IMG/VR virus record: IMGVR_UViG_3300012960_000001
Coordinates: 1-56,429 of that record
Length of the DNA stretch: 56,429 nt
Reading direction: 5' to 3' (one strand)
DNA from: a virus
Each line of letters opens with the position of its first letter. Within the stretch, counting starts at the first letter, position 1. This document shows positions 1-56,429 of this stretch, piece by piece. Below the pieces are notes generated by a model, which was not told the origin of the DNA, searched no databases, and worked only from the letters and a program-made list of their open reading frames with translations. The translations under genes and the position numbers were made by a program.

Positions 1-123
1 ACCAGAGCTAACTGCTCTTTATAACCTCGAACTAAAAGGGGCCCAAGAGCGCGCACGAGATGTGTTTGTTTTTGGGTGTTGGGTTGCGCTCCGTGCAGAG
101 GATTTGGGTAGAATCAATGAGTA
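1..123. repeat. Terminal direct repeat copy 1 (identical to 56307..56429); circular-assembly overlap
   Basis: Direct comparison: bases 1-123 are identical to bases 56307-56429. The repeat lies inside one continuous integrase reading frame. Confidence 0.95.
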
Positions 124-559
124 TAAAAGACAGGGGGATGTATTTGAGGTGCTAACAAAAAAAACAGGAGTAAAAGTAGTGATACCGGTTCACTGGATGG
201 CTGATGCCATATATAATAAATATAATGGTGTTTTACCGGTATATTCTACCGCAGAAGGGCTACGTTATCACTTGCCGGGGATATGCAAAGCAGCTGGAAT
301 TGTAAGCCAGCATTTAATCAGCATGACGCAGGGAGGCAAACGCCAGGCGCAATATTATGATAAATATGAGTTAGTTAGCCCACATACGGCCCGTAGGACA
401 TTTGCCACCCTCACGTATAAACAAAAGTTCCCTGTTAAGGCTATTATGGCAATTACCGGGCACAAATCAGAGAGAGAGTTTTTTAAGTATATTAAGATAG
501 ATAAGGAAGAGGCTGCAGATATGATGCTGGAAAGCTCCTTCTTCAAGAAGCCTTCTTAA
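1..559 (+). CDS. int: Tyrosine recombinase/integrase, C-terminal catalytic part (5' part is 55699..56306 across the circular junction)
   Basis: Frame is open from base 2 and in phase with 55699. Track ORF is 62..559. Motifs: SPHTARRTFATL (HxxR) and ITGHKSEREFFKYIKI (His...Tyr region). Confidence 0.9.
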   Translation, partial: PELTALYNLELKGAQERARDVFVFGCWVALRAEDLGRINEYKRQGDVFEVLTKKTGVKVVIPVHWMADAIYNKYNGVLPVYSTAEGLRYHLPGICKAAGIVSQHLISMTQGGKRQAQYYDKYELVSPHTARRTFATLTYKQKFPVKAIMAITGHKSEREFFKYIKIDKEEAADMMLESSFFKKPS

Positions 560-818
560 TGCGCTTTAGATCTTTCCGTTGAATTTTTATTTTTTTACCG
601 ACCTTAGGCCCCGGTATGTTCAGTTGAATCATTTTACGCCTTATGGTGGCCTCACAACATCCTAATTCTTCTGCCGCTTGTTCTAGGGTGAGTTCCTCAT
701 AATCTGAAGGCGCCTGCCGACCCTCCAGGTACTTAGCAATTGCCTGCTCCTGTGACTCCTGCAACATCCGCTGGAAGTCCATTATTGAAAGTCCGCTTAT
801 TTCAATTTTCTGCATCAC
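543..818 (-). CDS. xis: Excisionase-like MerR-type HTH DNA-binding protein
   Basis: 91 aa. HTH segment LTLEQAAEELGCCEATIRRKM. Convergent with int; the 3' ends overlap by 17 nt. Confidence 0.55.
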   Translation of the reverse strand: MMQKIEISGLSIMDFQRMLQESQEQAIAKYLEGRQAPSDYEELTLEQAAEELGCCEATIRRKMIQLNIPGPKVGKKIKIQRKDLKRIKKAS

Positions 819-830
819 TCACAAATTTAA

Positions 831-1046
831 TTAATTCAAATCCAAAATCGTTATATACACGCTATGAATGCGATAACCATATCGATACATCCGTTTCCAA
901 ATCTTCTGTAAATCAAATTCCTCTGCGCTGCCTTCAAAAGAGTTTATTAGATGCATCATAGCACTATTACGCCTTTTAAAAACAGCATACGTATTATATT
1001 TCCCCTTTGGATCTTTTATTATCCAAGCCCTGTATCGTTTAATCAT
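831..1046 (-). CDS. Hypothetical protein (track ORF 831..1085 uses TTG; ATG at 1046 fits the gene packing better)
   Basis: Track ORF. Internal Met (MIKRYRAW) lies 5 nt after the stop of the upstream small ORF. Confidence 0.55.
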   Translation of the reverse strand: MIKRYRAWIIKDPKGKYNTYAVFKRRNSAMMHLINSFEGSAEEFDLQKIWKRMYRYGYRIHSVYITILDLN

Positions 1047-1050
1047 ATTA

Positions 1051-1155
1051 CTATATTTTATTATTATCCCTACTTGCTCTAACAATCAGTGCTATTCCAG
1101 ATAGGATTGCAAAGAACATAGTAGCAACTCCAAATAATGTATACATGTCTTGCAT
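1051..1155 (-). CDS. Small hydrophobic protein, 34 aa (below the track cutoff)
   Basis: Hand translation: MQDMYTLFGVATMFFAILSGIALIVRASRDNNKI. One TM-like segment. Fills the gap between neighbouring genes. Confidence 0.3.
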   Translation of the reverse strand: MQDMYTLFGVATMFFAILSGIALIVRASRDNNKI

Positions 1156-1166
1156 AGTCTTAGTTA

Positions 1167-1415
1167 TTAGCCTATGAAATCCTCGTCATTAGTAGTTATG
1201 ACTACAAATACCTGGGCAAATGTGCCATCCGGAAGCTTGACCATAGAAATAGGTTGTTTGCCCTCCGCAGCCATGCCCATATTCTCATATAATCCCATTA
1301 CAGCGGTCTTTAGTTCTTCGCCGGTTATTTCTTCTATAGGTCTAAATTCATTGAACATATAAATTGTTATTATTTTTGTTCTTGTGCTTCCAGTTTTCGG
1401 CAAAAAGTATCCCAA
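1167..1415 (-). CDS. Hypothetical protein (likely true start MFNEF at 1358)
   Basis: Track ORF in the co-directional early operon. Confidence 0.6.
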   Translation of the reverse strand: MGYFLPKTGSTRTKIITIYMFNEFRPIEEITGEELKTAVMGLYENMGMAAEGKQPISMVKLPDGTFAQVFVVITTNDEDFIG

Positions 1416-1774
1416 TACGCTAACCCCTCATTACTTCTTCCCCAATCAAAAGCCTGCCAGAGAGCAGTTGACGGTAAGGAAACTTTCCTTGGTCGTCCCT
1501 GAAATTTGCTACGATTGTTCAATGCTTGCGTTCTGTATGGTTCCGGAAATGACTCAAAATGTTCACGGATTGTTTTTTTAATATTATATACGCGGTGAAT
1601 GTGATACTCAATACCACAATTGGCACAATTACCTACAATGTCTATTGATTTATCTCTTTCAAATTGGTAGTCCTCATTAGGTAATGATTTTGTTTTATTC
1701 TTTTCCATATTACTCATTTTCAAGTTTAGTAATCGATTCTTCAATCTCCCCTTTGCTAAATCCATACTCCGCAA
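1370..1774 (-). CDS. Hypothetical protein with a CxxC motif
   Basis: Track ORF, 134 aa. GNCANCGIEYH. Start may be the internal MSNMEKN or MEKNK. Confidence 0.6.
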   Translation of the reverse strand: MRSMDLAKGRLKNRLLNLKMSNMEKNKTKSLPNEDYQFERDKSIDIVGNCANCGIEYHIHRVYNIKKTIREHFESFPEPYRTQALNNRSKFQGRPRKVSLPSTALWQAFDWGRSNEGLAYWDTFCRKLEAQEQK

Positions 1775-1970
1775 GCCTAACCCTTGCTAGTCCTTCCCTG
1801 TCTAACGGTATGTGTTCCATACACCGGTACATAGCTGCAGCCATACAGTCGCAAAGGAGTTGGTGAATAACATCCGCTGTATTCCACTTAATATTGTCAG
1901 CATGGTAAACCTCCCCAAAGCATTCGTCGGGCAACTTATCATTTAGTAATTCCAAAATCACTGTTCTCAT
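1710..1970 (-). CDS. Hypothetical protein
   Basis: Track ORF, 86 aa. ATGA overlap with the upstream small ORF. Confidence 0.6.
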   Translation of the reverse strand: MRTVILELLNDKLPDECFGEVYHADNIKWNTADVIHQLLCDCMAAAMYRCMEHIPLDREGLARVRLAEYGFSKGEIEESITKLENE

Positions 1971-2122
1971 TTCTGCATATTAAAAAGTGAGTAAATAAGC
2001 AAGAACCATAGACCGCCGGAAACCGCCAGCGTTATCAGACAAAATAGCATACAGGATAACCAGAACCGGTTATTGCTTCCGGAGCAGGACCAGTGAATGT
2101 ACTTTTGGTAGAGGCGGATCAT
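1967..2122 (-). CDS. Small membrane protein, 51 aa (below the track cutoff)
   Basis: Hand translation: MIRLYQKYIHWSCSGSNNRFWLSCMLFCLITLAVSGGLWFLLIYSLFNMQK. ATGA overlap with 1710..1970. Confidence 0.45.
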   Translation of the reverse strand: MIRLYQKYIHWSCSGSNNRFWLSCMLFCLITLAVSGGLWFLLIYSLFNMQK

Positions 2123-2132
2123 GAATAAGTTA

Positions 2133-2399
2133 TTAATTAGCGATACCTAATTTATTCTTGTGGTTTTTGATCTCAATTATAAACTGATCAATAACCTTCT
2201 TTTGCCCATCACATTCTCCTATTGGATAACTATCACTAAAAATAGGGGTCATTGGCATAGGATCAATTTTCGATTCTATTAGTCCGTCAAAAAAATAAGT
2301 GATATTATATACTTGAAATCCCATGTCAGATCTATATGTCAAATAATCCTTTATTTTTATTCTTAGCTCCTTGGCTGCTTTATAAAATTGTTTCTTCAT
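2133..2399 (-). CDS. Hypothetical protein
   Basis: Track ORF, 88 aa. Confidence 0.6.
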   Translation of the reverse strand: MKKQFYKAAKELRIKIKDYLTYRSDMGFQVYNITYFFDGLIESKIDPMPMTPIFSDSYPIGECDGQKKVIDQFIIEIKNHKNKLGIAN

Positions 2400-2560
2400 G
2401 GTTTATGTGATTTAAATGTAGATACTTCGTGCATTCTGCTGGTTATTTGTTGTCCTCTGAACCAAGCAAAAGAGGATATGCTTAGGTATTCTTTCGACCA
2501 CCTTCTGGCTATACGCTTTGCATATGCAGGAGTATATTCAGCGTTTTTAGTTTTAGTCAT
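2396..2560 (-). CDS. Small basic protein, 54 aa (below the track cutoff)
   Basis: Hand translation: MTKTKNAEYTPAYAKRIARRWSKEYLSISSFAWFRGQQITSRMHEVSTFKSHKP. ATGA overlap with 2133..2399. Confidence 0.5.
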   Translation of the reverse strand: MTKTKNAEYTPAYAKRIARRWSKEYLSISSFAWFRGQQITSRMHEVSTFKSHKP

Positions 2561-2584
2561 GGCTTATCTGATTTAAATGGTGTC

Positions 2585-2953
2585 CTAAATATTTTGGTCG
2601 CCTAATCTTTGCCAATATGTTTCTTTACATTTCTTTTGACAGAATGTGTGATGGGTGGTATTCTTTATAAACGCTCCGCCACATCCGGGACATTGCAATT
2701 CTGTTCCCACGGTCGCATATTTCGCCATCTTATAATCAGACGTATGAGGCACGCCTACCGCCTCTAATTTTCGTCGCCATTCTCTATTTGATTTAAAACT
2801 AAGCCCACTAAGATAGCCGCGCTTTGTTGCCTCAAAAATTGCATCTTTTAAAACGGACTTGGTTGTACCTTTTTCTATGATTTGATGTATCAATTTTTCC
2901 AGCATCTCATCCGATATGTCCTTTACTTGGCTTTGTTGTTCTGCCGTTATCAT
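2585..2953 (-). CDS. Hypothetical protein with a C-terminal zinc ribbon
   Basis: 122 aa. CPGCGG...CQKKC. Confidence 0.6.
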   Translation of the reverse strand: MITAEQQSQVKDISDEMLEKLIHQIIEKGTTKSVLKDAIFEATKRGYLSGLSFKSNREWRRKLEAVGVPHTSDYKMAKYATVGTELQCPGCGGAFIKNTTHHTFCQKKCKETYWQRLGDQNI

Positions 2954-3585
2954 GGTTTATCTGTTTTTTCAAAGTCGATTATCCAGTGCCACTGATTAGC
3001 ACCCCAAATATTTCCAAGTAGTGTTTTCAATGATTCGATAGCATTACGACACGGAGTAGATTTGTTTTGATAATTTCGCCATTCTTCCCCTGATCTGCCA
3101 AACCCACCGTAATGATCTATAATGACACCATGTGCTTTAGCATCCTTATTTGTCAATTCCTGCGCCCTCATTACCCGTATATTGGTAATACGCAGGAATA
3201 ACCGGGCGGCATCGCGGGGCATTGTGGCGGGTGATTTCCATTTTTTATTTATATCACCATCTGTTGAATGGTAATAACCAATTGGCTCCCATTCAGTATC
3301 AATGATACCATAAATGAAATTCCATTTTTCCCGGCAGTAAATAACATCCCCAACCTTACCGAATGGACAACTATAATCATTCGTAATCTCATAATATTGG
3401 ACACCTTCTACCCTCTGAATCTCAAACCAAGCTGTCCATGGCTTTTTGGGCCGCTTTTCTGGTTGATTGCTAAACATCGTAGCCATGGGTGACGGCTCCG
3501 GCTTCACCACCTGCATAAACTGGGTCATTCTCCCATCCTGTATAGCGCGTACCCGGTCTGTGTTGAATATTTTACTCCGCATCAC
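2950..3585 (-). CDS. ASCH/PUA-like domain protein (tentative)
   Basis: N-terminus FNTDRVRAIQDGRMTQFMQVVKP resembles the F..mV.AIl.GrKTqTRR signature of phage ASCH-like proteins. Confidence 0.35.
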   Translation of the reverse strand: MMRSKIFNTDRVRAIQDGRMTQFMQVVKPEPSPMATMFSNQPEKRPKKPWTAWFEIQRVEGVQYYEITNDYSCPFGKVGDVIYCREKWNFIYGIIDTEWEPIGYYHSTDGDINKKWKSPATMPRDAARLFLRITNIRVMRAQELTNKDAKAHGVIIDHYGGFGRSGEEWRNYQNKSTPCRNAIESLKTLLGNIWGANQWHWIIDFEKTDKP

Positions 3586-3793
3586 TTCCGGCCCCCTGGT
3601 CCGGTGTTGGTTTAAAATGAGGCGCTAATATGTCAATGTCAAATTGGTCACATCCTGCTGCCTCTAAGTCACTCCAGGCACCTATACATGCGCTAAATGC
3701 CTCCCTTGTTTCTGTACCGATGCCGTGACCATGAACAATTGTTGCAATGGCGCAGGCCGCGCCTCGTATGAATGCTATTTGATCTTCTTTCAT
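3572..3793 (-). CDS. Hypothetical protein (short form of track ORF 3572..3937, starting MKEDQIAF)
   Basis: ATG at 3793 forms an ATGA overlap with the stop of 3790..4011. Confidence 0.5.
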   Translation of the reverse strand: MKEDQIAFIRGAACAIATIVHGHGIGTETREAFSACIGAWSDLEAAGCDQFDIDILAPHFKPTPDQGAGSDAE

Positions 3794-4011
3794 AATTCTT
3801 TTCCGGCCTCCTGATCCGACTTTTTGCCTGGGCACTTCGGGCGTTCCCAGCTTGCCCCGCCACCCATTACATACATTGGCTGGTAGGTATTGCCGTAATG
3901 TGATTGGCGTAAATACTGTATCTCTATACATCCGCACCGTTCACATTCACGCTGAAGGAACGTGCGAGGCTTCCATTTATGACGCATCCTGCACCGCCTC
4001 CTTGTCAGCAT
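3790..4011 (-). CDS. Small zinc-ribbon protein
   Basis: RHKWKPRTFLQRECERCGC motif. Overlaps the N-terminal part of the alternative 3572..3937 frame. Confidence 0.45.
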   Translation of the reverse strand: MLTRRRCRMRHKWKPRTFLQRECERCGCIEIQYLRQSHYGNTYQPMYVMGGGASWERPKCPGKKSDQEAGKEL

Positions 4012-4492
4012 CGGGGATTAAACCCCATTCAATCATTTTTTTCTTTCTATCGTAACAATGGTTCCCTTCTGTATCTATACCATCCTCATAACCCCATCTC
4101 CATCCTTCTTTATAGGCTTCAGACATGTGCTTAACCGCTATGCGGGCAAATGGAATGGATATTTCAATTATGTGAGCCTTATATATTTCATCATTCCATC
4201 CAGCCAGGTGTCCGGATGCATGAAATCCCATTTCTTCAGCAATGGCCCGTACTCTTTGTTCGTAGGTTGGATTGTTCATATTCATAGGATTATTTTTAAT
4301 ATTGTCGGAATTAGTATCACTATTATCAATAGTCTTTTGAGCATTAATTCTTGCAATCGATACCCTATCGTACATAGGCGTTTCAAATTTGAATGCACCG
4401 TTCTTGTAAACTCTGATCTGAACACAGACTTTACGTCCCTGACATTGTGTTACGGGGAATAATTCGTACCCTTTATATTGTTTCGTATTCAT
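3977..4492 (-). CDS. Hypothetical protein
   Basis: Track ORF, 171 aa. Confidence 0.65.
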   Translation of the reverse strand: MNTKQYKGYELFPVTQCQGRKVCVQIRVYKNGAFKFETPMYDRVSIARINAQKTIDNSDTNSDNIKNNPMNMNNPTYEQRVRAIAEEMGFHASGHLAGWNDEIYKAHIIEISIPFARIAVKHMSEAYKEGWRWGYEDGIDTEGNHCYDRKKKMIEWGLIPDADKEAVQDAS

Positions 4493-4586
4493 CGAGACAG
4501 GTTTTGTATTGTTCAGTTAGACGAAAAGCACCTTCTGAAGGATTATTACTATCTTCAATTATCTTAAATTATGTATCAAATGTTTT

Positions 4587-5075
4587 TTATATATTCTTTT
4601 TAGTATTATCAATACTGACACTAAACCTTTTCTTAGCCGGCGCCAAACAATGCCCGTTAGCGCAACACATATATTCTATCATGCCATTCAAAGTGAATTC
4701 TGTGTACCCTTTAACTCTAATTTTCTGAATAAATGTTACGTTACCTTCAAAATATTTCAACTCCGTCCCTTCGGCCTTTTCAACAATAGGGTCAACATTA
4801 TATGATATTTTACCACATATTGAAAAAAGTGGGTTCGGATAAATATATATCGTTGTAGGTACCCCTATGTTCTCATTTAAATCCGGTGCATATATATGCC
4901 ATGGTTCATCTATTTTTGCAGTTACCCTCAATTCAAATATGCTATCTGACTGTTTTGTGGCTTGACAACTCCATCTAATAGGATTAATTTGGCCCATTGA
5001 CGCTATTGGAAGTATTTCAAGAAACAACACTGAGAGAATTTTTATTACCCTAATACATACGATTTTTATTGTCAT
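4587..5075 (-). CDS. Secreted DsbD N-terminal (DsbC-type, thiol:disulfide interchange alpha-domain)-like protein
   Basis: N-terminal signal-like segment. Then IRWSCQATKQSD..ELRVTAKIDEPWHIYAP..VPTTIYI...LKYFEGNVTFIQKIRV...IEYMCCANGHCLAP, which matches the Bacteroidota DsbD-alpha pattern. Confidence 0.7.
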   Translation of the reverse strand: MTIKIVCIRVIKILSVLFLEILPIASMGQINPIRWSCQATKQSDSIFELRVTAKIDEPWHIYAPDLNENIGVPTTIYIYPNPLFSICGKISYNVDPIVEKAEGTELKYFEGNVTFIQKIRVKGYTEFTLNGMIEYMCCANGHCLAPAKKRFSVSIDNTKKNI

Positions 5076-5920
5076 TGATTATTGATTTTAAGTGTATGAA
5101 TAATTTTATCATTTATTTTTATGTGCTTGGTAAGCAAATATCTAAATGCTAATTCTGCAGTTTGTTCCACCACTGCGTTTCCCAGGCCGCGGAGAAGATC
5201 TTCTCTAAAGTTGTACCCATTAATTGTGCTGCCCATGCAGGATTTAACAACTCTCGGCTCCTCCCATTCAAATTGTGTCTGTCCGCGTCTGGCTGGAAAT
5301 CTGTTAGTTCTCCACGAATCGCCATTGAACATAAATTTCGATCCGAAGCCTGAGTGCCTTTCTTTATTTTGTATCTCCTCTCCATTGTTGCATATGGTGT
5401 GGGCCATAACCGCAAGAATAAAGAGTCGTTCCCGAAGGTGAGGCGCGCCGACTTCTTCCGCACTATATATTCCCTCCTTAACTGAATAGCCCAATTCTTC
5501 CAAATCACTTTTGACTGTTTCGTATCCAAGGGTAAGGTGTCCTGGGACGTTTTCGAAGAAGCAGAGAACAGGTCTAATTGCTTCGATATGTTGCTTGATG
5601 AATGGCCATAGATGCCTTGGGTCTTCCGTTCCCAGTCGTCGGCCGGCATGGCTAAATGGCTGACATGGATATCCGGCAGTAACGACGTGTACTTTCCCGT
5701 AAAATTCTTTTGATGGGAAGGTTTTAAGGTTCGTCCAAATAGGGCACGGAGCCAGAAAACCCGATTCCATCTGAGCAACCAGATTCGCAATGATGAAGGC
5801 TTCGATTTCCACAAAAGCGACTGTTCTAAGACTCCCGATAACTCTTTCAACTCCTCTTTCGAGCCCACGCAATCCTGTGCAAAAACTGAGGAGAGAAAGA
5901 GATTTTTTGGCATTATCCAC
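5072..5920 (-). CDS. dcm: DNA (cytosine-5)-methyltransferase
   Basis: Motif IV TAGYPCQPFS, motif VI FENVPG, motif I-like FCTGLRG. GTG start in the track. Confidence 0.9.
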   Translation of the reverse strand: MDNAKKSLSLLSFCTGLRGLERGVERVIGSLRTVAFVEIEAFIIANLVAQMESGFLAPCPIWTNLKTFPSKEFYGKVHVVTAGYPCQPFSHAGRRLGTEDPRHLWPFIKQHIEAIRPVLCFFENVPGHLTLGYETVKSDLEELGYSVKEGIYSAEEVGAPHLRERLFILAVMAHTICNNGEEIQNKERHSGFGSKFMFNGDSWRTNRFPARRGQTQFEWEEPRVVKSCMGSTINGYNFREDLLRGLGNAVVEQTAELAFRYLLTKHIKINDKIIHTLKINNQ

Positions 5921-5931
5921 ATAATATAATT

Positions 5932-6096
5932 TTACTCTACGTTCATTTTCGATTTTAGTGTATAAAATACTGTTACTGTCTTACCAGGGTAGATCTTCTT
6001 CAGCCGGTCTGCTATATCGTGCCGCTTTTCGTACTCGCAGTTCTCGATTGTACGGCGGACCTTCCCGTTTATTTCAAGGTGCAGGGTGACTGTCAT
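5932..6096 (-). CDS. Small protein, 54 aa (below the track cutoff)
   Basis: Hand translation: MTVTLHLEINGKVRRTIENCEYEKRHDIADRLKKIYPGKTVTVFYTLKSKMNVE. ATGA overlap with the upstream methylase. Confidence 0.45.
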   Translation of the reverse strand: MTVTLHLEINGKVRRTIENCEYEKRHDIADRLKKIYPGKTVTVFYTLKSKMNVE

Positions 6097-6731
6097 GGGA
6101 ATAGTGTAGTTTGCCTTTTGAAATTGCTCATTCTCTCCATAGCGCGTTTATGATATACCTTATCTATTTCAAAACCAACATAATCAAATCCCATTGACAA
6201 ACATGCTATTAAAGAACTACAGCTGCCGGCATAATTGTCTAATATTTTATAACCTGGCTTGGCGTAGTACTTGAGTAGCCATTTATATAGACCAACCGGC
6301 TTTTGATGAATATGGATAGTAGGCTCATTTTCAAACTTGACTGCACCGCACCAATGACCGGTAAACTTTCTTATACGTGCTCGTTTAGAATACCAGGCGA
6401 TATCACATGCGCTCATATTGTGTTTATCTGGATCCGCTTTTTTATCCCAGATAATAAAAGAGCCTTCTGGATTAAGGTGCTCAATCATATATTGGCATCC
6501 CCAGATAATTGAACTTTTTGCAACCCTATTCACTTCGGCAAAATATTCTTTAGGAGGAATAGTCTTATTACGATATTCGGTATCTTTTGTACGATGTCGT
6601 TGGAATTTATTCTTTTGCATTATACTTCCTCCATACGGTGGATCGTCGATGGCTAAGTCGAAGTATTGATCGGGATAACTTGCCATCCCCTCCATGCAAT
6701 CCATATTATATAGATTATTTAGCTCTAACAT
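6093..6731 (-). CDS. DNA N6-adenine/N4-cytosine methyltransferase (beta class)
   Basis: DPPYGG catalytic motif near the N-terminus. AdoMet motif NYAGSCSS..GFDYVGFEID near the C-terminus. Confidence 0.88.
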   Translation of the reverse strand: MLELNNLYNMDCMEGMASYPDQYFDLAIDDPPYGGSIMQKNKFQRHRTKDTEYRNKTIPPKEYFAEVNRVAKSSIIWGCQYMIEHLNPEGSFIIWDKKADPDKHNMSACDIAWYSKRARIRKFTGHWCGAVKFENEPTIHIHQKPVGLYKWLLKYYAKPGYKILDNYAGSCSSLIACLSMGFDYVGFEIDKVYHKRAMERMSNFKRQTTLFP

Positions 6732-7138
6732 TTCACTTTCTCTTTATACCGACAGATAATTTCAATCAGTTCTAAACGATCCCACTTTTTAGTAATCCGA
6801 GATATGCTTTCCAGGCGCTTTACCGAATCCTCACCGATCTTCCTCACTAAGTTTTCCCTGTAACGTATCAGATTACCATGTTTGAACGTATTACATTCAT
6901 TACAGCCCCCATGCACATTATCCTCGTTGAACCTAGTCATTCCGTAGTGTCCGGCAGCCATGTAGTGCGAAGCATGTAGCTTTTCTGGTGACTTTATTTT
7001 TCCACAGGCAATGCACCTAAACCACCCATCTTCAGAATCCCGTTTCCGGATAAATTTGTTAAAGTGTTTCTCAGCGAGCTTTAGCAAAACTGGGACTGAC
7101 TTAGTATTATACTTTTTTATCTGTGCTGCAGTTATCAT
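6725..7138 (-). CDS. ninG: NinG/Rap-like recombination endonuclease
   Basis: FIRKRD...CIACGK...ASHYMAAGHYGMTRFNEDNVHGGCNECN pattern typical of lambda NinG. Confidence 0.7.
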   Translation of the reverse strand: MITAAQIKKYNTKSVPVLLKLAEKHFNKFIRKRDSEDGWFRCIACGKIKSPEKLHASHYMAAGHYGMTRFNEDNVHGGCNECNTFKHGNLIRYRENLVRKIGEDSVKRLESISRITKKWDRLELIEIICRYKEKVKC

Positions 7139-7349
7139 CTTCCTTAGCTTTTAGTAAATCGTCAATCGATGTCCCGAACATTTCAGATATTTTTAGCAAG
7201 TACTCATGCGGTACCTGTGCGCGGCTTTCTTCCCAGGCTGCGTAACGCTTATGTTTTATGCCTAACCACTCAGCTGTTTGAGATTGTGTTAATTTAGCGT
7301 CCTTGCGTTTGGTGATTAGATTGTGTGCGAGTGTAGATTTCAGTTTCAT
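7107..7349 (-). CDS. XRE-family HTH regulator
   Basis: KLTQSQTAEWLGIKHKRYAAWEE...ISEMFGTSIDDLL. Confidence 0.8.
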   Translation of the reverse strand: MKLKSTLAHNLITKRKDAKLTQSQTAEWLGIKHKRYAAWEESRAQVPHEYLLKISEMFGTSIDDLLKAKEDDNCSTDKKV

Positions 7350-7558
7350 AATTCTTTGTTTAGTAAATCATCGATCGATACATTAAAGACCTTTCCTATT
7401 CCTGCAAGCATGTTTAAGTTTGGCTCCGATTTACCAGACTCCCAACAGGCATACCGGGTTCTGGCGATGCACAAATCCTCCGCTGTCTCAAATTGATTCT
7501 TACCTAATAACTCCCTCAGTTTTTTCAGGTTGTGAATGAATATCTGTTTGGGTACCAT
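7346..7558 (-). CDS. XRE-family HTH regulator
   Basis: KNQFETAEDLCIARTRYACWESG...IGKVFNVSIDDLL. Confidence 0.8.
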   Translation of the reverse strand: MVPKQIFIHNLKKLRELLGKNQFETAEDLCIARTRYACWESGKSEPNLNMLAGIGKVFNVSIDDLLNKEL

Positions 7559-8171
7559 TTATATTAGTTTTTAAGTAATCTATGTTTGCTTGCCTAAATA
7601 GCTCTTTGATTTCCTTCTGATCGTCACATTCCCTGTCAATTGGTCCTAACGATTTTAATTGCGCGTGACGTTCTTCCTGATAGTTAGAATAGGAAATATG
7701 CCTTTCCTGTCTGTAATTTTCTAGTAGCTCAAATAAAATTTGCTGGTCCATTCTATCGAGAATGCGGCCATACTTACCGGTAATAGCCCCTTGAAAAAAT
7801 ACAGCCAAATCCTCTACACTCAATTGATCTTCAGAAGCGGTGTTCATAAGTTCAAATGAGCAACTAACAATCTGCGATTCCGTCATAGGTCGAATCAGAT
7901 TAAGGCTATTGCAAAAATTCGTTACGAGAATTACAATCAAAGCGTGTATCCTTTTGTTGCCATATTTAGCCGCAAGACCCGGTATCCTATCCTGTAAGGG
8001 TGTCTGCAATAGCAGGGGAAATTGAGGTGCGCCAGCCTTGATATACGACGAAACAATACTTGAAATCTGAAAATCATCCCGAACGCGAATAGAATTTAGC
8101 AAAAGCGCTGTTGAGCTGTTCGCTGCTGAACTTTGCACCTGCTTGGCTTCCCTTTTTTGCATCTGTCCCAT
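7500..8171 (-). CDS. Hypothetical protein, possible replication accessory factor
   Basis: Track ORF, 223 aa, immediately downstream of the DUF1376-like gene. Start is uncertain (98-nt overlap). Confidence 0.55.
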   Translation of the reverse strand: MGQMQKREAKQVQSSAANSSTALLLNSIRVRDDFQISSIVSSYIKAGAPQFPLLLQTPLQDRIPGLAAKYGNKRIHALIVILVTNFCNSLNLIRPMTESQIVSCSFELMNTASEDQLSVEDLAVFFQGAITGKYGRILDRMDQQILFELLENYRQERHISYSNYQEERHAQLKSLGPIDRECDDQKEIKELFRQANIDYLKTNINGTQTDIHSQPEKTEGVIR

Positions 8172-8931
8172 TTCGTAGCTTTTGACAAATATTTTGTATG
8201 TGTTTATTTACTTGATATAGGCTGTAATCCCGGAAGAAATTATGCCCAGCAATGTATTCGGTCAACCCCTCCCATATCGTCGAAATTTGGCATGCTGTAG
8301 CCCCGTTTAGAGGATCGTATGGAGTTTTCTCCTGATCGCAAATGAAGCTGGCAATTGATTGGAGAGCCGGTAAGTCTTTAAACTTGTCAACAGGGTATTG
8401 CGGTTTTGCTTTTTTCCAAATCGACAGCATTTGCGGAATTAAAAACTGATCTTCCCCCACACCCCTATCTTTTTTTTCATTTTCTATTTCATTTTCTATT
8501 TCATTTTCTATTTCATTTTCTATTTCATTTTCTAAAAGGCTTTTCTCCGGCTTTTCTCCGGCAAACCCGGGGTTAACCCGGGGCTTTTCTCCGGCATAAC
8601 CCCCGGCTTTATTTGGCGCCTTAGGACGACCCCCCTTTTTCCCTCTTTCAGATTGCGCCGCGCGGAAATTTTTACGTCGGTCGATTTCTAAATCCATTCG
8701 TTCGTTGAAGAATAATCCGTCGGCATCCTGTCTAAATTTTTCACTCACAATGGGCCATAGCTTATCAAAGCAACCACGAGAAAGCCTTATTATGGTATCG
8801 CGCGATAAATGTCCTTTTTGTTGTTGATGACATAGCAAATCAGTAAAAAACCCCTTTTCTTCAAAATTAAAATGTGAAGTCCCGGTAAGATAGTCGGACG
8901 CATACCATAAAACAGATGGATCTTTCGACAT
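8074..8931 (-). CDS. DUF1376 (YdaU-like) phage replication-associated protein with an internal repeat linker
   Basis: N-terminus WYASDYLTGTSHFNFEEKGFFTDLLCHQQQKG fits the DUF1376 pattern. Contains ENEIENEIENEI... and GEKP repeats. Confidence 0.65.
   Translation of the reverse strand: MSKDPSVLWYASDYLTGTSHFNFEEKGFFTDLLCHQQQKGHLSRDTIIRLSRGCFDKLWPIVSEKFRQDADGLFFNERMDLEIDRRKNFRAAQSERGKKGGRPKAPNKAGGYAGEKPRVNPGFAGEKPEKSLLENEIENEIENEIENEIENEKKDRGVGEDQFLIPQMLSIWKKAKPQYPVDKFKDLPALQSIASFICDQEKTPYDPLNGATACQISTIWEGLTEYIAGHNFFRDYSLYQVNKHIQNICQKLRNGTDAKKGSQAGAKFSSEQLNSAFAKFYSRSG
8476..8535. repeat. Tandem 12-bp repeat ttcattttctat x5 (in frame, encodes an EIEN repeat)
   Basis: Counted directly. Followed by gcttttctccg at 8539, 8550 and 8583, and aacccgggg at 8563 and 8574. 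Confidence 0.95.
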
Positions 8932-9557
8932 TATAACCTCCCTTTTTTGTGCAGGTCTAAACTCTTTTCACAAAGCCCAATAAATTCATTGAATTGAGTA
9001 TCCTCGGATGAATAGTCAATTTTATTCTTCAAAAAGTGTATTTGCCTAATTGCTTCAATTACTCCATCCCCGGTAGCAAATAACCAGTGACTTAATTCCT
9101 GATAAGAGTGATTTTCTAAATCAAGATATTCTGGATGATTGGATCTACTCATTTCTGTACCGCTCACCCTGTAGGTGGTCCAACCTAAATGTGATAGTGC
9201 CAAATCTCTTTCTCTGTCTTTGGCCCAATCCTTGTGAAACTCTTTACCATCCAATTCAAGAGCTATTTTAAAGTATGGGTTTCCGAAATCAATAAAGTAT
9301 TTTCCAACGGGATATTGTGGATATAGTACGACTGAGCCTTTCACTCGCATACAGTTCCAGGCCAACTTTTCAATAGGACTAAAAAATGTGTTGTAATCTA
9401 CTACGTAAGAGTAATACCATTTCGTTGGATATTTTTTTGCTAGATCAAGTATATATTTTTCATGTGTGGTATAGAACTCTTTTAAGTCTTCCAGGATCGC
9501 GAAGTATCGTTTCCTTTCTTCGGTCTTTACCATTTCATCATATTCTTCTCTGTTCAT
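8931..9557 (-). CDS. DUF559/Vsr-like endonuclease-fold protein
   Basis: C-terminal FIDFGNPYFKIALELDGKEFHKDWAKDRERDLALSHLGWTTYRV resembles DUF559 / very-short-patch repair nucleases. Confidence 0.55.
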   Translation of the reverse strand: MNREEYDEMVKTEERKRYFAILEDLKEFYTTHEKYILDLAKKYPTKWYYSYVVDYNTFFSPIEKLAWNCMRVKGSVVLYPQYPVGKYFIDFGNPYFKIALELDGKEFHKDWAKDRERDLALSHLGWTTYRVSGTEMSRSNHPEYLDLENHSYQELSHWLFATGDGVIEAIRQIHFLKNKIDYSSEDTQFNEFIGLCEKSLDLHKKGRL

Positions 9558-9572
9558 AATTCCACTTTTTTG

Positions 9573-9860
9573 TTATAAGCAAATTTTCCCCCAACCAGCG
9601 ATATTGAAGAAGCCGTTCTTTTCCCACGGTTCCTCACCCGCTTTAGCCTCCACCGGTGCTACCTTCTCCGGCACACTCTGCCCTTCTAATATCCCCAGCT
9701 GGTAAGTATGCCCGAATCGCCCATTGCCGGAGTGCATACAAACCCTTAGTCTTGATGCGGTAATACCCTCCGCTTTAGCTGCTTTGTTGACGGACTCAAA
9801 GGTGTCCACCAGGTTACCTTCTTTATCGTACTTTAGTACTGGTCTGCTGTGTCGTCCCAT
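9573..9860 (-). CDS. NUMOD1-like DNA-binding protein
   Basis: VLKYDKEGNLVDTFESVNKAAKAEGITASRLRVC resembles the NUMOD1 module of homing-endonuclease families. Confidence 0.45.
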   Translation of the reverse strand: MGRHSRPVLKYDKEGNLVDTFESVNKAAKAEGITASRLRVCMHSGNGRFGHTYQLGILEGQSVPEKVAPVEAKAGEEPWEKNGFFNIAGWGKICL

Positions 9861-9862
9861 GG

Positions 9863-10132
9863 CTATTCCCCCTCTGGTTCTTCGTTAAAATGTGGAATCT
9901 TATCCGTTTCTTCCGATATGTCAGAGAACTTATCATCCGCTTCCAGATATACGCACATGAAGGCAGTAATGCCTTGTCTAAGCGAATCCATGGCATCCTG
10001 CAGCTCGTCTGCCGTTACGGTTATTTCTCCGCCATCGTAAGTGTTTTCATGCAGAATGTTTACTAATTTTGTGTATGCGATGGCGGTGTTTCTTCTCAGC
10101 CCATTTATATTTACGGTCATTTCTCGTTTCAT
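9863..10132 (-). CDS. Hypothetical protein
   Basis: Track ORF, 89 aa. Confidence 0.6.
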   Translation of the reverse strand: MKREMTVNINGLRRNTAIAYTKLVNILHENTYDGGEITVTADELQDAMDSLRQGITAFMCVYLEADDKFSDISEETDKIPHFNEEPEGE

Positions 10133-10153
10133 GTTTACAAATTTTTAGTTACT

Positions 10154-10546
10154 CTATTCCTCCCATTCACGGATTAAAACGGTGGTTATATATTTGCGAA
10201 ATGAGTTGATTTCATATTTTGCTTCTTTTTCTGAAGACCAGACACTACCCATACCATAACTTATTGTTTCCTCGTGCTCATTCTGGTAAGAATATATATT
10301 AACCCATTCCTGCTTTTTAACAGGGGCCATGAAGAGATCATATGAGTGTTGTTCTGGCAATTCAAATCCTTTTGTTTGTTCAACACCATATCTTCCATTC
10401 TTTTGCCAAAAGCAAACATTTAGGTCAAATTCTCCAACAATTGGCGTTAGGGGATTACTGCATGTTCCAATATACTTCCATGGCTTCCCGCACCTCATAA
10501 CTATCGGATCTCCCGCTAATGCTCGTTCAAGATTAAATTCCTTCAT
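10154..10546 (-). CDS. Hypothetical protein
   Basis: Track ORF, 130 aa. Confidence 0.6.
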   Translation of the reverse strand: MKEFNLERALAGDPIVMRCGKPWKYIGTCSNPLTPIVGEFDLNVCFWQKNGRYGVEQTKGFELPEQHSYDLFMAPVKKQEWVNIYSYQNEHEETISYGMGSVWSSEKEAKYEINSFRKYITTVLIREWEE

Positions 10547-10557
10547 TCTTTAGTATA

Positions 10558-10848
10558 TTAGTTTTTGAATGGATAAAATGAATATTCCCGTACCGTTACT
10601 TCTTCCCCGTTTGCGTCCTTTACTTTTATATACCGTTTGAATATATCCTTTCCTTGTTCAATTAGCATTTTCGGGAGGTCAGAAGTGCGGGAGTTTAGAT
10701 AACCAATACCTAATTCTTTCATTGCTGGGTGAAAACAATGGATGGTATTACCAGCAGCTAAGAAGTCGTACAAACGTTTATTCTGGCCGCTTAATCTATC
10801 GACATTAATCGGGCTTGTAGTTTGAAAGGTGATTTCTAGCTGCTGCAT
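10558..10848 (-). CDS. Hypothetical protein
   Basis: Track ORF, 96 aa. Confidence 0.6.
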   Translation of the reverse strand: MQQLEITFQTTSPINVDRLSGQNKRLYDFLAAGNTIHCFHPAMKELGIGYLNSRTSDLPKMLIEQGKDIFKRYIKVKDANGEEVTVREYSFYPFKN

Positions 10849-10849
10849 A

Positions 10850-11278
10850 TTATGGGATGTTAAAGCCGGATAAGGTAAATACTTTCTGTTCTTCTTTTAA
10901 GGCGCTGATACAGGAACGAAGGAAATCGATTATATGAGTGCAGGAACGGTGAACCCTTTCTATAAACTCATAGGTGCCCTCTTGTTCGCCGGCGCGTGCC
11001 TGCACGTAATCCTTAGCCATAGATGGCGGTACTGTTAATCCTTGGGACATCCTGCTGAAAACAAATGAATCGTAAGCCTTTGATACCTCTTTACGCCATA
11101 CCTTTTTAGCAATTGCCATCTGTTGTCCAGTAAAAGCCAGGTGAGCCGATAGCCGACCGCCCAAGTCTATAAGGTTAGCAATAGACTGCGTGCTGGTGAT
11201 TTCCAGGTTAATGGCCTCTAATTCTGACTGGATGGCTTCCACTTGGCTAGTTTGTAGTTCTATATTCATAACACCCAT
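10850..11278 (-). CDS. Hypothetical protein
   Basis: Track ORF, 142 aa. Confidence 0.6.
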   Translation of the reverse strand: MGVMNIELQTSQVEAIQSELEAINLEITSTQSIANLIDLGGRLSAHLAFTGQQMAIAKKVWRKEVSKAYDSFVFSRMSQGLTVPPSMAKDYVQARAGEQEGTYEFIERVHRSCTHIIDFLRSCISALKEEQKVFTLSGFNIP

Positions 11279-11658
11279 GATTTAAACTTTTCATTGCATG
11301 CCGTCACGACAAGTTTGCATTCTTCTACATCGAACATACCGATATGCGTATATTCTGGTGTTATTCCTATAGACTCACTTAGCCATTTATAAGCTGCCGG
11401 CCTTTTCATATTCCCACTTTGCCAAAGGCGGTCAAAGGAGGCATGGGCCGCTTTCTTCCATTCCCTTAATTCAGCATTGGCCAGACGCCCAAGCGCTTTG
11501 TTAGTCCCCTTATGGACGCCAACCCAAGACTGGCAAGGCCAGCAGAGATATATCATACCAAATGAGCAACCATAAACCACTACACTATCTATATATTTTG
11601 TCTTATCGTGACAGTATGGGCATTTTTGACCGGATAATATTTCAGGATCGGTGATCAT
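11266..11658 (-). CDS. Zinc-finger protein (DUF3268-like)
   Basis: CPYCHDKT...YLCWPCQSWVGVHKGTNKALGRLANAELREWKKAAHASFDRLW. Confidence 0.5.
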   Translation of the reverse strand: MITDPEILSGQKCPYCHDKTKYIDSVVVYGCSFGMIYLCWPCQSWVGVHKGTNKALGRLANAELREWKKAAHASFDRLWQSGNMKRPAAYKWLSESIGITPEYTHIGMFDVEECKLVVTACNEKFKSWVL

Positions 11659-12269
11659 GACTTACCTAATATGATTTTGAAAGAAGATTTAGAGGTCTTG
11701 GAAGGTCCTATAAGTGTTTCTCCGGTGGATTCGTCTACTAAAGCGCTGCCTGCAGGAATCATTTTGAGCCTCTTCTCTATCTCATTCTTTTTTTCTTGTA
11801 TCGCTTTTATCTGTTTGTCCAAGGCATCCCATTCAGGATTTGCGGAGTAATCATACTTGGTTCCGGTCTCTGCCAACTCAAACTTTACCCCTCTACCGGT
11901 GGTATAGCCTTTACCGTACTTTTTGATTTCATCCATGACGGCGGACCTGAATTCTTTATCGCCTTCGCTGCCCTCTGTGCCATGGATTACATCCTTTAGC
12001 TTACAGAAGAACTGGATTGCTTCTAGGTATTCAAACATTCCCCGGCCCTCCTCTAAGATCATCGTGCGCATCTGCTGGTGGAACTCCGTTACGTTCTGCT
12101 TAGTCAGGCGCAGGATGGTACCGGGCACGATTTCAGACACAACCGGGTAGTTGGCCATGGCATCCTGGTACTCGGCGTATTTTTGATCCTGTAGATGGCC
12201 CTGTTCTCTGTATGCCATGTCAGCGTTCATTTCATGCTCTGACATTTCTTCGAATAAGTCTTTGCTCAT
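11655..12269 (-). CDS. Hypothetical protein translationally coupled to RecT
   Basis: 204 aa. 4-nt overlap with recT. No nuclease motif recognised. Confidence 0.6.
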   Translation of the reverse strand: MSKDLFEEMSEHEMNADMAYREQGHLQDQKYAEYQDAMANYPVVSEIVPGTILRLTKQNVTEFHQQMRTMILEEGRGMFEYLEAIQFFCKLKDVIHGTEGSEGDKEFRSAVMDEIKKYGKGYTTGRGVKFELAETGTKYDYSANPEWDALDKQIKAIQEKKNEIEKRLKMIPAGSALVDESTGETLIGPSKTSKSSFKIILGKS

Positions 12270-13003
12270 GCGGTTTGTTTTTCAGATTTTAATTGGCTTT
12301 TACGCGCGGAGAGTTTGGATTTCAAATCCGGATTGCCCTCAAACATCGTGGCATGTAGTTTATAAAGTTTGCCTAACTCGTTAACCGTTTCGGACATATC
12401 GATTAGTAATTCAATATCCGTTTCGGTCTGTGCGGGCAGCAGCGTAACATCAGATGTTTCAGGATTATCACTTTGTTGCATTTCATCGTTTGTATAGAGA
12501 CCAGACAAATCTTGGGGATATGCTTTTCGGAGTGCCAATGCCTCAGCTACCTTAGATAGCATGGTATGCGGCATTTTAAGCCACATCTGATCCTGACCAG
12601 ACTGCGGAACATATTCATTCCAGTATGCCACGCCCACCGCTGCTTCATACCTTATATCCCCACGGAAACGATAAACGGTTACTTCAGCCGATATTAACCT
12701 TCCATCCTGCTCACAGAATACTGGTTTGCCCTGACCGCCATAGTCCCCGCTACGTTCAGCAATAACCCGGAAACCGTCTATGGAAGTTTGAATGGTCATT
12801 TTCTTTTCATACTGCCCGGTTTCTTTGTTTTTAGCATTACGCAGCATGCAGTATATCTGACGGGTTAACGGGTCTAGCCCGGTGCGGCGGCACTGATAAA
12901 GAAATAACTTTAGCTGGTCGTCGTTGGTTCCAGGGGCAATTTGCTTTTTAATCAAGTCAACCTGATCATTGTTAAAGTCTATTTTCATTAATCCCTTTTC
13001 CAT
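12266..13003 (-). CDS. recT: RecT-family single-strand annealing protein
   Basis: LKLFLYQCRRTGLDPLTRQIY...TSIDGFRVIAERSGDYGGQ, typical RecT/Bet core. Confidence 0.88.
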   Translation of the reverse strand: MEKGLMKIDFNNDQVDLIKKQIAPGTNDDQLKLFLYQCRRTGLDPLTRQIYCMLRNAKNKETGQYEKKMTIQTSIDGFRVIAERSGDYGGQGKPVFCEQDGRLISAEVTVYRFRGDIRYEAAVGVAYWNEYVPQSGQDQMWLKMPHTMLSKVAEALALRKAYPQDLSGLYTNDEMQQSDNPETSDVTLLPAQTETDIELLIDMSETVNELGKLYKLHATMFEGNPDLKSKLSARKSQLKSEKQTA

Positions 13004-13159
13004 CTTAGTGTTTTTCGGTGTTTTAGTTATTTTTCGCCAATCTCCTGGCTATTATCCTTTCCTTTGCCTCCTTTATTAACTTTATTTTAGTTTTCCAGAA
13101 TAGATCATGCTTGCATTTACGGGAGGTGTAGAGAAAGGGTAGGAGGTAAGGAAGGAGTG

Positions 13160-13432
13160 TCATGTTGTGCGGTTTTTGTACTGTTCTATAGCCTTTAGAA
13201 GCATTTCCTCCGGATATTCCTCGTAAAATGATCCTAATATCTCCTGTTCAATGTTGTAATCAAAGGGATCATTAAAATCTACATAGGCTGTCCAATAAGC
13301 CCTTACTTCGCGATAGCACATCAACTGCATAAGATCATCCGCGGCCTTATCTACATTACTGGTTCCACGCATATCAACCCCATACCGGTCCTGATCGTGC
13401 TTCCAAAGTGTTTCTAATATCTGTTCTCTCAT
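13160..13432 (-). CDS. Hypothetical protein
   Basis: Track ORF, 90 aa. Confidence 0.6.
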   Translation of the reverse strand: MREQILETLWKHDQDRYGVDMRGTSNVDKAADDLMQLMCYREVRAYWTAYVDFNDPFDYNIEQEILGSFYEEYPEEMLLKAIEQYKNRTT

Positions 13433-13504
13433 TTTGCTAGTATTTTAATCAGGTAATAAACAACAGTCCCCACAGTAGCCCATCTTATAGTAAGGCCAAG
13501 GTCG

Positions 13505-13822
13505 TTATGGTTGTAGCGTAGTCTCATCTGAAATATTGTTTAGTCTATCAATTTCAGCGGCTATAAGTGCGCCTGCTTTGGCCAGTTCATGTATCCGATC
13601 TTCAGGGCAAGGCTTCCACCACAGATATTCCCATGGCCATTCTACTGGCGTCGGAACAAAAAGATTATCCCTATAAGTTCTTTTAGAGATGGGCAAAGCG
13701 TAGCAAGCGGCAGCAATGGCCAGTTCGTTATTCTCATGTTCTGCATCATGTTCGATTGTCCAACCTTCCGCTTCTATCTGCCGCTGACGTTCTTCTGCGA
13801 TTATTTCTATACCTGTTTTCAT
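13505..13822 (-). CDS. Conserved-looking phage hypothetical protein
   Basis: IIAEERQRQIEAEGWTIEHDAEHENNELAIAAACYA, a pattern common in phage early proteins of unknown function. Confidence 0.6.
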   Translation of the reverse strand: MKTGIEIIAEERQRQIEAEGWTIEHDAEHENNELAIAAACYALPISKRTYRDNLFVPTPVEWPWEYLWWKPCPEDRIHELAKAGALIAAEIDRLNNISDETTLQP

Positions 13823-13840
13823 AAATTGTTTTTGGGTGAG

Positions 13841-14128
13841 TTAAAGTTGTACGGGTTCTTGGATTAAGTTTTCAATGTCAATGTTCATGGGTGGCTGGAC
13901 TTCAATAAAGTTTTGACTATGCCAGGACATTTCATCATAGACTGTTTTGCCTTTGTCTAAAAAAAACTCGTTGCCGTTTATTACTTCATCCAATAAAATC
14001 CCAAAACCATCCGCATATGTATCTACTTCCCTGATTGTGTAGATTAATCCCTTTTCTGGGACATTGTATCCTGCTGCTTTTGATACCGGGAAACCTTTAA
14101 TACATTGCACCAATGAGCCAACACGCAT
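13841..14128 (-). CDS. Hypothetical protein
   Basis: Track ORF, 95 aa. Confidence 0.6.
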   Translation of the reverse strand: MRVGSLVQCIKGFPVSKAAGYNVPEKGLIYTIREVDTYADGFGILLDEVINGNEFFLDKGKTVYDEMSWHSQNFIEVQPPMNIDIENLIQEPVQL

Positions 14129-14141
14129 GATTCATCTTTTT

Positions 14142-14173
14142 AAAACCGCAAGGCCTGTCCGTGTACCTGGCGG
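14142..14173 (-). terminator. Candidate intrinsic terminator downstream of the esterase gene
   Basis: Minus-strand RNA CCGCCAGG-(12 nt)-CCTTGCGG, 7 of 8 bp, followed by TTTT. Confidence 0.45.
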
Positions 14174-14220
14174 CTATCCTTAATTTAATGTTGCCTAACA
14201 TCAAGGACTAGGCATTGTCC

Positions 14221-15156
14221 TTATTGAAAGATCACCGTATTACCCTCAACTGTTTCAACAGTGATCCGTTTCGCGTTCTTAATGTCGTAGATAATTGTAT
14301 CCTTAACCGGTGGTTTGACTATGTAGGGAGTGGTAAATGTTGCAAACCATTCGTACATGTTCACCTGGGTAGGGTAGCCGTTTGGTAGGAGATAAGACCA
14401 CTTAACAGTTGGCTCTTTAGCTGCAGTGCCATATAAAGCGCCCCATCCACCATGCCCACCGGAATACATGGTAAGATCCCCAACTCCGCCGGCGTCTGTA
14501 TATGCCTTTAGCCAGGTTTTAGCATTATTGGTAAACCCATCCAAAGTACCAGACCAGAACCTATAAGGAACACTGTCCTTTACCAGCTGCGGTATTTTAG
14601 GGAGGTTAGCCAGAAAGTCACCTTGTGGGCTGGCGGATACCACTGCTTTAACTCGCCGGGCATGTATGGTATCTGTAGAGGCGTACATAGGGGCGCAGCT
14701 GCCGCCGAATGAAAGACCAGTTACGAAGATGTTATTGGTATCTATCGGCAGATGTAGTATGTTAATGCAGTAATTCAGCGTGTAGTCCATTGCCGTAGGC
14801 CAAGGGCAGCCCCACCGGTCTTGTGCCTGGATAACGATAAAGTACACCTTCTGATTAGTCAACGGATTGACTGCCTGCGGTGACCATCCGCCCTTTATCC
14901 GTTTCGGTAGACCATCCTCTGAAGTAAGTCGGGTGCTATCCGAATCCCGGGAAGGGGTAGCGGTAGACGTTGTGCCTGCGCCACCAAAGGATATGATTAG
15001 CGGGTACTTCTTGTTTAAGAAGTCCTTAGCCTCGTAAGGAACAGAAATGAATGTCCAGACTTGTTCGTATGGACTTTTGGGTGCCTTAACTATTTTATAT
15101 TGACCAGTAACCGGCAGGACGAGCCCTAAAAGAATGGCGATAAGTAACTTTCTCAT
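14221..15156 (-). CDS. Secreted alpha/beta-hydrolase (esterase/depolymerase-like)
   Basis: Signal peptide MRKLLIAILLGLVLPVTGQ. Nucleophile elbow GLSFGG. PLIISFGGAG oxyanion-like region. Confidence 0.65.
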   Translation of the reverse strand: MRKLLIAILLGLVLPVTGQYKIVKAPKSPYEQVWTFISVPYEAKDFLNKKYPLIISFGGAGTTSTATPSRDSDSTRLTSEDGLPKRIKGGWSPQAVNPLTNQKVYFIVIQAQDRWGCPWPTAMDYTLNYCINILHLPIDTNNIFVTGLSFGGSCAPMYASTDTIHARRVKAVVSASPQGDFLANLPKIPQLVKDSVPYRFWSGTLDGFTNNAKTWLKAYTDAGGVGDLTMYSGGHGGWGALYGTAAKEPTVKWSYLLPNGYPTQVNMYEWFATFTTPYIVKPPVKDTIIYDIKNAKRITVETVEGNTVIFQ

Positions 15157-15383
15157 TGTTTATTTTCTCCCTGGCTCTCCGCAGGGCTGGTTAAGCGTGT
15201 TTCGTTTATTTCGACGAAATCTGAATCATTAAATGTTTGGCCGTTTCCACATATCCACCAATAATGCCTATTGACATAGTATTTAGCTATTATCCACCCG
15301 GAGGTAATTTTCACCCAATAATATCCTGGTTCTCTTTTCATCTTATTTAGTTTCCTGCTGACCGGCAGTAGCGGCTTTTCCAA
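15153..15383 (-). CDS. Hypothetical protein
   Basis: Track ORF, 76 aa. Confidence 0.55.
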   Translation of the reverse strand: MEKPLLPVSRKLNKMKREPGYYWVKITSGWIIAKYYVNRHYWWICGNGQTFNDSDFVEINETRLTSPAESQGENKQ

Positions 15384-15636
15384 TTGATTTATTTGTTAAT
15401 TGCCGTTTATATGCCATTGTATAGGGGCTTATAGCCTCCTCAAGCGAATGATAGTGACCATATTCATACCATCTACGCCCGATTTTTTCCATCAGAAAAT
15501 ACTTAGCCGTAGGATGACGTTTATCATCGTATATAACACGTAACACATTACGCCGTTTGCCCCAAGTCTGCCAGCCATCAGCAAGTATTCGATTGTCAGC
15601 CCTATTTGCTCCACAGAATTTTATCTTATGTTCCAT
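15343..15636 (-). CDS. Hypothetical protein
   Basis: Track ORF, 97 aa. Confidence 0.55.
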   Translation of the reverse strand: MEHKIKFCGANRADNRILADGWQTWGKRRNVLRVIYDDKRHPTAKYFLMEKIGRRWYEYGHYHSLEEAISPYTMAYKRQLTNKSIGKAATAGQQETK

Positions 15637-15719
15637 TTATTCGTTTTTTAATTAACAGCAGCAGTATCTACTCCCAGCTACCGTTTTTTCAGTTCAGCTT
15701 TGATTATCCAAAGCCTTAG

Positions 15720-15803
15720 GGGAAGCGATCAGATTCGAACTGATACCTAGAACCACATTTTAAGTGGATGACATAGCCATTACGCCATTATACCCACACT
15801 TCC
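15720..15803 (-). tRNA. tRNA-like gene, non-canonical (oversized D region; anticodon loop UUAAAAU would read AAA)
   Basis: Minus strand: acceptor GGAAGTG/CGCTTCC (7 bp with one GU). Perfect T arm ATCAG-TTCGAAT-CTGAT. Anticodon-like CCAC-TTAAAAT-GTGG. Tandem TAATGGC duplication in the D region gives 84 nt. Confidence 0.45.
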
Positions 15804-15806
15804 CAT

Positions 15807-16046
15807 TTAAACTAATTCGAATTGTTCAGCATTTACCCAAATCTCATCGGGGAAGTAACCCCCTGGCATGTTAGAATTTAGTCTACCTTTTATTCTCAAA
15901 TCACCGCATTCAGATATGTCTATAACCTCATATTCTACATCTTTCAGGCAATAATCAATGGCCCATGTAAACATGCACGTACCTTCGGGTTCAACCCTGC
16001 TGTCTGTATCTTTAAATAGAACCTTATTCCCAATATTGAATGCCAT
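15807..16046 (-). CDS. Hypothetical protein
   Basis: Track ORF, 79 aa. Confidence 0.6.
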   Translation of the reverse strand: MAFNIGNKVLFKDTDSRVEPEGTCMFTWAIDYCLKDVEYEVIDISECGDLRIKGRLNSNMPGGYFPDEIWVNAEQFELV

Positions 16047-16820
16047 ATAATTTCGTTTATTACTTATAAAATTCTATAATTACATGCCCCTGGCAGACCT
16101 GCGAAGTCCTAAGCCAACAATTGTCACTTACCAGGGAGCCATACTAAAACACACCAAAACAAACTTCGCGATAACTCCCGCTATTTTCACCGTCCGTTGC
16201 CTTCAGCGTTAGAGGTTAGATAGCGGAATATGTTTGATCACTTCACCCCATTTAGCTCACCGGCGGGATATTCCTCTAAAAGACGAATAGAAGTGATCAA
16301 TAAGTTTTGTGTTGATGCGCGGACACCATTACGCTAGGTAGCTGGCATCGAACCAGTCTTTGTGAGGGGCGCATCCCGCGTTGCCCATCGAGCCGAACCC
16401 ATTGTATCAACACAATAATTTAATCCAATAAGAAAAGAACTTCAAAATTGGGAGGGTTTTACCCCTCCCTTTGTATATATCTAAGGTGGTGGCTACTCGT
16501 GGTTTGTATCATCTAAACTTGGGTAAACCTTACGAGCTTAAAAACCGTCTTCCTCTTAATACGCCAGCCAATTCCCACCTCCTGCGGTCTTAGTAATACC
16601 AGACAGTCGATACAGCCCGGATCATTTTTCACTTTATGAAAATCCAAAACAATTTCTTTAAAGTACCAAGGCTAGACAACCCCGGTGTTTGTATTAACTC
16701 TTATATTGATTATAACCCCAAATACTCAAATACCGTGTTCGTAGTAATCTTCTTATTCCCAATTACGCGGTTCACGTATGAACAGCCAGCGGAAGAAGGA
16801 TTTTATTGCGTGTAATATCT
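16047..16820 (-). ncRNA. Candidate large structured non-coding RNA region (ORF-free, helix-rich); strand assumed from the operon
   Basis: No ORF of 60 aa or more on either strand. Nested perfect inverted repeats of 11 and 10 bp plus several 5-7 bp helices. T-loop-like hairpin. Confidence 0.4.
16450..16469. terminator. GC-rich hairpin gggaggg-ttttac-ccctccc flanked by an A-run and a T-run (possible bidirectional terminator or RNA domain boundary)
   Basis: 7-bp perfect stem. Plus-strand tail is TTTGTATAT. Minus-strand tail is AATTTTG. Confidence 0.4.
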
Positions 16821-17216
16821 TTAGCATTGGGATAAGTTTTTGTCCAGTAATTCTCGGTGCTGATGTATGTTTCCGATTACCTCACAATCACACGCTACAT
16901 CACAGGTTAATAGTTCATGGTGCTGGTTTTTAGACCATTCCCCAAAAACGGCAAAGCCACCAAAATCTGATTCATATAACACTTCACCTTTGCCACGAAA
17001 CAGGTAGGAAGTATGAGGGGGCTCTTTTAGAATATCACCCTCATATATGTCAAAACCATTTTTATCTCTAAGGCCGGTGAATTGCATTAGGGGGTGTTGG
17101 CCCCCTGTTTCCATCCAACCTTCATAGATATTGAGATTGAACTCTTTTAACTTCTCCACCGTCAAGAAAATCATAGACTTGCCATCCCAAGCGCGGAACT
17201 TGATTTCTCTGTTCAT
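16821..17216 (-). CDS. YopX-family protein
   Basis: MNREIKFRAWDGKSMIF...LMQFTGLRDKNGFDIYEGDIL...VIGNIHQHRELL. Confidence 0.88.
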   Translation of the reverse strand: MNREIKFRAWDGKSMIFLTVEKLKEFNLNIYEGWMETGGQHPLMQFTGLRDKNGFDIYEGDILKEPPHTSYLFRGKGEVLYESDFGGFAVFGEWSKNQHHELLTCDVACDCEVIGNIHQHRELLDKNLSQC

Positions 17217-17225
17217 TTTTAAATA

Positions 17226-17603
17226 TTAAGGTTTGATAAACTTTAGCAGTGATCTTAATGCTTCCTCGAAGTTTTCGTCCAGGTTAATGGGCTTATTGGT
17301 GCATGAATAAGAGTAGGAGGGCCCGTATAGTTCATCCATCCAATAATAACTAAAGTATACACAGTAGTACTCATTCTTAGACTGAAAATCCTCATTGTAA
17401 ACACAGCCAAGTTTGTTTGCTATGGCAATAAAAAAGTCTTTTGTTTCCTCTTTACCCACGACACCGAACTCGATTTTAGCGTTTAAATCTGGTGAAATTG
17501 TGGGGAATAGACTTCGGAACAGTCCTATTAGCGTTTGCCTCGCACTCGGGTTATCACCATACGCTTTAAGAATATAATTTCTATCAACAGTTAAAGTGCT
17601 CAT
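17226..17603 (-). CDS. Hypothetical protein
   Basis: Track ORF, 125 aa. Confidence 0.6.
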   Translation of the reverse strand: MSTLTVDRNYILKAYGDNPSARQTLIGLFRSLFPTISPDLNAKIEFGVVGKEETKDFFIAIANKLGCVYNEDFQSKNEYYCVYFSYYWMDELYGPSYSYSCTNKPINLDENFEEALRSLLKFIKP

Positions 17604-17718
17604 TATTTTATCTTTTTATGATCATAACCCAGGTACACAGCTGCTATCCCTACTAGAATAATAACAAGTACCCATTTAGTTTGCTCTGAAGGCTGGGAAA
17701 GGAGCCAGGAGAATTGAA

Positions 17719-18201
17719 CTAGCATGGCTGAAGTGTTTTGTGTTCACGAAATTTAGCCTTGTAGGTAGGCTGTTCTTCGATATTATCAAGAGAAAGGAGC
17801 ACATCAACTACGGCGCACAGACCATTGTATTGGTCCTCCAATATTTCCTTTTCTGAAAAATCACAATATTCATCATACGAAATTTGTGTATTGCGTTCAA
17901 ATGCAAACTCGACTTTCGCTAAGTCACCATATTCATATCCTGTCAGATTGAAAATCTGTTCTTGCTCGGTTTTATTATCAATATTTATCCGTTGGATAGC
18001 ACCATCAGTCATGAATACACGGGCCCAGAATGAATTGTCGGTTGAGCAATCAAAAAAAGACTTGTTTTTCCTTATTACTCCACCTTGTGCATCAGCAATA
18101 ATATTTCCTACTGCACAGGCAACACAAGTTTCTTTGGCAAGGGTGCCTTCAAAAAAGCCTTTAACCAAGGCGTTATATGCTTTCTCAAATCTCGGAGTCA
18201 T
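17719..18201 (-). CDS. Hypothetical protein
   Basis: Track ORF, 160 aa. Confidence 0.65.
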   Translation of the reverse strand: MTPRFEKAYNALVKGFFEGTLAKETCVACAVGNIIADAQGGVIRKNKSFFDCSTDNSFWARVFMTDGAIQRINIDNKTEQEQIFNLTGYEYGDLAKVEFAFERNTQISYDEYCDFSEKEILEDQYNGLCAVVDVLLSLDNIEEQPTYKAKFREHKTLQPC

Positions 18202-18599
18202 TGGTCTTGTTTTAATAATGTATGTTGATGTTTAGCATAATACTCGTCCAGTTCCTTCCTGATCATTGGTTCATGTGCCTCTATGAACTCACCTACTAGT
18301 ATCCCCTGCATCTTAGCCGGTTGGTCGTGCCACCATTCCCAGAAATCAGGACCAAGATCCATGTAGTAATAAGCAGTTGCTATCCAATCTTCAAAGTCCC
18401 ACGGCATCCATTCTTTCACGAAAGCAGGAATATTAGGCTCCCACCAGGTATAGGATAATTCAGTTGTGAACCAGCCCAAGCAATCAGTATCGGACCAGTG
18501 AGTGATCTGGATTTTAGTATCCTTTGGTATCTCCCGGATCTGTTCCGCAGTCTTTTGAGGCCCGAAGTGGTTTATCATGAAATTAGTAAAGAGGTTCAT
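18198..18599 (-). CDS. Hypothetical protein
   Basis: Track ORF, 133 aa. 4-nt overlaps on both sides. Confidence 0.65.
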   Translation of the reverse strand: MNLFTNFMINHFGPQKTAEQIREIPKDTKIQITHWSDTDCLGWFTTELSYTWWEPNIPAFVKEWMPWDFEDWIATAYYYMDLGPDFWEWWHDQPAKMQGILVGEFIEAHEPMIRKELDEYYAKHQHTLLKQDQ

Positions 18600-18793
18600 G
18601 GTTGTACGATTGTAGGTTTGATAAGGGCTGCCCGGTGTTCAATGAACGCCAGAAGCTTTTTGTATCTGAGGGCCAGACGTCTGTATTTAAATTCAGTTCT
18701 AATTGAACCAAATGTGCGCCCCGTTTCTACTGCATCTTCATAGAGGGCAATACGTGCCTTACACATAACTTCATGGAATGCCCAGTTAATCAT
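18596..18793 (-). CDS. Hypothetical protein
   Basis: Track ORF, 65 aa, overlap-coupled. Confidence 0.55.
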   Translation of the reverse strand: MINWAFHEVMCKARIALYEDAVETGRTFGSIRTEFKYRRLALRYKKLLAFIEHRAALIKPTIVQP

Positions 18794-19137
18794 GGCTGCA
18801 CAGTTTTCAGGTTAAGGGCTGCTTCTATTGCCTCTTTGGCTTCATAATACCATCCAGGCACTAAGTACATCTGACTATCTTTGGAGCGATTATCTTCTTC
18901 CTCCACTGCTTTTATGAGTGCAGAGAGCAGGAGCGGAGAAGCGGCAAAAAGTGTGGCGGTTGCCTGTGCCTCATTTTCTCCAACGCCACCACCGTAGTCC
19001 GGATAAACCCGGCAATACATTCTGTTACAAAGTGTATTATCCGACTCTCTATGGTGCAGAGCATAAACAAACGCAGTTTCAGTAATTAGGTATGTTCCGG
19101 GCGTTCCTTTGTATTCATATTTCATTGAACCGATCAT
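18790..19137 (-). CDS. Hypothetical protein
   Basis: Track ORF, 115 aa, overlap-coupled. Confidence 0.6.
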   Translation of the reverse strand: MIGSMKYEYKGTPGTYLITETAFVYALHHRESDNTLCNRMYCRVYPDYGGGVGENEAQATATLFAASPLLLSALIKAVEEEDNRSKDSQMYLVPGWYYEAKEAIEAALNLKTVQP

Positions 19138-19325
19138 TTAACTGGTGTTTTAGTACTTTTTTCAATCTCCATTGCTAAATCAACCGCTATCCAGGATATC
19201 TGCTGTTCAATATCCCACTTATCAACCCCACGTCTTTTAGCCATGGTCTTTAGTATTTCCGGTTCCTCTCTTAGCTTTCGGTTATAAAAGGATACCGTAT
19301 CGCAGAATAATTCAATAGGTGTCAT
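19134..19325 (-). CDS. Hypothetical protein
   Basis: Track ORF, 63 aa, overlap-coupled. Confidence 0.55.
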   Translation of the reverse strand: MTPIELFCDTVSFYNRKLREEPEILKTMAKRRGVDKWDIEQQISWIAVDLAMEIEKSTKTPVK

Positions 19326-19346
19326 AGGGTAGGAATGTTAAGATTT

Positions 19347-19757
19347 TTACATACAGTTGTCCCAAATAGCATGTCCCATGCAATCTTCACAATTCAGTAT
19401 TTCATATTCTTCATCGTCAGTTAGGACAGCCTTTCCACAATATTGACATGGCTGAAGAATGCCCGGTAAATCCAAATTTGATCTGGTATCTTCTACTTTT
19501 GATAGATCCACGGTTTCAGGATCAAATTCCTGATACTCCGGCCTTTCTTTTAGCGTCTTACGGAAGCCCTCTTTCCAAGAGGCGGCAATTATTTCGTTCT
19601 TATCCATCATCCTACTGGCATCCGTTTTTACCTGATAGCCTATTCTTGAAGGCAGTCTCCCGTCGATATAGTCCAAAGCATTCGCGGCAGTTTCACCCTT
19701 ATTTAGTTGGTATATACCATGCGCCGCCAATCGTTGAATTATTTCAGATTTTTTCAT
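19347..19757 (-). CDS. Hypothetical protein with a C-terminal zinc ribbon
   Basis: CQYCGK...NCEDC. Confidence 0.6.
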   Translation of the reverse strand: MKKSEIIQRLAAHGIYQLNKGETAANALDYIDGRLPSRIGYQVKTDASRMMDKNEIIAASWKEGFRKTLKERPEYQEFDPETVDLSKVEDTRSNLDLPGILQPCQYCGKAVLTDDEEYEILNCEDCMGHAIWDNCM

Positions 19758-19769
19758 GACAGGTGGTGT

Positions 19770-20048
19770 TTAGGAGGTTTTAGATTCTTCGCAAAAGGAT
19801 GCACCGCATTGTTTACAATTCCCCATAACAGAAAACAAAATGTTTGTCCCTTCAACGGTATTCCAGGTACCACAGTGCGCGCAGTAAACGTCCCTCCCGG
19901 AACGATCACCGGTGTACGTTAACTCGGGTGTCCAGTGGCCTACAAATTCTCTGTAAGTGCCTTGTTCGCCATGTTTTGGTTTATAAATTTCTTTCATCAT
20001 TAGGGTGTTATTGGTGTTTGGAAAGCTCTGCAAGGGCGGCTTTAGCAA
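19770..20048 (-). CDS. Small zinc-ribbon protein
   Basis: CAHCGT...CKQCGASFC. Confidence 0.55.
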   Translation of the reverse strand: MLKPPLQSFPNTNNTLMMKEIYKPKHGEQGTYREFVGHWTPELTYTGDRSGRDVYCAHCGTWNTVEGTNILFSVMGNCKQCGASFCEESKTS

Positions 20049-20232
20049 TCGTGACAGCTATTCGTGCTAAAGTGCCTTCTGGTGTTTCTGCAGGTCCGAC
20101 AGGGCCACCAAAGGCAGAATTCGCACACAGCCCCTGCATTGCTGCCATAGTGAAAGTTTCCAACCTTGTTAATCCTAACCCAGAATCACCTAAAAATTCA
20201 GGCGATGGGAATGCCGGCATTGAATTATCCAT
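20008..20232 (-). CDS. Hypothetical protein
   Basis: Track ORF, 74 aa. Confidence 0.5.
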   Translation of the reverse strand: MDNSMPAFPSPEFLGDSGLGLTRLETFTMAAMQGLCANSAFGGPVGPAETPEGTLARIAVTIAKAALAELSKHQ

Positions 20233-20257
20233 TATTAACTATTTTAGTGGTGTATTA

Positions 20258-20500
20258 TTAATGTTTGGAGTATTTGTTACGGTAAATCTTTTCAGCCATC
20301 TTTTTGTTCCGGGCAGAAATCTTTATCCCTTTGATCACGAATTCGTGCATGTCTGTATTTTCCCGAAAGGAAGGAGGCACATCTAGCTTTTTACTTGGCA
20401 ATTCACGCTCATTTTGAGAGTCGTATCCTTTCATTCCTTGCGAATGACCGATCATCGCGTAAGCCATTAAAGCAGCAATAACAGAACTATTATGGCGCAT
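20258..20500 (-). CDS. Hypothetical protein
   Basis: Track ORF, 80 aa. Confidence 0.55.
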   Translation of the reverse strand: MRHNSSVIAALMAYAMIGHSQGMKGYDSQNERELPSKKLDVPPSFRENTDMHEFVIKGIKISARNKKMAEKIYRNKYSKH

Positions 20501-20503
20501 TTT

Positions 20504-20614
20504 TTAGTTTTTAGAGTTGAAGAAATCCCGGAATAAACCCGTCCTTGCTAATTTGTAAAGGGAGAGTAAAGCAATGCCGGCGATAAGAGCTATATAAATG
20601 ATTTGAGTAGTCAT
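20504..20614 (-). CDS. Small membrane protein, 36 aa (below the track cutoff)
   Basis: Hand translation: MTTQIIYIALIAGIALLSLYKLARTGLFRDFFNSKN. Confidence 0.35.
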   Translation of the reverse strand: MTTQIIYIALIAGIALLSLYKLARTGLFRDFFNSKN

Positions 20615-20635
20615 GGTGTACTGTTTATGGAGTAA

Positions 20636-20842
20636 TTAATATTGTTCATCGTGGCCTTCACACTGGTACTTAATGTGCTGCATAAAGAAGTATTCTCCGG
20701 TGGAACGGTCTTTCTTGTATCGGATACCAGCAGCTGCCAAATCTTTGAACTTGATCTGTATTTCCCGCTGATATACGTTATTGTGACCGCAGGAGCATTC
20801 TTGATGTACTTGCACTGTTTTGCAGGTTGTTTGGCGTGCCAT
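20636..20842 (-). CDS. Small Cys/His-rich protein
   Basis: Track ORF, 68 aa. Confidence 0.55.
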   Translation of the reverse strand: MARQTTCKTVQVHQECSCGHNNVYQREIQIKFKDLAAAGIRYKKDRSTGEYFFMQHIKYQCEGHDEQY

Positions 20843-20846
20843 TTGG

Positions 20847-21053
20847 TTAGTATTTAGTAATGATGTTCTTGCGGAAGTCTACGTTAGCCCGGATGATGAA
20901 CTTTTTCAGCTCATTAGACCTTTTAGCATCTCGGATCTGATTTAAGCCCCGTAGGTTGATCCGGAAGTCGACATCAAGGGACTTAGCAGCCCCGAGCATA
21001 AACTGTCTTTTTAATGCGTCTGTTTCGCAGTGGATGTTTAGGAACGTGTTCAT
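20847..21053 (-). CDS. Hypothetical protein
   Basis: Track ORF, 68 aa. Confidence 0.55.
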   Translation of the reverse strand: MNTFLNIHCETDALKRQFMLGAAKSLDVDFRINLRGLNQIRDAKRSNELKKFIIRANVDFRKNIITKY

Positions 21054-21065
21054 GGTGGTGTGGTG

Positions 21066-21272
21066 TTATAAGGATTGGAGTTTCTTTTTATTTGCTGCGA
21101 TAATTTCCTTTGCTTTCTCTACTACAATTATTAAATCATCATATTTTCTTCCCTCCCCATCAAGTACTCGATATATTGACCGAGCATTGATATTTAATTC
21201 CTGACAGATTTCGCTGACATTAACTTTCTTAAGGATGGATCTAAATTTCTTCTCTTGCGATTTTGTTAACAT
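21066..21272 (-). CDS. Cro-like HTH protein, first gene of the leftward early operon
   Basis: VNVSEICQELNINARSIYRVLDG HTH. Divergent from the cI-like gene. Confidence 0.6.
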   Translation of the reverse strand: MLTKSQEKKFRSILKKVNVSEICQELNINARSIYRVLDGEGRKYDDLIIVVEKAKEIIAANKKKLQSL

Positions 21273-21327
21273 ATGTAATACTTTTTACATAACACGGTTG
21301 TCATCATTATTTATGTCCCAATTGTGC

Positions 21328-21335
21328 TATATTTG
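21328..21335 (+). promoter_or_regulatory. Bacteroidota-type -7 box TAtaTTTG (TAnnTTTG) facing the cI-like gene
   Basis: Exact match to the TAnnTTTG pattern, 96 nt upstream of ATG 21431. Confidence 0.3.
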
Positions 21336-21358
21336 AGCCGTAATTATGACTTCAAAGT

Positions 21359-21409
21359 ACGTCCTTTTAGTTCGTATTTCCAAATGTTTTTTACGAATTT
21401 TTAGGACGT
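21359..21409. promoter_or_regulatory. Composite palindromic operator candidate in the cro/cI intergenic region
   Basis: ACGTCCT-n5-TTCGTA (21359-21376) mirrored by TACGAA-n5-AGGACGT (21392-21409). Confidence 0.55.
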
Positions 21410-21430
21410 TTTGTTCAAATAACTTCAAAA

Positions 21431-21685
21431 ATGATTGAGAATTTTGCAGAAATATTAAAACAGAGGCGGGAGTCAATGAAGCCACGATGGACACAATCCA
21501 AGGCGGCAGAGGCTATAGGGGTGTCTCTGAGACAATATCAGAAGTACGAACGCAATCTTATGCCCCCTTGGGACGTATTGGCGAGAATAAAGTACGTGTT
21601 TGGTATTTCACTGACAAACATAGAAGATGGCCCCAAAAGCCATAATGATCAAGTAATCATTTCGCAAAGACACCTAATAATATGA
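21431..21685 (+). CDS. XRE-family HTH repressor (cI-like)
   Basis: WTQSKAAEAIGVSLRQYQKYERN...IKYVFGISL. Divergent from the early operon. Confidence 0.75.
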   Translation: MIENFAEILKQRRESMKPRWTQSKAAEAIGVSLRQYQKYERNLMPPWDVLARIKYVFGISLTNIEDGPKSHNDQVIISQRHLII

Positions 21686-21912
21686 TACCAGATATAATAA
21701 TCCCTTCAGATAAGCAGTACGATTTTATTATAGCTTCCTTAATTCGCCAGGAGGCGATGCTAATGAATATTTCAGAAGGGCTCAATGTACTTGTGGCTCA
21801 GGCAGAAAAACGGGACTTGATAAGTCAACAGGACGTGTCAGATGCAGAATATGTAGTGAAATTAAAAGAGCTTGCTCGGAAATTGAATGAACTTTATTCA
21901 AAACAGGGGTAA
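21682..21912 (+). CDS. Hypothetical protein co-transcribed with the repressor
   Basis: Track ORF, 76 aa. 4-nt overlap. Confidence 0.55.
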   Translation: MIPDIIIPSDKQYDFIIASLIRQEAMLMNISEGLNVLVAQAEKRDLISQQDVSDAEYVVKLKELARKLNELYSKQG

Positions 21913-22196
21913 CAACCTTTTTTATTGGCTTAGCTTTATTTCGCATTAAGGTAGATTTTAACAGTTACAGAGGACGGTGGACTAACGGGCATAAGGATTA
22001 GATGATGTGGTTTGAAATTTCTCGTCCTACATAATTTGACAACGAATAGCTAAAATAAGTAAATGTTATGTCTTAATGAAATTTTTAACAATTGAGCACC
22101 GGCCCCAAGCAATTATTAATAATCGTAACTTCGCATTGATACTAAAAACATCCGAATTGACACCGCAGTATACACTTATTCAAAAATAAATTCCCT

Positions 22197-22754
22197 ATGA
22201 AAAAACTTATACTATTTGTCTTAATATGCCTTCCTGGTATCCTTAATGCCCAGCCCCTAAAGTATAGCAGGGCCTATTTGGGAGCCATTATCCATGATAG
22301 TAGACTTGGCGGAAGCATGATCTTGTCTTATGGGCTGAATAAATATTTAGGCATTGGTGCTGGTGTGGAACTCACTTCATATAGACCATCAAATACTGAT
22401 GATGCAAAATTCTTTGCCCCTTTTTATGCTGATGTAAGATTTAAATACCCTGTTAAATATATTGAACCTTTCGTTTTCGGGCAGTTCGGCAAGCATTCAT
22501 ATGAAAGCAATTTAGGCACCTATACAGATCAAACAGGTGCTCCCACCTTGAAATTAAGGGAGCAGGGTAAATACTTTTATGGAGCAGGATTGGGCATAAG
22601 TTCTAAGCACAGTAAAAAGGTTGGCGCTTTCGCCTCTGCAACATATAGACTATATAAATTCCAATATGATCCTAATAAAGTAGATTTCAATGGCCGGATA
22701 TTGGTAGATCGCGAACAATCAATGTTGATCATAAGTGCGGGTCTGGTGTTTTGA
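22197..22754 (+). CDS. Outer-membrane beta-barrel protein (porin-family/OmpA-like barrel), moron
   Basis: Signal peptide MKKLILFVLICLPGILNAQ. Alternating aromatic/Gly strands. C-terminal ...ISAGLVF. Confidence 0.65.
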   Translation: MKKLILFVLICLPGILNAQPLKYSRAYLGAIIHDSRLGGSMILSYGLNKYLGIGAGVELTSYRPSNTDDAKFFAPFYADVRFKYPVKYIEPFVFGQFGKHSYESNLGTYTDQTGAPTLKLREQGKYFYGAGLGISSKHSKKVGAFASATYRLYKFQYDPNKVDFNGRILVDREQSMLIISAGLVF

Positions 22755-22863
22755 TAATATAATATTATCGACCGCATTTGCTAAAAGTATTTTGCCGGGA
22801 TTTTTCGAGACCAAGTTTAGTAATCCCGCTTAAAACAAACAATGCTAAATACTATTTTCACAT

Positions 22864-22889
22864 AAGGCCCGCTGAAAGGCGGCCTTTTT
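22864..22889 (+). terminator. Intrinsic terminator after the OMP moron
   Basis: AAGGCC(C)GC-tgaaag-GCGGCCTT followed by a T-run. Confidence 0.75.
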
Positions 22890-22905
22890 CATTGGCTATA
22901 CTATC

Positions 22906-22918
22906 TATAAAATCTATA
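22906..22918 (+). promoter_or_regulatory. Late-operon motif tataaaatctata (copy 1, upstream of the terminase operon)
   Basis: Identical 13-mer at 30421-30433. 11/13 match at 43924-43936. Confidence 0.45.
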
Positions 22919-22951
22919 TCTTTACATTAATAAATAAATATAGTCTATATC

Positions 22952-23131
22952 ATGAAAGTATTTGGTAGAGAGTTATCAGCAGGCTTCCGTCTATGTCAAC
23001 AAGGAGATGATATACTATTCGGAATTGACCTCACAGAAGGTATTTGTGAACACTGTGGTAATCCGGTTCACGTAACACGGATAGGATTGGGCTTTGCAGA
23101 ATTGGATATCTTCTGTCAGGAGGGACATTAA
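22952..23131 (+). CDS. Small protein, 59 aa, first gene of the terminase operon (below the track cutoff)
   Basis: Hand translation: MKVFGRELSAGFRLCQQGDDILFGIDLTEGICEHCGNPVHVTRIGLGFAELDIFCQEGH. Confidence 0.45.
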   Translation: MKVFGRELSAGFRLCQQGDDILFGIDLTEGICEHCGNPVHVTRIGLGFAELDIFCQEGH

Positions 23132-23142
23132 AATACTAAATT

Positions 23143-23598
23143 ATGGCGCTCACTGAAAAGATGATAAGATTCTGCAATGAGTATCTCATTGACTTGAATG
23201 CTACCCAAGCAGCAATAAGGGCCGGTTACTCGGAAAACAGCGCTCGACAAATCGGAGATGAGAACTTGTCAAAACCAGATATTCAAGCTTATTTAGATGT
23301 ACGCCGTAAGGAAATACAAGCCAGGCTTGAATTGAACCAGGATTGGGTGTTAAAAAGGCTCAGGGAGATATCTGACCGCTCCATGCAAGCCGAACCCGTT
23401 CTAATGTTCAATGGTGAAGAATGGGTAGAAAGCGGTGAATACAAGTATGACTCTAACGGTGCCAATAAAGCAACAGAGTTAATCGGTAAGCATTTAGGAA
23501 TGTTCGTCAATAAGATCGATATGACTACTAAGGGCGAATCCCTCAATGATAAGAAACCCACTGTAACCCTCCCTGACGGAACCCAAATCGAAATATGA
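23143..23598 (+). CDS. terS: Terminase small subunit
   Basis: FCNEYLIDLNATQAAIRAGYSENSARQIGDENLSKPDIQAYL, classic Terminase_2 signature. Confidence 0.92.
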   Translation: MALTEKMIRFCNEYLIDLNATQAAIRAGYSENSARQIGDENLSKPDIQAYLDVRRKEIQARLELNQDWVLKRLREISDRSMQAEPVLMFNGEEWVESGEYKYDSNGANKATELIGKHLGMFVNKIDMTTKGESLNDKKPTVTLPDGTQIEI

Positions 23599-24890
23599 AC
23601 GAATTAGTCGTTGTTGATCTTAGCAAGAATCCCAAACAATATGACTACTGGATAGAAGTTGTTAAATCCTGCAATGGCCTCACAGATAAACGCAAGTTCG
23701 CATACGGGGGAGCGATACGCGGCGGTAAAACCTTCATCACACTATGGATACTCATTTACCTAGCTAACCGCTATAAAGGTTCTAAATGGCATATTATCCG
23801 GCATGATTTCCCGGCCCTGCAGGAAACCGTTATCCCATCACTGGAAAAGATTATCAAAGACTCACCTAACTGGAAGTGGAACAAGGATAAGTCCAACTTC
23901 TTTGCGTATAACAAACACGGTTCAAAGATATTCTTCAAAGCAGAGAACATAAAGCAGGATCCTGAGCTTGATGATTTTCTGGGGCTAGAGACTAACGGCA
24001 TCTTCCTAGAGCAGTTGGAAGGGCTTAGCCAAAAGTTATGGGGAATGGCGTTATCCCGGTGCGGATCCTGGTATATTGACCCGATGCCACCGGCGTTCAT
24101 GTTCACTACCTTTAACCCGACGCAGAAGTGGCCCAAAAAGGAGATTTATCTAAAGCATAAGAATAATGAGTTACCGGCTGATTTCCACTACCAAGAGGCT
24201 TTCCCTACGGATAACGCCTATGTGACACAAGACCAGTGGAATGCCTGGGGAACGATGGACGAGCGCTATCAAAAGCAGTTCATTAACGGTGACTGGACTA
24301 ACTTCGATGAGTCCGATAACCTCTTTTGTTATTCTTACAGTGAGGCTAAACATACCGGTGTGGTAGAACTTAACTCCAAGGGAGAGGTTTACTTGTCGTT
24401 TGACTTCAACGTGGATCCTATCACATGCCTGGTGGCACAATTATATAATGGTACCTTGTTCGGAGTCGAGCAAATCTCCCTTACTAACAGCGACATCTAC
24501 AAGCTGTGCGCCTATATAAAGGCTAAATATGGGGGCCGCATGTTCCTGGTAACAGGGGATGCTTCCGGCCAGAACCGATCAGCGCTTACTAAGGATAACA
24601 TCAACTACTATCAGATAATTAAGAATGAACTGGGGCTAGGATGGGGACAATTCAAGGTACCGGCTTCCAATCCCTCCCTAGAAGAAAACCGTGTACTAGT
24701 TAATGCTGTACTACATAAGCATAAGGTGGTGCTTGATAAGGAGGGGTGCAAAAAGTTAATCCATGACGTGGAAAACGTTCGGGTACTGGCGGATGGCGGG
24801 ATTGATAAATCGGATAAGTCACTGACGCATGCCCTCGATTGCTTCCGGTATATCTGCAATACCTTCCTTAGCTGGATATTAAAGACCTAA
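23595..24890 (+). CDS. terL: Terminase large subunit
   Basis: Walker A-like YGGAIRGGKTF. FLVTGDASG and HALDCFRY nuclease-region motifs. Overlaps terS by 4 nt. Confidence 0.9.
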   Translation: MNELVVVDLSKNPKQYDYWIEVVKSCNGLTDKRKFAYGGAIRGGKTFITLWILIYLANRYKGSKWHIIRHDFPALQETVIPSLEKIIKDSPNWKWNKDKSNFFAYNKHGSKIFFKAENIKQDPELDDFLGLETNGIFLEQLEGLSQKLWGMALSRCGSWYIDPMPPAFMFTTFNPTQKWPKKEIYLKHKNNELPADFHYQEAFPTDNAYVTQDQWNAWGTMDERYQKQFINGDWTNFDESDNLFCYSYSEAKHTGVVELNSKGEVYLSFDFNVDPITCLVAQLYNGTLFGVEQISLTNSDIYKLCAYIKAKYGGRMFLVTGDASGQNRSALTKDNINYYQIIKNELGLGWGQFKVPASNPSLEENRVLVNAVLHKHKVVLDKEGCKKLIHDVENVRVLADGGIDKSDKSLTHALDCFRYICNTFLSWILKT

Positions 24891-25710
24891 CTGTTTTTAA
24901 TTCCTCTTTTATCCGTTCTAGACACCCCTCATAAGTAAAGTATTTCTGATATATATCCGGTATCGCTTCCTGCTTCCGCTTTATTTCCTCCGGCGGTATT
25001 GACATTAGTATCTCATGCACTCTATGGGCGTCTGCGGCATCAATAAGGACTCCATAATCCGTGAACGGTATGTTATGAGGGATCACCCACTCATCGCTTA
25101 TATAGACCGGAATGGAGCCGTATTGCAAGGCTTCCTGGATGCGGAAGGAAGTCGGCCCGAACCCACGCGGGCAAAGGGTGAAAACGGAGTTGGCGATGAT
25201 CCGGCAGTAATCATACAGGTCATGCTTAGCGGTATTTATATAGTATTCAGGTAAGCATGGAATCGCCTTTAACATAATATCCCTAATGGGATGTGTTGCT
25301 TTCCCGATGAAGTTAGCGAATGTGTTTCGATTGCCATTGGGGTGTAACCTATAGCCATGTGGTACACTTATCAATGGCAGCGGATAATCGGTCCTTCCCC
25401 CCGACATGCTAAAGACCTTAATGTCCAGATGTGAGAGATTGTGCTGAATGCCGTTATCATATTGCACAATTGTATATAGCTTCTTTGACCGATCTAGCCC
25501 ATTCAGGAACTTCTGCAGGTCAATCATTGCCGGTTTGTGCTGGCCGAATTTGTGCCGGCAGTAATAGGCCGTCCACATGACCGGCAGATATTCGCGTTCT
25601 GTATCCTGGAAGTCGTAGTTCTCGAAGTACCAGCGTTCGAACTCAGTTTCGTTGTCGGGGGGATATTTGAATGGGTGGCGCGGCTGGAACTTTTCGGGGA
25701 CGTGGATCAT
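24868..25710 (-). CDS. Exostosin-like (GT47-like) glycosyltransferase
   Basis: FTLCPRGFGPTSFRIQEALQYGSIPVYISDEW..PF matches the exostosin C-terminal signature. Confidence 0.7.
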   Translation of the reverse strand: MIHVPEKFQPRHPFKYPPDNETEFERWYFENYDFQDTEREYLPVMWTAYYCRHKFGQHKPAMIDLQKFLNGLDRSKKLYTIVQYDNGIQHNLSHLDIKVFSMSGGRTDYPLPLISVPHGYRLHPNGNRNTFANFIGKATHPIRDIMLKAIPCLPEYYINTAKHDLYDYCRIIANSVFTLCPRGFGPTSFRIQEALQYGSIPVYISDEWVIPHNIPFTDYGVLIDAADAHRVHEILMSIPPEEIKRKQEAIPDIYQKYFTYEGCLERIKEELKTVRSLISS

Positions 25711-26063
25711 GAGCAGAAGGGGTTTTTTTCGTTATTACTCCTGCACCAGTCTCTAATTGAGTTCTGAACTTCATAGAAAATCGTTGCCTCTCCTGTCATT
25801 TCCTTAGTCAGCTCGTCGGCCCTTTCGGTATCTGCATATTGTTTGGCTATGTCCCGGCGAATGACCTTAATTTTAGAATCAGCCCGCAATTGCTCCATTT
25901 TGTTTGTCAGGTAAGATAAAAGTGATCGTGTACGTTCTTTACCAGCGCACCACCCCAAAAAAAAACCAAACATAATACCCATGATGAATATCATTCCCGC
26001 TACAACATAAGATACTGACATATTATTTATTTTTAATGTAAATGGAGTCCCCCCAAGTACCAC
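25707..26063 (-). CDS. Single-pass membrane protein
   Basis: TM segment VAGMIFIMGIMFGFFLGW. Confidence 0.55.
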   Translation of the reverse strand: MVLGGTPFTLKINNMSVSYVVAGMIFIMGIMFGFFLGWCAGKERTRSLLSYLTNKMEQLRADSKIKVIRRDIAKQYADTERADELTKEMTGEATIFYEVQNSIRDWCRSNNEKNPFCS

Positions 26064-26637
26064 CCTGCCACGATGTTTCTACCCGGGTAAAATCCTTTAA
26101 TATCACATCTAAGTCCCACACTTTGGCACAGCCTTCATAGACTTCATCGCGGTTCACCTCGCAGTATACATAGTCAATGTGCTTCAGGGTTTCTGTTGCC
26201 CCTTGAAGTACCAAGTGTTCTGCTCCCTGCACATCCATTACTAGCATATTGTACTTCCGCTTATCAAAGTCCAGCGAGTCCAGCGTTTTAACCTCCACAT
26301 TCTCCGTGCCGGTGAACTGGATGCTCGGATATTGCTCTAAGTGTTTGGCCGGCTTCAGAAGGCTGTTGCTCATGCCGGTATTAGCCGTTTCGGTGTACAT
26401 GGTTGCCGTGCCTTCCTCGGCCCCACATGCGAAGTTGAATAGCTTTACATCCTCGCATTCCTCAAAGCTGGCTACAAGGGCATTAAAGGCATTAGCACAG
26501 GGTTCTATGAATACGATGTGCCGAATGCCAAGTACTTTGTAGGTCATGTACTCTTGACCTTGGTGAGCTCCGCAATGTAATACTCCCCTTATCTGCATGC
26601 CATACTTCCGGACAGCTTTTTTAAGATCAATCAGCAT
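26023..26637 (-). CDS. FkbM-family SAM-dependent methyltransferase
   Basis: HCGAHQGQE..VFIEPCANAFNAL...FNFACGAEEGTATMY...MSNSLL...LVMDVQGAEHLVLQGA. Confidence 0.78.
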   Translation of the reverse strand: MLIDLKKAVRKYGMQIRGVLHCGAHQGQEYMTYKVLGIRHIVFIEPCANAFNALVASFEECEDVKLFNFACGAEEGTATMYTETANTGMSNSLLKPAKHLEQYPSIQFTGTENVEVKTLDSLDFDKRKYNMLVMDVQGAEHLVLQGATETLKHIDYVYCEVNRDEVYEGCAKVWDLDVILKDFTRVETSWQGGTWGDSIYIKNK

Positions 26638-26846
26638 ATGTTAAGTTTAGTATCGGTTATTGCATCTACTATATTGAAATCCTCCCAACCAGAAGGCGCT
26701 TGGTCGTCAAATGGATTATCACATACCGCCTCCCATCTTGTCCAACGCCACCACAGCAGCCTATAATGTTCAAGCCTTTCAAGCTTGATGGCCCAATTAT
26801 TGAACCCTTGGTGATAATACCTTACTGTTCTATATTGGCTTAGCAT
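26631..26846 (-). CDS. Hypothetical protein
   Basis: Track ORF, 71 aa, overlap-coupled. Confidence 0.5.
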   Translation of the reverse strand: MLSQYRTVRYYHQGFNNWAIKLERLEHYRLLWWRWTRWEAVCDNPFDDQAPSGWEDFNIVDAITDTKLNIC

Positions 26847-27408
26847 GTAAAAAGGCTATTTTTTCATTATAAATATGAAACTCTATACCAGCAAATCCGC
26901 ACGTCCAATCACAATCAGTCATTTGTTTTAGCATTGTCTCAGATAATGGTAGACCCTGACGGTATGGTTCATCCATGGCGCAATGCAGGTCTTCCGCCAC
27001 GTAAAGATCACAGCACCCCCACAATGACCAAAAGGTAATCAGCTGATCCCGGCTATTATGGCTTCCATCCTCAATGATCACGTCGAAGTGCAACCGGCGC
27101 AACTGCTCCAACACATACTGGTCCGTCTGGTTCCCCTTCCAGTAGATTACGCCTGGTATGTCCGTTGGCTGCGGATGTTCCTCGAATAGATCAAGGCAGT
27201 GTATCTCCGTATCAGGGAAGTACTCTCTCCACATGCGCAGGCTCGCGCCCGTGAGGCAGCCTATTTCGAGGATGCGGGCCGGTTTCTCGGGAAGATGCTG
27301 CTCATAGAATTCGATATATCCATGGGTCAGTTTGTCAGTACCGTACTTCTCGGCCAGCTGAGATAAAGTATATTCTCGTTCATAGTCACAGCAGTTATAG
27401 TCGTCCAT
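26830..27408 (-). CDS. Class I SAM-dependent methyltransferase (TylF/sugar O-methyltransferase-like)
   Basis: YGTDKLTHGYIEFYEQHL...ILEIGCLTGASLRMW...CLDL. Confidence 0.75.
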   Translation of the reverse strand: MDDYNCCDYEREYTLSQLAEKYGTDKLTHGYIEFYEQHLPEKPARILEIGCLTGASLRMWREYFPDTEIHCLDLFEEHPQPTDIPGVIYWKGNQTDQYVLEQLRRLHFDVIIEDGSHNSRDQLITFWSLWGCCDLYVAEDLHCAMDEPYRQGLPLSETMLKQMTDCDWTCGFAGIEFHIYNEKIAFLHAKPI

Positions 27409-27418
27409 ATAAAAAAAT

Positions 27419-27580
27419 TCAGGGAATAAGAGGTATTAAGAATATAACAACCTTAATTGACACAACAAATAGAACAAATTGAAACATAGGTGGCGCAGCA
27501 AGATGAAATTTGAAGTCGTCACCGTCAATATCAATTTCTATGACAGGCTTTTTGAAAAATGATGTAATTAATTCTTTCAT
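27419..27580 (-). CDS. Small membrane protein, 53 aa (below the track cutoff)
   Basis: Hand translation: MKELITSFFKKPVIEIDIDGDDFKFHLAAPPMFQFVLFVVSIKVVIFLIPLIP. Confidence 0.4.
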   Translation of the reverse strand: MKELITSFFKKPVIEIDIDGDDFKFHLAAPPMFQFVLFVVSIKVVIFLIPLIP

Positions 27581-27584
27581 ATAA

Positions 27585-28289
27585 TTAATATTTTATTTGA
27601 ATCCAAGATTCGGGAATGAGGTCTGAAGTATCAAGATGACCGTTTGAGGGCCCGAACCAGTTATCCTTGCTAGGGCTGATCACAACTTTATCCGGGTTTT
27701 GGTTGAGATAAGCCTGCCACCAGGAGAATGTACTATTGCTAATAATGTTATGCTCACAGCAGGAGCCAAGTACGAGATCTTCTTCCGGTGTGCGGCCTTC
27801 GGAGAATTCAACAATGCAGTTTGCATACATTCTACGAGATACAAAGTCACGGCAATACTCAATATCGTCTGAGAAAACTAGGAACCGTCTAATATCTGTG
27901 TTTTTGATAATATGCCAGACAGCTTGGTCCAGATAGTCCTCTGTAATCACCGGGTGCTTGTCGGGATAAAGCAGGTAATCCGCCCGGCGCACATGTATGC
28001 TACACCAGCCCTCCTTTAATGACCAATCATAACCAAACGCCTTTAGCACTTCCTCCCGGCAATGGTCGAAGTAACGGGCCGATTGCCAGTATCCATCCAG
28101 AATAATATTAGTATTTGGATAGAAAGGTGGGTCCTGATACTGATGGCCATTCTCTTTGATCATGATACCTTGACGGCGTATATTCGTTGTGTTGTATTGT
28201 ATGCCGTGCTTCATTGCATAGCCTATAGCTGCAGCCTTTTGAAAGAGCTGGTTTCCAGTTCTACCATATTGTTTAGCAAAAACTGTCAT
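27585..28289 (-). CDS. GT11 alpha-1,2-fucosyltransferase-like glycosyltransferase
   Basis: GRTGNQLFQKA, HVRRADY, VFSDD and SNSTFSWWQAYL, the four GT11 motifs. Confidence 0.88.
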   Translation of the reverse strand: MTVFAKQYGRTGNQLFQKAAAIGYAMKHGIQYNTTNIRRQGIMIKENGHQYQDPPFYPNTNIILDGYWQSARYFDHCREEVLKAFGYDWSLKEGWCSIHVRRADYLLYPDKHPVITEDYLDQAVWHIIKNTDIRRFLVFSDDIEYCRDFVSRRMYANCIVEFSEGRTPEEDLVLGSCCEHNIISNSTFSWWQAYLNQNPDKVVISPSKDNWFGPSNGHLDTSDLIPESWIQIKY

Positions 28290-29020
28290 TATAAAGCTTT
28301 TATAAGTTCCTTAATCTCTTTAGCGCGCTTCATGTTATAGTGAACATCCTGCAAGAATCCTGAACCATCCCACACCCGATGCATATATTCCATTCCTGGT
28401 ACCACATAGAACGAATTACCGGCCTTTAGCCACAGGTAGTTAAACCATATCGTATCTGTTCCCTTCATGGCTGGATTGTGCTCGTATACCCGTAGATACT
28501 CATCCCGGTTCACCACGTAATTGCAGCAGTTAAAAAGGCATTCGCCCATTGGTTCCTGCATGATGTTGCCGGCGTGAAGGACATGCCAGCCCTCGTACTT
28601 CCGGAAGTCGAATTGAGGTTTAGCAAAGGAAGGGCAATAGATTGTGGTAGTATCGAACCAGTATTGTTCATTTATTCCTTTTTTGCGCAATGCTGCTGCA
28701 TGGAAATTGCAAGCCTTGAATAAAGCATCTAAGTAGCTTGAAGTTATTATATTATCACTATCAAATATGATGCACCAATCGTTTTTAGCCGCCTCAATTG
28801 CCTTTCGCTTATTCAGGCTCATGCCTAAGTTCTCACTGTTCCGGATAAGGCGCACCTTGGGCATGTCGAATACCACGCTTAATATCTTATCGTAGATGGC
28901 TATATCCGAACAGTCATCTACTATCAATATCTCGCTTATCCGGTCGTCGTTCAATACCTGCGCAAAGCTCTCTATGAGCATTTCGTATCGGTTATATGTG
29001 GTAATGCAGAGGGAAATCAT
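28289..29020 (-). CDS. GT2-family glycosyltransferase
   Basis: ISLCITTYNRYEML...ILIVDDCSD...IFDSDN. Confidence 0.85.
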   Translation of the reverse strand: MISLCITTYNRYEMLIESFAQVLNDDRISEILIVDDCSDIAIYDKILSVVFDMPKVRLIRNSENLGMSLNKRKAIEAAKNDWCIIFDSDNIITSSYLDALFKACNFHAAALRKKGINEQYWFDTTTIYCPSFAKPQFDFRKYEGWHVLHAGNIMQEPMGECLFNCCNYVVNRDEYLRVYEHNPAMKGTDTIWFNYLWLKAGNSFYVVPGMEYMHRVWDGSGFLQDVHYNMKRAKEIKELIKAL

Positions 29021-29436
29021 AGGTATTTCAGTCTTTCAAGTACATCTTCAGAAGTATGTCCGTCAAACTCCGGAGCCTTATCCAATTCCTTAGCAAAATC
29101 ACATAAGTCCCATTTCGATGCTGGTAAGTGATAAGTGATCTGTTCCCCATATTCAATACCGATCCCTAGCACAAACCAGCCATCCCAACTTGTGCCATCA
29201 GAATGTACTTTGCTGCGCCATACTACTTCTCGGGAATCGTCATTTTTTTCATAGTATAGCGCCATAAACCTAGCCAGGGCGATGTATAACTCTATCCGAT
29301 GGTCATACAGTTCCCCGAAAGTATGGTAGCCGTCGGAGATACGGTTGGTATCCATAGCCACCTCTTTTTTTGCCTTTGCAATCCGTGCATTAATTTCTTG
29401 CGCGGTGGTAACTTGTATATTTACAGCTCCTATCAT
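29017..29436 (-). CDS. Hypothetical protein
   Basis: Track ORF, 139 aa. SDGYHTFGELYDHR and WDGWFVLG segments. Confidence 0.6.
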   Translation of the reverse strand: MIGAVNIQVTTAQEINARIAKAKKEVAMDTNRISDGYHTFGELYDHRIELYIALARFMALYYEKNDDSREVVWRSKVHSDGTSWDGWFVLGIGIEYGEQITYHLPASKWDLCDFAKELDKAPEFDGHTSEDVLERLKYL

Positions 29437-29594
29437 GTATATGAAGTTTTAGTTTTTGTCTTAGCACATTTATCACAAATGTATCTTTCAGTAGTGGCCT
29501 TGCCCATACCCGCATCTATTCGATATGTATAAGTTCCGAGGAAGCGCCAAGTATGCCTACAGAATAATTGCGTAATCCAAAGTCTTATATGCAT
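29433..29594 (-). CDS. Small protein, 53 aa (below the track cutoff)
   Basis: Hand translation: MHIRLWITQLFCRHTWRFLGTYTYRIDAGMGKATTERYICDKCAKTKTKTSYT. Overlaps both neighbours (TAATG and ATGA). Confidence 0.4.
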   Translation of the reverse strand: MHIRLWITQLFCRHTWRFLGTYTYRIDAGMGKATTERYICDKCAKTKTKTSYT

Positions 29595-30187
29595 TACGTA
29601 AAGAACTTTTTAGACTGGTTATTAAAGTATTTATAGTTAATATCCATTTCGCATATGTCTGAATATCCAAATCGTTGCCCAGCTATCTGCGGATAAGCTA
29701 TAAAGCAGTTGAACTTCGGCTGTATTTCTTTAGCAAACCACACGTCAATTGTATTCTGCCGGTCTACTTGCTCCGGAACTACCATGTTATCCGCCAACCA
29801 TTGCGTCATTTTAGCGCTGTAAAGGATGGCGTGGGTAGTGAGTATTCCATTGGCCCGGTAAAGCCATGTACTGTATCGGTATTGCGGTTGGTTGGCATTC
29901 CCGCCTAAGTACAGCATGTCCCAGTCATCTGGAAGGTCACCATAAGCATCCTGAAGGGCGGTAATGGGCCGGTTGAATACTACATCATCCTCTAATACTA
30001 AAACATGTTTGCCCACGTATAGCTTGAATATGGCTTGATTAGAATGGTGTAGGCCATGCATCCCACTTGATCCGGTAAGGGCCGGGAAACGTTCTGCATT
30101 CAGTCCCCAATTGCTAAATTCTTCCTGACACTGTTTCCAGCGGTCGGTTCGTTTATCAAGGTTTATGCAGATGGCCTTATCCCACAT
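29594..30187 (-). CDS. GT25-family glycosyltransferase (LOS/LPS beta-glycosyltransferase-like)
   Basis: AICINLDKRTDRWKQC...GLNAERFPA...LVLEDDVVF. Confidence 0.75.
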   Translation of the reverse strand: MWDKAICINLDKRTDRWKQCQEEFSNWGLNAERFPALTGSSGMHGLHHSNQAIFKLYVGKHVLVLEDDVVFNRPITALQDAYGDLPDDWDMLYLGGNANQPQYRYSTWLYRANGILTTHAILYSAKMTQWLADNMVVPEQVDRQNTIDVWFAKEIQPKFNCFIAYPQIAGQRFGYSDICEMDINYKYFNNQSKKFFT

Positions 30188-30383
30188 GTATCTGCTGGTT
30201 TAGCTCAAAGTATGCACAGTAGTAATCTTCAATTGTTGGCATATCTTTTACTTCGCACATTCCATTACAAGGTTCCGGATCTTCTAAACACCCCCTTCCG
30301 CGCTTCCAATAAAAGCAATTAGCGCACTTTACTAAAGGCGATAGCCCATTGAACCATTCTATTTTCGGAGTCTCTATTGCCAT
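30177..30383 (-). CDS. Small Cys-rich protein, first gene of the glycosylation operon
   Basis: Track ORF, 68 aa with 7 Cys. Confidence 0.5.
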   Translation of the reverse strand: MAIETPKIEWFNGLSPLVKCANCFYWKRGRGCLEDPEPCNGMCEVKDMPTIEDYYCAYFELNQQIHVG

Positions 30384-30420
30384 GAGTATTATTTAGTGAA
30401 GTACCCGTTTCAAAGTTATA

Positions 30421-30433
30421 TATAAAATCTATA
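30421..30433 (+). promoter_or_regulatory. Late-operon motif tataaaatctata (copy 2); a TAacTTTG -7-like box lies at 30463-30470
   Basis: Identical to 22906-22918. Sits in the divergent region between the GT operon and the tail operon. Confidence 0.45.
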
Positions 30434-30474
30434 CAAATAGTATTTTCTATAGAAAAAAACAATAACTTTGTTTT

Positions 30475-30837
30475 ATGGCACTCCTGAATGATTGTGGCAA
30501 TATCTACTACCAAAGTCTACCTGCTTGTGCGGATGGATTTACAGTGTCTTTGGGTCTGGATGCTAATACAGACTACTGGTGGATACTCACGGACAAGTTC
30601 GGGCATGTATACAGTGAAGTAGTAACAACAGATTCCCAAGGGGCCTTTATCGTGAGTGTAGATGATTTCCCACCGGATTTTTTCAACCCTTATGCTGGGC
30701 AGATGGAATTGGAGATCAAAGGAGATCCATACTACTGTGAGCCTTTAGAGTTTACAGTTTGTGATGTCGCTTATAATAGGCTGGTAATAGATTTCAAAGA
30801 GGGTAATTTACCCGCTATAATACCTTGTGTATGCTAG
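30475..30837 (+). CDS. Hypothetical protein
   Basis: Track ORF, 120 aa. Confidence 0.6.
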   Translation: MALLNDCGNIYYQSLPACADGFTVSLGLDANTDYWWILTDKFGHVYSEVVTTDSQGAFIVSVDDFPPDFFNPYAGQMELEIKGDPYYCEPLEFTVCDVAYNRLVIDFKEGNLPAIIPCVC

Positions 30838-30931
30838 ATATAGTAGCCTGTATAATAATCGCCGTGGTTGGCCTGTATGTTCAAATAGACAGAACGATGT
30901 GGCTTGTTCGGCAAATGAAAAGTTGGGTTAA

Positions 30932-31243
30932 ATGATTGAGACAATCGCCATAGGATCACTTTGTGTAATGGGGCTTTATGCTGCCATGGGGGAGGGAATG
31001 ATACTGGAATTCCTAAAGCATTTCTTTGAGCGGGTAACGAATAACCAGGTATTGCGCCACATCCGGCCCGCGCTGTATGAGTGCCCTATCTGCATGGCTT
31101 CTATATGGGGAACGGTAGTGTGGGTTTTAATTTGGTGGGGCCATTCGTTTAAAGAAACATTCTCTATTACATGGCTTCTTTACGTTTTTGCGGTGGCTGG
31201 GCTGAATTATATACTGGTTAATCTAGCAAATAGTGATGAATGA
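30932..31243 (+). CDS. Membrane protein (DUF1360-like CPxC...W motif)
   Basis: YECPICMASIWGTVVWVLIWW. About 3 TM segments. Confidence 0.5.
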   Translation: MIETIAIGSLCVMGLYAAMGEGMILEFLKHFFERVTNNQVLRHIRPALYECPICMASIWGTVVWVLIWWGHSFKETFSITWLLYVFAVAGLNYILVNLANSDE

Positions 31244-31463
31244 TTCAATAATACATTCGGCTCTAGCTGATATTGGATATTCCTTTATAAGATATGAAAA
31301 ACCATATCAATTTTTTAAAGGGCCCGAAAGAACGATTGGGTATTGCTTATCATGTGGATTATTGGTCGAGATAAAAAAAGGAGAACGAGTGCGTAAGAGA
31401 TGGCAGACAAGAACATTGGATGAACTAATAGCATTTGCCAATGAGGGAACTGTTAGAATCTAA
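31233..31463 (+). CDS. Hypothetical protein
   Basis: Track ORF, 76 aa. Confidence 0.5.
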   Translation: MMNDSIIHSALADIGYSFIRYEKPYQFFKGPERTIGYCLSCGLLVEIKKGERVRKRWQTRTLDELIAFANEGTVRI

Positions 31464-31656
31464 GGAATGGTTTAGGACCGGCGGATGTAGGTGCGGGGGA
31501 GTGCCGCGTGAAGAGTTCCAGCATTCTTCCTTCCCTGGAATGATAATAAAGATATACACTGGAAAATTAACATATAAGACAACAAAAGGCGGCAGGGTGC
31601 TATCCAAAGGGCCAGCCGGCGAACTTGAAAACTACTTAAATGGCTTGGTGGCATAG
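31435..31656 (+). CDS. Hypothetical protein
   Basis: Track ORF, 73 aa. Confidence 0.45.
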   Translation: MPMRELLESKEWFRTGGCRCGGVPREEFQHSSFPGMIIKIYTGKLTYKTTKGGRVLSKGPAGELENYLNGLVA

Positions 31657-32221
31657 ATTATTCGGTGGCAAAAACCACTTTCCGAAGATTGAATATGTGA
31701 TTAAACCGGCATTCACGGTGAAGGGGAGGGAATTCTTTCAAATGGACGACCTGTTTAATATGCCGTATGAGCGAGGTACTATATGCCTTCGGTATTACAC
31801 GGAGTTCAACCAGCGGATAGACAGGGATTATTTGGTAGGTCACGCGAAAGCCACGAATGAGTTACTTCAGTTTATGCCCGGTAAGGCTATAGACCTAGTT
31901 AAAATCAAACAGTTGAATGACCAACTGACTGATAGGCTGAACTGGATAGTAGACGGGGATTTGGCCTATAAACTGGCATCTGTGGTGTTCTTCGATAAAC
32001 ACGAAGACCCTACCAAGTACGATGCTAAATATAACCAGGATAAAATAACATTCTGGAAGAAGGAGATGTCCGCAAGGGAGTTTTTTTTTATGATGCCGCT
32101 TCAGCAGCTGATACCGTTTTTAAAAGATTACGAAAAGAATTTGGAAACGTATTTGATGGTGACGGACAACCTAAAGAGCAGCTACCAGGAAAACATTTCA
32201 CAACTTTTATCAAAGAACTAG
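31640..32221 (+). CDS. Putative tail assembly chaperone (by position upstream of the tape measure gene)
   Basis: 193 aa, the last gene before the tape measure gene. Confidence 0.4.
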   Translation: MAWWHRLFGGKNHFPKIEYVIKPAFTVKGREFFQMDDLFNMPYERGTICLRYYTEFNQRIDRDYLVGHAKATNELLQFMPGKAIDLVKIKQLNDQLTDRLNWIVDGDLAYKLASVVFFDKHEDPTKYDAKYNQDKITFWKKEMSAREFFFMMPLQQLIPFLKDYEKNLETYLMVTDNLKSSYQENISQLLSKN

Positions 32222-32388
32222 ATGACAATCTGTTCAATCAACAATATCTATTAGCAGGCGGCGATACCGCGAAAATACCAGAGCTGAGCAAGCTGACACT
32301 CTACGAATACTACAAAGCCTTAAGCAAGGTTTACAAAGAGATTCGCAAGGATGGCCGTAAAACCAATAATCATTCCCCTCGTCGCTGA
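32215..32388 (+). CDS. Putative -1 frameshift extension of the chaperone (G-T-like product)
   Basis: The -1 frame is open from before A_AAG (32212-32215) to TGA at 32386-32388. It fills an otherwise non-coding 130-nt gap. Confidence 0.3.
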   Translation, partial: ELDDNLFNQQYLLAGGDTAKIPELSKLTLYEYYKALSKVYKEIRKDGRKTNNHSPRR

Positions 32389-34975
32389 TACCGCTGGCCT
32401 CACGGTGGGTATTGAAGCATTAGAACAATTAGGGACAATAGACGCGAAAACGGCTGCTGATTTCAAGGCGGCTAGTAAAGCTTTTGCTGATAGGGGTAAG
32501 GCATTGGGTGAAACCGCCGTGGCTACGGATAAGCTAGTGGTGGCAACAAAGAAGTTAGGTGAATCTGTTGTGGGTGGTGGTATTGGTAAAGCCGTTGATG
32601 ATCTTAAGAAATACTCCGATGCGATAAAAAATATCCCCAAAGTATTGGTCCCGGGTGGTGCTAAAGCGGATTTAGCCAGTCTCAAAACTCAATTCGCAGC
32701 TGGTAAAATACAAGTCGATGCCCTCGCCACTTCCATATCCCTTGCTAAAAAGAAACTACAAGAACTAGAACCAGAATCAAAAGCATTTAACCAACTTGAA
32801 GCCGAACTGAAGGCCAGTGTGGTAGCTAATGAATTACTAAATAAATCATTCACGTCTACCCGTAGTGAGCTAAAAGCCATGCGGGAGGCGCTTATCCAAT
32901 TAGAGGATGCAGGATTGGAAGGTACCAAGGTGTTTGAGAACTTAGCTGTTTCCGCCGGTCAGTTGGATGATCAATTAGGCGATACCCAAGCCAGGATCAA
33001 AGCGTTAGGTTCAGATACATTTAAATTCGATGCAGCTATCCAAGGGGTGCAGGGTATTGCTGCAGCTTTTTCCATCGCGTCCGGTGCAGCAGCTCTTTTC
33101 GGTGATGAAAGTGAGGAAACCCAGCGGGCATTATTAAAGGTTAATGCTGCAGTAGCTATTTTAAATGGCCTGCAACAGATTAACCAGCTACTGCAAAAGG
33201 AGTCTGCCGTAAGCTTAGCGGCTGAAATTGCCCTTAGGAGGATAGGTACCCTTCAAACTACATTGGCCGCCGCCGCCGAAAGCCGGTTTATTGTAATCCG
33301 ATACGCAGCGATTGTAGCCCAGGGCGCACTGAATGATATAATGGCCGCTAACCCAGCTGGGTTATTACTTTTAGCAATAAGTGCAGTCGCGGGTGCGCTA
33401 TTAATATTTTCCAGTAATTCTGATAAAGCAACGGATTCCCAAGAGGATCTAAAGAAAGCAACGGATAATCTTATTGAAAGTCTTAATACGGAGCTTGATA
33501 TCCAAGAACGCTTACGCAATACGCGCGCGGGCGGCCTCACGCAGACGCGCCAGGAGATTGCCGAACTGCAGGCTAGGGGTGCCGCAAGAAGCACAATAGC
33601 CGCCCTTGAATCTAAGGCATTAGCCGAAGAGGTTGAGAACGCCCGGGTACGTAGGGAAACTTTCCGTGGAATCGCTGGCGCACAAAAAGAGTTCGACGAT
33701 GCTAACGATGAAATTGTAGAAAAGCAGGCCCAACGTAGGGTAAAAGATATTGAAAGTCAAAAAGCTGCAACTGATGAAGGTATTGAATTAACTAAAAAAG
33801 CATTAGAAGCTCAAAAGAAAGCTACTGAATCCTTCCTGAAAGATCAAATAGCCGCCAATGAAGCCGCGTTGATTGAGTCCAGAGATGGTTTTGAAAAGCT
33901 GGTGGCTCAGATTGCCCTTATCAATGCTAAGCTAAGATTGGAATTAGCTGATACCGATTTGGGACCTAATGAGCGCTTAGCTGCTGAACTACGGGCCGGT
34001 GAGGAAATCAAGAAGGCGCGCCAGGATTTATTAGGTGATTTAAAGACGATAAACTCACAGCAACTTGCTGTGAATAAGAATGGTCAAATCGAAATACGGA
34101 AAAGCACCACTCAAGAAGAAGTGCTTACAAGTGCGCAGGTTGCCGCGATTCGATTACAGGGAGAGCAAGCTGCAGCACAAGAAAGAATTAGACTGACCGA
34201 ACAGGAGGAAGAACAAAAAAAGCAAATACGGCAACGCGCAACGGATACGGCGCTAACGACAGCCTCCGCCTTGGCTTCTTCCATAACTGAAATAGCTAAA
34301 AATAACGCTGATGCACAAATAGCTATTGAACAACAGCGGTTGGAACAGGGGCTTATCACACAGCAGCAGTTTGATCAACGCAGTAGGTCTATCCGGCGCC
34401 GTGCTGCACAGGAAGAAAAACAATTAGCAATCTTCCAGGCTGGCATTGCATTGTCTTTAGCTATTCTGTCTGTATTAAAAGATCAGACTATTCCCCCGCC
34501 GGCCAAACCCTTATTCATCGCCTTGGCTTCCGTCGCAGCGCTTGCCCAGATAGCGGCCATACAATCAAAGCCAATACCCGCATTTAAGAAAGGTACGCGA
34601 GATGCCCCTGGCGGCCCATCATTAGTGGGTGAAGCCGGTCCGGAACTTATATATAGCAACGGTAACTGGCAATACGCCAGCAAAGCGACAGTGTTGGACC
34701 TCCCTAAGCATGCTAAAGTAATTCCGACATTGGACACGCAGAAGATATTGAGCAAGTATGATATACCCATGCCCTCAGTACAGCAACATGTAAATACTTC
34801 TATAGGAGGAATTAGCATTGACTATAGAAAGTTGGGAATGGCTGTTGGAAAGGAGATTGCTAAACTTCCCCTACAGCAAAACAATTGGGATGAAGATGGG
34901 TATTCGAGTTACCAGTCTTCCGTTGCCGGCCGTAAATCATATCTCACAACTAAATATAGGAGCCCGCGCAAATGA
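32351..34975 (+). CDS. Tail tape measure protein
   Basis: 874 aa. Ala/Gln/Glu-rich coiled coil. Central hydrophobic AGLLLLAISAVAGALLIF. C-terminal LVGEAGPELIY motif. Confidence 0.82.
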   Translation: MAVKPIIIPLVADTAGLTVGIEALEQLGTIDAKTAADFKAASKAFADRGKALGETAVATDKLVVATKKLGESVVGGGIGKAVDDLKKYSDAIKNIPKVLVPGGAKADLASLKTQFAAGKIQVDALATSISLAKKKLQELEPESKAFNQLEAELKASVVANELLNKSFTSTRSELKAMREALIQLEDAGLEGTKVFENLAVSAGQLDDQLGDTQARIKALGSDTFKFDAAIQGVQGIAAAFSIASGAAALFGDESEETQRALLKVNAAVAILNGLQQINQLLQKESAVSLAAEIALRRIGTLQTTLAAAAESRFIVIRYAAIVAQGALNDIMAANPAGLLLLAISAVAGALLIFSSNSDKATDSQEDLKKATDNLIESLNTELDIQERLRNTRAGGLTQTRQEIAELQARGAARSTIAALESKALAEEVENARVRRETFRGIAGAQKEFDDANDEIVEKQAQRRVKDIESQKAATDEGIELTKKALEAQKKATESFLKDQIAANEAALIESRDGFEKLVAQIALINAKLRLELADTDLGPNERLAAELRAGEEIKKARQDLLGDLKTINSQQLAVNKNGQIEIRKSTTQEEVLTSAQVAAIRLQGEQAAAQERIRLTEQEEEQKKQIRQRATDTALTTASALASSITEIAKNNADAQIAIEQQRLEQGLITQQQFDQRSRSIRRRAAQEEKQLAIFQAGIALSLAILSVLKDQTIPPPAKPLFIALASVAALAQIAAIQSKPIPAFKKGTRDAPGGPSLVGEAGPELIYSNGNWQYASKATVLDLPKHAKVIPTLDTQKILSKYDIPMPSVQQHVNTSIGGISIDYRKLGMAVGKEIAKLPLQQNNWDEDGYSSYQSSVAGRKSYLTTKYRSPRK

Positions 34976-37911
34976 GTATCTGGAAATTCATATTGATAGA
35001 TAGCTCAGACGCTGAAACGGAAATAGATAATCCGGATGGGTGGAATGATATTACCGTCAATATCGAAAGGGACGATAATTGGCATGGAATATTCTTTTCC
35101 TATGCCTTCCAGAAGTTAACCTTTTTTGGACAAGGGGCATCACTCATAAAGGCTGAATATGAAGAAAAGGGAGTGGATGGGGAAATGGAAATGTCAATAT
35201 TCTTCCAATGCAGTGATGGTGAGACCTACGACGAGTTTTACAGGGGTAGATTATCGTTTGATGAATACGAAGATGTTTGTGGGGATTTGTGCAGCGTTAC
35301 CATAGGGCTGCAGGATTCCAACGATATTATGCTGATGCGTAATAACTATGAGCAAAAGGTAAACCTAAATAGTAACATAGCCTTTGACGAAACTACAACA
35401 TTAACGGATTATGATCTTCTGAACTTTGATTTGGAAATACCGAGCCGCGGGATACCATTATCGAGTACAGGATCAAACGACGCACTACAGTCATTTGAAT
35501 TGTTGGATTATGCTACGTGGGGGAATATTAGCGGATCGGGAAGCACAGGAACGGAGCAAGGTGCTTTAATGCCGATATTCACTATTAACACTGCATCAGA
35601 GGTTAAGGATACGGCCATTAACGCAGGCCCCTACTATGATACAACCGTTGTATTTAATAATGGAGAGGATAGTATAGGAACACCACCCTTTATAAGCCTG
35701 GCAGAAAATCAAGCATTGAAATGTGTTCCGGATCAGTTCAAACTAGATTTTACTATCACCGGCCGGCTAAATGATATTTCCAATGCCACTAGGATTGTGG
35801 ACATGAACCTCATTATAAGGCAAGGGCCAAACCCATCTGCAACCACACTAATTTCTAACCAAATATTAGTAAGTTATGAGGCTGGTTCATCGGTAACCAC
35901 TGAATTTTCGGCCTCGTACTCTGATTATGTGCCCATTCAACCCGGGTACAAGATTTACATTTTCGCCATTATAAACTATGTCAAAACATCCTCTGCTGTT
36001 TTGCAGTCGTTAGTAGTAGAATTTGATCAGACGAATACCATTTCCTTTACGGGAATAAGCTATTGTGAGGCTACAGACGCAAAGGCATATATGATCAATG
36101 AAGCTGTAAGCCGGACGGTGGAGGCCATTACAAACGATCAGATAAGATTTTATTCAACATTCTTTGGGCGCCGTAATTCTCAACCTTATTCCATTACACT
36201 TAACACCTGTGCCGGCGCCTTCGCAATCTCTAACGGCCTGAATGTGCGAAGGAGATTGCTGAAAGATGGCACACAACCTGGTTTCTTTGTTACTCTTAAG
36301 CAGTTGTTTGAAGAAACTAAGGCTATATGGAACACAGGTCTAACTATTGAGCCAGACTTAAACCGACCCGGATTTAACCGGATGCGCTTTGAGGATTGGC
36401 GATATTTTTACCAAGATGAAGTGGGTCTCCGATTCAATTACACTACGAAGGTCACCAGGACAGTAGATACTGACCGTGTATTTAACCGAATAGTTGTGGG
36501 ATATAACAAATGGACTGCTGGGGAGTATTCTGGCTTGGACGAGTTCATGACCAAAAGGAATTACCGCGTGAATATTAATGCGGTAAGTAACGAGCTGGAG
36601 GCCACCACGGATATTATATGCAGCCCATATACTATAGAAATTACCCGTCGTTTGGATACCGGTACCGATGACTGGCAATATGATAATGAAGTCTTTGGTT
36701 TTTGTACCGAGGTGGCTGACGGCACACCGGTAATAGAGACCTTTGAAACCTCCGCTTATAGTGTGGAAAATGTCAACGATCCAAATACTTGTTATAATGG
36801 CCGTATAAGCCCTGCGCGTAATGCTATGCGATGGTTTAATTATGTAATGCAGGGATTGCGCAACCTTCAGCCTGACAGTAAGCTAATATTCACCGGCGGA
36901 GAAGCAAACTACATTGCTAAGTACGGATTATCCAACTGCAATATAGAGGCCAACGCGTTGCAGGAGAACGAGAACATAGAAGTGACAGACTTCGAGAATG
37001 AAAACAACGCAAGGCCCATACTATATCCGGAGACTATAACCTTTGATCATCCGCTTAACTTCAATCTGTTTAAACGCATAAAGAACGATCCGGCCCTGAA
37101 GTTCAAAAGTATTGAGGTTAATTGTAATGGGACAATGATTCCGGCATGGTTGAAATCAATTAGCTACAAACCGGAACAAGGGCAAGCAACTATAATAGCA
37201 ATCCCTAAGAATAATAGCATTATTCCAGAACCTCCTGTACCTATACCGTGCCAAGCGACAATCGTAGAGGGCAGTGTAACAATGACCGATTTCGATTGGG
37301 AAGCAGGGATGGCCACGGTGGACTTCACAGAGGGTAATCCGGGCGCAACACAATGGTCTTATATAATTACTCAGGGAAGTACGCCAGGGGCGGGAACGGG
37401 CTTTAATGGCGTAACTACAGCCCATCCTTTCTCAGTGGGAGGATTAACGCCCGGAACATGGAGCGTGTTTATCGCTCCTTATTGCACGCCGGATGAAGTG
37501 GGACTCAATTACGGTACTGGTACTTTTGAATTAGCGTCGCCACCGTTTGCAATTGAACTTTCGGCGGTTCTGACAAACTTAGGAAGCAATAATCATTTAA
37601 TACTAACTGCAACCACAGTAGGGGCTGTTCCTGCGCCAGCGGGATTTAGTTTCCAATGGGGACAGTGTGTATATAATACTTCCATACCCACAAATGCGTG
37701 TAGGGCTTATCCCGGAAGTGTGCTGCCGTCACCCACTAACACTATGACCTTTAGCGCAGGAGATACAACGCAATCGCAGAACAGTGTCACAATTACTGCC
37801 GGGTCGTCTTATGGTTACATTACTAAGATTGTATTATATAATCTGATTGGTATATCAAGTGCTGACATAACAAAAGCCGCGGGGCAAGGATGGACTTTAG
37901 AATTTATGTAA
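34972..37911 (+). CDS. Large distal tail/baseplate structural protein
   Basis: 979 aa immediately after the tape measure gene, 4-nt overlap. Confidence 0.5.
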   Translation: MSIWKFILIDSSDAETEIDNPDGWNDITVNIERDDNWHGIFFSYAFQKLTFFGQGASLIKAEYEEKGVDGEMEMSIFFQCSDGETYDEFYRGRLSFDEYEDVCGDLCSVTIGLQDSNDIMLMRNNYEQKVNLNSNIAFDETTTLTDYDLLNFDLEIPSRGIPLSSTGSNDALQSFELLDYATWGNISGSGSTGTEQGALMPIFTINTASEVKDTAINAGPYYDTTVVFNNGEDSIGTPPFISLAENQALKCVPDQFKLDFTITGRLNDISNATRIVDMNLIIRQGPNPSATTLISNQILVSYEAGSSVTTEFSASYSDYVPIQPGYKIYIFAIINYVKTSSAVLQSLVVEFDQTNTISFTGISYCEATDAKAYMINEAVSRTVEAITNDQIRFYSTFFGRRNSQPYSITLNTCAGAFAISNGLNVRRRLLKDGTQPGFFVTLKQLFEETKAIWNTGLTIEPDLNRPGFNRMRFEDWRYFYQDEVGLRFNYTTKVTRTVDTDRVFNRIVVGYNKWTAGEYSGLDEFMTKRNYRVNINAVSNELEATTDIICSPYTIEITRRLDTGTDDWQYDNEVFGFCTEVADGTPVIETFETSAYSVENVNDPNTCYNGRISPARNAMRWFNYVMQGLRNLQPDSKLIFTGGEANYIAKYGLSNCNIEANALQENENIEVTDFENENNARPILYPETITFDHPLNFNLFKRIKNDPALKFKSIEVNCNGTMIPAWLKSISYKPEQGQATIIAIPKNNSIIPEPPVPIPCQATIVEGSVTMTDFDWEAGMATVDFTEGNPGATQWSYIITQGSTPGAGTGFNGVTTAHPFSVGGLTPGTWSVFIAPYCTPDEVGLNYGTGTFELASPPFAIELSAVLTNLGSNNHLILTATTVGAVPAPAGFSFQWGQCVYNTSIPTNACRAYPGSVLPSPTNTMTFSAGDTTQSQNSVTITAGSSYGYITKIVLYNLIGISSADITKAAGQGWTLEFM

Positions 37912-37912
37912 A

Positions 37913-39271
37913 ATGATAGGATCACCTATAAATAGCTTCGTAGATTTTAACACACCGAACGTGGATTGTTTGGGTGATGAGAGAGACGTGGCCCTGCCGG
38001 TGTATGACAACTTCGGTATTAAGTTTCAGATTAAAATATCTGATGCCTCTGTTTTCGCTGATGATACACTTTATGCAGCCGCCTGTAGTGAAGATTGTGA
38101 ATTAGTATATGATCCTGACTATGAGGTTATTTCTACCTGTCCCAGATATAAGTTTGTCACGAATGCCGGGCCCTTAATTGACTCTAATTTCCCCTTACTT
38201 GTAGGTAATTATGCGCCAAATCCAGGACAGCCACAGGTTCCGGAAGGGCTATATAATCAACAAGAGTTCTTAGATATTATTGCTCAAACATACGAAACTG
38301 AACTACCTGGACTGGATTTTTATAACTGTTGTGAGATACCGACGATAACTGGAATCGTGGTGTTTTTAGAAGGCGCTGGTAGCGCGAAGGAATTAAACCT
38401 GAATGTCTACTTCGGATACGGTTATGTGAACTTTCCTACTACTAGTTTAAGTGGATACATACTACCTAACGAATGTTTCCGGTACTGCGTTTTAAACGAT
38501 GCGAAAGCAGTAATAAACTGTAGCAATCTCTTTTATCGTATTACTGATCCATGCTATACTACAGTATTCAATTACTATAACGAAGAAAATGCGTACGATT
38601 TCAAGTATGTAACATACGATGATGGGGGAACTGATCGAATAACCGAAAATCAGATACGGCTTTTTGTGACCCTGCAAAAACCTGAACATTTAATTGAGGA
38701 AAATATCTTCCGGCGATCCGATAAAGTTCAGCAGAGACTTTCCACGCTTATCGAGAAGGAATGGCAGGCAGACACTAGCTATTTTTCGGAAGATCAGCAT
38801 GATAAGCTGGTAGCAATGTTGAAGCATGATTATTTAAATGTAAAATATGATAGTAAGAAAATAGACAGGAGAATGACGCAGATAGGGCCCGTGGATAAAG
38901 AGTTTACTGATATTAACAATCCAATAACATATCCTGCTCATTTTAAGATTAGGGATTATTCCAAATCCAATACTAATAATAATTGTGGATTTAACTGTGG
39001 AATTGAATTAGTAGAAGAATGTGAAGGAGGGGGTGTAACGCCAGAATGCCCAGATAAGTTTAGCATAGAGTTTACAATGGCCGCAGACCAGGAAACTTAT
39101 CAGAATGACAATCTTATAGGGCTCACAGCTGATCAAATTGAAGTATACAGGGAGGGATTATTACAATATACGACCGGGCTCAATTATTATTCCACTGATT
39201 CACTAACCGGAACGATAACATTTGTTCCTGTAGGGTACGCAGGCGAACGCATTGCAATTGTAGAAATATGA
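37913..39271 (+). CDS. Tail-associated structural protein
   Basis: 452 aa in the tail operon. Confidence 0.45.
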   Translation: MIGSPINSFVDFNTPNVDCLGDERDVALPVYDNFGIKFQIKISDASVFADDTLYAAACSEDCELVYDPDYEVISTCPRYKFVTNAGPLIDSNFPLLVGNYAPNPGQPQVPEGLYNQQEFLDIIAQTYETELPGLDFYNCCEIPTITGIVVFLEGAGSAKELNLNVYFGYGYVNFPTTSLSGYILPNECFRYCVLNDAKAVINCSNLFYRITDPCYTTVFNYYNEENAYDFKYVTYDDGGTDRITENQIRLFVTLQKPEHLIEENIFRRSDKVQQRLSTLIEKEWQADTSYFSEDQHDKLVAMLKHDYLNVKYDSKKIDRRMTQIGPVDKEFTDINNPITYPAHFKIRDYSKSNTNNNCGFNCGIELVEECEGGGVTPECPDKFSIEFTMAADQETYQNDNLIGLTADQIEVYREGLLQYTTGLNYYSTDSLTGTITFVPVGYAGERIAIVEI

Positions 39272-40116
39272 AAGGGATTTTATTAATAGCCTTAGGGCAC
39301 GAGAACTATATAAGGATGGCGGTCAACTTGGCCGCTTCTATACGTGCTACGGATAAGGCGGTTAATATCTGTCTAGTCCATGACGGTAAGTTCTCTGATC
39401 TGCCAACAACAGAGCAAGGATTGTTTACTAAAAACATTCTCTGCCCGGATACTCATTGCAAAACCAACGGGCAAGAGGATTGTATCAAAGCTAAAACGCG
39501 GTTGTATGAGCTTACGCCCTATCAACAAACGTTGTTCCTTGATGTAGATATGGTTTGGCTGTTGGATAAGCCTGTTACGGAACTTATTGAAAGCCTTGAC
39601 GGCATTGACTTTACTATTATGAACACAGGGCCCGTAGAAAAGTGCTATTGGGCAGAACCGGACGAGTTAAGGCGAGTATTAGGGAACGAAATGCCCATGT
39701 ATGTTTTTTATAGTGAGCTAATATATTTTGAGAAAGGCGATAAGGCAAAGGCATTCTTTAAAAAAGTAAAACAGGCATTCGATAAGCCCATTGTGGATGC
39801 GCGAACATTTGGGACAAGTGCCATTCCGGACGAGCTGGCCTTCATAATAGCCAGTCTCCAAACGGGAGTATTGCCCCACCAGGATAACTGGTTCCCAGTG
39901 TACTGGCACTTTCGGGATAAAGGCAAACGCCATCTGCAGCCTTATCAGTTATCGAAAGAGTTTTACGCTTATAGCATAGGTGGCAACGTAACACCGGAAT
40001 ATGCTAAAGCACATTATAATAACCTGACTGCTCATTATGGAAAAATGATGGGCATAAAACAGCCGTACCAGGTGCGGGATAAAAGAAGCTATATAATGGA
40101 ACGCACAAAGTATTAA
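39268..40116 (+). CDS. GT8-like nucleotide-diphospho-sugar transferase
   Basis: ILLIALGHENYIRMAVNLAASIR...LFLDVDMVWL (DxD). Confidence 0.5.
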   Translation: MKGILLIALGHENYIRMAVNLAASIRATDKAVNICLVHDGKFSDLPTTEQGLFTKNILCPDTHCKTNGQEDCIKAKTRLYELTPYQQTLFLDVDMVWLLDKPVTELIESLDGIDFTIMNTGPVEKCYWAEPDELRRVLGNEMPMYVFYSELIYFEKGDKAKAFFKKVKQAFDKPIVDARTFGTSAIPDELAFIIASLQTGVLPHQDNWFPVYWHFRDKGKRHLQPYQLSKEFYAYSIGGNVTPEYAKAHYNNLTAHYGKMMGIKQPYQVRDKRSYIMERTKY

Positions 40117-40117
40117 G

Positions 40118-41941
40118 ATGCCCATTAATGTAACGGCAGACCTGATCAAACAGTATGCTATCAAGCAGTTGAAGTACAAAGGCTACGATGATTCAGTTAA
40201 GCTTTATGAAGCCTTGCGCGTACACGCGGACGGGGATATGCCAAAGGATGTGATTAAAGAAAGGCGACCTAGCGAAAGCGAACGGATCATGGAATACCGG
40301 GAAAAGATTTATGTGCCGATAACGGAGCCTACATTAAGTAAAGTAATCACCTCTCTGACAAAAATTAGGCGCTCCCAGGACTGGTCAATAAATTATGATA
40401 AAGATAAAGTACCCGGACGGATAGCCGATAATGAAACCTTGGAGCAATACTGCGAGAAGAATTTCCCCTACTTTAAAAGCGTTACCAATTGGGCGTTCTC
40501 CGTACTGTTAAAGAGTCAAATTGTAGATGCCAATGCCGTAGAGGTTATATGGCCCCTTAATATCAACAGGACAGCGGAGAATGAATATTACAAACCCTTT
40601 CCTGTAATATTTAATTCCGATTTGGTGTTGGATTTCTCTATGGAGGATTACGGCGTTTTTCTTTCCACCGATACTAATACCTACACGTTAGATGGCGTTA
40701 CCAGGACAGACGGTAAAGTGATTTATATCGTCGATAGGAATTTCCTGTATAAATATGTTCAAATCGCGTTGGACGGTACTATGCGGGAGGACTTGAAATG
40801 GCAGCATGGTTTAGGCTTTGCGCCTATGCGCAAACTTGGTGGTGTGTTCTTCAAGGCGATGGATAATATTTTTGTTTATAAATCCCGTATCCAATCAATG
40901 GTGCCCAGGCTGGACGAAGCAGCCCGTATATATAGTGACCTTCAGGCGGAAATTGTTCAGCACGTACACAGTGACAAGTGGATTTATGTAAATACTGAAT
41001 GCCGTCATTGTAATGGAAGTGGGAAAATGCAACTCCGCGACATGGATCCGTGCGCTTGTAATCAGTGCGATGGCAGGGGATATGTGCAAACGTCTCCATA
41101 TTCTAATTTGGTACTAACACCTCCTAATAGTGTTCAGGGGCAACAATCTATTCCAACACCGCCGGCCGGTTATATCCAGAAAACGGACGTTGCTCTGATG
41201 GTGGATAAAATAGATGCACAGGTAGAGAAGCAGCTATACGGGGCATTATCGGCCGTGAATATGGAGTTCCTTGCGAAAGTCCCTCTAGCAGAAAGCGGTG
41301 TGGCAAAGGCTTACGACGGAGAAGAAACGAACAACTTCGTTCATTCTGTGGCAGAGGACATAGTTGCCGCTATAGACTGGACTTATAAAATAATTAATGA
41401 ATATCGTTACCGGGATATTGTGCCAAATAAAGCTGATAGAGAGGCTATGCTTCCTTCTATTCCTGTACCGGAAAAGTTTGACCTGCTTTCGAGTACGCTT
41501 TTATTGGACGATTTAGAAAAAGCTAACCAAAACAAGCTAAATCCGGTTATTCTAAATGAAATGCAGATTGAGTACGCATCTAAGAAATTCTACAATGATC
41601 CGGAAGTAAAGGACGAACTAGAAACTATTTTTCAATTGGATCCTTTTCCGAATATTACTGAGGATGAAAAGATGGGGAGATTAGAAAGCGGGGGCATTAC
41701 TAAAGAAGATTATGTAATAAGCTCTAATATTCAGCAATTCGTTCGTCGAGCAATGGAAGAAAATGAGGATTTCGATACAATGGACATGCAGACGAGGAAG
41801 AAAGTAATAATTAAATATGCTCAGGATGTAATTGTTGCCAATTCGCCTAAAACCCAAATAATGCAATCGTTCGGTGGTGATACAAGTCCAGTATTCGACA
41901 CTACTCCGCAGCAAGCAGATCAAAATGCGCAATTAACATAA
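40118..41941 (+). CDS. Putative portal protein with an inserted DnaJ-type zinc finger
   Basis: 607 aa directly upstream of the MuF-like gene. CRHCNGSG...CNQCDGRG. Confidence 0.5.
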   Translation: MPINVTADLIKQYAIKQLKYKGYDDSVKLYEALRVHADGDMPKDVIKERRPSESERIMEYREKIYVPITEPTLSKVITSLTKIRRSQDWSINYDKDKVPGRIADNETLEQYCEKNFPYFKSVTNWAFSVLLKSQIVDANAVEVIWPLNINRTAENEYYKPFPVIFNSDLVLDFSMEDYGVFLSTDTNTYTLDGVTRTDGKVIYIVDRNFLYKYVQIALDGTMREDLKWQHGLGFAPMRKLGGVFFKAMDNIFVYKSRIQSMVPRLDEAARIYSDLQAEIVQHVHSDKWIYVNTECRHCNGSGKMQLRDMDPCACNQCDGRGYVQTSPYSNLVLTPPNSVQGQQSIPTPPAGYIQKTDVALMVDKIDAQVEKQLYGALSAVNMEFLAKVPLAESGVAKAYDGEETNNFVHSVAEDIVAAIDWTYKIINEYRYRDIVPNKADREAMLPSIPVPEKFDLLSSTLLLDDLEKANQNKLNPVILNEMQIEYASKKFYNDPEVKDELETIFQLDPFPNITEDEKMGRLESGGITKEDYVISSNIQQFVRRAMEENEDFDTMDMQTRKKVIIKYAQDVIVANSPKTQIMQSFGGDTSPVFDTTPQQADQNAQLT

Positions 41942-41942
41942 T

Positions 41943-42851
41943 ATGCCATCGCAGGAAGATATACTAAACCAAATTAATAAGATAGTCGAGGAATCGGCCG
42001 CCAAGTTCAATGATAAAATTCCCGGGTGGACGGACCGCATCTGGAGACAGCTCCAAGTTTTGTTCAAGCAAATAGATACCAAGGGCGATAAAATTGTACC
42101 CTCGATAAAGAACTTACGTTTAGTTGGCACCATCGGGCGTAAACTGGAAAAGATTATTGTAGATAAAGAATATCTGTCTGATGTTAAAAATTATATCACA
42201 GCCTTCAATGATATTACTAAATATCAAAATGAATATTTCCAATCTTTAGAAGCGAAGTTCAAACCTACTGCATTATTACAGGCCATAAGAGAACAAGCTG
42301 TAAGCTCTACAATTGATGGATTAACTGAAGCAGGGCTGGGTGATATGAAGGGCAATATCAAAACCACACTGCAAAAGAACATTACTACCGGAGGAAGTTA
42401 TAAGGAGTTGATGAAAACGATGTCCGGTATAGTTACAGATACTAACAAAAGCGAGTCGTCATTTAGTACAAAAATAAAGACTTATACTATTACCTCAGTC
42501 GCGCAATATTCCAGGAACTATAGCCAAACAGTGGCGGAAGGTTTGAATTTCCAATGGTTTCAATATGTCGGTTCGGTAATCACTACCACTAGATGTTTTT
42601 GCCACGCTATGGTGAAAAAGAGATACTTCCATAAGAGCGAAATTCCTGATATTATAAAGGGAGATTTTGATGAATTTCGGGAGAGGGAATGCGATATAAA
42701 TGATAATACAGATTTACCAGATGGATTAATAAAAGGCACCAACGTCTCTAACTTCATGACCTACGCCGGGGGCTGGAACTGTCAGCATTCTATTTTCCCG
42801 GTGCCTCCAAGTGCTGTGCCGCAAGAGCTAAGGGACAAGTTTAAAGACTAA
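41943..42851 (+). CDS. Minor head protein, Mu F / SPP1 gp7-like
   Basis: WFQYVGSVITTTRCFCHAM...GGWNCQHSIFPV resembles the MuF C-terminal signature. Confidence 0.68.
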   Translation: MPSQEDILNQINKIVEESAAKFNDKIPGWTDRIWRQLQVLFKQIDTKGDKIVPSIKNLRLVGTIGRKLEKIIVDKEYLSDVKNYITAFNDITKYQNEYFQSLEAKFKPTALLQAIREQAVSSTIDGLTEAGLGDMKGNIKTTLQKNITTGGSYKELMKTMSGIVTDTNKSESSFSTKIKTYTITSVAQYSRNYSQTVAEGLNFQWFQYVGSVITTTRCFCHAMVKKRYFHKSEIPDIIKGDFDEFRERECDINDNTDLPDGLIKGTNVSNFMTYAGGWNCQHSIFPVPPSAVPQELRDKFKD

Positions 42852-43087
42852 TGGTCAACCTGCTTACCACTTATAGGATGGGTTATGAATCTCCAATGAG
42901 TAGCATGCCAGTTCCATCCATTAGCTATACGCCTATTAACACTAAAATATCCGGTACGTTTATCAATGGTTATAATTAAATCATGCTCCCAGGGCGGAGC
43001 ATCATCTAGACTAATCCATGCATGCTCATTTACAAACTTTAATGCATTTTCCCGACACTCTTCCGCTGTTTCAAAACCACTGTACAT
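42848..43087 (-). CDS. Hypothetical protein
   Basis: Track ORF, 79 aa, antisense to the head operon. Confidence 0.5.
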   Translation of the reverse strand: MYSGFETAEECRENALKFVNEHAWISLDDAPPWEHDLIITIDKRTGYFSVNRRIANGWNWHATHWRFITHPISGKQVDH

Positions 43088-43092
43088 ATAAA

Positions 43093-43512
43093 TTATTTTA
43101 TTTGCAACTCGTCCCCAGTAATGGAAAAATGTAAATTCTGTAATTCATGTACGTATTTCAATTCCTTTCTAATATCCTGTACTCCGGAATCATATTCAAA
43201 AAATATAGGTAACGGATCGTGAAGTCCATTTGAAACATAGCATATCTTTTCCCCTTTAGGGCCTTCAAAACCCCATACAATTTGATCAATCTCATTATCC
43301 AAAGTCACCATTCCGAATTTCTCCATCCATTTTTCAGTAAGTGGAATGCCAGATAATTCATTTTCGTAGGCTATAGCGAGATGTTCCTTTATAAGATAGC
43401 GTACTAGAGGCGCATCTGATCTCCTAATTTCTTCAATTGTGATAATTTGTTCATTTGAATGCAAGTCCCTATAAACCCAATTGCCAATTCTTAGTTGCGA
43501 AACATTTATCAT
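43093..43512 (-). CDS. Hypothetical protein
   Basis: Track ORF, 139 aa. Confidence 0.55.
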   Translation of the reverse strand: MINVSQLRIGNWVYRDLHSNEQIITIEEIRRSDAPLVRYLIKEHLAIAYENELSGIPLTEKWMEKFGMVTLDNEIDQIVWGFEGPKGEKICYVSNGLHDPLPIFFEYDSGVQDIRKELKYVHELQNLHFSITGDELQIK

Positions 43513-43522
43513 TATAAGTTAT

Positions 43523-43714
43523 TTATAGCCATAAAAAAGACTTTAATTTCCCCAATACATTTTTGATCATCCCCTTCCCGTTGCGCATCCTGGTTATTTC
43601 TCCCGTCTTAGGATCCACATTTACCATGCAGTTGTAACAGGAAAGTAATCCATCATATGGTTCCTCCAATTGCTCTAAACACACCGGGCAGTTTAGTATT
43701 TTCTTGTCAGGCAT
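43523..43714 (-). CDS. Small zinc-ribbon protein
   Basis: CPVCLEQ...CYNC. Confidence 0.5.
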   Translation of the reverse strand: MPDKKILNCPVCLEQLEEPYDGLLSCYNCMVNVDPKTGEITRMRNGKGMIKNVLGKLKSFLWL

Positions 43715-43923
43715 CCGCGAATTTACGAATTCTGTTTAGGGTATGCGATCCTCAGCAGATCATAAAGCGCAGCTTCAAACCCAAATCTACATCCGCATTG
43801 ATCTTTTTTCTTCTCCTGATGTGCTGTTATCATTTCCATTATATCCTTTGGAACCTTTGTTAATAGCTTCGCGGGCTTCTTTATGGTAGAATCCATTATT
43901 TGTTTTTATATAGCAAATATATA

Positions 43924-43936
43924 GATAAAATTTATA
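43924..43936 (+). promoter_or_regulatory. Late-operon motif variant gataaaatttata (copy 3); a TAttTTTG -7-like box lies at 43965-43972
   Basis: 11/13 identity to the 22906 and 30421 copies. TTG at 43942-43944 lies 20 nt upstream of the -7 box. Confidence 0.4.
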
Positions 43937-43996
43937 GAAAGTTGATTATGATATAGAAAATATCTATTTTTGATATAGGATAACACAATATTCTTT

Positions 43997-44365
43997 ATGG
44001 CCGAGAAAATGCTAAAAATAGTTCAGGATGGTCGGGAGTCTTATATCCCTGATAATAGATTTAACCGGGCCTTCTGGACTAAACATAATTCAAGGGTAGC
44101 CGGTAGTTACAACGCGCAAAGAGAGCTTGTGACAATTCTCCAACCATCACAGAATGAGTTAGCAGAATTAGAAAAACAAACCGCCTTAGAAATAGGACAG
44201 AAACCCGTTATTGCGGCTGCAAACAATGAACTGGACACACTGAAGCAGCAGGTTGCGCAGATGCAGGAGATGATTGCTAAACTCACTGAGCCGGTAGAAG
44301 AACAACCAAAAGAGAAAGGAAAACCAGGCCCAAAACCTAAAAACGATAAAGATGGCGAAAGCTAA
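43997..44365 (+). CDS. Hypothetical protein (coiled-coil, basic C-terminus)
   Basis: Track ORF, 122 aa. Confidence 0.6.
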   Translation: MAEKMLKIVQDGRESYIPDNRFNRAFWTKHNSRVAGSYNAQRELVTILQPSQNELAELEKQTALEIGQKPVIAAANNELDTLKQQVAQMQEMIAKLTEPVEEQPKEKGKPGPKPKNDKDGES

Positions 44366-44433
44366 ACCAATGAAACCGCCGAAGCCAAAGGGTAAACCTT
44401 GCTGCGGTCGTTAATTCAATCAAAAAATCTTAT

Positions 44434-45336
44434 ATGCCTGTAAACGTAGGGACACTTTTAACAAATTTAGCAAAGAAGGTAGGGTACGATCCGGCACTTG
44501 TAACAATTGCCGCTGATGCATTTTCGGCAGAAGTGCCGGAAGAACTAGCAATAGCATTGGAAGGGAAATTACTTACTGAGGAATCGGCACGTAATAATCC
44601 AAAACTTAAAAGCTATTTCGCTAGTCAAGTATTGGACACGATGGATAATAACATCAAATCTTTGCTAGATGAATTTGAGGTGGATGAAGATGTGAGGGGA
44701 GAAATCCTGGGCATTAAAAGCACGTACGAGCGTATCCCTGCCTTAGCAAAAAAGATTCGTGAACTGGAAGCGGCTAAGGGCACTGCTAACAAAGGAGACA
44801 AAGCTGCCCTACAAGAACAAATCAATAATCTCAATAAAACGATTGCCCAAATCACTGCTGAAAAAGACAAAGCTGTTCTGGAAGAAAGGACAAAAGCCCA
44901 GCAGGAGATTGCGGAACACATGTTCAGACATTCAATTGAGTCAGTAGATTTAATTACTGACCTTTTTGATAAACCAACCATGCTGGATATTGCCCAAAAG
45001 CGTATTCAGGATGAGTTAAAATCCCAAGGTGCCAGGGTGGTGATTAAGGATGGTACGTTAACACTTGTTCAGGCTTCTGATGAAGCGTTAGATTTTTACA
45101 AAGACAACAAAAAAGTTACCTATTCCGATTTCCGTGATAAGGTTTTAGCCAACGCGAAGATTGTAAAGGTATCAAATGCTGCCGGCCAGTCCGGGTTACC
45201 AGCCGGCCAGTCCGGGACACTTGCCAATAATGGCACTAACTCTCAGACTACCACGGCGGCAGCTAATTCGGCAATGAATCCTATATTAGCAAAAATAGAA
45301 CAAGCCAAAGCTGCATATGCCAATACAGGTAGTTAA
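44434..45336 (+). CDS. Putative scaffolding protein
   Basis: 300 aa, highly charged helical sequence immediately upstream of the capsid candidate. Confidence 0.5.
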   Translation: MPVNVGTLLTNLAKKVGYDPALVTIAADAFSAEVPEELAIALEGKLLTEESARNNPKLKSYFASQVLDTMDNNIKSLLDEFEVDEDVRGEILGIKSTYERIPALAKKIRELEAAKGTANKGDKAALQEQINNLNKTIAQITAEKDKAVLEERTKAQQEIAEHMFRHSIESVDLITDLFDKPTMLDIAQKRIQDELKSQGARVVIKDGTLTLVQASDEALDFYKDNKKVTYSDFRDKVLANAKIVKVSNAAGQSGLPAGQSGTLANNGTNSQTTTAAANSAMNPILAKIEQAKAAYANTGS

Positions 45337-45367
45337 GGAGTGATTTAACTTCTTAATTATTACTACA

Positions 45368-46495
45368 ATGGCAAACGGGTTCTGCCCCTCGATACTCGCG
45401 CAACTGAGTGATATTACTCAGTGTAATACTCCCGCATTTAAGGTTACACCGGCGGGTTTCCTGCAAAAATTACTGGAAGATAAGCCATCCCTTCAACTGC
45501 TCACATTAAGTGATGGTAATGGCCATCAGAGAGATGTACGTTATAAATACAAAAAGCGTATCGTTCCTTCTCAAACTGACACTGATGATAATTGTAACAT
45601 CAATTACATCCCTGCTTGGTTAGAAGCTGCGCTGGCTACTACTAACTTCCGCAAAGTAGCATTCTTTATTGATGATGAAACCATGGCAAAATACTGCGCC
45701 GATGCATCTCGCACGGTGATGGTAGGCCAGCCAGGCACACCACTTATGCAGGAGTTCATGACCGACGTTATGAACGCTGTGAATGGTTTGGTAGGTGGTA
45801 TTAACCAGGATCTACTCACTTTGCAGGCTATCAAGTTTGGCCGTAATGTAGTTACCGGTTTGAATACCGCACAAACGGTAAACATTCCTAAAGATGCCAC
45901 TCAGTATGACCTCAGCACCGGTATAACCAAAATCCTTGCTGACGCTTCTGAGAATGAGTTCTGCGGTGATATCTCTATCGTAGGTAGTGGTATCATGAAC
46001 AACTTCCAGATTCAACAGCTTGTTTCTTGTTGTAATGCTGGTGGTATCGATATGTCACGTTTTACTGGCTTCCGCTTTTATCATGATCTGTATGCTAAAA
46101 CCGCATGGGGTACTAACCAGGTAGGTGTATTCTCTCAGGGCTCTGTCGGTCTGATTGACATCATTCGTTATCAGGGCTTCCGCGCTGGCGACAAGGGTGT
46201 GTCTCAGTTCTTTACGCTGCCCTTACCGGTGCTATGTCCTAACTGTAATGGTGGTTATGACGCTTTGGAGGTTGACGCACAGCTGAAATACTTTGATTGC
46301 CCGCAGGATATTGAAAGTGAATGCGATGGTACTGTTCCTATCAACCGTGGTTATGCTCTGATTCTGTCTAAGACTTACGGATTGTTCAATGTTCCGTCTG
46401 ACGCTTATCAGAATGAGGCTATCTATAGTGATTGCGGTACGGATCGCCTGAGCGGTAATAACGGTACGTTGCGTTACACCATCACCAACAGCTAA
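45368..46495 (+). CDS. Putative major capsid protein
   Basis: 375 aa following the scaffold-like gene. Call is by position only. Confidence 0.55.
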   Translation: MANGFCPSILAQLSDITQCNTPAFKVTPAGFLQKLLEDKPSLQLLTLSDGNGHQRDVRYKYKKRIVPSQTDTDDNCNINYIPAWLEAALATTNFRKVAFFIDDETMAKYCADASRTVMVGQPGTPLMQEFMTDVMNAVNGLVGGINQDLLTLQAIKFGRNVVTGLNTAQTVNIPKDATQYDLSTGITKILADASENEFCGDISIVGSGIMNNFQIQQLVSCCNAGGIDMSRFTGFRFYHDLYAKTAWGTNQVGVFSQGSVGLIDIIRYQGFRAGDKGVSQFFTLPLPVLCPNCNGGYDALEVDAQLKYFDCPQDIESECDGTVPINRGYALILSKTYGLFNVPSDAYQNEAIYSDCGTDRLSGNNGTLRYTITNS

Positions 46496-46497
46496 TC

Positions 46498-47037
46498 ATG
46501 GCTACGATTATCGAATGCTTTACTGGTTTCATAGGCATATTAGGATGCAATTCTGAGACGCCTGGTAGCGGGTTATATATTAATTCGCTGCCGGGTGTTA
46601 CCCTGGAAATGGTTGATAAGATCGCGGATGCGGAGCAGGTTACCTACCTGGGCGTTTGGAAAGAAGTTGAACAGCGGGCTATTCTCCGGTTTCGTACTCA
46701 GTTCATGGCTAAACTTAATGAGTGCTACCAGATTAATCAGCGGGCTACAGTAGAGTGTATTGCCTGTGAGAACAAAGATTTGTTGGCAAACTCGTTATGG
46801 TATTTGCTAGGTTCTGAATTAATGGTAGAACGGATTTATTCCAACCGGATAAACCGATACACAACCATTGACGAAACAGAAGCTAAGGAATTGCGGGACT
46901 ATTTCACTGCTGAATTTGAGAAAGAGCTGGCATATGCCGTTCAGGGTATAGACGTGGAAAATTCCGACTGCATAACTAACGAAACAGACTGCCTGCAGGA
47001 AAACGGTCCTATTCACTGGCGAGAAAGTGCAATGTAA
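46498..47037 (+). CDS. Putative head-tail connector/completion protein
   Basis: Position after the capsid gene. Confidence 0.4.
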   Translation: MATIIECFTGFIGILGCNSETPGSGLYINSLPGVTLEMVDKIADAEQVTYLGVWKEVEQRAILRFRTQFMAKLNECYQINQRATVECIACENKDLLANSLWYLLGSELMVERIYSNRINRYTTIDETEAKELRDYFTAEFEKELAYAVQGIDVENSDCITNETDCLQENGPIHWRESAM

Positions 47038-47606
47038 TGGCTAGTAATATACAGGAACTGATATTGGAATTAAAGAGTCTACAAGAAGATAAGACGGAGT
47101 ATATGAGAGCCGTGGTATCAGTTCTGGTAGGAGAAGTTAGACAGCGTATTCATGTAAAAGGAGAAAAGGCTGATGGAAGCAATATTGGCACCTATAGTAG
47201 CGCATATTTAAAACTTCGATCCGGTAATTATGCAAATGCCGGAACCTTCAGTAAAGGGGCAAAGAAAGGACAGCGAAAGGACGCAGGAACTTTTACTGAC
47301 AGGACAATTCGGCTAAATAAGAAAACTGGAGTCTTTACCGGAGAGGAAAAAGTTGGCAAAGCTCGTCCTAATTATAACAGAGGTACCGATCCTAAGGTGA
47401 TCTTGTCGTTGACAAGGCAAATGGAGCAGGATTTTGTTGCTATAGCAGAGAATAATGAATATGGGCTTGGATTTAATAATAAGGACAATTTCGATAAAGC
47501 CACCTGGAACGAAGAACGCTACAAGGGAGTGTATAATCTAAGTCAGCAAGAAATAGAACTAGCAGAAACGACCATAACCGATTACATCAATGGCTTACTT
47601 GGGTGA
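47037..47606 (+). CDS. Putative head/tail completion protein
   Basis: Position. Overlap-coupled. Confidence 0.4.
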   Translation: MASNIQELILELKSLQEDKTEYMRAVVSVLVGEVRQRIHVKGEKADGSNIGTYSSAYLKLRSGNYANAGTFSKGAKKGQRKDAGTFTDRTIRLNKKTGVFTGEEKVGKARPNYNRGTDPKVILSLTRQMEQDFVAIAENNEYGLGFNNKDNFDKATWNEERYKGVYNLSQQEIELAETTITDYINGLLG

Positions 47607-48159
47607 AATAGTAGAGACAATCAACACCACTTTAAAGGCTAAACTAACTGCTTTCCCTTTGAGCCGGTACAATGGGTTGTCTTATCCAATAGCCCGCAAG
47701 AAGGGAACCGCCTTTGAGTATTTACCGGCCCTAATATCCAGTTCAGGAGATGCCCGACTAATCACTTTCGACGACATTAATGAGTTAGAGATATATCACA
47801 GGATAGCATCTTCTACTTATACTCAAAGCGGGGTTGCGACCTATGGCAATGGTTATGATGCCTTCAAACATAACTATGATGTGGATTTAATAGTGATGGG
47901 CGATAGGCGGAAGGTTCAAGTAGCACCAGATGTGCTAGAAGCCGCAATCGCCTCCAACATGCCCAGCACAACTACCATAGATGGCATAAGAGGGATTAAT
48001 ATCCTCGCCGTTAGTGCCAATCATAATAGCCGATCTTTATTCAGCCAAGAGTTCCAAGGTGCCGATTATTACTTGAAACCAGAACATATATTTTTTAGCA
48101 TTCGATACCGCGTAGAGATACAATATCAAAAAGGGTGTTTAGTCCTTTGTCAGTGTTAA
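47590..48159 (+). CDS. Putative tail completion protein
   Basis: Position. Confidence 0.35.
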   Translation: MAYLGEIVETINTTLKAKLTAFPLSRYNGLSYPIARKKGTAFEYLPALISSSGDARLITFDDINELEIYHRIASSTYTQSGVATYGNGYDAFKHNYDVDLIVMGDRRKVQVAPDVLEAAIASNMPSTTTIDGIRGINILAVSANHNSRSLFSQEFQGADYYLKPEHIFFSIRYRVEIQYQKGCLVLCQC

Positions 48160-48178
48160 CAATTTAAATCTGTCAGAA

Positions 48179-48739
48179 ATGGCTACAGTATATTATCCGG
48201 GTTGCGATGTAGATGAATTACCAGACTACCAGTGTGACCCATGCGACGACTACGAGAAAGGCCGTATCAGGTCAGTTGGTTTCGTGTCTGCAGCTTATCG
48301 AGCTACGCTTATCGCCAATCCTACCAACTTTACAATTTGGCAGAACGGTATTGAGAGCGGGGACATTATCATTATCCCGAAGGTTGTGGGTTCCTTAGAC
48401 GCGCCTGATCCGATTACCGGTCCTGGTTATGGTGATGATGTGGAAACAATCTTAGGACGTGATTATACCTTGATTTGGCGCGATCCTTCCTATAAGAATA
48501 ACTGCACATTCTATAACACATTGAAGCGCCAGAACGGCAAATATTACGGTATTTATCGGACTGGTACGCAGTCCCACATTACAGACAAAACCGTTACGAT
48601 CGACACACGTGCTCCGGTTACAGAAAACTTGGAGGACAATGTGGAATGGAACGGTTCTGCAAAGTGGCGCTCAAATGATAATCCATGTCCTTTCGATACT
48701 CCTGCCGGCATCTTTGAATGCTTTGGCCTTTTACCTTAA
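48179..48739 (+). CDS. Putative major tail (tube) protein
   Basis: Position after the connector genes. Followed by a strong hairpin terminator, as is common for abundant structural proteins. Confidence 0.35.
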   Translation: MATVYYPGCDVDELPDYQCDPCDDYEKGRIRSVGFVSAAYRATLIANPTNFTIWQNGIESGDIIIIPKVVGSLDAPDPITGPGYGDDVETILGRDYTLIWRDPSYKNNCTFYNTLKRQNGKYYGIYRTGTQSHITDKTVTIDTRAPVTENLEDNVEWNGSAKWRSNDNPCPFDTPAGIFECFGLLP

Positions 48740-48742
48740 AAT

Positions 48743-48768
48743 AGCGGCCTTCGTGCCGCTCTTTTTTT
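48743..48768 (+). terminator. Intrinsic terminator/attenuator after the putative tube gene
   Basis: AGCGGC-cttcgt-GCCGCT followed by CTTTTTTT. Confidence 0.7.
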
Positions 48769-48990
48769 ATGGCAGTAATAAACTTTACCGTGGGTCAACC
48801 AGGAGCACCAGCGGCGGGAAGTGCTAATTATTACAGTCCTATTCTCAATGGTAAAAAGCTAAAGGTTTTCCGGGAAGGGCAGTATCAATATCGCACTGGT
48901 GCCAATTTCATAATCGCTCCTGGATCAGGGGCCGTTTTATTCTTTCCCTCATTCTATGACGGGGAGCGGATACGAATACAAACTATATGA
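48769..48990 (+). CDS. Hypothetical protein
   Basis: Track ORF, 73 aa. Confidence 0.5.
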   Translation: MAVINFTVGQPGAPAAGSANYYSPILNGKKLKVFREGQYQYRTGANFIIAPGSGAVLFFPSFYDGERIRIQTI

Positions 48991-51791
48991 GAAGAATACT
49001 AACCATAATACTTTTAGCTTTTTCGTTTGCTGCAGCTGGGCAGACACAACCGCCGATCTCACAGGGAAGCAAACTTTACCAATTCAGAAACGGTGTGAAG
49101 GTAGATAGTGCATTATTTCTACCCAGGAAAGATACTGGGGTTACAGATGCTACAATGAGAGCCCCGGGCATGTTACAATATCGAATACAGGATAGCCTTC
49201 TGTATTGGATGAAAGGTAATAAAATGACCCCTATTGCCAGCGGAGCAGTTGATTTATCAGCCTATTGGGATAGCCTAACTACAAAAGCCAATTTTCCTAT
49301 CGATACAGTACAAACAGTAGAACTAATGGAGTTCTATACAGGTAAGGCCTTATTGATGGTCGTATCCGATCCGCAAAGAGGCGGTCTGTTTAAAAGGAAT
49401 TTTTCGGCTTCTTTTGGTAATGAAATTACCCGGTACCCTAACATATTTGGCGATGTGTGGGATAGGATATTTAATCCGGCGGACGGTATTTTTATTGATT
49501 GGGCACCTATCGATATTACCGGCGCAATTGATGCCAGTACCGCCTTAAAAAATGTGTTCGCATTGCCTTATAAAAAATTTGTTGGTGGTCCCGGCAGTAG
49601 GTACCGGCTAGACGATAGCATTTTCATTGCTAATAAGGATAGCATGACTGTTGATTTTAACGGCGCTACTATCTATGAAAATACCGTCCACACTAGAACA
49701 ATTAGATTCTACGGATGTAATGCCCTCACGATACGGAATGGTAATTTTGATGGCGCCCAAACATATGCATCATTTCAAACTAATCCAACAATATTCCGGT
49801 CTTATATACAAATTGATAGCTGCATTAATGTAGTTGTAGATAATATAAGATCAAAAAACAAACAGGGGTCTATAGCCTTCAGGAAAGCCTATAGATTCTA
49901 TTGTAATGGAATAGAACATAAGGGATTTTTAACTAATAGTAATAAAAGTAATTCAAGTATATGTCCTGCCATCCACATAGAGCATGATGGATTTGACGCA
50001 GTGACGGGATGGAATGGTTATAACGTGATAAGCAATTCCCATGCTAGTAATAATGGCAGTGTAGTTCTATTGGGGGACGATGCGCAGTTATATACAATAA
50101 CGAATATACGTGGGGATAGTTTATTTGATAATGGCGTTTATATCTCGTCTGGATTATATGCTAGTGTAAGCGGATGTAATTTTCGGTATGTATCCGGAAC
50201 GGGTATAAAAGCACGTGGCCGTGGGTTTACAATTAATGGTAATATAATAACTAACTCTAGCTTCGGAATAATAGCAACAGGTAATAACAGTGATACCTTC
50301 TTTGGCGCTATTCCGGATGATTTCGGTGGTAACGGGTATAACACGATTATTTCTAGCAACACTATCGACAGTGTTACTACAAAGGGCATCAGCGTTGAGT
50401 CACAGGACAATCTTACTTCACACCATATAACTGTAAGTGACAATATTATATCACACCATATTAACGCCAGTAATTCAGCTTTACAAGTAAGTTCCATTGC
50501 AGGAGCAACTATTACGGGGAATAAGATAAATGGGTCAACGGCTTCTACAGCGGTTATTATAAATAATAAATCGGGTGATAGTACCCAAAACCTTCAATTT
50601 GCACATAACACGCTTAATGCATGTACGGGAATTGGAGTGACTTTCACCGGCGTTAAAGTAAGTATTATTGAAAGTAATAGATTCTTCAATGTCACCGGCA
50701 ATGCAATGCTTTTTCAAAGCTGTAGCGGAAACCAGGTGATCAATAACTACTCCGATGGATTGAGCTATAATGCCTCAGCAGCAAATAGTAATACTCGGAA
50801 TGTGTTCATGTTTAACCGGGGAAGTTCTGCCACAACCGATAATGCAAATAATGCCGTATTGTGGAATCTGCCCAATACACAACAAGGGATTACAAACCGG
50901 CCATGGTTTACTGCCAGCACTACCGTCGCCACATCAATCCCTTATATAGCACTTGATACTGTTTCCAGTGCGAACTGGACCAGACTGTCAACCTTTTACT
51001 CTCTTAATGCATTAACAACAGCAACTCAAACATTCGCTGTCGGTAGTGCTGGATCCGATTTCGCCATTAGTTCAAGTGGAAGTACCCATACGTTCAATAT
51101 TCCCACACAGGATGGAACGAAAACACGTGGGCTTTTAACTTCAGCAGATTGGACAACATTTAATAATAAAGCACCCGGCAGCGGATCTGCTAATTATATA
51201 CAACAACAATTTGTTTCAGCCCAAACGGGTGGATATTGGGTTGGGGGCACGGGAAGAATGTTTTCTGTACAAACAACCGCCGGAACAATGGGAGGTGGGC
51301 AATCTCATATACAATTTATGACTACCGGCGCGGTTAATAGATGGTCCATGGGTTTGCAGGGAGCTGAATCTACCGGTAATGCAGGTAGTGACTATTATCT
51401 AAGCAGAAATGCTGATGATGGAATTACAGCATTGGGAACTGTCTTATATATAAAGCGATCTAATGGTTTTATAGGAATTAATACAAATACTCCTGCTTCA
51501 GTACTACACATTGCGGGTTCTGTATCAACAAACTTTGCTTCAGTATCAAGTAATACAACTCTTGATTCTACCCATTATACAGTTCGGGCAACTGTATCAG
51601 GTATTACCCTTACACTGCCAACTGCTAGTGACTGTACTGGTAGGATTTATTGTATAATTAACTACAATACAGGCGGCAATATTAGCATTAGTGCCTTCCT
51701 ATCACCTGTAGCTGTAAGTACTACAACAATTTCCAACGGTTCAACAGTTTGGATACAATCTGACGGAAATAATTGGTTTCAAATCAAATAA
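48987..51791 (+). CDS. Right-handed beta-helix (pectate-lyase fold) tail fibre/depolymerase-like protein with a signal-peptide-like N-terminus
   Basis: Repeated PbH1-like turns (NGNIITNSSFGIIATGNN, VSDNIISHHIN, ITGNKINGS, IIESNRFFNVTGNA). N-terminus MRRILTIILLAFSFAAAGQ. Confidence 0.65.
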   Translation: MRRILTIILLAFSFAAAGQTQPPISQGSKLYQFRNGVKVDSALFLPRKDTGVTDATMRAPGMLQYRIQDSLLYWMKGNKMTPIASGAVDLSAYWDSLTTKANFPIDTVQTVELMEFYTGKALLMVVSDPQRGGLFKRNFSASFGNEITRYPNIFGDVWDRIFNPADGIFIDWAPIDITGAIDASTALKNVFALPYKKFVGGPGSRYRLDDSIFIANKDSMTVDFNGATIYENTVHTRTIRFYGCNALTIRNGNFDGAQTYASFQTNPTIFRSYIQIDSCINVVVDNIRSKNKQGSIAFRKAYRFYCNGIEHKGFLTNSNKSNSSICPAIHIEHDGFDAVTGWNGYNVISNSHASNNGSVVLLGDDAQLYTITNIRGDSLFDNGVYISSGLYASVSGCNFRYVSGTGIKARGRGFTINGNIITNSSFGIIATGNNSDTFFGAIPDDFGGNGYNTIISSNTIDSVTTKGISVESQDNLTSHHITVSDNIISHHINASNSALQVSSIAGATITGNKINGSTASTAVIINNKSGDSTQNLQFAHNTLNACTGIGVTFTGVKVSIIESNRFFNVTGNAMLFQSCSGNQVINNYSDGLSYNASAANSNTRNVFMFNRGSSATTDNANNAVLWNLPNTQQGITNRPWFTASTTVATSIPYIALDTVSSANWTRLSTFYSLNALTTATQTFAVGSAGSDFAISSSGSTHTFNIPTQDGTKTRGLLTSADWTTFNNKAPGSGSANYIQQQFVSAQTGGYWVGGTGRMFSVQTTAGTMGGGQSHIQFMTTGAVNRWSMGLQGAESTGNAGSDYYLSRNADDGITALGTVLYIKRSNGFIGINTNTPASVLHIAGSVSTNFASVSSNTTLDSTHYTVRATVSGITLTLPTASDCTGRIYCIINYNTGGNISISAFLSPVAVSTTTISNGSTVWIQSDGNNWFQIK

Positions 51792-51803
51792 AACCTATAC
51801 CTA

Positions 51804-52418
51804 ATGGGACTTTATTATAATAATACTGTAATTATAGCTGACATACCCACCGACATGCGGGCCTTAGTGTCCTTAGATAAAACTTTATTTATGGTTCCAG
51901 GACCAAGTGTAGCATGGCCTAATCCAACTCAATGGTGGATGTATAATGGAACATCCACAGCAACGGATAATGGCACTACAATACTAAAACCAACAGCCCT
52001 AAGCGTTTCGGATCCGGGAAGATTTTTAATTCTGACCATCAATGCGGTGCCGCCTACAATGACGTTAAATTCTGCATCGGCGCGTAGCTTTAATAGTGCA
52101 TTTCAGATCAATACCGCAAAGGACACTATAGCTTATTACAGTGTCAGGGCGGTGACGAACCTCACCTTAACAACTGGGCAAACCTGTAAGGTAACATTAG
52201 AGATAAGTCCGGATGGCTCAACAGGATGGACGGCTACTACGGCAACAGAAGGCGGACTTACTGGAACATTGGTTGTTGGGCTGAATCTTAATGCTGCCAA
52301 TGGAGGTGCAATAGCGGGTTTTGTACCCAGGGGTTATTATGCTCGGCTAAATACTACTGGCACCTCGGGCGCCGTTACACCCACCTTAGTGAGTCAACAA
52401 GAAGTATTATTTGGATAA
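51804..52418 (+). CDS. Hypothetical (tail fibre-associated?) protein
   Basis: Track ORF, 204 aa. Confidence 0.5.
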   Translation: MGLYYNNTVIIADIPTDMRALVSLDKTLFMVPGPSVAWPNPTQWWMYNGTSTATDNGTTILKPTALSVSDPGRFLILTINAVPPTMTLNSASARSFNSAFQINTAKDTIAYYSVRAVTNLTLTTGQTCKVTLEISPDGSTGWTATTATEGGLTGTLVVGLNLNAANGGAIAGFVPRGYYARLNTTGTSGAVTPTLVSQQEVLFG

Positions 52419-52429
52419 ACAGAAATACC

Positions 52430-52702
52430 ATGGCAAATTTTCTAAACAACGTAAATCATTCCAGTCCATCATGGATGGTGAATTTAACTGCTGGATTAGC
52501 ATTGTTGACACCAATTCTACCCAGCCTAATAAATACTTTACCGGGTAATGTATCCCAATTGACTAGGGATTGGCTAACATGGTTACTATCCGTTCTGGCC
52601 GCCATATCAGGTGTAATCACGGCCTTTTCTAGGAAGAGCGATGTTATAATGGATGGTCCTGGTGGCACAGACCCTAAAGGCCCTAAACCGCCAACGCCTT
52701 GA
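52430..52702 (+). CDS. Holin candidate (2 TM)
   Basis: LTAGLALLTPILPSLI and LTWLLSVLAAISGVITAF. Upstream of the endolysin. Confidence 0.45.
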   Translation: MANFLNNVNHSSPSWMVNLTAGLALLTPILPSLINTLPGNVSQLTRDWLTWLLSVLAAISGVITAFSRKSDVIMDGPGGTDPKGPKPPTP

Positions 52703-53088
52703 CCAGAAAGGGGATAATATTATTATTCCTTGTTTTTTCATGGCCTGTGAATAATGTACATAGGCTATGGTGTCATGCATCACAGCAGCCTAGATATTTA
52801 TTTCCTGGGGATAAAAGCTACTGGTCTACTACGCAATGGTATGTACATGACATTGGGGAGTGTATTAGCTATTCACTAATAATTTTAGCTTCATGGCTTT
52901 ATATTAATAGTAACCTAAAACGTGATAAAGATACCCGCGAGTTATTTGGTGCGATACTAATAAACCAGGCACTTGATTTGCCGCATTATTTATGGAGTGC
53001 CCGACATAGTGAATGGCTTTTAGCATTACAAGGGGTTATAGTATTATACCCGGCGGTCAAAATATTAATAAGGAAAATTGATACATGA
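52699..53088 (+). CDS. Multi-pass membrane protein (holin/antiholin candidate)
   Basis: 3-4 hydrophobic segments. Confidence 0.4.
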   Translation: MTRKGIILLFLVFSWPVNNVHRLWCHASQQPRYLFPGDKSYWSTTQWYVHDIGECISYSLIILASWLYINSNLKRDKDTRELFGAILINQALDLPHYLWSARHSEWLLALQGVIVLYPAVKILIRKIDT

Positions 53089-53366
53089 TGAACCGGCCCA
53101 TAAAGTTTTGGGAATTTATGATTGCCGTAATTGGTGTTATAGTTACTATCTCCACCCTCATTTATAACCGTGGAACGATGGAGGGAGAGAACTATCAGAA
53201 GCAGGTAAACATAGAAAAACGTTTGGATGGACATGACGCGCAGTTAAAAAAAATGGACGAAAACATGTCAGAACAAAATAGGCACACCGGCGAACGGCTG
53301 GATAAAATAAACGACAATTTAGTAGATGTGAAAATCCTTTTGCAAAACAAACAGGATAGGCGATGA
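53085..53366 (+). CDS. N-terminally anchored coiled-coil membrane protein
   Basis: FMIAVIGVIVTISTLIY followed by a charged helix. Confidence 0.4.
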   Translation: MMNRPIKFWEFMIAVIGVIVTISTLIYNRGTMEGENYQKQVNIEKRLDGHDAQLKKMDENMSEQNRHTGERLDKINDNLVDVKILLQNKQDRR

Positions 53367-53929
53367 AAAAAATACTAAATGGACAAGTAGAGACTAAAGC
53401 GGCTTTTGCGGTTGTGATCTTCATTTATGTTATGGCCCTCTTAGCAATCTTATTAAATGGTTGTAAATCCTCTGAAATACTCGCAGCGCAGAAGGCATCA
53501 AGAGCGGAACGAGAACGACAGGAACAAATTGCCATTCTTGAAAAGACCCGGGAACTATTCCCCTGTGACACTTTCCGTACTTATTCAATAGATACCATAT
53601 TAGAGTTCGTGCTGGGAGATACAGTGAGAATAGGAGAGGTTAGTTATGTCCATGATACAGCGTTTATAAAGCGAATAGTAACCAAATTCGTTCTAGATAG
53701 CGCTTGGCTACAGCAGTATCGTGATTCTTTAGTATCGGCAAATTACGCCTTCGATATCGCCCGACAGGATGCTGCAGCACAAAGTAAGAGGGCAGATAAA
53801 GCGGAGATTTCTGCGAAAGCAGCAAAAGAGAATGAGGGCTATTACAAAAGAATTGTAATCATAGGCGGGGTTGTATTGGGGTTATTAATTGGAGGTATTG
53901 GTGCCTTGAAAATATTTGGTAAAATATGA
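53363..53929 (+). CDS. Unimolecular spanin candidate (lipobox plus C-terminal TM)
   Basis: LLAILLNGC lipobox-like signal. C-terminal IVIIGGVVLGLLIGGIGALKIF. Confidence 0.45.
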   Translation: MKKILNGQVETKAAFAVVIFIYVMALLAILLNGCKSSEILAAQKASRAERERQEQIAILEKTRELFPCDTFRTYSIDTILEFVLGDTVRIGEVSYVHDTAFIKRIVTKFVLDSAWLQQYRDSLVSANYAFDIARQDAAAQSKRADKAEISAKAAKENEGYYKRIVIIGGVVLGLLIGGIGALKIFGKI

Positions 53930-54510
53930 TCACAGAGCAATTAATAGAAATCATGCCGCTTAACTGGGTTGTGAAATCTGGAATGGATCAACAGGCAATT
54001 ACTAAAAGAAAGTTGGAAGTGGCTAATACCTATCTGCCATATTTGAACGAGTACATGGAGGCATACGGTATAAATACTAAAGACCGTCAGGCCATGTTCA
54101 TAGCCCAAATAGCACACGAATGTGGCGAATTGCGCTATACCCGGGAGATATGGGGGCCAACAGCTGCCCAAAAGGGCTACGAGGGAAGAAAGGATTTGGG
54201 CAATATTCATTCGGGCGATGGCAAACGATTTATGGGACGCGGACTCATTCAAATCACTGGCCGCGCGAACTATGCAAAATGCAGCCAAGCGTTAACTGGA
54301 ACGCCCAATACCTTCCTGGATACACCTGACCTTTTAAGCACCCCCAGGCATGCAGTAGAATCGGCCTGCTGGTTTTGGGCAGATAAAGGGCTTAATGCCC
54401 TTGCCGATACAGGCAATTTTGTATCCGTCACAAAGAAAATCAATGGAGGCACTAATGGTTTAGTTGAACGGGGAAAATACTGGGAGAAAGCGAAAGAAAT
54501 ATTATCATAG
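53926..54510 (+). CDS. Endolysin, glycoside hydrolase family 19
   Basis: FIAQIAHECGELRYTREIWG...GRGLIQITGRANY...INGG. Confidence 0.88.
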   Translation: MITEQLIEIMPLNWVVKSGMDQQAITKRKLEVANTYLPYLNEYMEAYGINTKDRQAMFIAQIAHECGELRYTREIWGPTAAQKGYEGRKDLGNIHSGDGKRFMGRGLIQITGRANYAKCSQALTGTPNTFLDTPDLLSTPRHAVESACWFWADKGLNALADTGNFVSVTKKINGGTNGLVERGKYWEKAKEILS

Positions 54511-54533
54511 GATTCAAATATGGTTAGTAAGTG

Positions 54534-54566
54534 AGGGCCGTTCTTTCCAGGGCGGCCTTTCTATTT
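54534..54566 (+). terminator. Candidate terminator after the lysis cassette
   Basis: AGGGCCG-(12 nt)-CGGCCTT followed by TCTATTT. Confidence 0.45.
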
Positions 54567-54573
54567 AGCTTTC

Positions 54574-54774
54574 TTAAACCTTTGTCCTGAAATGGGTTTT
54601 AATGGTTTTCTCCAATTGCGGTCTAATATCCTCCGGCACTGATTCATCTACCAAGGTTAAGTCTTCCCCGACCACTTTATAAATTACTTGTTGACCTGAA
54701 ATGCTTATGCTTACTTGTTTGGTATTTAGGATTCTACGGATTTTGATATCGTAACGCCCAATGGTCATTTTCAT
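54574..54774 (-). CDS. Hypothetical protein
   Basis: Track ORF, 66 aa. Confidence 0.5.
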   Translation of the reverse strand: MKMTIGRYDIKIRRILNTKQVSISISGQQVIYKVVGEDLTLVDESVPEDIRPQLEKTIKTHFRTKV

Positions 54775-54865
54775 AGATTACAATTTGAGGGTTATTACTT
54801 CACTTTAGTAAATATAGCGAATAATACTAAATATGACATGCTGAATTTAGTATGTTTTATTAAGG

Positions 54866-55126
54866 TTGCCGTATATATGTTTGCTATTAATTATGAATAG
54901 TGAACAGCAGGCCCTAAATGCCCTCGGAAAGAGAATCAAAGACATTCGGGAGGGGAAAGACCTTTCGCAGATGGACGTAGCTTATAAATGTGAAATGAGC
55001 ATGAGTCATCTTTCCAAGATTGAACATGGGCGCAATGTACCAGGGCTACTTGTACTTATTCGTATTGCATTAGCGTTAGGGGTGAAATTCAGGGAATTGG
55101 CGCAAGACATGGATGATTTTACTTAA
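54866..55126 (+). CDS. XRE-family HTH regulator
   Basis: LSQMDVAYKCEMSMSHLSKIEHGRNVPGLLVLIRIALALG. Confidence 0.75.
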   Translation: MPYICLLLIMNSEQQALNALGKRIKDIREGKDLSQMDVAYKCEMSMSHLSKIEHGRNVPGLLVLIRIALALGVKFRELAQDMDDFT

Positions 55127-55135
55127 AGTATTTCC

Positions 55136-55471
55136 TTATGATAAGTTCCCGGCTTTAATTCCCTCCCAAATTATCCTCGCAACTTCCCTGGCTTCATCTG
55201 TCTGTAGCCGTTCGTCATACTGAACTTCCCCGTTTATTTCATCAAAGTGCAATTCAGAGGGCAAGAGATCAGCCAATAAATCAGCCTGTTCTTCCTGTAC
55301 CAATCGGTAATGGTAATTCTTCCCTTCCCAGGTAATGACGAAATTGAAAAAGTAATCTTGGCCATTAATTAAAAAATGACCCGCTTTTGTTGCTCTTGGC
55401 ATGAAGGAAAGTTCGTAATTTTGCAACATATGTAAAAGACATAATTTGAGAATAGACATAAAAACAGACAT
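55136..55471 (-). CDS. Hypothetical protein (start uncertain)
   Basis: Track ORF, 111 aa. The first codons overlap the TAGACATA repeats, so a later Met is plausible. Confidence 0.5.
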   Translation of the reverse strand: MSVFMSILKLCLLHMLQNYELSFMPRATKAGHFLINGQDYFFNFVITWEGKNYHYRLVQEEQADLLADLLPSELHFDEINGEVQYDERLQTDEAREVARIIWEGIKAGNLS

Positions 55472-55698
55472 AAAACAGAATTACACATCTCAAAACCCGC
55501 TACCGGCTTAGATTAAAATGAAATTTTGTTCCACCGGCGTTGGTCTGATTTATATAAACCCCAGGTCAGCACTTGTCCGCCAAAGTTAATAATCCCTTAG
55601 CTGTAGCCAGTTTTAATACCTTATAAATTTTACTCGGCTTTATTTAAATTCACTTAAATTTACTTTTTTAGACATAATTTTAGACATACTCCACATAT
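55453..55698. promoter_or_regulatory. Candidate attP / integrase arm-site region
   Basis: (T/C)AGACATA at 55453, 55465, 55669 and 55681, all direct. TAAATT(n)ACT-like repeats at about 55623, 55644 and 55654. Non-coding and directly upstream of int. Confidence 0.4.
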
Positions 55699-56429
55699 AT
55701 GTTTATAAAGGGTAACGGATATTTCTATGCATCCTATTATTGCAAGGATGGCAGACTAAGGTACCCAACCGGAGTTAAAGTGGACTCAAAAGAGAAGGGA
55801 GATAAGATTCGGCTGGATCGTATAGAGAAATTAATTAATCAGTATGTAACGAACCAGTCTATCTTAGAAGAATCGGTTTACAAAAATAAACTGACTGTTT
55901 ACCTGGACGAACAATTAGGCAAGATAGATAAAGAAAGATCTGACTTTAAGACGGATTGGCTGCAAATGATTGATGATATGCGTTCGGGCAAATTGCGCAA
56001 AGAAAATGATGATCGTTTTAGCGAGGCGTCTGCCAAAAATTATGGAAGTGTTCTAAAAAAGCTTGAAAACTACGAAAAGTCAACAGGATATCTATTCACG
56101 TACGCATTCAGTATTGAGGATCACCGAGCATTTATTGGATGGCTGATACAAGCCAATTATAGCCGTAATAGTATTGCAGAGATTGTCGCGCGTTTAGGGG
56201 CCTTCCTTTCCAAAATGCATGATGCTAAAAAGCATAAAAATAAAGTATATGAACATAAGGGATTTAGATATTCTTGGGAGGAAGCGGATACGGTTGCGTT
56301 AACACTACCAGAGCTAACTGCTCTTTATAACCTCGAACTAAAAGGGGCCCAAGAGCGCGCACGAGATGTGTTTGTTTTTGGGTGTTGGGTTGCGCTCCGT
56401 GCAGAGGATTTGGGTAGAATCAATGAGTA
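55699..56429 (+). CDS. int: Tyrosine integrase, N-terminal arm-binding/SAM-like part; runs off the window end and continues at base 1
   Basis: ATG at 55699. My own translation (MFIKGNGYFYASYYCKDGRLRYPTGVKV...) has no stop to 56429. Missing from the ORF track because it has no stop inside the window. Confidence 0.85.
   Translation, partial: MFIKGNGYFYASYYCKDGRLRYPTGVKVDSKEKGDKIRLDRIEKLINQYVTNQSILEESVYKNKLTVYLDEQLGKIDKERSDFKTDWLQMIDDMRSGKLRKENDDRFSEASAKNYGSVLKKLENYEKSTGYLFTYAFSIEDHRAFIGWLIQANYSRNSIAEIVARLGAFLSKMHDAKKHKNKVYEHKGFRYSWEEADTVALTLPELTALYNLELKGAQERARDVFVFGCWVALRAEDLGRINE
56307..56429. repeat. Terminal direct repeat copy 2 (identical to 1..123)
   Basis: Same 123-nt string as the window start. 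Confidence 0.95.

Follow-up and report, generated by a model that had tools for sequence, protein, structure and literature searches.

The window analysed here, the whole stretch of 56,429 nt of viral DNA, contains a stretch of 774 nt (16047-16820) between two minus-strand genes that itself holds no gene, and this raises the question of what the phage encodes there. An earlier note on this DNA had proposed one large structured RNA, or two RNAs split by a hairpin, and had compared the setting to that of GOLLD and ROOL. The question is of wider interest in that phage tRNA islands repeatedly yield RNAs of unassigned purpose, namely GOLLD, ROOL, and RNAC and RNAD of T4.

The stretch is noncoding

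The contig has phage gene content (terminase, RecT and YopX), and the early genes that surround the stretch lie on the minus strand. The stretch is the largest internal gap in the window without an ORF of at least 60 aa, the other internal gaps being at most 365 nt. As the earlier note had stated, neither strand contains an ORF of at least 60 aa (the longest are 59 aa on the plus strand, at 16636-16815, and 44 aa on the minus strand), and its placement of the minus-strand neighbours at 16821 and 16046 was also correct:

16821-17216, minus strand: YopX (Pfam PF09643), flanking gene
15807-16046, minus strand: 79-aa ORF, flanking gene
16047-16074, minus strand: upstream region of the 79-aa gene, assigned to the gene cassette and not to the RNA modules described below

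For comparison we used five metagenomic relatives reached via the flanking proteins, only three to five related sequences being available. Homology to one of them, L012, begins at 16074 and runs through the 79-aa gene (80%), and homology to another, L332, ends at 16084.

That the stretch consists of small protein genes lacking annotation, or of a frameshifted pseudogene, is hardly credible. The ENA gene caller places a 42-aa ORF on the plus strand at 16084-16212, and in a third relative, L008, a 52-aa ORF starts within sequence resembling motif B (see below); however, the L008 ORF has no match in PHROG, no ORF was found to be conserved between the stretch and L332, and tblastx similarity is equal across all six frames. 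Moreover, stop codons close all three frames of the P2 module within 50 nt, and the antisense 59-aa ORF is cut short in L332 (29 aa), where most of the changes are non-synonymous. The earlier note had named a decayed gene as one finding that would count against an RNA, and no relative has a gene whose remains would explain the sequence. We conclude that the 774-nt stretch is noncoding. Two further candidates were dropped: a replication origin (iterons and direct repeats are absent and base composition is ordinary) and an attP site with a tRNA 3' end (there is no integrase among the scanned ORFs of at least 200 aa).

Folding and searches for one large RNA

The helices to which the earlier note drew attention are present. 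The two perfect inverted repeats of 11 bp (16234-16244 / 16290-16300) and 10 bp (16307-16316 / 16406-16415) were recovered, as were the minus-strand hairpin CTGG-TTCGATG-CCAG (16342-16356), the GC hairpin at 16450-16469 and the other helices that it had listed. Such repeats are enriched: where 0.09 perfect local inverted repeats of 10 bp or longer would be expected, the stretch has two (P=0.003), a number reached by only 1.1% of the 774-nt windows of this genome, and helices of 7 bp or longer number ten, with 4.8 expected (P=0.024). The earlier note had also suggested comparing the folding energy with that of shuffled sequence, and here the stretch as a whole proved ordinary. The minimum free energy (MFE) of the entire stretch has a z of -1.64 on the minus strand and -2.29 on the plus strand, the part at 16078-16446 has a z of -0.15, and sliding 120-nt windows fold as they do in the flanking genes. 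Only single hairpins stand out, namely H2 (z=-3.14, with 1 of 200 shuffles as stable) and P2 (z=-3.06), together with the segment 16447-16594 (z=-2.79); in the sliding windows, the hairpin at 16450 gives the only outstanding local z of the stretch (-2.1 on the plus strand, -3.0 on the minus strand). Overall folding energy is indistinguishable from that of shuffled sequence.

Searches for known RNAs, another check that the earlier note had proposed, identified no known class. Rfam 15 gave no match at the gathering threshold in the whole window, and at E<=10 the interval 15400-17400 gave only a snoRNA and a chance-level match to PrrB/RsmZ (18.7 bits against a threshold of 44); GOLLD, ROOL, tRNA, tmRNA and introns were all without a match at both settings. 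On eight related loci, Rfam reported tRNA and, elsewhere, a weak twister-P1 match and no other family. A blastn search of the region and of the RNA regions of relatives against 50,697 phage records gave no match, a protein-guided search of IMG/VR with the YopX, 79-aa and 311-aa proteins returned distant relatives or none, and motif A, motif B and P2, sought as DNA patterns in collections of viruses, metagenomes and genomes, gave chance matches or none. The 77 metagenome pattern matches obtained were one unrelated human-gut gene; L009 also has an ORF-free stretch after YopX, which is AT-rich and of unrelated sequence; and nothing comparable occurs in L253, L254 or L337. Within the window, no other repeats of the region were found. 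The stretch matches no catalogued RNA family.

GOLLD and ROOL are noncoding, phage-encoded RNAs found in or beside tRNA islands (PMC12286853), and GOLLD consists of a conserved and a variable part, with tRNAs that can sit in the linker. A single giant RNA of this kind over most of the 774 nt would agree with the phage context beside tRNA-type genes (tRNA-Thr in the relatives L010 and L334; tRNA-like elements only in the window), with the many helices and with the enriched long inverted repeats. However, there is no Rfam match at the gathering threshold or at E<=10 in window or relatives, the global MFE equals that of shuffles, the relatives differ in which of the modules described below they have, and in L332 the homologous stretch is split by two protein genes. 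Moreover, in place of a multi-domain conserved fold of more than 500 nt, the conserved core here comprises about 200 nt of short modules. This main proposal of the earlier note is therefore largely refuted, and we consider it extremely improbable.

Short modules on the minus strand and their gain and loss among relatives

In the minus-strand direction, from YopX onwards, the stretch has the following parts:

16664-16820, minus strand: conserved noncoding block after YopX, 78% identical to L332 3622-3848
16590-16659, minus strand: motif A, TTTTCATAAAGTGAAA (16627-16642) followed by the imperfect hairpin CCGGGCTGT-ATCG-ACTGTCTGG (16599-16620)
16483-16583, minus strand: module X, a domain of ~100 nt closed by AGGAGGTGG (16575-16583) and CCACCACCTT (16483-16492), enclosing a hairpin at 16496-16536
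16450-16469, no strand assigned: GC-rich terminator-like hairpin, GGGAGGG-6 nt-CCCTCCC
16414-16446, minus strand: motif B, an AU-rich conserved 5' segment, AAGTTCTTTTCTTATTGGATTAAATTATTG
16307-16415, minus strand: P1 domain, in which the 10-bp helix H1 (16406-16415 / 16307-16316) closes 89 nt
16234-16300, minus strand: H2, a window-specific hairpin whose perfect 11-bp stem (TTGATCACTTC / GAAGTGATCAA) encloses a branched interior of 45 nt
16176-16228, minus strand: P2 (53 nt), a conserved hairpin that runs from a 9-bp outer stem (TTCCGCTAT/ATAGCGGGA) through an internal loop and a bulged inner helix to a 3-bp tip
16084-16174, minus strand: P3 region, in which GCGAAGT (16163-16169) / ACTTCGC (16101-16107) crosses CCCTGG (16131-16136) / CCAGGG (16088-16093)

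Our preferred reading, to which we assign a probability of roughly 45%, is that the stretch encodes a chain of small RNA modules folded as hairpins, on the minus strand, making it a mosaic RNA island rather than one giant RNA. The conserved block after YopX would be followed by motif A, as a possible start or boundary signal, and by two units. Unit 1 (~150 nt) would be a window-specific domain of ~100 nt ended by the GC hairpin, and unit 2 (~360 nt; 16446-16084) would begin with motif B as a single-stranded AU-rich leader and continue with H1/P1, H2, P2 and P3. P2 and P3 would form the conserved core, with P1, H2 and module X as accessory insertions. The modules may be transcribed within the early transcript or from motif A, be processed at their linkers and act as RNA, possibly in trans; the products would be small RNAs or RNA domains that are both structured and stable, like the small RNAs in the tRNA clusters of other phages. 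Scans of the stretch for the bounds of the units returned no promoter consensus and no clear terminator.

The mosaic is seen in the relatives. Modules and ORF cassettes are gained and lost whole and with sharp borders among the five metagenomic relatives; the breakpoints between window and relatives lie at 16664/16659, 16590/16442 and 16084/16074, and the conserved parts are short modules of ~30-90 nt that come and go independently. In L332, genes of 393 and 122 aa are inserted between window positions 16664 and 16659. The upstream neighbour of the RNA unit is YopX itself in L010 and L011, the 79-aa gene in L012 and the 122-aa gene in L332. In the block after YopX, conservation extends into the last 70 nt of YopX; the block contains two hairpins, GTTCA-CGTA-TGAAC (16770-16783) and CCGGGG/CCTTGG (16666-16685), its folding is unexceptional (z=+0.63), and window and L332 share no conserved ORF in it. 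Module X is predicted in both the MFE and the centroid structure (z=-1.25 alone, -2.79 with the next hairpin) and is specific to the window; in L332, motif A abuts motif B. The hairpin at 16450-16469, likewise absent from L332, does divide two units, as the earlier note had supposed; a terminator scan calls it on the plus strand (tail TTTGTATATA) and does not call the minus-strand tail AAUUUUGAAGUUCUUUU, the minus strand reading hairpin and then AAUUUUGAAGUUCUUUUCUU.

The two long helices that the earlier note had stressed are not among the conserved parts. P1, H2 and module X, and with them the 11-bp and 10-bp repeats and the T-loop domain, are missing from the syntenic L332, and no homologue of them was found in any relative. 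At the position of P1, another helix, of 9 bp (TTGTCATCC/GGATGACAA), closes 87 nt of unrelated sequence in L011; the closing helices of this first domain differ between window and L011 at four paired positions, and both are perfect. That the helices of P1, H2 and module X are recent palindromic insertions, homologues of which were not found, is conceivable.

Conservation is instead concentrated in motif B, P2 and P3, which are 93%, 87% and 91% identical to L332 (5520-5548, 5540-5608 and 5691-5781, respectively), compared to 70-79% inside neighbouring genes. Motif B, also present in L010, L011 and L012, follows directly on a gene or on motif A in the relatives and is unique in the window (0 expected). 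P2 is also present in L011. Short patches of 90-100% identity between window and L332 occur at ordinary gene junctions too, and because of this high identity alone may reflect recombination linkers rather than RNA function. The placement of the substitutions within P2 favours structure. P2 has the same fold in window, L332 and L011 (z=-3.06, -3.29 and -2.81); across these three sequences, 94.7% of cells are paired as against at most 52% with the partners slid, and none of the seven differences between window and L332 breaks a pair, while in L011 two inner pairs are broken. As to the covariation that the earlier note had called for, compensatory changes were found, in that two pairs are changed on both sides, but with only three sequences the covariation measures fall short of significance, 63 of 500 shuffles reaching them. 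P2 also has three conserved G-U pairs. In P3, the MFE is not significant (z=-0.11), and the crossing helices either form a pseudoknot or represent two alternative folds; its 5' strand in L332, TTGTGAG, pairs via two G-U wobbles. Because the G-U pairs in P2 and in the P3 of L332 would be A-C on the plus strand, the elements are read on the minus strand. A TTGCG hairpin (H4) in L332, L011 and L010 keeps its pairing with changed bases (GG/CC, GGG/CCU and GAU/AUC). Each module opens directly after a linker of the type (U/A)UA-UUG, the hyphen marking the border, and most end in CAA, the P2 and P3 stems excepted; the 5' flank RANWUA-UU is common to 12 module instances. The claim of the earlier note that the stretch contains structured elements accordingly stands for parts of it, which are conserved on the minus strand with compensatory changes.

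A serious rival of real weight, in our view possible but on the whole unlikely, is that motifs A and B and the hairpins are regulatory or recombination linkers, each a promoter or terminator plus stem-loop, that flank mobile gene and tRNA cassettes and are kept through recombination and not for an RNA product. PeSLs of T4-type phages are promoter-stem-loop cassettes that border variable gene cassettes (PMC2839356), and the locus resembles them: its early region is plastic, short composite motifs that are conserved mark the borders of variable cassettes there, and indels begin and end at these motifs. Indeed, the indels between window and L332 fall exactly on module borders (the genes at 16664/16659; the 79-aa cassette at 16074-16084), the patches at ordinary gene junctions fit this reading, and the GC hairpin at 16450-16469 has a U-rich tail. 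Motif A, present also in L332 (5444-5519), L012, L010 and L008, occurs once in the window and twice each in L332 and L012, where each copy heads a different cassette (gene, RNA or tRNA-like gene); in the relatives it begins at most 8 nt from a stop codon, and one copy each in L332 and L010 precedes a tRNA or tRNA-like gene by 47-51 nt. Judged by sequence, motif A is a possible promoter or cassette-boundary element. On the other hand, neither a sigma-70 nor a Bacteroidota promoter consensus was found in the motifs; no sigma-70-like site was found in 16047-16820, and the Bacteroidota -7 promoter motif TAnnTTTG, tried as a candidate, is absent from the minus strand of the stretch. Each of the two motifs has a single copy in the window and one or two per genome, whereas PeSLs number dozens; P2 and P3 (~70-90 nt, 87-91% identity) exceed the length of a linker; and the pair-keeping substitutions and G-U pairs of P2, an RNA-type constraint, are not needed by a DNA recombination site.

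A second, improbable alternative is that the motif-B RNA acts only in cis on its own transcript and controls downstream expression, whether by attenuation, by put-like processive antitermination or by serving as a processing platform. To our knowledge, put RNAs are confined to HK022-type phages. The element is always operon-oriented and always upstream of further genes or tRNA-like genes, in the window it comes directly after the terminator-like hairpin, and the pairings of P3 (16163-16169/16101-16107 versus 16131-16136/16088-16093) are crossing or alternative. Yet the downstream element changes in every relative (79-aa gene, motif A plus tRNA-like gene, or tRNAs), the 79-aa gene of L012 has no motif-B-type leader, and P3 is not followed by a terminator/antiterminator pair with a U-tract.

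With moderate support from few sequences, the modules probably represent noncoding phage RNAs of a new, modular family, in a variable locus that resembles a tRNA island. If so, a phage lineage that is uncultured and without cultured relatives, perhaps within the Bacteroidota, would contribute a small modular RNA family, and RNA domains would be swapped at the same sharp borders as gene cassettes; P2, at 53 nt, would offer a compact test case for what such RNAs bind. If instead the motifs are boundary elements, conserved linkers for cassette shuffling would exist outside T4-type phages. Under either reading, the proposal of one giant RNA has to be revised.

tRNA-likeness and the tRNA-island context

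The earlier note had placed a tRNA-like gene ~240 bp downstream of the stretch, and this assignment is borne out only in part:

15718-15800, minus strand: tRNA-like element outside the stretch, with acceptor GGAAGTG/CGCTTCC and T arm ATCAG-TTCGAAT-CTGAT

Sequence inspection and a T-arm scan confirm the T arm and the 7-bp acceptor stem, but ARAGORN calls no tRNA gene in the window, and the Rfam tRNA model (RF00005) has no match at E<=10 in 15400-17400, this element included. On the window and 15 loci, ARAGORN reports only the tRNA-Thr of L010. The locus corresponds to a tRNA island, in that L010 and L334 have a real tRNA-Thr at the equivalent position.

RNAC and RNAD of T4 sit among eight working tRNAs. 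The window differs from that region in having no tRNA accepted by a tRNA finder; these small RNAs of the phage tRNA region, to which no role is assigned (PMC3014915), are nonetheless, compared by description, the nearest analogue of the RNAs proposed here.

Inside P1, the T-arm-like hairpin at 16342-16356 is followed, 5 nt further 3', by a D-arm-like element, TA-GCG-TAATGGTGTC-CGC (16317-16336). Likeness to canonical tRNA comprises the T-loop TTCGATG with its G-C closing pair, the D-loop-like TAGCG-TAATGG and the tRNA-Thr slot of L010 and L334; P1 differs in having no cloverleaf, acceptor arm or anticodon arm, in placing T before D, and in being negative in ARAGORN and Rfam. The same order of T-like and D-like stem-loops, after a variable region and inside a terminal helix, is found in YrlA, a Y RNA of bacteria and phages (PMC4201824), and P1 shares with it the closing helix, the variable region and the two hairpins in the same 5'-to-3' order. 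The differences are several. P1 has a linker of 5-7 nt, CTACC(TA), between the hairpins and no acceptor-like stem-loop there; the motif GNCGAAN0-1G, which YrlA has close to its 5' end, is absent from the minus strand of 16446-16357; no Ro60/TROVE gene lies nearby, the feature sought being one on the same strand within ~4 kb (ORFs across 11655-23595 are at most 311 aa, and the Pfam domains of the neighbours do not include TROVE); and P1 is missing in L332 and replaced by an unrelated domain in L011. P1 combines T-arm-like and D-arm-like hairpins in the order of Y RNAs but has neither an acceptor stem nor a Ro60 partner.

Tandem tRNA genes could leave the same pattern. The T-arm-like hairpin followed 5 nt on by the D-arm-like one is the order expected where the junction between two tRNA genes has collapsed, and the YrlA paper itself warns that tRNA dimers can give the T-then-D pattern (PMC4201824). 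If the pair and the odd tRNA-like elements were relics of a decaying tRNA array, the rest being drifting spacer, the tRNA-Thr at the locus in relatives, the failure of ARAGORN and Rfam to call anything in the window, the ordinary folding of P1 (z=-0.31) and its lack of a homologue would all be accommodated. We nevertheless regard this as quite improbable: motif B, P2 and P3 are unlike tRNA and conserved above the neighbouring genes, P2 is under pairing constraint, and a perfect 10-bp helix closes P1.

The preferred chain of RNA modules may be extended by a role for the T-arm/D-arm pair of P1 as a tRNA mimic. In its fullest form, which we consider speculative and of low probability, the extension posits an undescribed modular RNA family with a core scaffold of motif B, P2 and P3 and swapped helix-closed domains, in which P1 would mimic the tRNA elbow and, together with the insert-bearing tRNA-like genes of relatives, would serve as decoy or adaptor for host enzymes or defences that read tRNA shape. 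Shorter resemblances were set aside as chance: a 9-nt match between P1 and the tRNA-like gene (GCGTAATGG) and a 9-nt complement (15674-15682 / 16337-16345), with about 3 expected for the region size by our own estimate, and a likeness of the P1 D arm to L010 1083-1101 that amounts to an 8-mer. With T-arm and D-arm patterns of our own making rather than a curated model, a scan of 113 kb of sequence returned only two T-arm-like hairpins, both in this island.

Coding capacity and known RNA families

The stretch at 16047-16820 holds no ORF of at least 60 aa on either strand, as an earlier note on this DNA had stated; its longest ORFs are 59 aa (plus) and 44 aa (minus), and it is the largest internal gap between ORFs of at least 60 aa in the window, the remaining internal gaps being at most 365 nt. 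Two minus-strand genes flank it:

16821-17216, minus: YopX gene (Pfam PF09643)
15807-16046, minus: 79-aa ORF

At the window's far end, 958 nt (55472-56429) likewise lack a complete ORF of at least 50 aa on either strand; ORFs continuing past the end are not listed, and this may be a boundary effect.

The phage represents a rare, uncultured lineage (terminase identity ~25% at best). Relatives from metagenomes were reached via flanking proteins, direct DNA pattern scans of public collections having yielded chance matches only:

L010 and L011: found as YopX homologues (71% and 60% identity, respectively)
L012: found as a homologue of the 79-aa protein (82% identity)
L332: 56.9-kb syntenic contig, found via a 95-aa protein
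L333-L336: short contigs, found via the 95-aa protein
L008: more distant relative, found via YopX

The window and L332 have no ORF in common in the compared stretch, tblastx similarity is equal across all frames, and all three frames are stopped within the conserved module P2. The antisense 59-aa ORF is only 29 aa in L332 and its changes are mostly non-synonymous. The 774 nt are thus noncoding, and a pseudogene or hidden small proteins are not supported. In L008, a 52-aa ORF (1613-1771) with no PHROG match starts within motif-B-like sequence (ATGTTCTTTGACAAAGATATTGG); it is questionable as a real gene.

No catalogued RNA family fits the stretch. Rfam 15 gave zero matches in the whole window at the gathering score and two matches at E<=10 in 15400-17400, both at chance level and neither indicating a family; blastn of the region against 50,697 deposited phage genomes gave zero matches. 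A single giant RNA of GOLLD/ROOL type is not supported, and neither of these two models matched at either threshold. In kind, phage noncoding RNA within a tRNA-type island is already known.

A mosaic of minus-strand modules

Comparison with the relatives resolves the 774 nt into a mosaic of separate modules, all of them on the minus strand:

16820-16664, minus: post-YopX block, 78% identity to L332, beginning in the final 70 nt of YopX
16659-16590, minus: motif A, common to L332, L012 (two copies), L010 and L008
16583-16447, minus: window-specific segment, a helix-closed domain of ~100 nt plus a GC hairpin
16446-16414, minus: motif B, AU-rich, 93% identity to L332, also in L010, L011 and L012
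16415-16307, minus: P1 domain, with a 10-bp helix and T-loop, absent from L332
16300-16234, minus: H2, an 11-bp hairpin, absent from L332
16228-16176, minus: P2, 87% identity to L332, also present in L011
16174-16084, minus: P3, 91% identity to L332
from 16074 on, minus: 79-aa gene cassette, where homology changes over to L012

In L332, the post-YopX block is followed by genes of 393 and 122 aa, both missing from the window; because the window has a clean junction (16664/16659) at this point, no decayed copy of these genes is present. Motif A directly adjoins motif B in L332, without the 16583-16447 segment. L011 carries, at the P1/H2 point, a different perfect 9-bp helix enclosing an unrelated 87 nt, and L332 has an extra hairpin between P2 and P3, a homologue of the hairpin coming next in L010 and L011. 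In the relatives, motif A starts at most 8 nt from a stop codon and its copies lead varied cassettes (the RNA unit, a protein gene, or a gene for a tRNA or tRNA-like element). Twelve module instances from five loci have a common 5' flank, RANWUA then UU(G/C), and most end in CAA.

Identity between the window and L332 is 70-79% in gene bodies but 90-100% in short patches at gene junctions (20280-20242, 20251-20226, 20042-20003, 17223-17183 and 15377-15343), a pattern that marks linkers in mosaic genomes of phages. The main rival explanation, which we regard as serious but less probable than an RNA island, is that the motifs are boundary or regulatory linkers mediating cassette shuffling, similar to PeSL (PMC2839356). 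The sharp insertion/deletion borders would fit such linkers, as would the near-identical patches at ordinary gene junctions; however, the motifs are single-copy, a promoter consensus was not found, and P2 displays RNA-type constraint.

Helices and a two-unit reading

All the helical elements listed in the earlier note lie at its stated positions, from the two long inverted repeats and the T-loop-like hairpin to the 16450-16469 GC hairpin and the smaller helices. Its description of the stretch as helix-rich holds for long perfect repeats but not for folding energy. Dinucleotide shuffles predict 0.09 perfect local inverted repeats of 10 bp or longer, whereas the stretch has 2 (P=0.003), a number that just 1.1% of segments of this length in the genome attain; for helices of 7 bp or longer, the figures are 10 observed and 4.8 expected. 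By contrast, the folding-energy z-score of the entire stretch is -1.64 on the minus strand and -2.29 on the plus strand, that of 16078-16446 is -0.15, and sliding 120-nt windows resemble neighbouring genes; only single hairpins are exceptional (H2, -3.14; P2, -3.06; 16447-16594, -2.79).

P2 has the same predicted fold in the window, L332 (z=-3.29) and L011 (z=-2.81; two inner pairs broken). In the three-sequence alignment, 94.7% of cells are paired versus at most 52% with slid partners, two pairs change on both sides (U-A to C-G; C-G to G-C), and three conserved G-U pairs would be A-C mismatches if read on the plus strand. The seven differences between the window and L332 inside P2 comprise four in unpaired columns, two in a compensatory pair and one that adds a pair; none disrupts pairing. 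A shuffle control with only these three sequences was not significant (63 of 500 shuffles as good), and we consider the structural support for P2 genuine, if thin. A TTGCG hairpin present in L332, L011 and L010 keeps its pairing despite differing upper stems, and P3 in L332 uses two G-U wobbles to pair its 5' strand. The main helix of P3 crosses CCCUGG/CCAGGG and, therefore, a pseudoknot or alternative folds are predicted.

Our best reading, at a probability of roughly 45%, is an RNA island of two units divided at the 16450 hairpin, which would retain the division suggested in the earlier note but not its single large RNA. The whole case comprises five metagenomic relatives and one well-behaved hairpin. 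Unit 2 (16446-16084) would consist of a conserved AU-rich leader and a chain of helix-closed modules, with P2 and P3 as the conserved core and P1 and H2 as accessory; the modules would be made along with the early transcript and act as RNA. In this they would resemble small RNAs from the tRNA region of T4 (PMC3014915) and, more loosely, phage RNAs near tRNA islands (PMC12286853). Since each relative has a different downstream partner, a leader acting purely in cis is unlikely.

P1, tRNA-like genes and neighbouring features

Across the two strands, 113 kb in all, a simple T-arm pattern (loop TTCRANN closed by a G-C pair on a stem of 4 bp or more) matched only two hairpins, both on the minus strand of the island. 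Five nucleotides beyond the one at 16342-16356 comes a D-arm-like hairpin, UA-GCG-UAAUGGUGUC-CGC-G, and the perfect 10-bp helix H1 (16406-16415/16307-16316) encloses the pair. Bacterial YrlA Y RNAs likewise place T before D inside a terminal helix, but P1 has neither an acceptor-like stem-loop nor a GNCGAA motif and a Ro60 gene was not found; tandem tRNAs give the same order (PMC4201824). P1 has a folding z of -0.31 and no homologue among the relatives, and would be an accessory insertion, either tRNA-derived or a tRNA-elbow mimic.

The tRNA-like gene noted earlier (15718-15800, minus) does have a T arm (ATCAG-TTCGAAT-CTGAT) and a 7-bp acceptor stem (GGAAGTG/CGCTTCC), but neither ARAGORN, which called zero tRNAs and zero tmRNAs in the entire window, nor Rfam recognizes it. 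Its D region contains TAATGGCG|TAATGGC, duplicated in tandem, and the anticodon loop is UUAAAAU; possibly this tRNA is inactivated or non-canonical. Relatives carry tRNA-like genes (L008 ~1984-2150, L332 ~5836-5968, L010 918-1019, L334 ~295-397) with normal acceptor, D and T arms and a 45-110 nt insert replacing the anticodon arm. ARAGORN called none of these four; the Rfam tRNA model gives 27 bits for the L010 gene, those of L008 and L332 have a common 3' end, and that of L008 has a gene-encoded terminal CCA. They could form a separate unusual RNA class. A further noncoding module (AAAATCCAAGCGG.TAAAGCTGG...), absent from the window, is shared by L012 (2014-2105), L334 (55-151, directly after tRNA-Thr) and L332 (~5868-5900, within the insert of the tRNA-like gene).

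Just upstream of a 97-aa gene, a hairpin at 15636-15696 (minus), GCTTTGGATAATCAAAGC then GAACTGAAAAAACGGTAGCTGGGAG, is 80-89% conserved in L332, L333 and L334. L009, an unrelated phage contig that is AT-rich and likewise has a YopX gene, contains a Twister-P1 ribozyme-like match (7386-7447; 41.3 bits versus a gathering score of 67.2, E=3.7e-6). Opposite the structural genes, a sugar-modifying cluster at 24868-29020 (minus) encodes a GT47 exostosin-like protein, an FkbM methyltransferase, GT11 and GT2, and looks like a surface-glycan modification moron.

Follow-up and report, generated by a model that had tools for sequence, protein, structure and literature searches.

The proposed glycan-assembly cassette and its gene products

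The window analyzed here, which is the whole 56,429-nt stretch of IMG/VR record IMGVR_UViG_3300012960_000001, contains twelve overlapping minus-strand ORFs between positions 24868 and 30383 (Table 1), exactly where the original prediction had placed them as an operon. The neighboring ORFs overlap by 1–41 nt or are separated by gaps of 4–10 nt, hence the coding density is about 100%, and the 23-nt overlap between the 3′ end of the GT47 gene and terL was confirmed. The core of the cassette consists of four soluble glycosyltransferases (GT25-like, GT2, GT11, and GT47) and two SAM-dependent sugar O-methyltransferases (MycE/TylE-like and FkbM), and the six small ORFs among them are interchangeable filler. 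The island had been described as lying between terL and tail genes, which is correct on the terL side, while on the other side small proteins without assigned function are followed by a tape-measure-like protein, a set that cannot clearly be called tail genes. In agreement with the prediction, Pfam and PHROG profile searches of the cassette products detected no flippase, polymerase, priming transferase, or Gtr type genes, and also none of the O-acetylase type.

Table 1. Positions of the cassette genes and of neighboring features in the window
Feature	Position	Strand	Evidence
terL, terminase large subunit; left border of hot spot 1	23595..24890	+	phrog_2, 7e-20
Compact GT47/exostosin-type GT-B glycosyltransferase; last core enzyme	24868..25710	-	PF03016 exostosin, 65.5 bits; model
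Single-pass membrane protein, 118 aa from GTG start	25707..26063	-	hydropathy scan
FkbM-family methyltransferase; core enzyme	26023..26637	-	PF05050, 68.2 bits; TIGR01444, 66.8 bits
71-aa ORF; variable filler	26631..26846	-	ORF call
Class I SAM sugar O-methyltransferase, MycE/TylE-like, 192 aa; core enzyme	26830..27408	-	3ssm (MycE), E 3.7e-10; 8ia9, E 1.8e-7; phrog_21658 methyltransferase, 1.5e-25
53-aa ORF, C-terminal transmembrane segment; variable filler	27419..27580	-	hydropathy scan
GT11 alpha-1,2-fucosyltransferase-type; core enzyme	27585..28289	-	PF01531, 85.6 bits; phrog_2644, 8e-41; motifs
GT2 glycosyltransferase; core enzyme	28289..29020	-	PF00535, 66 bits
WDGH-domain protein, 139 aa; outside conserved core	29017..29436	-	PF25311, E 1.5e-30; phrog_3392/3769
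53-aa ORF, Cys/His pattern; variable filler	29433..29594	-	weak PHROG matches, function-less entries
GT25-like glycosyltransferase, GT-A, LOS beta-galactosyl/glucosyl-transferase family; first core enzyme	29594..30187	-	PF01755, 23.8 bits; phrog_2835 glucosyltransferase, 3e-8
g1, 68 aa, 6 Cys; outside conserved core	30177..30383	-	ORF call
Divergent promoter-like intergenic region, cassette versus d1	30384..30474		two mirrored TAACTTTG boxes
d1, conserved 120-aa protein, function unassigned; right border of hot spot 1	30475..30837	+	synteny
Hot spot 2, head protease to scaffold-like gene	42852..44433		cassette here in related phages

The profile searches upheld the predicted GT2, GT11, GT47/exostosin, and FkbM families. 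The GT2 enzyme also weakly matched GT2 enzymes of lipid-linked glycans, and the four predicted GT11 motifs, GRTGNQLFQ, HVRRADY, VFSDD, and SNSTFSWW, could all be read in the fucosyltransferase-type protein. The profile of the GT47 enzyme matched EXT2 among PDB structures (3e-13), and its AlphaFold model (pLDDT 92) found the GT47 domains of EXT1/EXT2 as the top Foldseek match (E 2.6e-10). The GT25 assignment is borderline for the window protein, just below the Pfam cut-off of 24 bits, but it is clear in its 94 homologues, about three quarters of which contain PF01755. The 192-aa methyltransferase had been called TylF-like; the enzyme does not belong to this family, and its sole solved relatives are MycE and TylE.

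Among the small ORFs, g1 had no match in Pfam and PHROG searches, nor in tblastn searches (E ≤ 1e-5) of the 38 related loci taken first, with L007, L037, and L038 among them. The predicted 139-aa protein is present and can now be named after its WDGH domain; no solved relative was found for it, and tblastn gave no match in any related locus searched. Small CxxC ORFs comparable to the 53-aa Cys/His ORF were found again in relatives, while the 53-aa transmembrane ORF is not kept across cassettes. The 71-aa ORF had no match in Pfam or PHROG. The 118-aa membrane protein, whose true start is probably an internal ATG (about 104 aa), is kept only in L038 (59%). Small membrane ORFs are scattered through some cassette copies, but they are not conserved.

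The carrier phage and the borders of the cassette

The window is a complete circular genome of a temperate phage of soil Bacteroidota, with a tyrosine integrase gene spanning the circular junction, a trait that the original prediction had missed. An HTH_3 regulator, RecT, and NinG are also encoded, and a related prophage was found integrated in Segetibacter aerophilus. A 934-aa, tailspike-like protein of the window has a right-handed beta-helix, and the 375-aa protein adjoining hot spot 2 (45368–46495) is modeled as an HK97-fold major capsid protein.

Homologues of terL were found in 33 metagenome and 39 viral loci, and in relatives with an empty hot spot 1 the d1 gene starts 41–56 nt after terL. 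In the window the TAACTTTG boxes between the cassette and d1, which are of the Bacteroidota −7 type (TAnnTTTG), are located at 30411–30418 on the minus strand and 30463–30470 on the plus strand, and this region may serve as a promoter for both. The block TATAGATTTTATATATAACTTTG is common to four W-clade relatives (L037, L038, L039, and, with two base changes, L094); in L007 the DNA before the GT25 gene showed no promoter-like box of this kind. No glycosyltransferase homologue was found in hot spot 2 of the window, and in other relatives the hot spots hold smaller pairs of a glycosyltransferase and a methyltransferase instead.

Distribution and variants of the cassette

The island had been considered unusual; however, the synteny search found the GT47 enzyme encoded on at least 152 IMG/VR contigs, and the island is best seen as a copy of a widespread, portable cassette for glycan assembly that is self-contained. 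The order of the six core enzyme genes is kept in at least five related W-clade phages at 52–87% amino-acid identity, which argues for an island beyond chance. In a context survey of 77 IMG/VR loci the cassette was located within the packaging/head block in 61, which are all the placeable loci, on three unrelated backbones. In 42 loci it lies in the sense orientation, packed tightly between terL and portal, both identified, on an elemo-like podophage backbone. On W-like backbones it is found between terL and d1 in eight loci (seven sense, one antisense) and antisense downstream of the protease in another eight, while in three loci it comes after the capsid block on a third type of backbone, which encodes a ClpP protease. 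In L041 and L043, outside these counts, a sense cassette lies between the protease and scaffold/capsid genes. The antisense orientation described in the original prediction is limited to the clade of the window phage, most copies being sense. The context of the other 16 loci was not placeable; three of them, on contigs of 63–129 kb, showed runs of about 10–15 co-oriented ORFs of about 200–350 aa each. On one contig, P0102, small ORFs surround the cassette, bacterial genes are close by, and none of the genes on either side is annotated by Pfam as a virion protein.

The largest group, with 42 loci, comprises relatives of Flavobacterium podophages without an annotated integrase. In the cultured elemo phage NC_055853.1 terL abuts portal, and the genome annotation, with 89 features, includes neither an integrase nor a repressor, which makes a lysogeny-only role unlikely in the elemo-like lineage.

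Fusions of FkbM to GT47 are present in 20 of the 120 GT47 homologues listed, a true Gmd (TIGR01472, 393 bits) adjoins GT11 in L041, and a GT7 enzyme takes the equivalent GT25 slot in other variants; these gene arrangements point to the cassette being a functional unit. Many copies have a nucleotide-sugar gene, and apart from the Gmd of L041 it is in most of them an SDR epimerase/dehydratase gene. The predicted absence of such genes holds for the window copy, which has neither a GDP-mannose dehydratase nor an SDR gene, but not generally.

Comparison with known systems

In mycobacteriophages, proteins of the capsid and tail tube are modified by tandem glycosyltransferases together with an O-methyltransferase (Freeman 2023, cited in PMC11600133 and PMC12619734). 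As summarized in these citing papers, the phages belong to the Corndog-like cluster O and the Che8-like cluster F, and they resemble the cassette in having tandem glycosyltransferases beside an O-methyltransferase, with neither a flippase nor a polymerase taking part. The modification of their capsid and tail-tube subunits is cytoplasmic. The systems differ in the host, which belongs to Actinobacteria rather than Bacteroidota, and, by the same summaries, in enzyme number (three glycosyltransferases and one methyltransferase versus four and two) and in the attachment of glycans to subunit C-termini, as the window capsid protein has no comparable tail.

The capsid (Vp54) glycan of chlorovirus PBCV-1 is built by soluble virus-encoded cytoplasmic enzymes (PMC9614988, PMC11571054). 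Similarly to the multi-enzyme set of the cassette, A111/114R contains Gal-, Xyl-, and Fuc-transferase domains (PMC9614988), while A075L, an exostosin-annotated GT-B of about 280 aa which works on a fucose-containing core, is reminiscent of the GT47 enzyme. Two sugar O-methyltransferases (A064R-D3 and A061L) and a viral GMD are further likenesses, and the transferase–methyltransferase fusion A064R is comparable to the FkbM::GT47 fusions. In contrast to the cassette, chloroviruses are eukaryotic giant viruses with N-linked glycans and dispersed, early-expressed genes. A075L (GT114) was rejected as a true relative of the GT47 enzyme, since the similarity was weak (profile E 0.04, Foldseek TM 0.42, rank about 32) and EXT1/EXT2 matched best.

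Homologues of GT11 with about 29–35% identity occur in 103 phage records, 84 of them from Synechococcus phages, and cyanophage S-SKS1 has a GT47-like gene (31% identity) amid nucleotide-sugar epimerase and fucosyltransferase genes. These carriers are large lytic phages (e.g., S-SKS1 and T4-like cyanomyoviruses) with "LPS gene" clusters, whose function is likewise unproven. Unlike the cassette, the cyanophage clusters are not nested among terminase, portal, and capsid genes, and in S-SKS1, the one case examined, the cluster lies among metabolic genes without the conserved six-enzyme order.

Possible acceptors of the cassette glycan

It is possible, although not probable, that the cassette remodels a host envelope glycan in lysogenic conversion or superinfection exclusion, which is the main rival of virion glycosylation. 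In that case a lipid-linked glycan of the host (LOS/LPS core, O-unit, capsule/EPS repeat, or Bacteroidota O-glycan precursor) would be lengthened and methylated by the cytoplasmic enzymes and exported via the host flippase and ligase, thus altering the receptor seen by the phage tailspike. This explanation stays alive because the window phage is temperate, with the lysogeny genes and the Segetibacter prophage described above. In its clade the cassette is antisense to late genes, convergent with terL, and preceded by a promoter-like box of its own, and so looks like a lysogenic-conversion moron. Host glycopolymers are remodeled by cytosolic glycosyltransferases of prophages, S. aureus TarP being an example, and, like seroconversion genes, these enzymes resemble the cassette as accessory glycan-modifying genes of temperate phages, often transcribed apart from late genes. 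The beta-helix protein is also a trait of seroconverting phages, which often aim their tailspikes at the glycan that they modify. The weak GT2 matches, the interspersed membrane ORFs, and the P0102 locus also favor remodeling, and the enzyme families of the cassette are typical of lipid-linked LPS, LOS, CPS, or EPS assembly. On the other hand, classical seroconversion uses gtrABC, O-acetylases, or Wzy swaps. It takes from one to three genes, whose GtrA/GtrC or Wzy products are membrane-embedded, and these genes usually lie beside int/att and not within the head module. The cassette contains none of these, its small membrane ORFs are not conserved, none of the 61 placed copies adjoins an integrase or attachment site, the usual place of conversion genes, and most copies, the 42 sense ones between terL and portal, belong to a backbone with a cultured relative that lacks annotated lysogeny genes. 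The original prediction had deduced a non-undecaprenyl acceptor from the missing Wzx and Wzy, which is not valid because host genes could provide both.

A different cytoplasmic acceptor appears improbable. It could be, for instance, a glycolipid, a glycoconjugate that is soluble or secreted, or a non-structural protein of phage or host, and the packaging/head site would then be no more than a tolerated place of insertion. The unplaced loci, with the co-oriented ORF runs in three of them, and the S-SKS1 gene lying outside a clear virion module would be compatible with this; however, tolerance alone can hardly account for a block of the same function being entered at four or more junctions on three unrelated backbones. 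Glycan hypermodification of phage DNA before packaging is very unlikely, even though the terminase adjoins the cassette in many copies and DNA hypermodification by phage glycosyltransferases is possible (Pyle 2024, as cited in PMC12619734). In the left arm, 11 ORFs with a length of 200 aa or more were scanned and none matched a thymidylate-synthase-like hydroxymethylase, and the only DNA methylases among them were ordinary C5 and N6/N4 types; five of the 11 had no Pfam match, and the remaining, unscanned coding-strand ORFs were shorter than 135 aa. Moreover, GT11, GT25, GT47, the sugar O-methyltransferases, and Gmd are protein/lipid glycan families.

We give about an even chance to cytoplasmic glycosylation of virion proteins, which the original prediction had raised and which is now a serious candidate, strengthened by the recurrence in packaging/head modules of three unrelated backbones. 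Most copies are co-oriented with late genes, which is in its favor. Further points for it are the signs of a functional unit, the smaller pairs in the same hot spots, the promoter-like boxes shared with d1, the elemo phage, and the precedents of mycobacteriophages and chloroviruses. The temperate lifestyle of the window phage, the orientation and separate promoter-like box in its clade, the enzyme families, the tailspike-like protein, P0102, and the 16 unplaced loci weigh against it, as does the lack of Ser/Thr-rich C-terminal tails, or of a feature tracking cassette type, in the capsid and neighboring structural proteins. Going beyond the observed gene content, enzyme families, conservation, mobility, and packaging/head nesting, we infer donor sugars, order of action, expression timing, and acceptor as follows. 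The enzymes would work in the cytoplasm on host nucleotide sugars, with the glycosyltransferases building a short oligosaccharide, probably with a 6-deoxyhexose such as fucose, and the two methyltransferases capping it, FkbM jointly with the GT47 enzyme. The likeliest acceptor would be a phage structural protein, capsid or other, co-produced with the packaging/head proteins. As the cassette recurs among the packaging and head genes of numerous uncultured phages, its most likely role would be to coat virus particles with a methylated, fucose-type glycan.

RESULTS

Enzymes of the antisense island

The original prediction described a tightly packed minus-strand operon abutting terL. Twelve ORFs were confirmed there, joined by overlaps of 1–41 nt or gaps of 4–10 nt at a coding density of about 100%, and the last of them overlaps the 3′ end of terL (phrog_2) by 23 nt, as had been stated. 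The composition of the island is unremarkable (GC 0.442 versus 0.418; tetranucleotide content was more deviant in 5 of 51 windows), which argues against a recent acquisition and fits a long residence in the genome. PADLOC models gave no match for ten island proteins, and no multi-pass membrane protein was found in the island.

The predicted gene content stood overall, with the exception of two labels, those of a "TylF-like" enzyme and of a 139-aa protein. The HMM searches that had been proposed as a check placed four enzymes above the family cut-offs: the exostosin/GT47 protein (PF03016, 65.5 bits versus 33.4), the GT11 protein (PF01531, 85.6 bits versus 23.9), the GT2 protein (PF00535, 66 bits versus 23.3), and the FkbM protein (PF05050, 68.2 bits; TIGR01444, 66.8 bits versus 37.7). 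The motifs GRTGNQLFQ, HVRRADY, VFSDD, and SNSTFSWW are readable in the GT11 protein when it is compared with what we take to be the four-motif GT11 consensus. The GT25 label was upheld for the homologues of the fifth enzyme rather than for the window protein itself, which scored 23.8 bits against PF01755 (cut-off 24) in an alignment covering the N-terminal 45 residues only. PF01755 is present in about three quarters of the 94 homologues identified for it in databases, which makes membership in GT25 likely at the family level. The 192-aa enzyme described as TylF-like had no TylF match, and its generic class I methyltransferase matches were weak and all below the cut-offs. Its only significant solved relatives are MycE (3ssm, E 3.7e-10) and TylE (8ia9), which match in the catalytic domain only, and as judged by sequence it is a class I SAM methyltransferase related to these sugar O-methyltransferases. 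The 139-aa protein contains a WDGH domain (PF25311), whose alignment to PHROG families without known function (profiles of about 190–350 residues) covers their C-terminal portion, and the protein had no match in the other cassette copies searched. Sequence searches found no solved relatives for the WDGH, FkbM, GT11, and GT25 proteins.

A profile built from 15 homologues of the GT47 protein matches EXT2 (E 3.3e-13). In a Foldseek search with the model of the GT47 protein (pLDDT 92.1), the top 16 places were taken by human EXT1, EXT2, and EXTL3 through their GT47 domains (E down to 2.6e-10, TM 0.55–0.68), and the predicted structure is a GT-B fold like that of the EXT1/EXT2 GT47 domain. Membership in GT114, the family of the chlorovirus protein A075L, was rejected both by profile (E 0.04 over 43 residues) and by structure (A075L at Foldseek rank 32, E 1.5e-4, TM about 0.42).

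Coordinates of features in the window and in related loci
Feature	Position	Strand	Remark
Identical ends (123 nt)	1-123, 56307-56429		window
Tyrosine recombinase/integrase, 388 aa	about 55320-56429 joined to 124-559		crosses circular junction
DNA methyltransferases, C5-cytosine and N6/N4 type	5072-5920, 6093-6731	-	adjoin NinG
DUF559/MTES_1575 endonuclease-like gene	8931-9557		beside the left-arm DNA methyltransferases
terL	23595-24890	+	right arm
Island	24868-30383	-	twelve ORFs
Last island gene	24868-25710	-	
WDGH protein, 139 aa	29017-29436	-	island
d1, 120 aa	30475-30837	+	first structural gene after the island
Second hot spot	42852-44433		between head protease and scaffold-like gene
Lowest-GC stretch of the window	43001-44000		GC 0.349, second hot spot
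139-aa ORF of the second hot spot	43093-43512	antisense	
Major capsid protein	45368-46495		
Hairpins with T-runs, locus L038	about 5660-5765		between promoter-like box and first cassette gene
Hairpins with T-runs, locus L041	about 4528-4561		between promoter-like box and first cassette gene
Split GT11 gene, locus L039	7505-8225		NCBI metagenome contig
FkbM::GT47 fusion, locus L041	7707-9119		
FkbM::GT47 fusion, locus L043	10001-11431		
ADP-ribosylglycohydrolase, locus L068	11956-12750	-	second hot spot

A cassette of six enzymes recurs at packaging and head genes

The proposed synteny search was positive. The order GT25, GT2, GT11, methyltransferase, FkbM, GT47 is the same in five related loci (L001, L007, L037, L038, and L094), whose terL proteins are 59–75% identical to that of the window, and it is also kept in L039, a locus found through its GT47 homologue. 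Wherever the junction is visible, the cassette of these relatives lies between terL and d1. The core enzymes show 52–87% identity in the relatives with this order, while the small ORFs between them vary from copy to copy; hence the core consists of the six enzymes, and the other ORFs (Cys-rich, WDGH, Zn-ribbon-like, and membrane) count as filler. The small membrane ORFs were considered as conserved anchors of the cassette, and this was rejected since they are missing from several copies. In L039 the GT11 gene is split into ORFs of 177 and 106 aa, which points to a pseudogene with a frameshift or to faulty assembly.

A GT47 profile scan of IMG/VR showed that at least 152 viral contigs encode a relative of this enzyme, and 77 new loci from the scan were kept for classification by context. 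The largest group (42 of the 77) has a sense cassette fitted tightly between the terL (682 aa) and portal (790 aa) genes of a backbone like that of the cultured podophage elemo (NC_055853.1); these two genes were identified through podophages of Flavobacterium, Cellulophaga, Tenacibaculum, and Maribacter. In elemo itself terL abuts the portal gene, and its 89 annotated features include neither an integrase nor a repressor. On backbones like that of the window phage, the cassette lies between terL and d1 in eight loci (seven sense, one antisense) and antisense downstream of the protease in another eight. In three loci it follows the capsid block of a third backbone, which has a ClpP protease, and the context of the remaining 16 was unplaced. 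Further sense copies lie between the protease and the scaffold/capsid genes in L041 and L043, and on the contig of L002, from a sister clade (L002–L006), the cassette (L066) occupies the second hot spot, flanked by the head protease and scaffold genes. Thus, the island, which had seemed unusual in the original prediction, exemplifies a widespread syntenic module that comprises six to eight enzymes, occurs commonly in viromes of soil and freshwater, and is linked to packaging/head genes in three unrelated backbones. On three unplaced contigs of 63–129 kb (L184, L186, and L179), GT47, GT11, GT2, and FkbM genes occur in runs of about 10–15 consecutive ORFs of roughly 200–350 aa, which may be bigger glycan clusters.

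The carrier phage

The identity of the two window ends indicates a complete circular genome of 56,306 bp. The integrase gene is absent from ORF lists of the linear window because it spans the circular junction; its Pfam score is slightly under the cut-off, and the HxxR...H...Y residues are present. This integrase, an HTH_3 regulator near it, and the RecT, NinG, and two DNA methylase genes on the minus strand of the left arm are the evidence that the phage is temperate. The right arm begins on the plus strand with terS and terL, which are followed by the island. After the island come the small unknown genes d1–d4, a tape-measure-like protein, and large virion proteins, then the portal, head protease, scaffold-like protein, major capsid protein, and further head/tail genes, and at the end a beta-helix tailspike-like protein and a GH19 lysin. 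The model of the major capsid protein has the HK97 fold and matches phage capsids (E 6.5e-8).

The phage has no close cultured relative: megablast of an 11-kb stretch around the island against cultured phages gave no match, and the closest cultured-phage terL is at most about 25% identical. The terL matches among cultured phages include those of Bacteroides, Flavobacterium, Cellulophaga, and Polaribacter, with the lowest E-value for a Bacteroides phage, and a capsid homologue with 39% identity is present in a prophage integrated in Segetibacter aerophilus (Chitinophagaceae). Scans of 185,579 isolate genomes with terL and GT47 profiles gave no match, the peptide patterns chosen being probably too narrow, and the host was therefore deduced from the Segetibacter capsid homologue and the elemo-like relatives; it most likely belongs to the Bacteroidota.

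Hot spots and regulatory signals

Both hot spots hold other genes in relatives of the window phage. The junction of terL and d1 can contain two GT2 genes instead of the full cassette, the position after the protease a GT25 gene with a Methyltransf_24/rhamnosyl-O-methyltransferase-like gene, and that between scaffold and capsid a GT2 with an FkbM gene. The second hot spot of the window is occupied by just two ORFs, one of 139 aa in antisense and one of 122 aa; the 139-aa ORF has homologues at the same spot in L047 and beside the cassette in L057. At this spot L068 has an ADP-ribosylglycohydrolase (PF03747, E 3e-35) and no glycosyltransferases.

In the clade of the window phage, the cassette and d1 have in common mirrored, conserved TAACTTTG promoter-like boxes. 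The TAnnTTTG pattern is not enriched genome-wide (45 observed versus 57 expected), and interest is limited to the conserved pair at this site. A scan for sigma-70 promoters and terminators returned chance-level results. Upstream of the first cassette gene in L038 and L041, terminator-like hairpins with T-runs were noted, which may be attenuators controlling cassette expression.

Signs of a single pathway

FkbM::GT47 fusion proteins of 467–489 aa occur among 20 of the 120 listed GT47 homologues (P0070–P0115 range), and such fusions are also present in L041 and L043; they connect the methyltransferase with the exostosin-type transferase in Rosetta-stone fashion. A bona fide Gmd (GDP-mannose 4,6-dehydratase; TIGR01472, 393 bits) lies beside the GT11 gene in L041, and most other cassette copies have an SDR epimerase/dehydratase; neither gene is present in the window. 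These neighbors are the context for GDP-L-fucose as the putative donor sugar of the GT11 enzyme. GT7 and GT25, whose Pfam descriptions are of galactosyltransferase-type or LPS-type families, alternate at one slot, with GT7 replacing GT25 in L066. Together with the smaller sets of glycosyltransferases and methyltransferases, these signs appear to describe one pathway. The cassette enzymes are soluble and have neither signal peptides nor multi-pass membrane partners, so their action must be cytoplasmic, with nucleotide sugars as substrates. The proposed product is a short oligosaccharide that includes a 6-deoxyhexose (probably fucose) and that would be assembled step by step and capped by two O-methylations.

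DISCUSSION

The cassette differs from known seroconversion systems. Gtr seroconversion uses the GtrA flippase, the bactoprenol glucosyltransferase GtrB, and a multi-pass GtrC, which the cassette lacks. The earlier statement that no Gtr genes are present holds, since the GtrB-like PHROG match of the GT2 enzyme is weak (E 8.6e-4, no significant stretch), and likewise no Wzx, Wzy, or priming transferase was found among the island ORFs or the other window ORFs scanned. The cassette has none of the features that define seroconversion of the Gtr or Wzy type. Its functional resemblance is to systems in which cytoplasmic glycosyltransferase and methyltransferase sets encoded by the virus decorate capsids, as described for mycobacteriophages (PMC11600133; PMC12619734) and for chloroviruses (PMC9614988). 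Adjacent glycosyltransferase and O-methyltransferase genes are a feature that the cassette shares with the mycobacteriophage systems. As far as testable, there is no sequence relationship to either machinery (the A075L match is weak). Cyanophage glycan clusters of unknown role contain GT11 and GT47 homologues with about 29–35% identity to those of the cassette. No published description of the cassette was found in the literature searched, and environmental studies group such genes as auxiliary glycosyltransferases (PMC13477221).

Whether the oligosaccharide is attached to virion proteins is, in our judgment, an even call. This acceptor is favored because the cassette landed in the packaging/head block at no fewer than four junctions in three unrelated backbones, and because in most cases it shares the orientation of the late genes, among which it is translationally packed. 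It is further favored because the cultured relative of the commonest carrier lineage has no annotated lysogeny genes, and because the cassette shares its mirrored boxes with the first structural gene in the window clade. Remodeling of the host envelope, which we regard as unlikely overall, is credible for the window phage, which is temperate, encodes a tailspike-like protein, and has its cassette antisense with its own promoter-like box; the enzyme families are also those of LPS, LOS, and CPS assembly. However, the sense position between terL and portal dominates among the loci, and no placed copy adjoins an integrase. Another cytoplasmic acceptor is given a small chance. Glycosylation of DNA is very improbable, because the enzyme families do not fit and the 11 scanned left-arm ORFs of at least 200 aa, five of which had no Pfam hit, contained C5 and N6/N4 DNA methylases only and no thymidylate-synthase-like match that would point to hydroxymethyl-pyrimidine synthesis.

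No Ser/Thr-rich C-terminal extensions were found in the major capsid and neighboring proteins, and no feature of these proteins tracks the cassette type, so that the computational evidence stops at context. In a relative with no visible cassette (L054; IMGVR_UViG_3300021387_000097), the homologues of the capsid protein and of a second structural protein, h186, end in Ser/Ala/Glu-rich tails (e.g., ...PTPSSESASESVAPASESSASESQA), which presumably resemble the glycosylated C-terminal tails reported for mycobacteriophages. The full reading, a portable virion-glycosylation module that is widespread in environmental Bacteroidota phages and decorates the capsid or other proteins of the virion with a methylated, fucose-type oligosaccharide, is proposed tentatively, at a little below an even chance.

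The glycosyltransferases of phages are usually classed among generic "auxiliary metabolic genes." The point of note here is a widespread, head-gene-linked syntenic module with a now testable target rather than the oddity of one island. On either reading of its target, the module is a source of compact GT47, GT11, and sugar O-methyltransferase enzymes in a clear pathway context, and as a remodeler of the host surface it would rank as an unusually large conversion module for Bacteroidota. If instead virion proteins are the acceptors, the cassette would be the first system of its kind beyond actinobacteriophages and giant viruses, and the different cassette types at shared head-module hot spots would give virions with different glycan "serotypes." Glycan-coated capsids would then be a general phage trait and not a peculiarity of mycobacteriophages, which would bear on virion stability, on adhesion to polysaccharide matrices, on recognition by grazers and immune systems, and on how counts of viral glycosyltransferases and methyltransferases in metagenomes are read.
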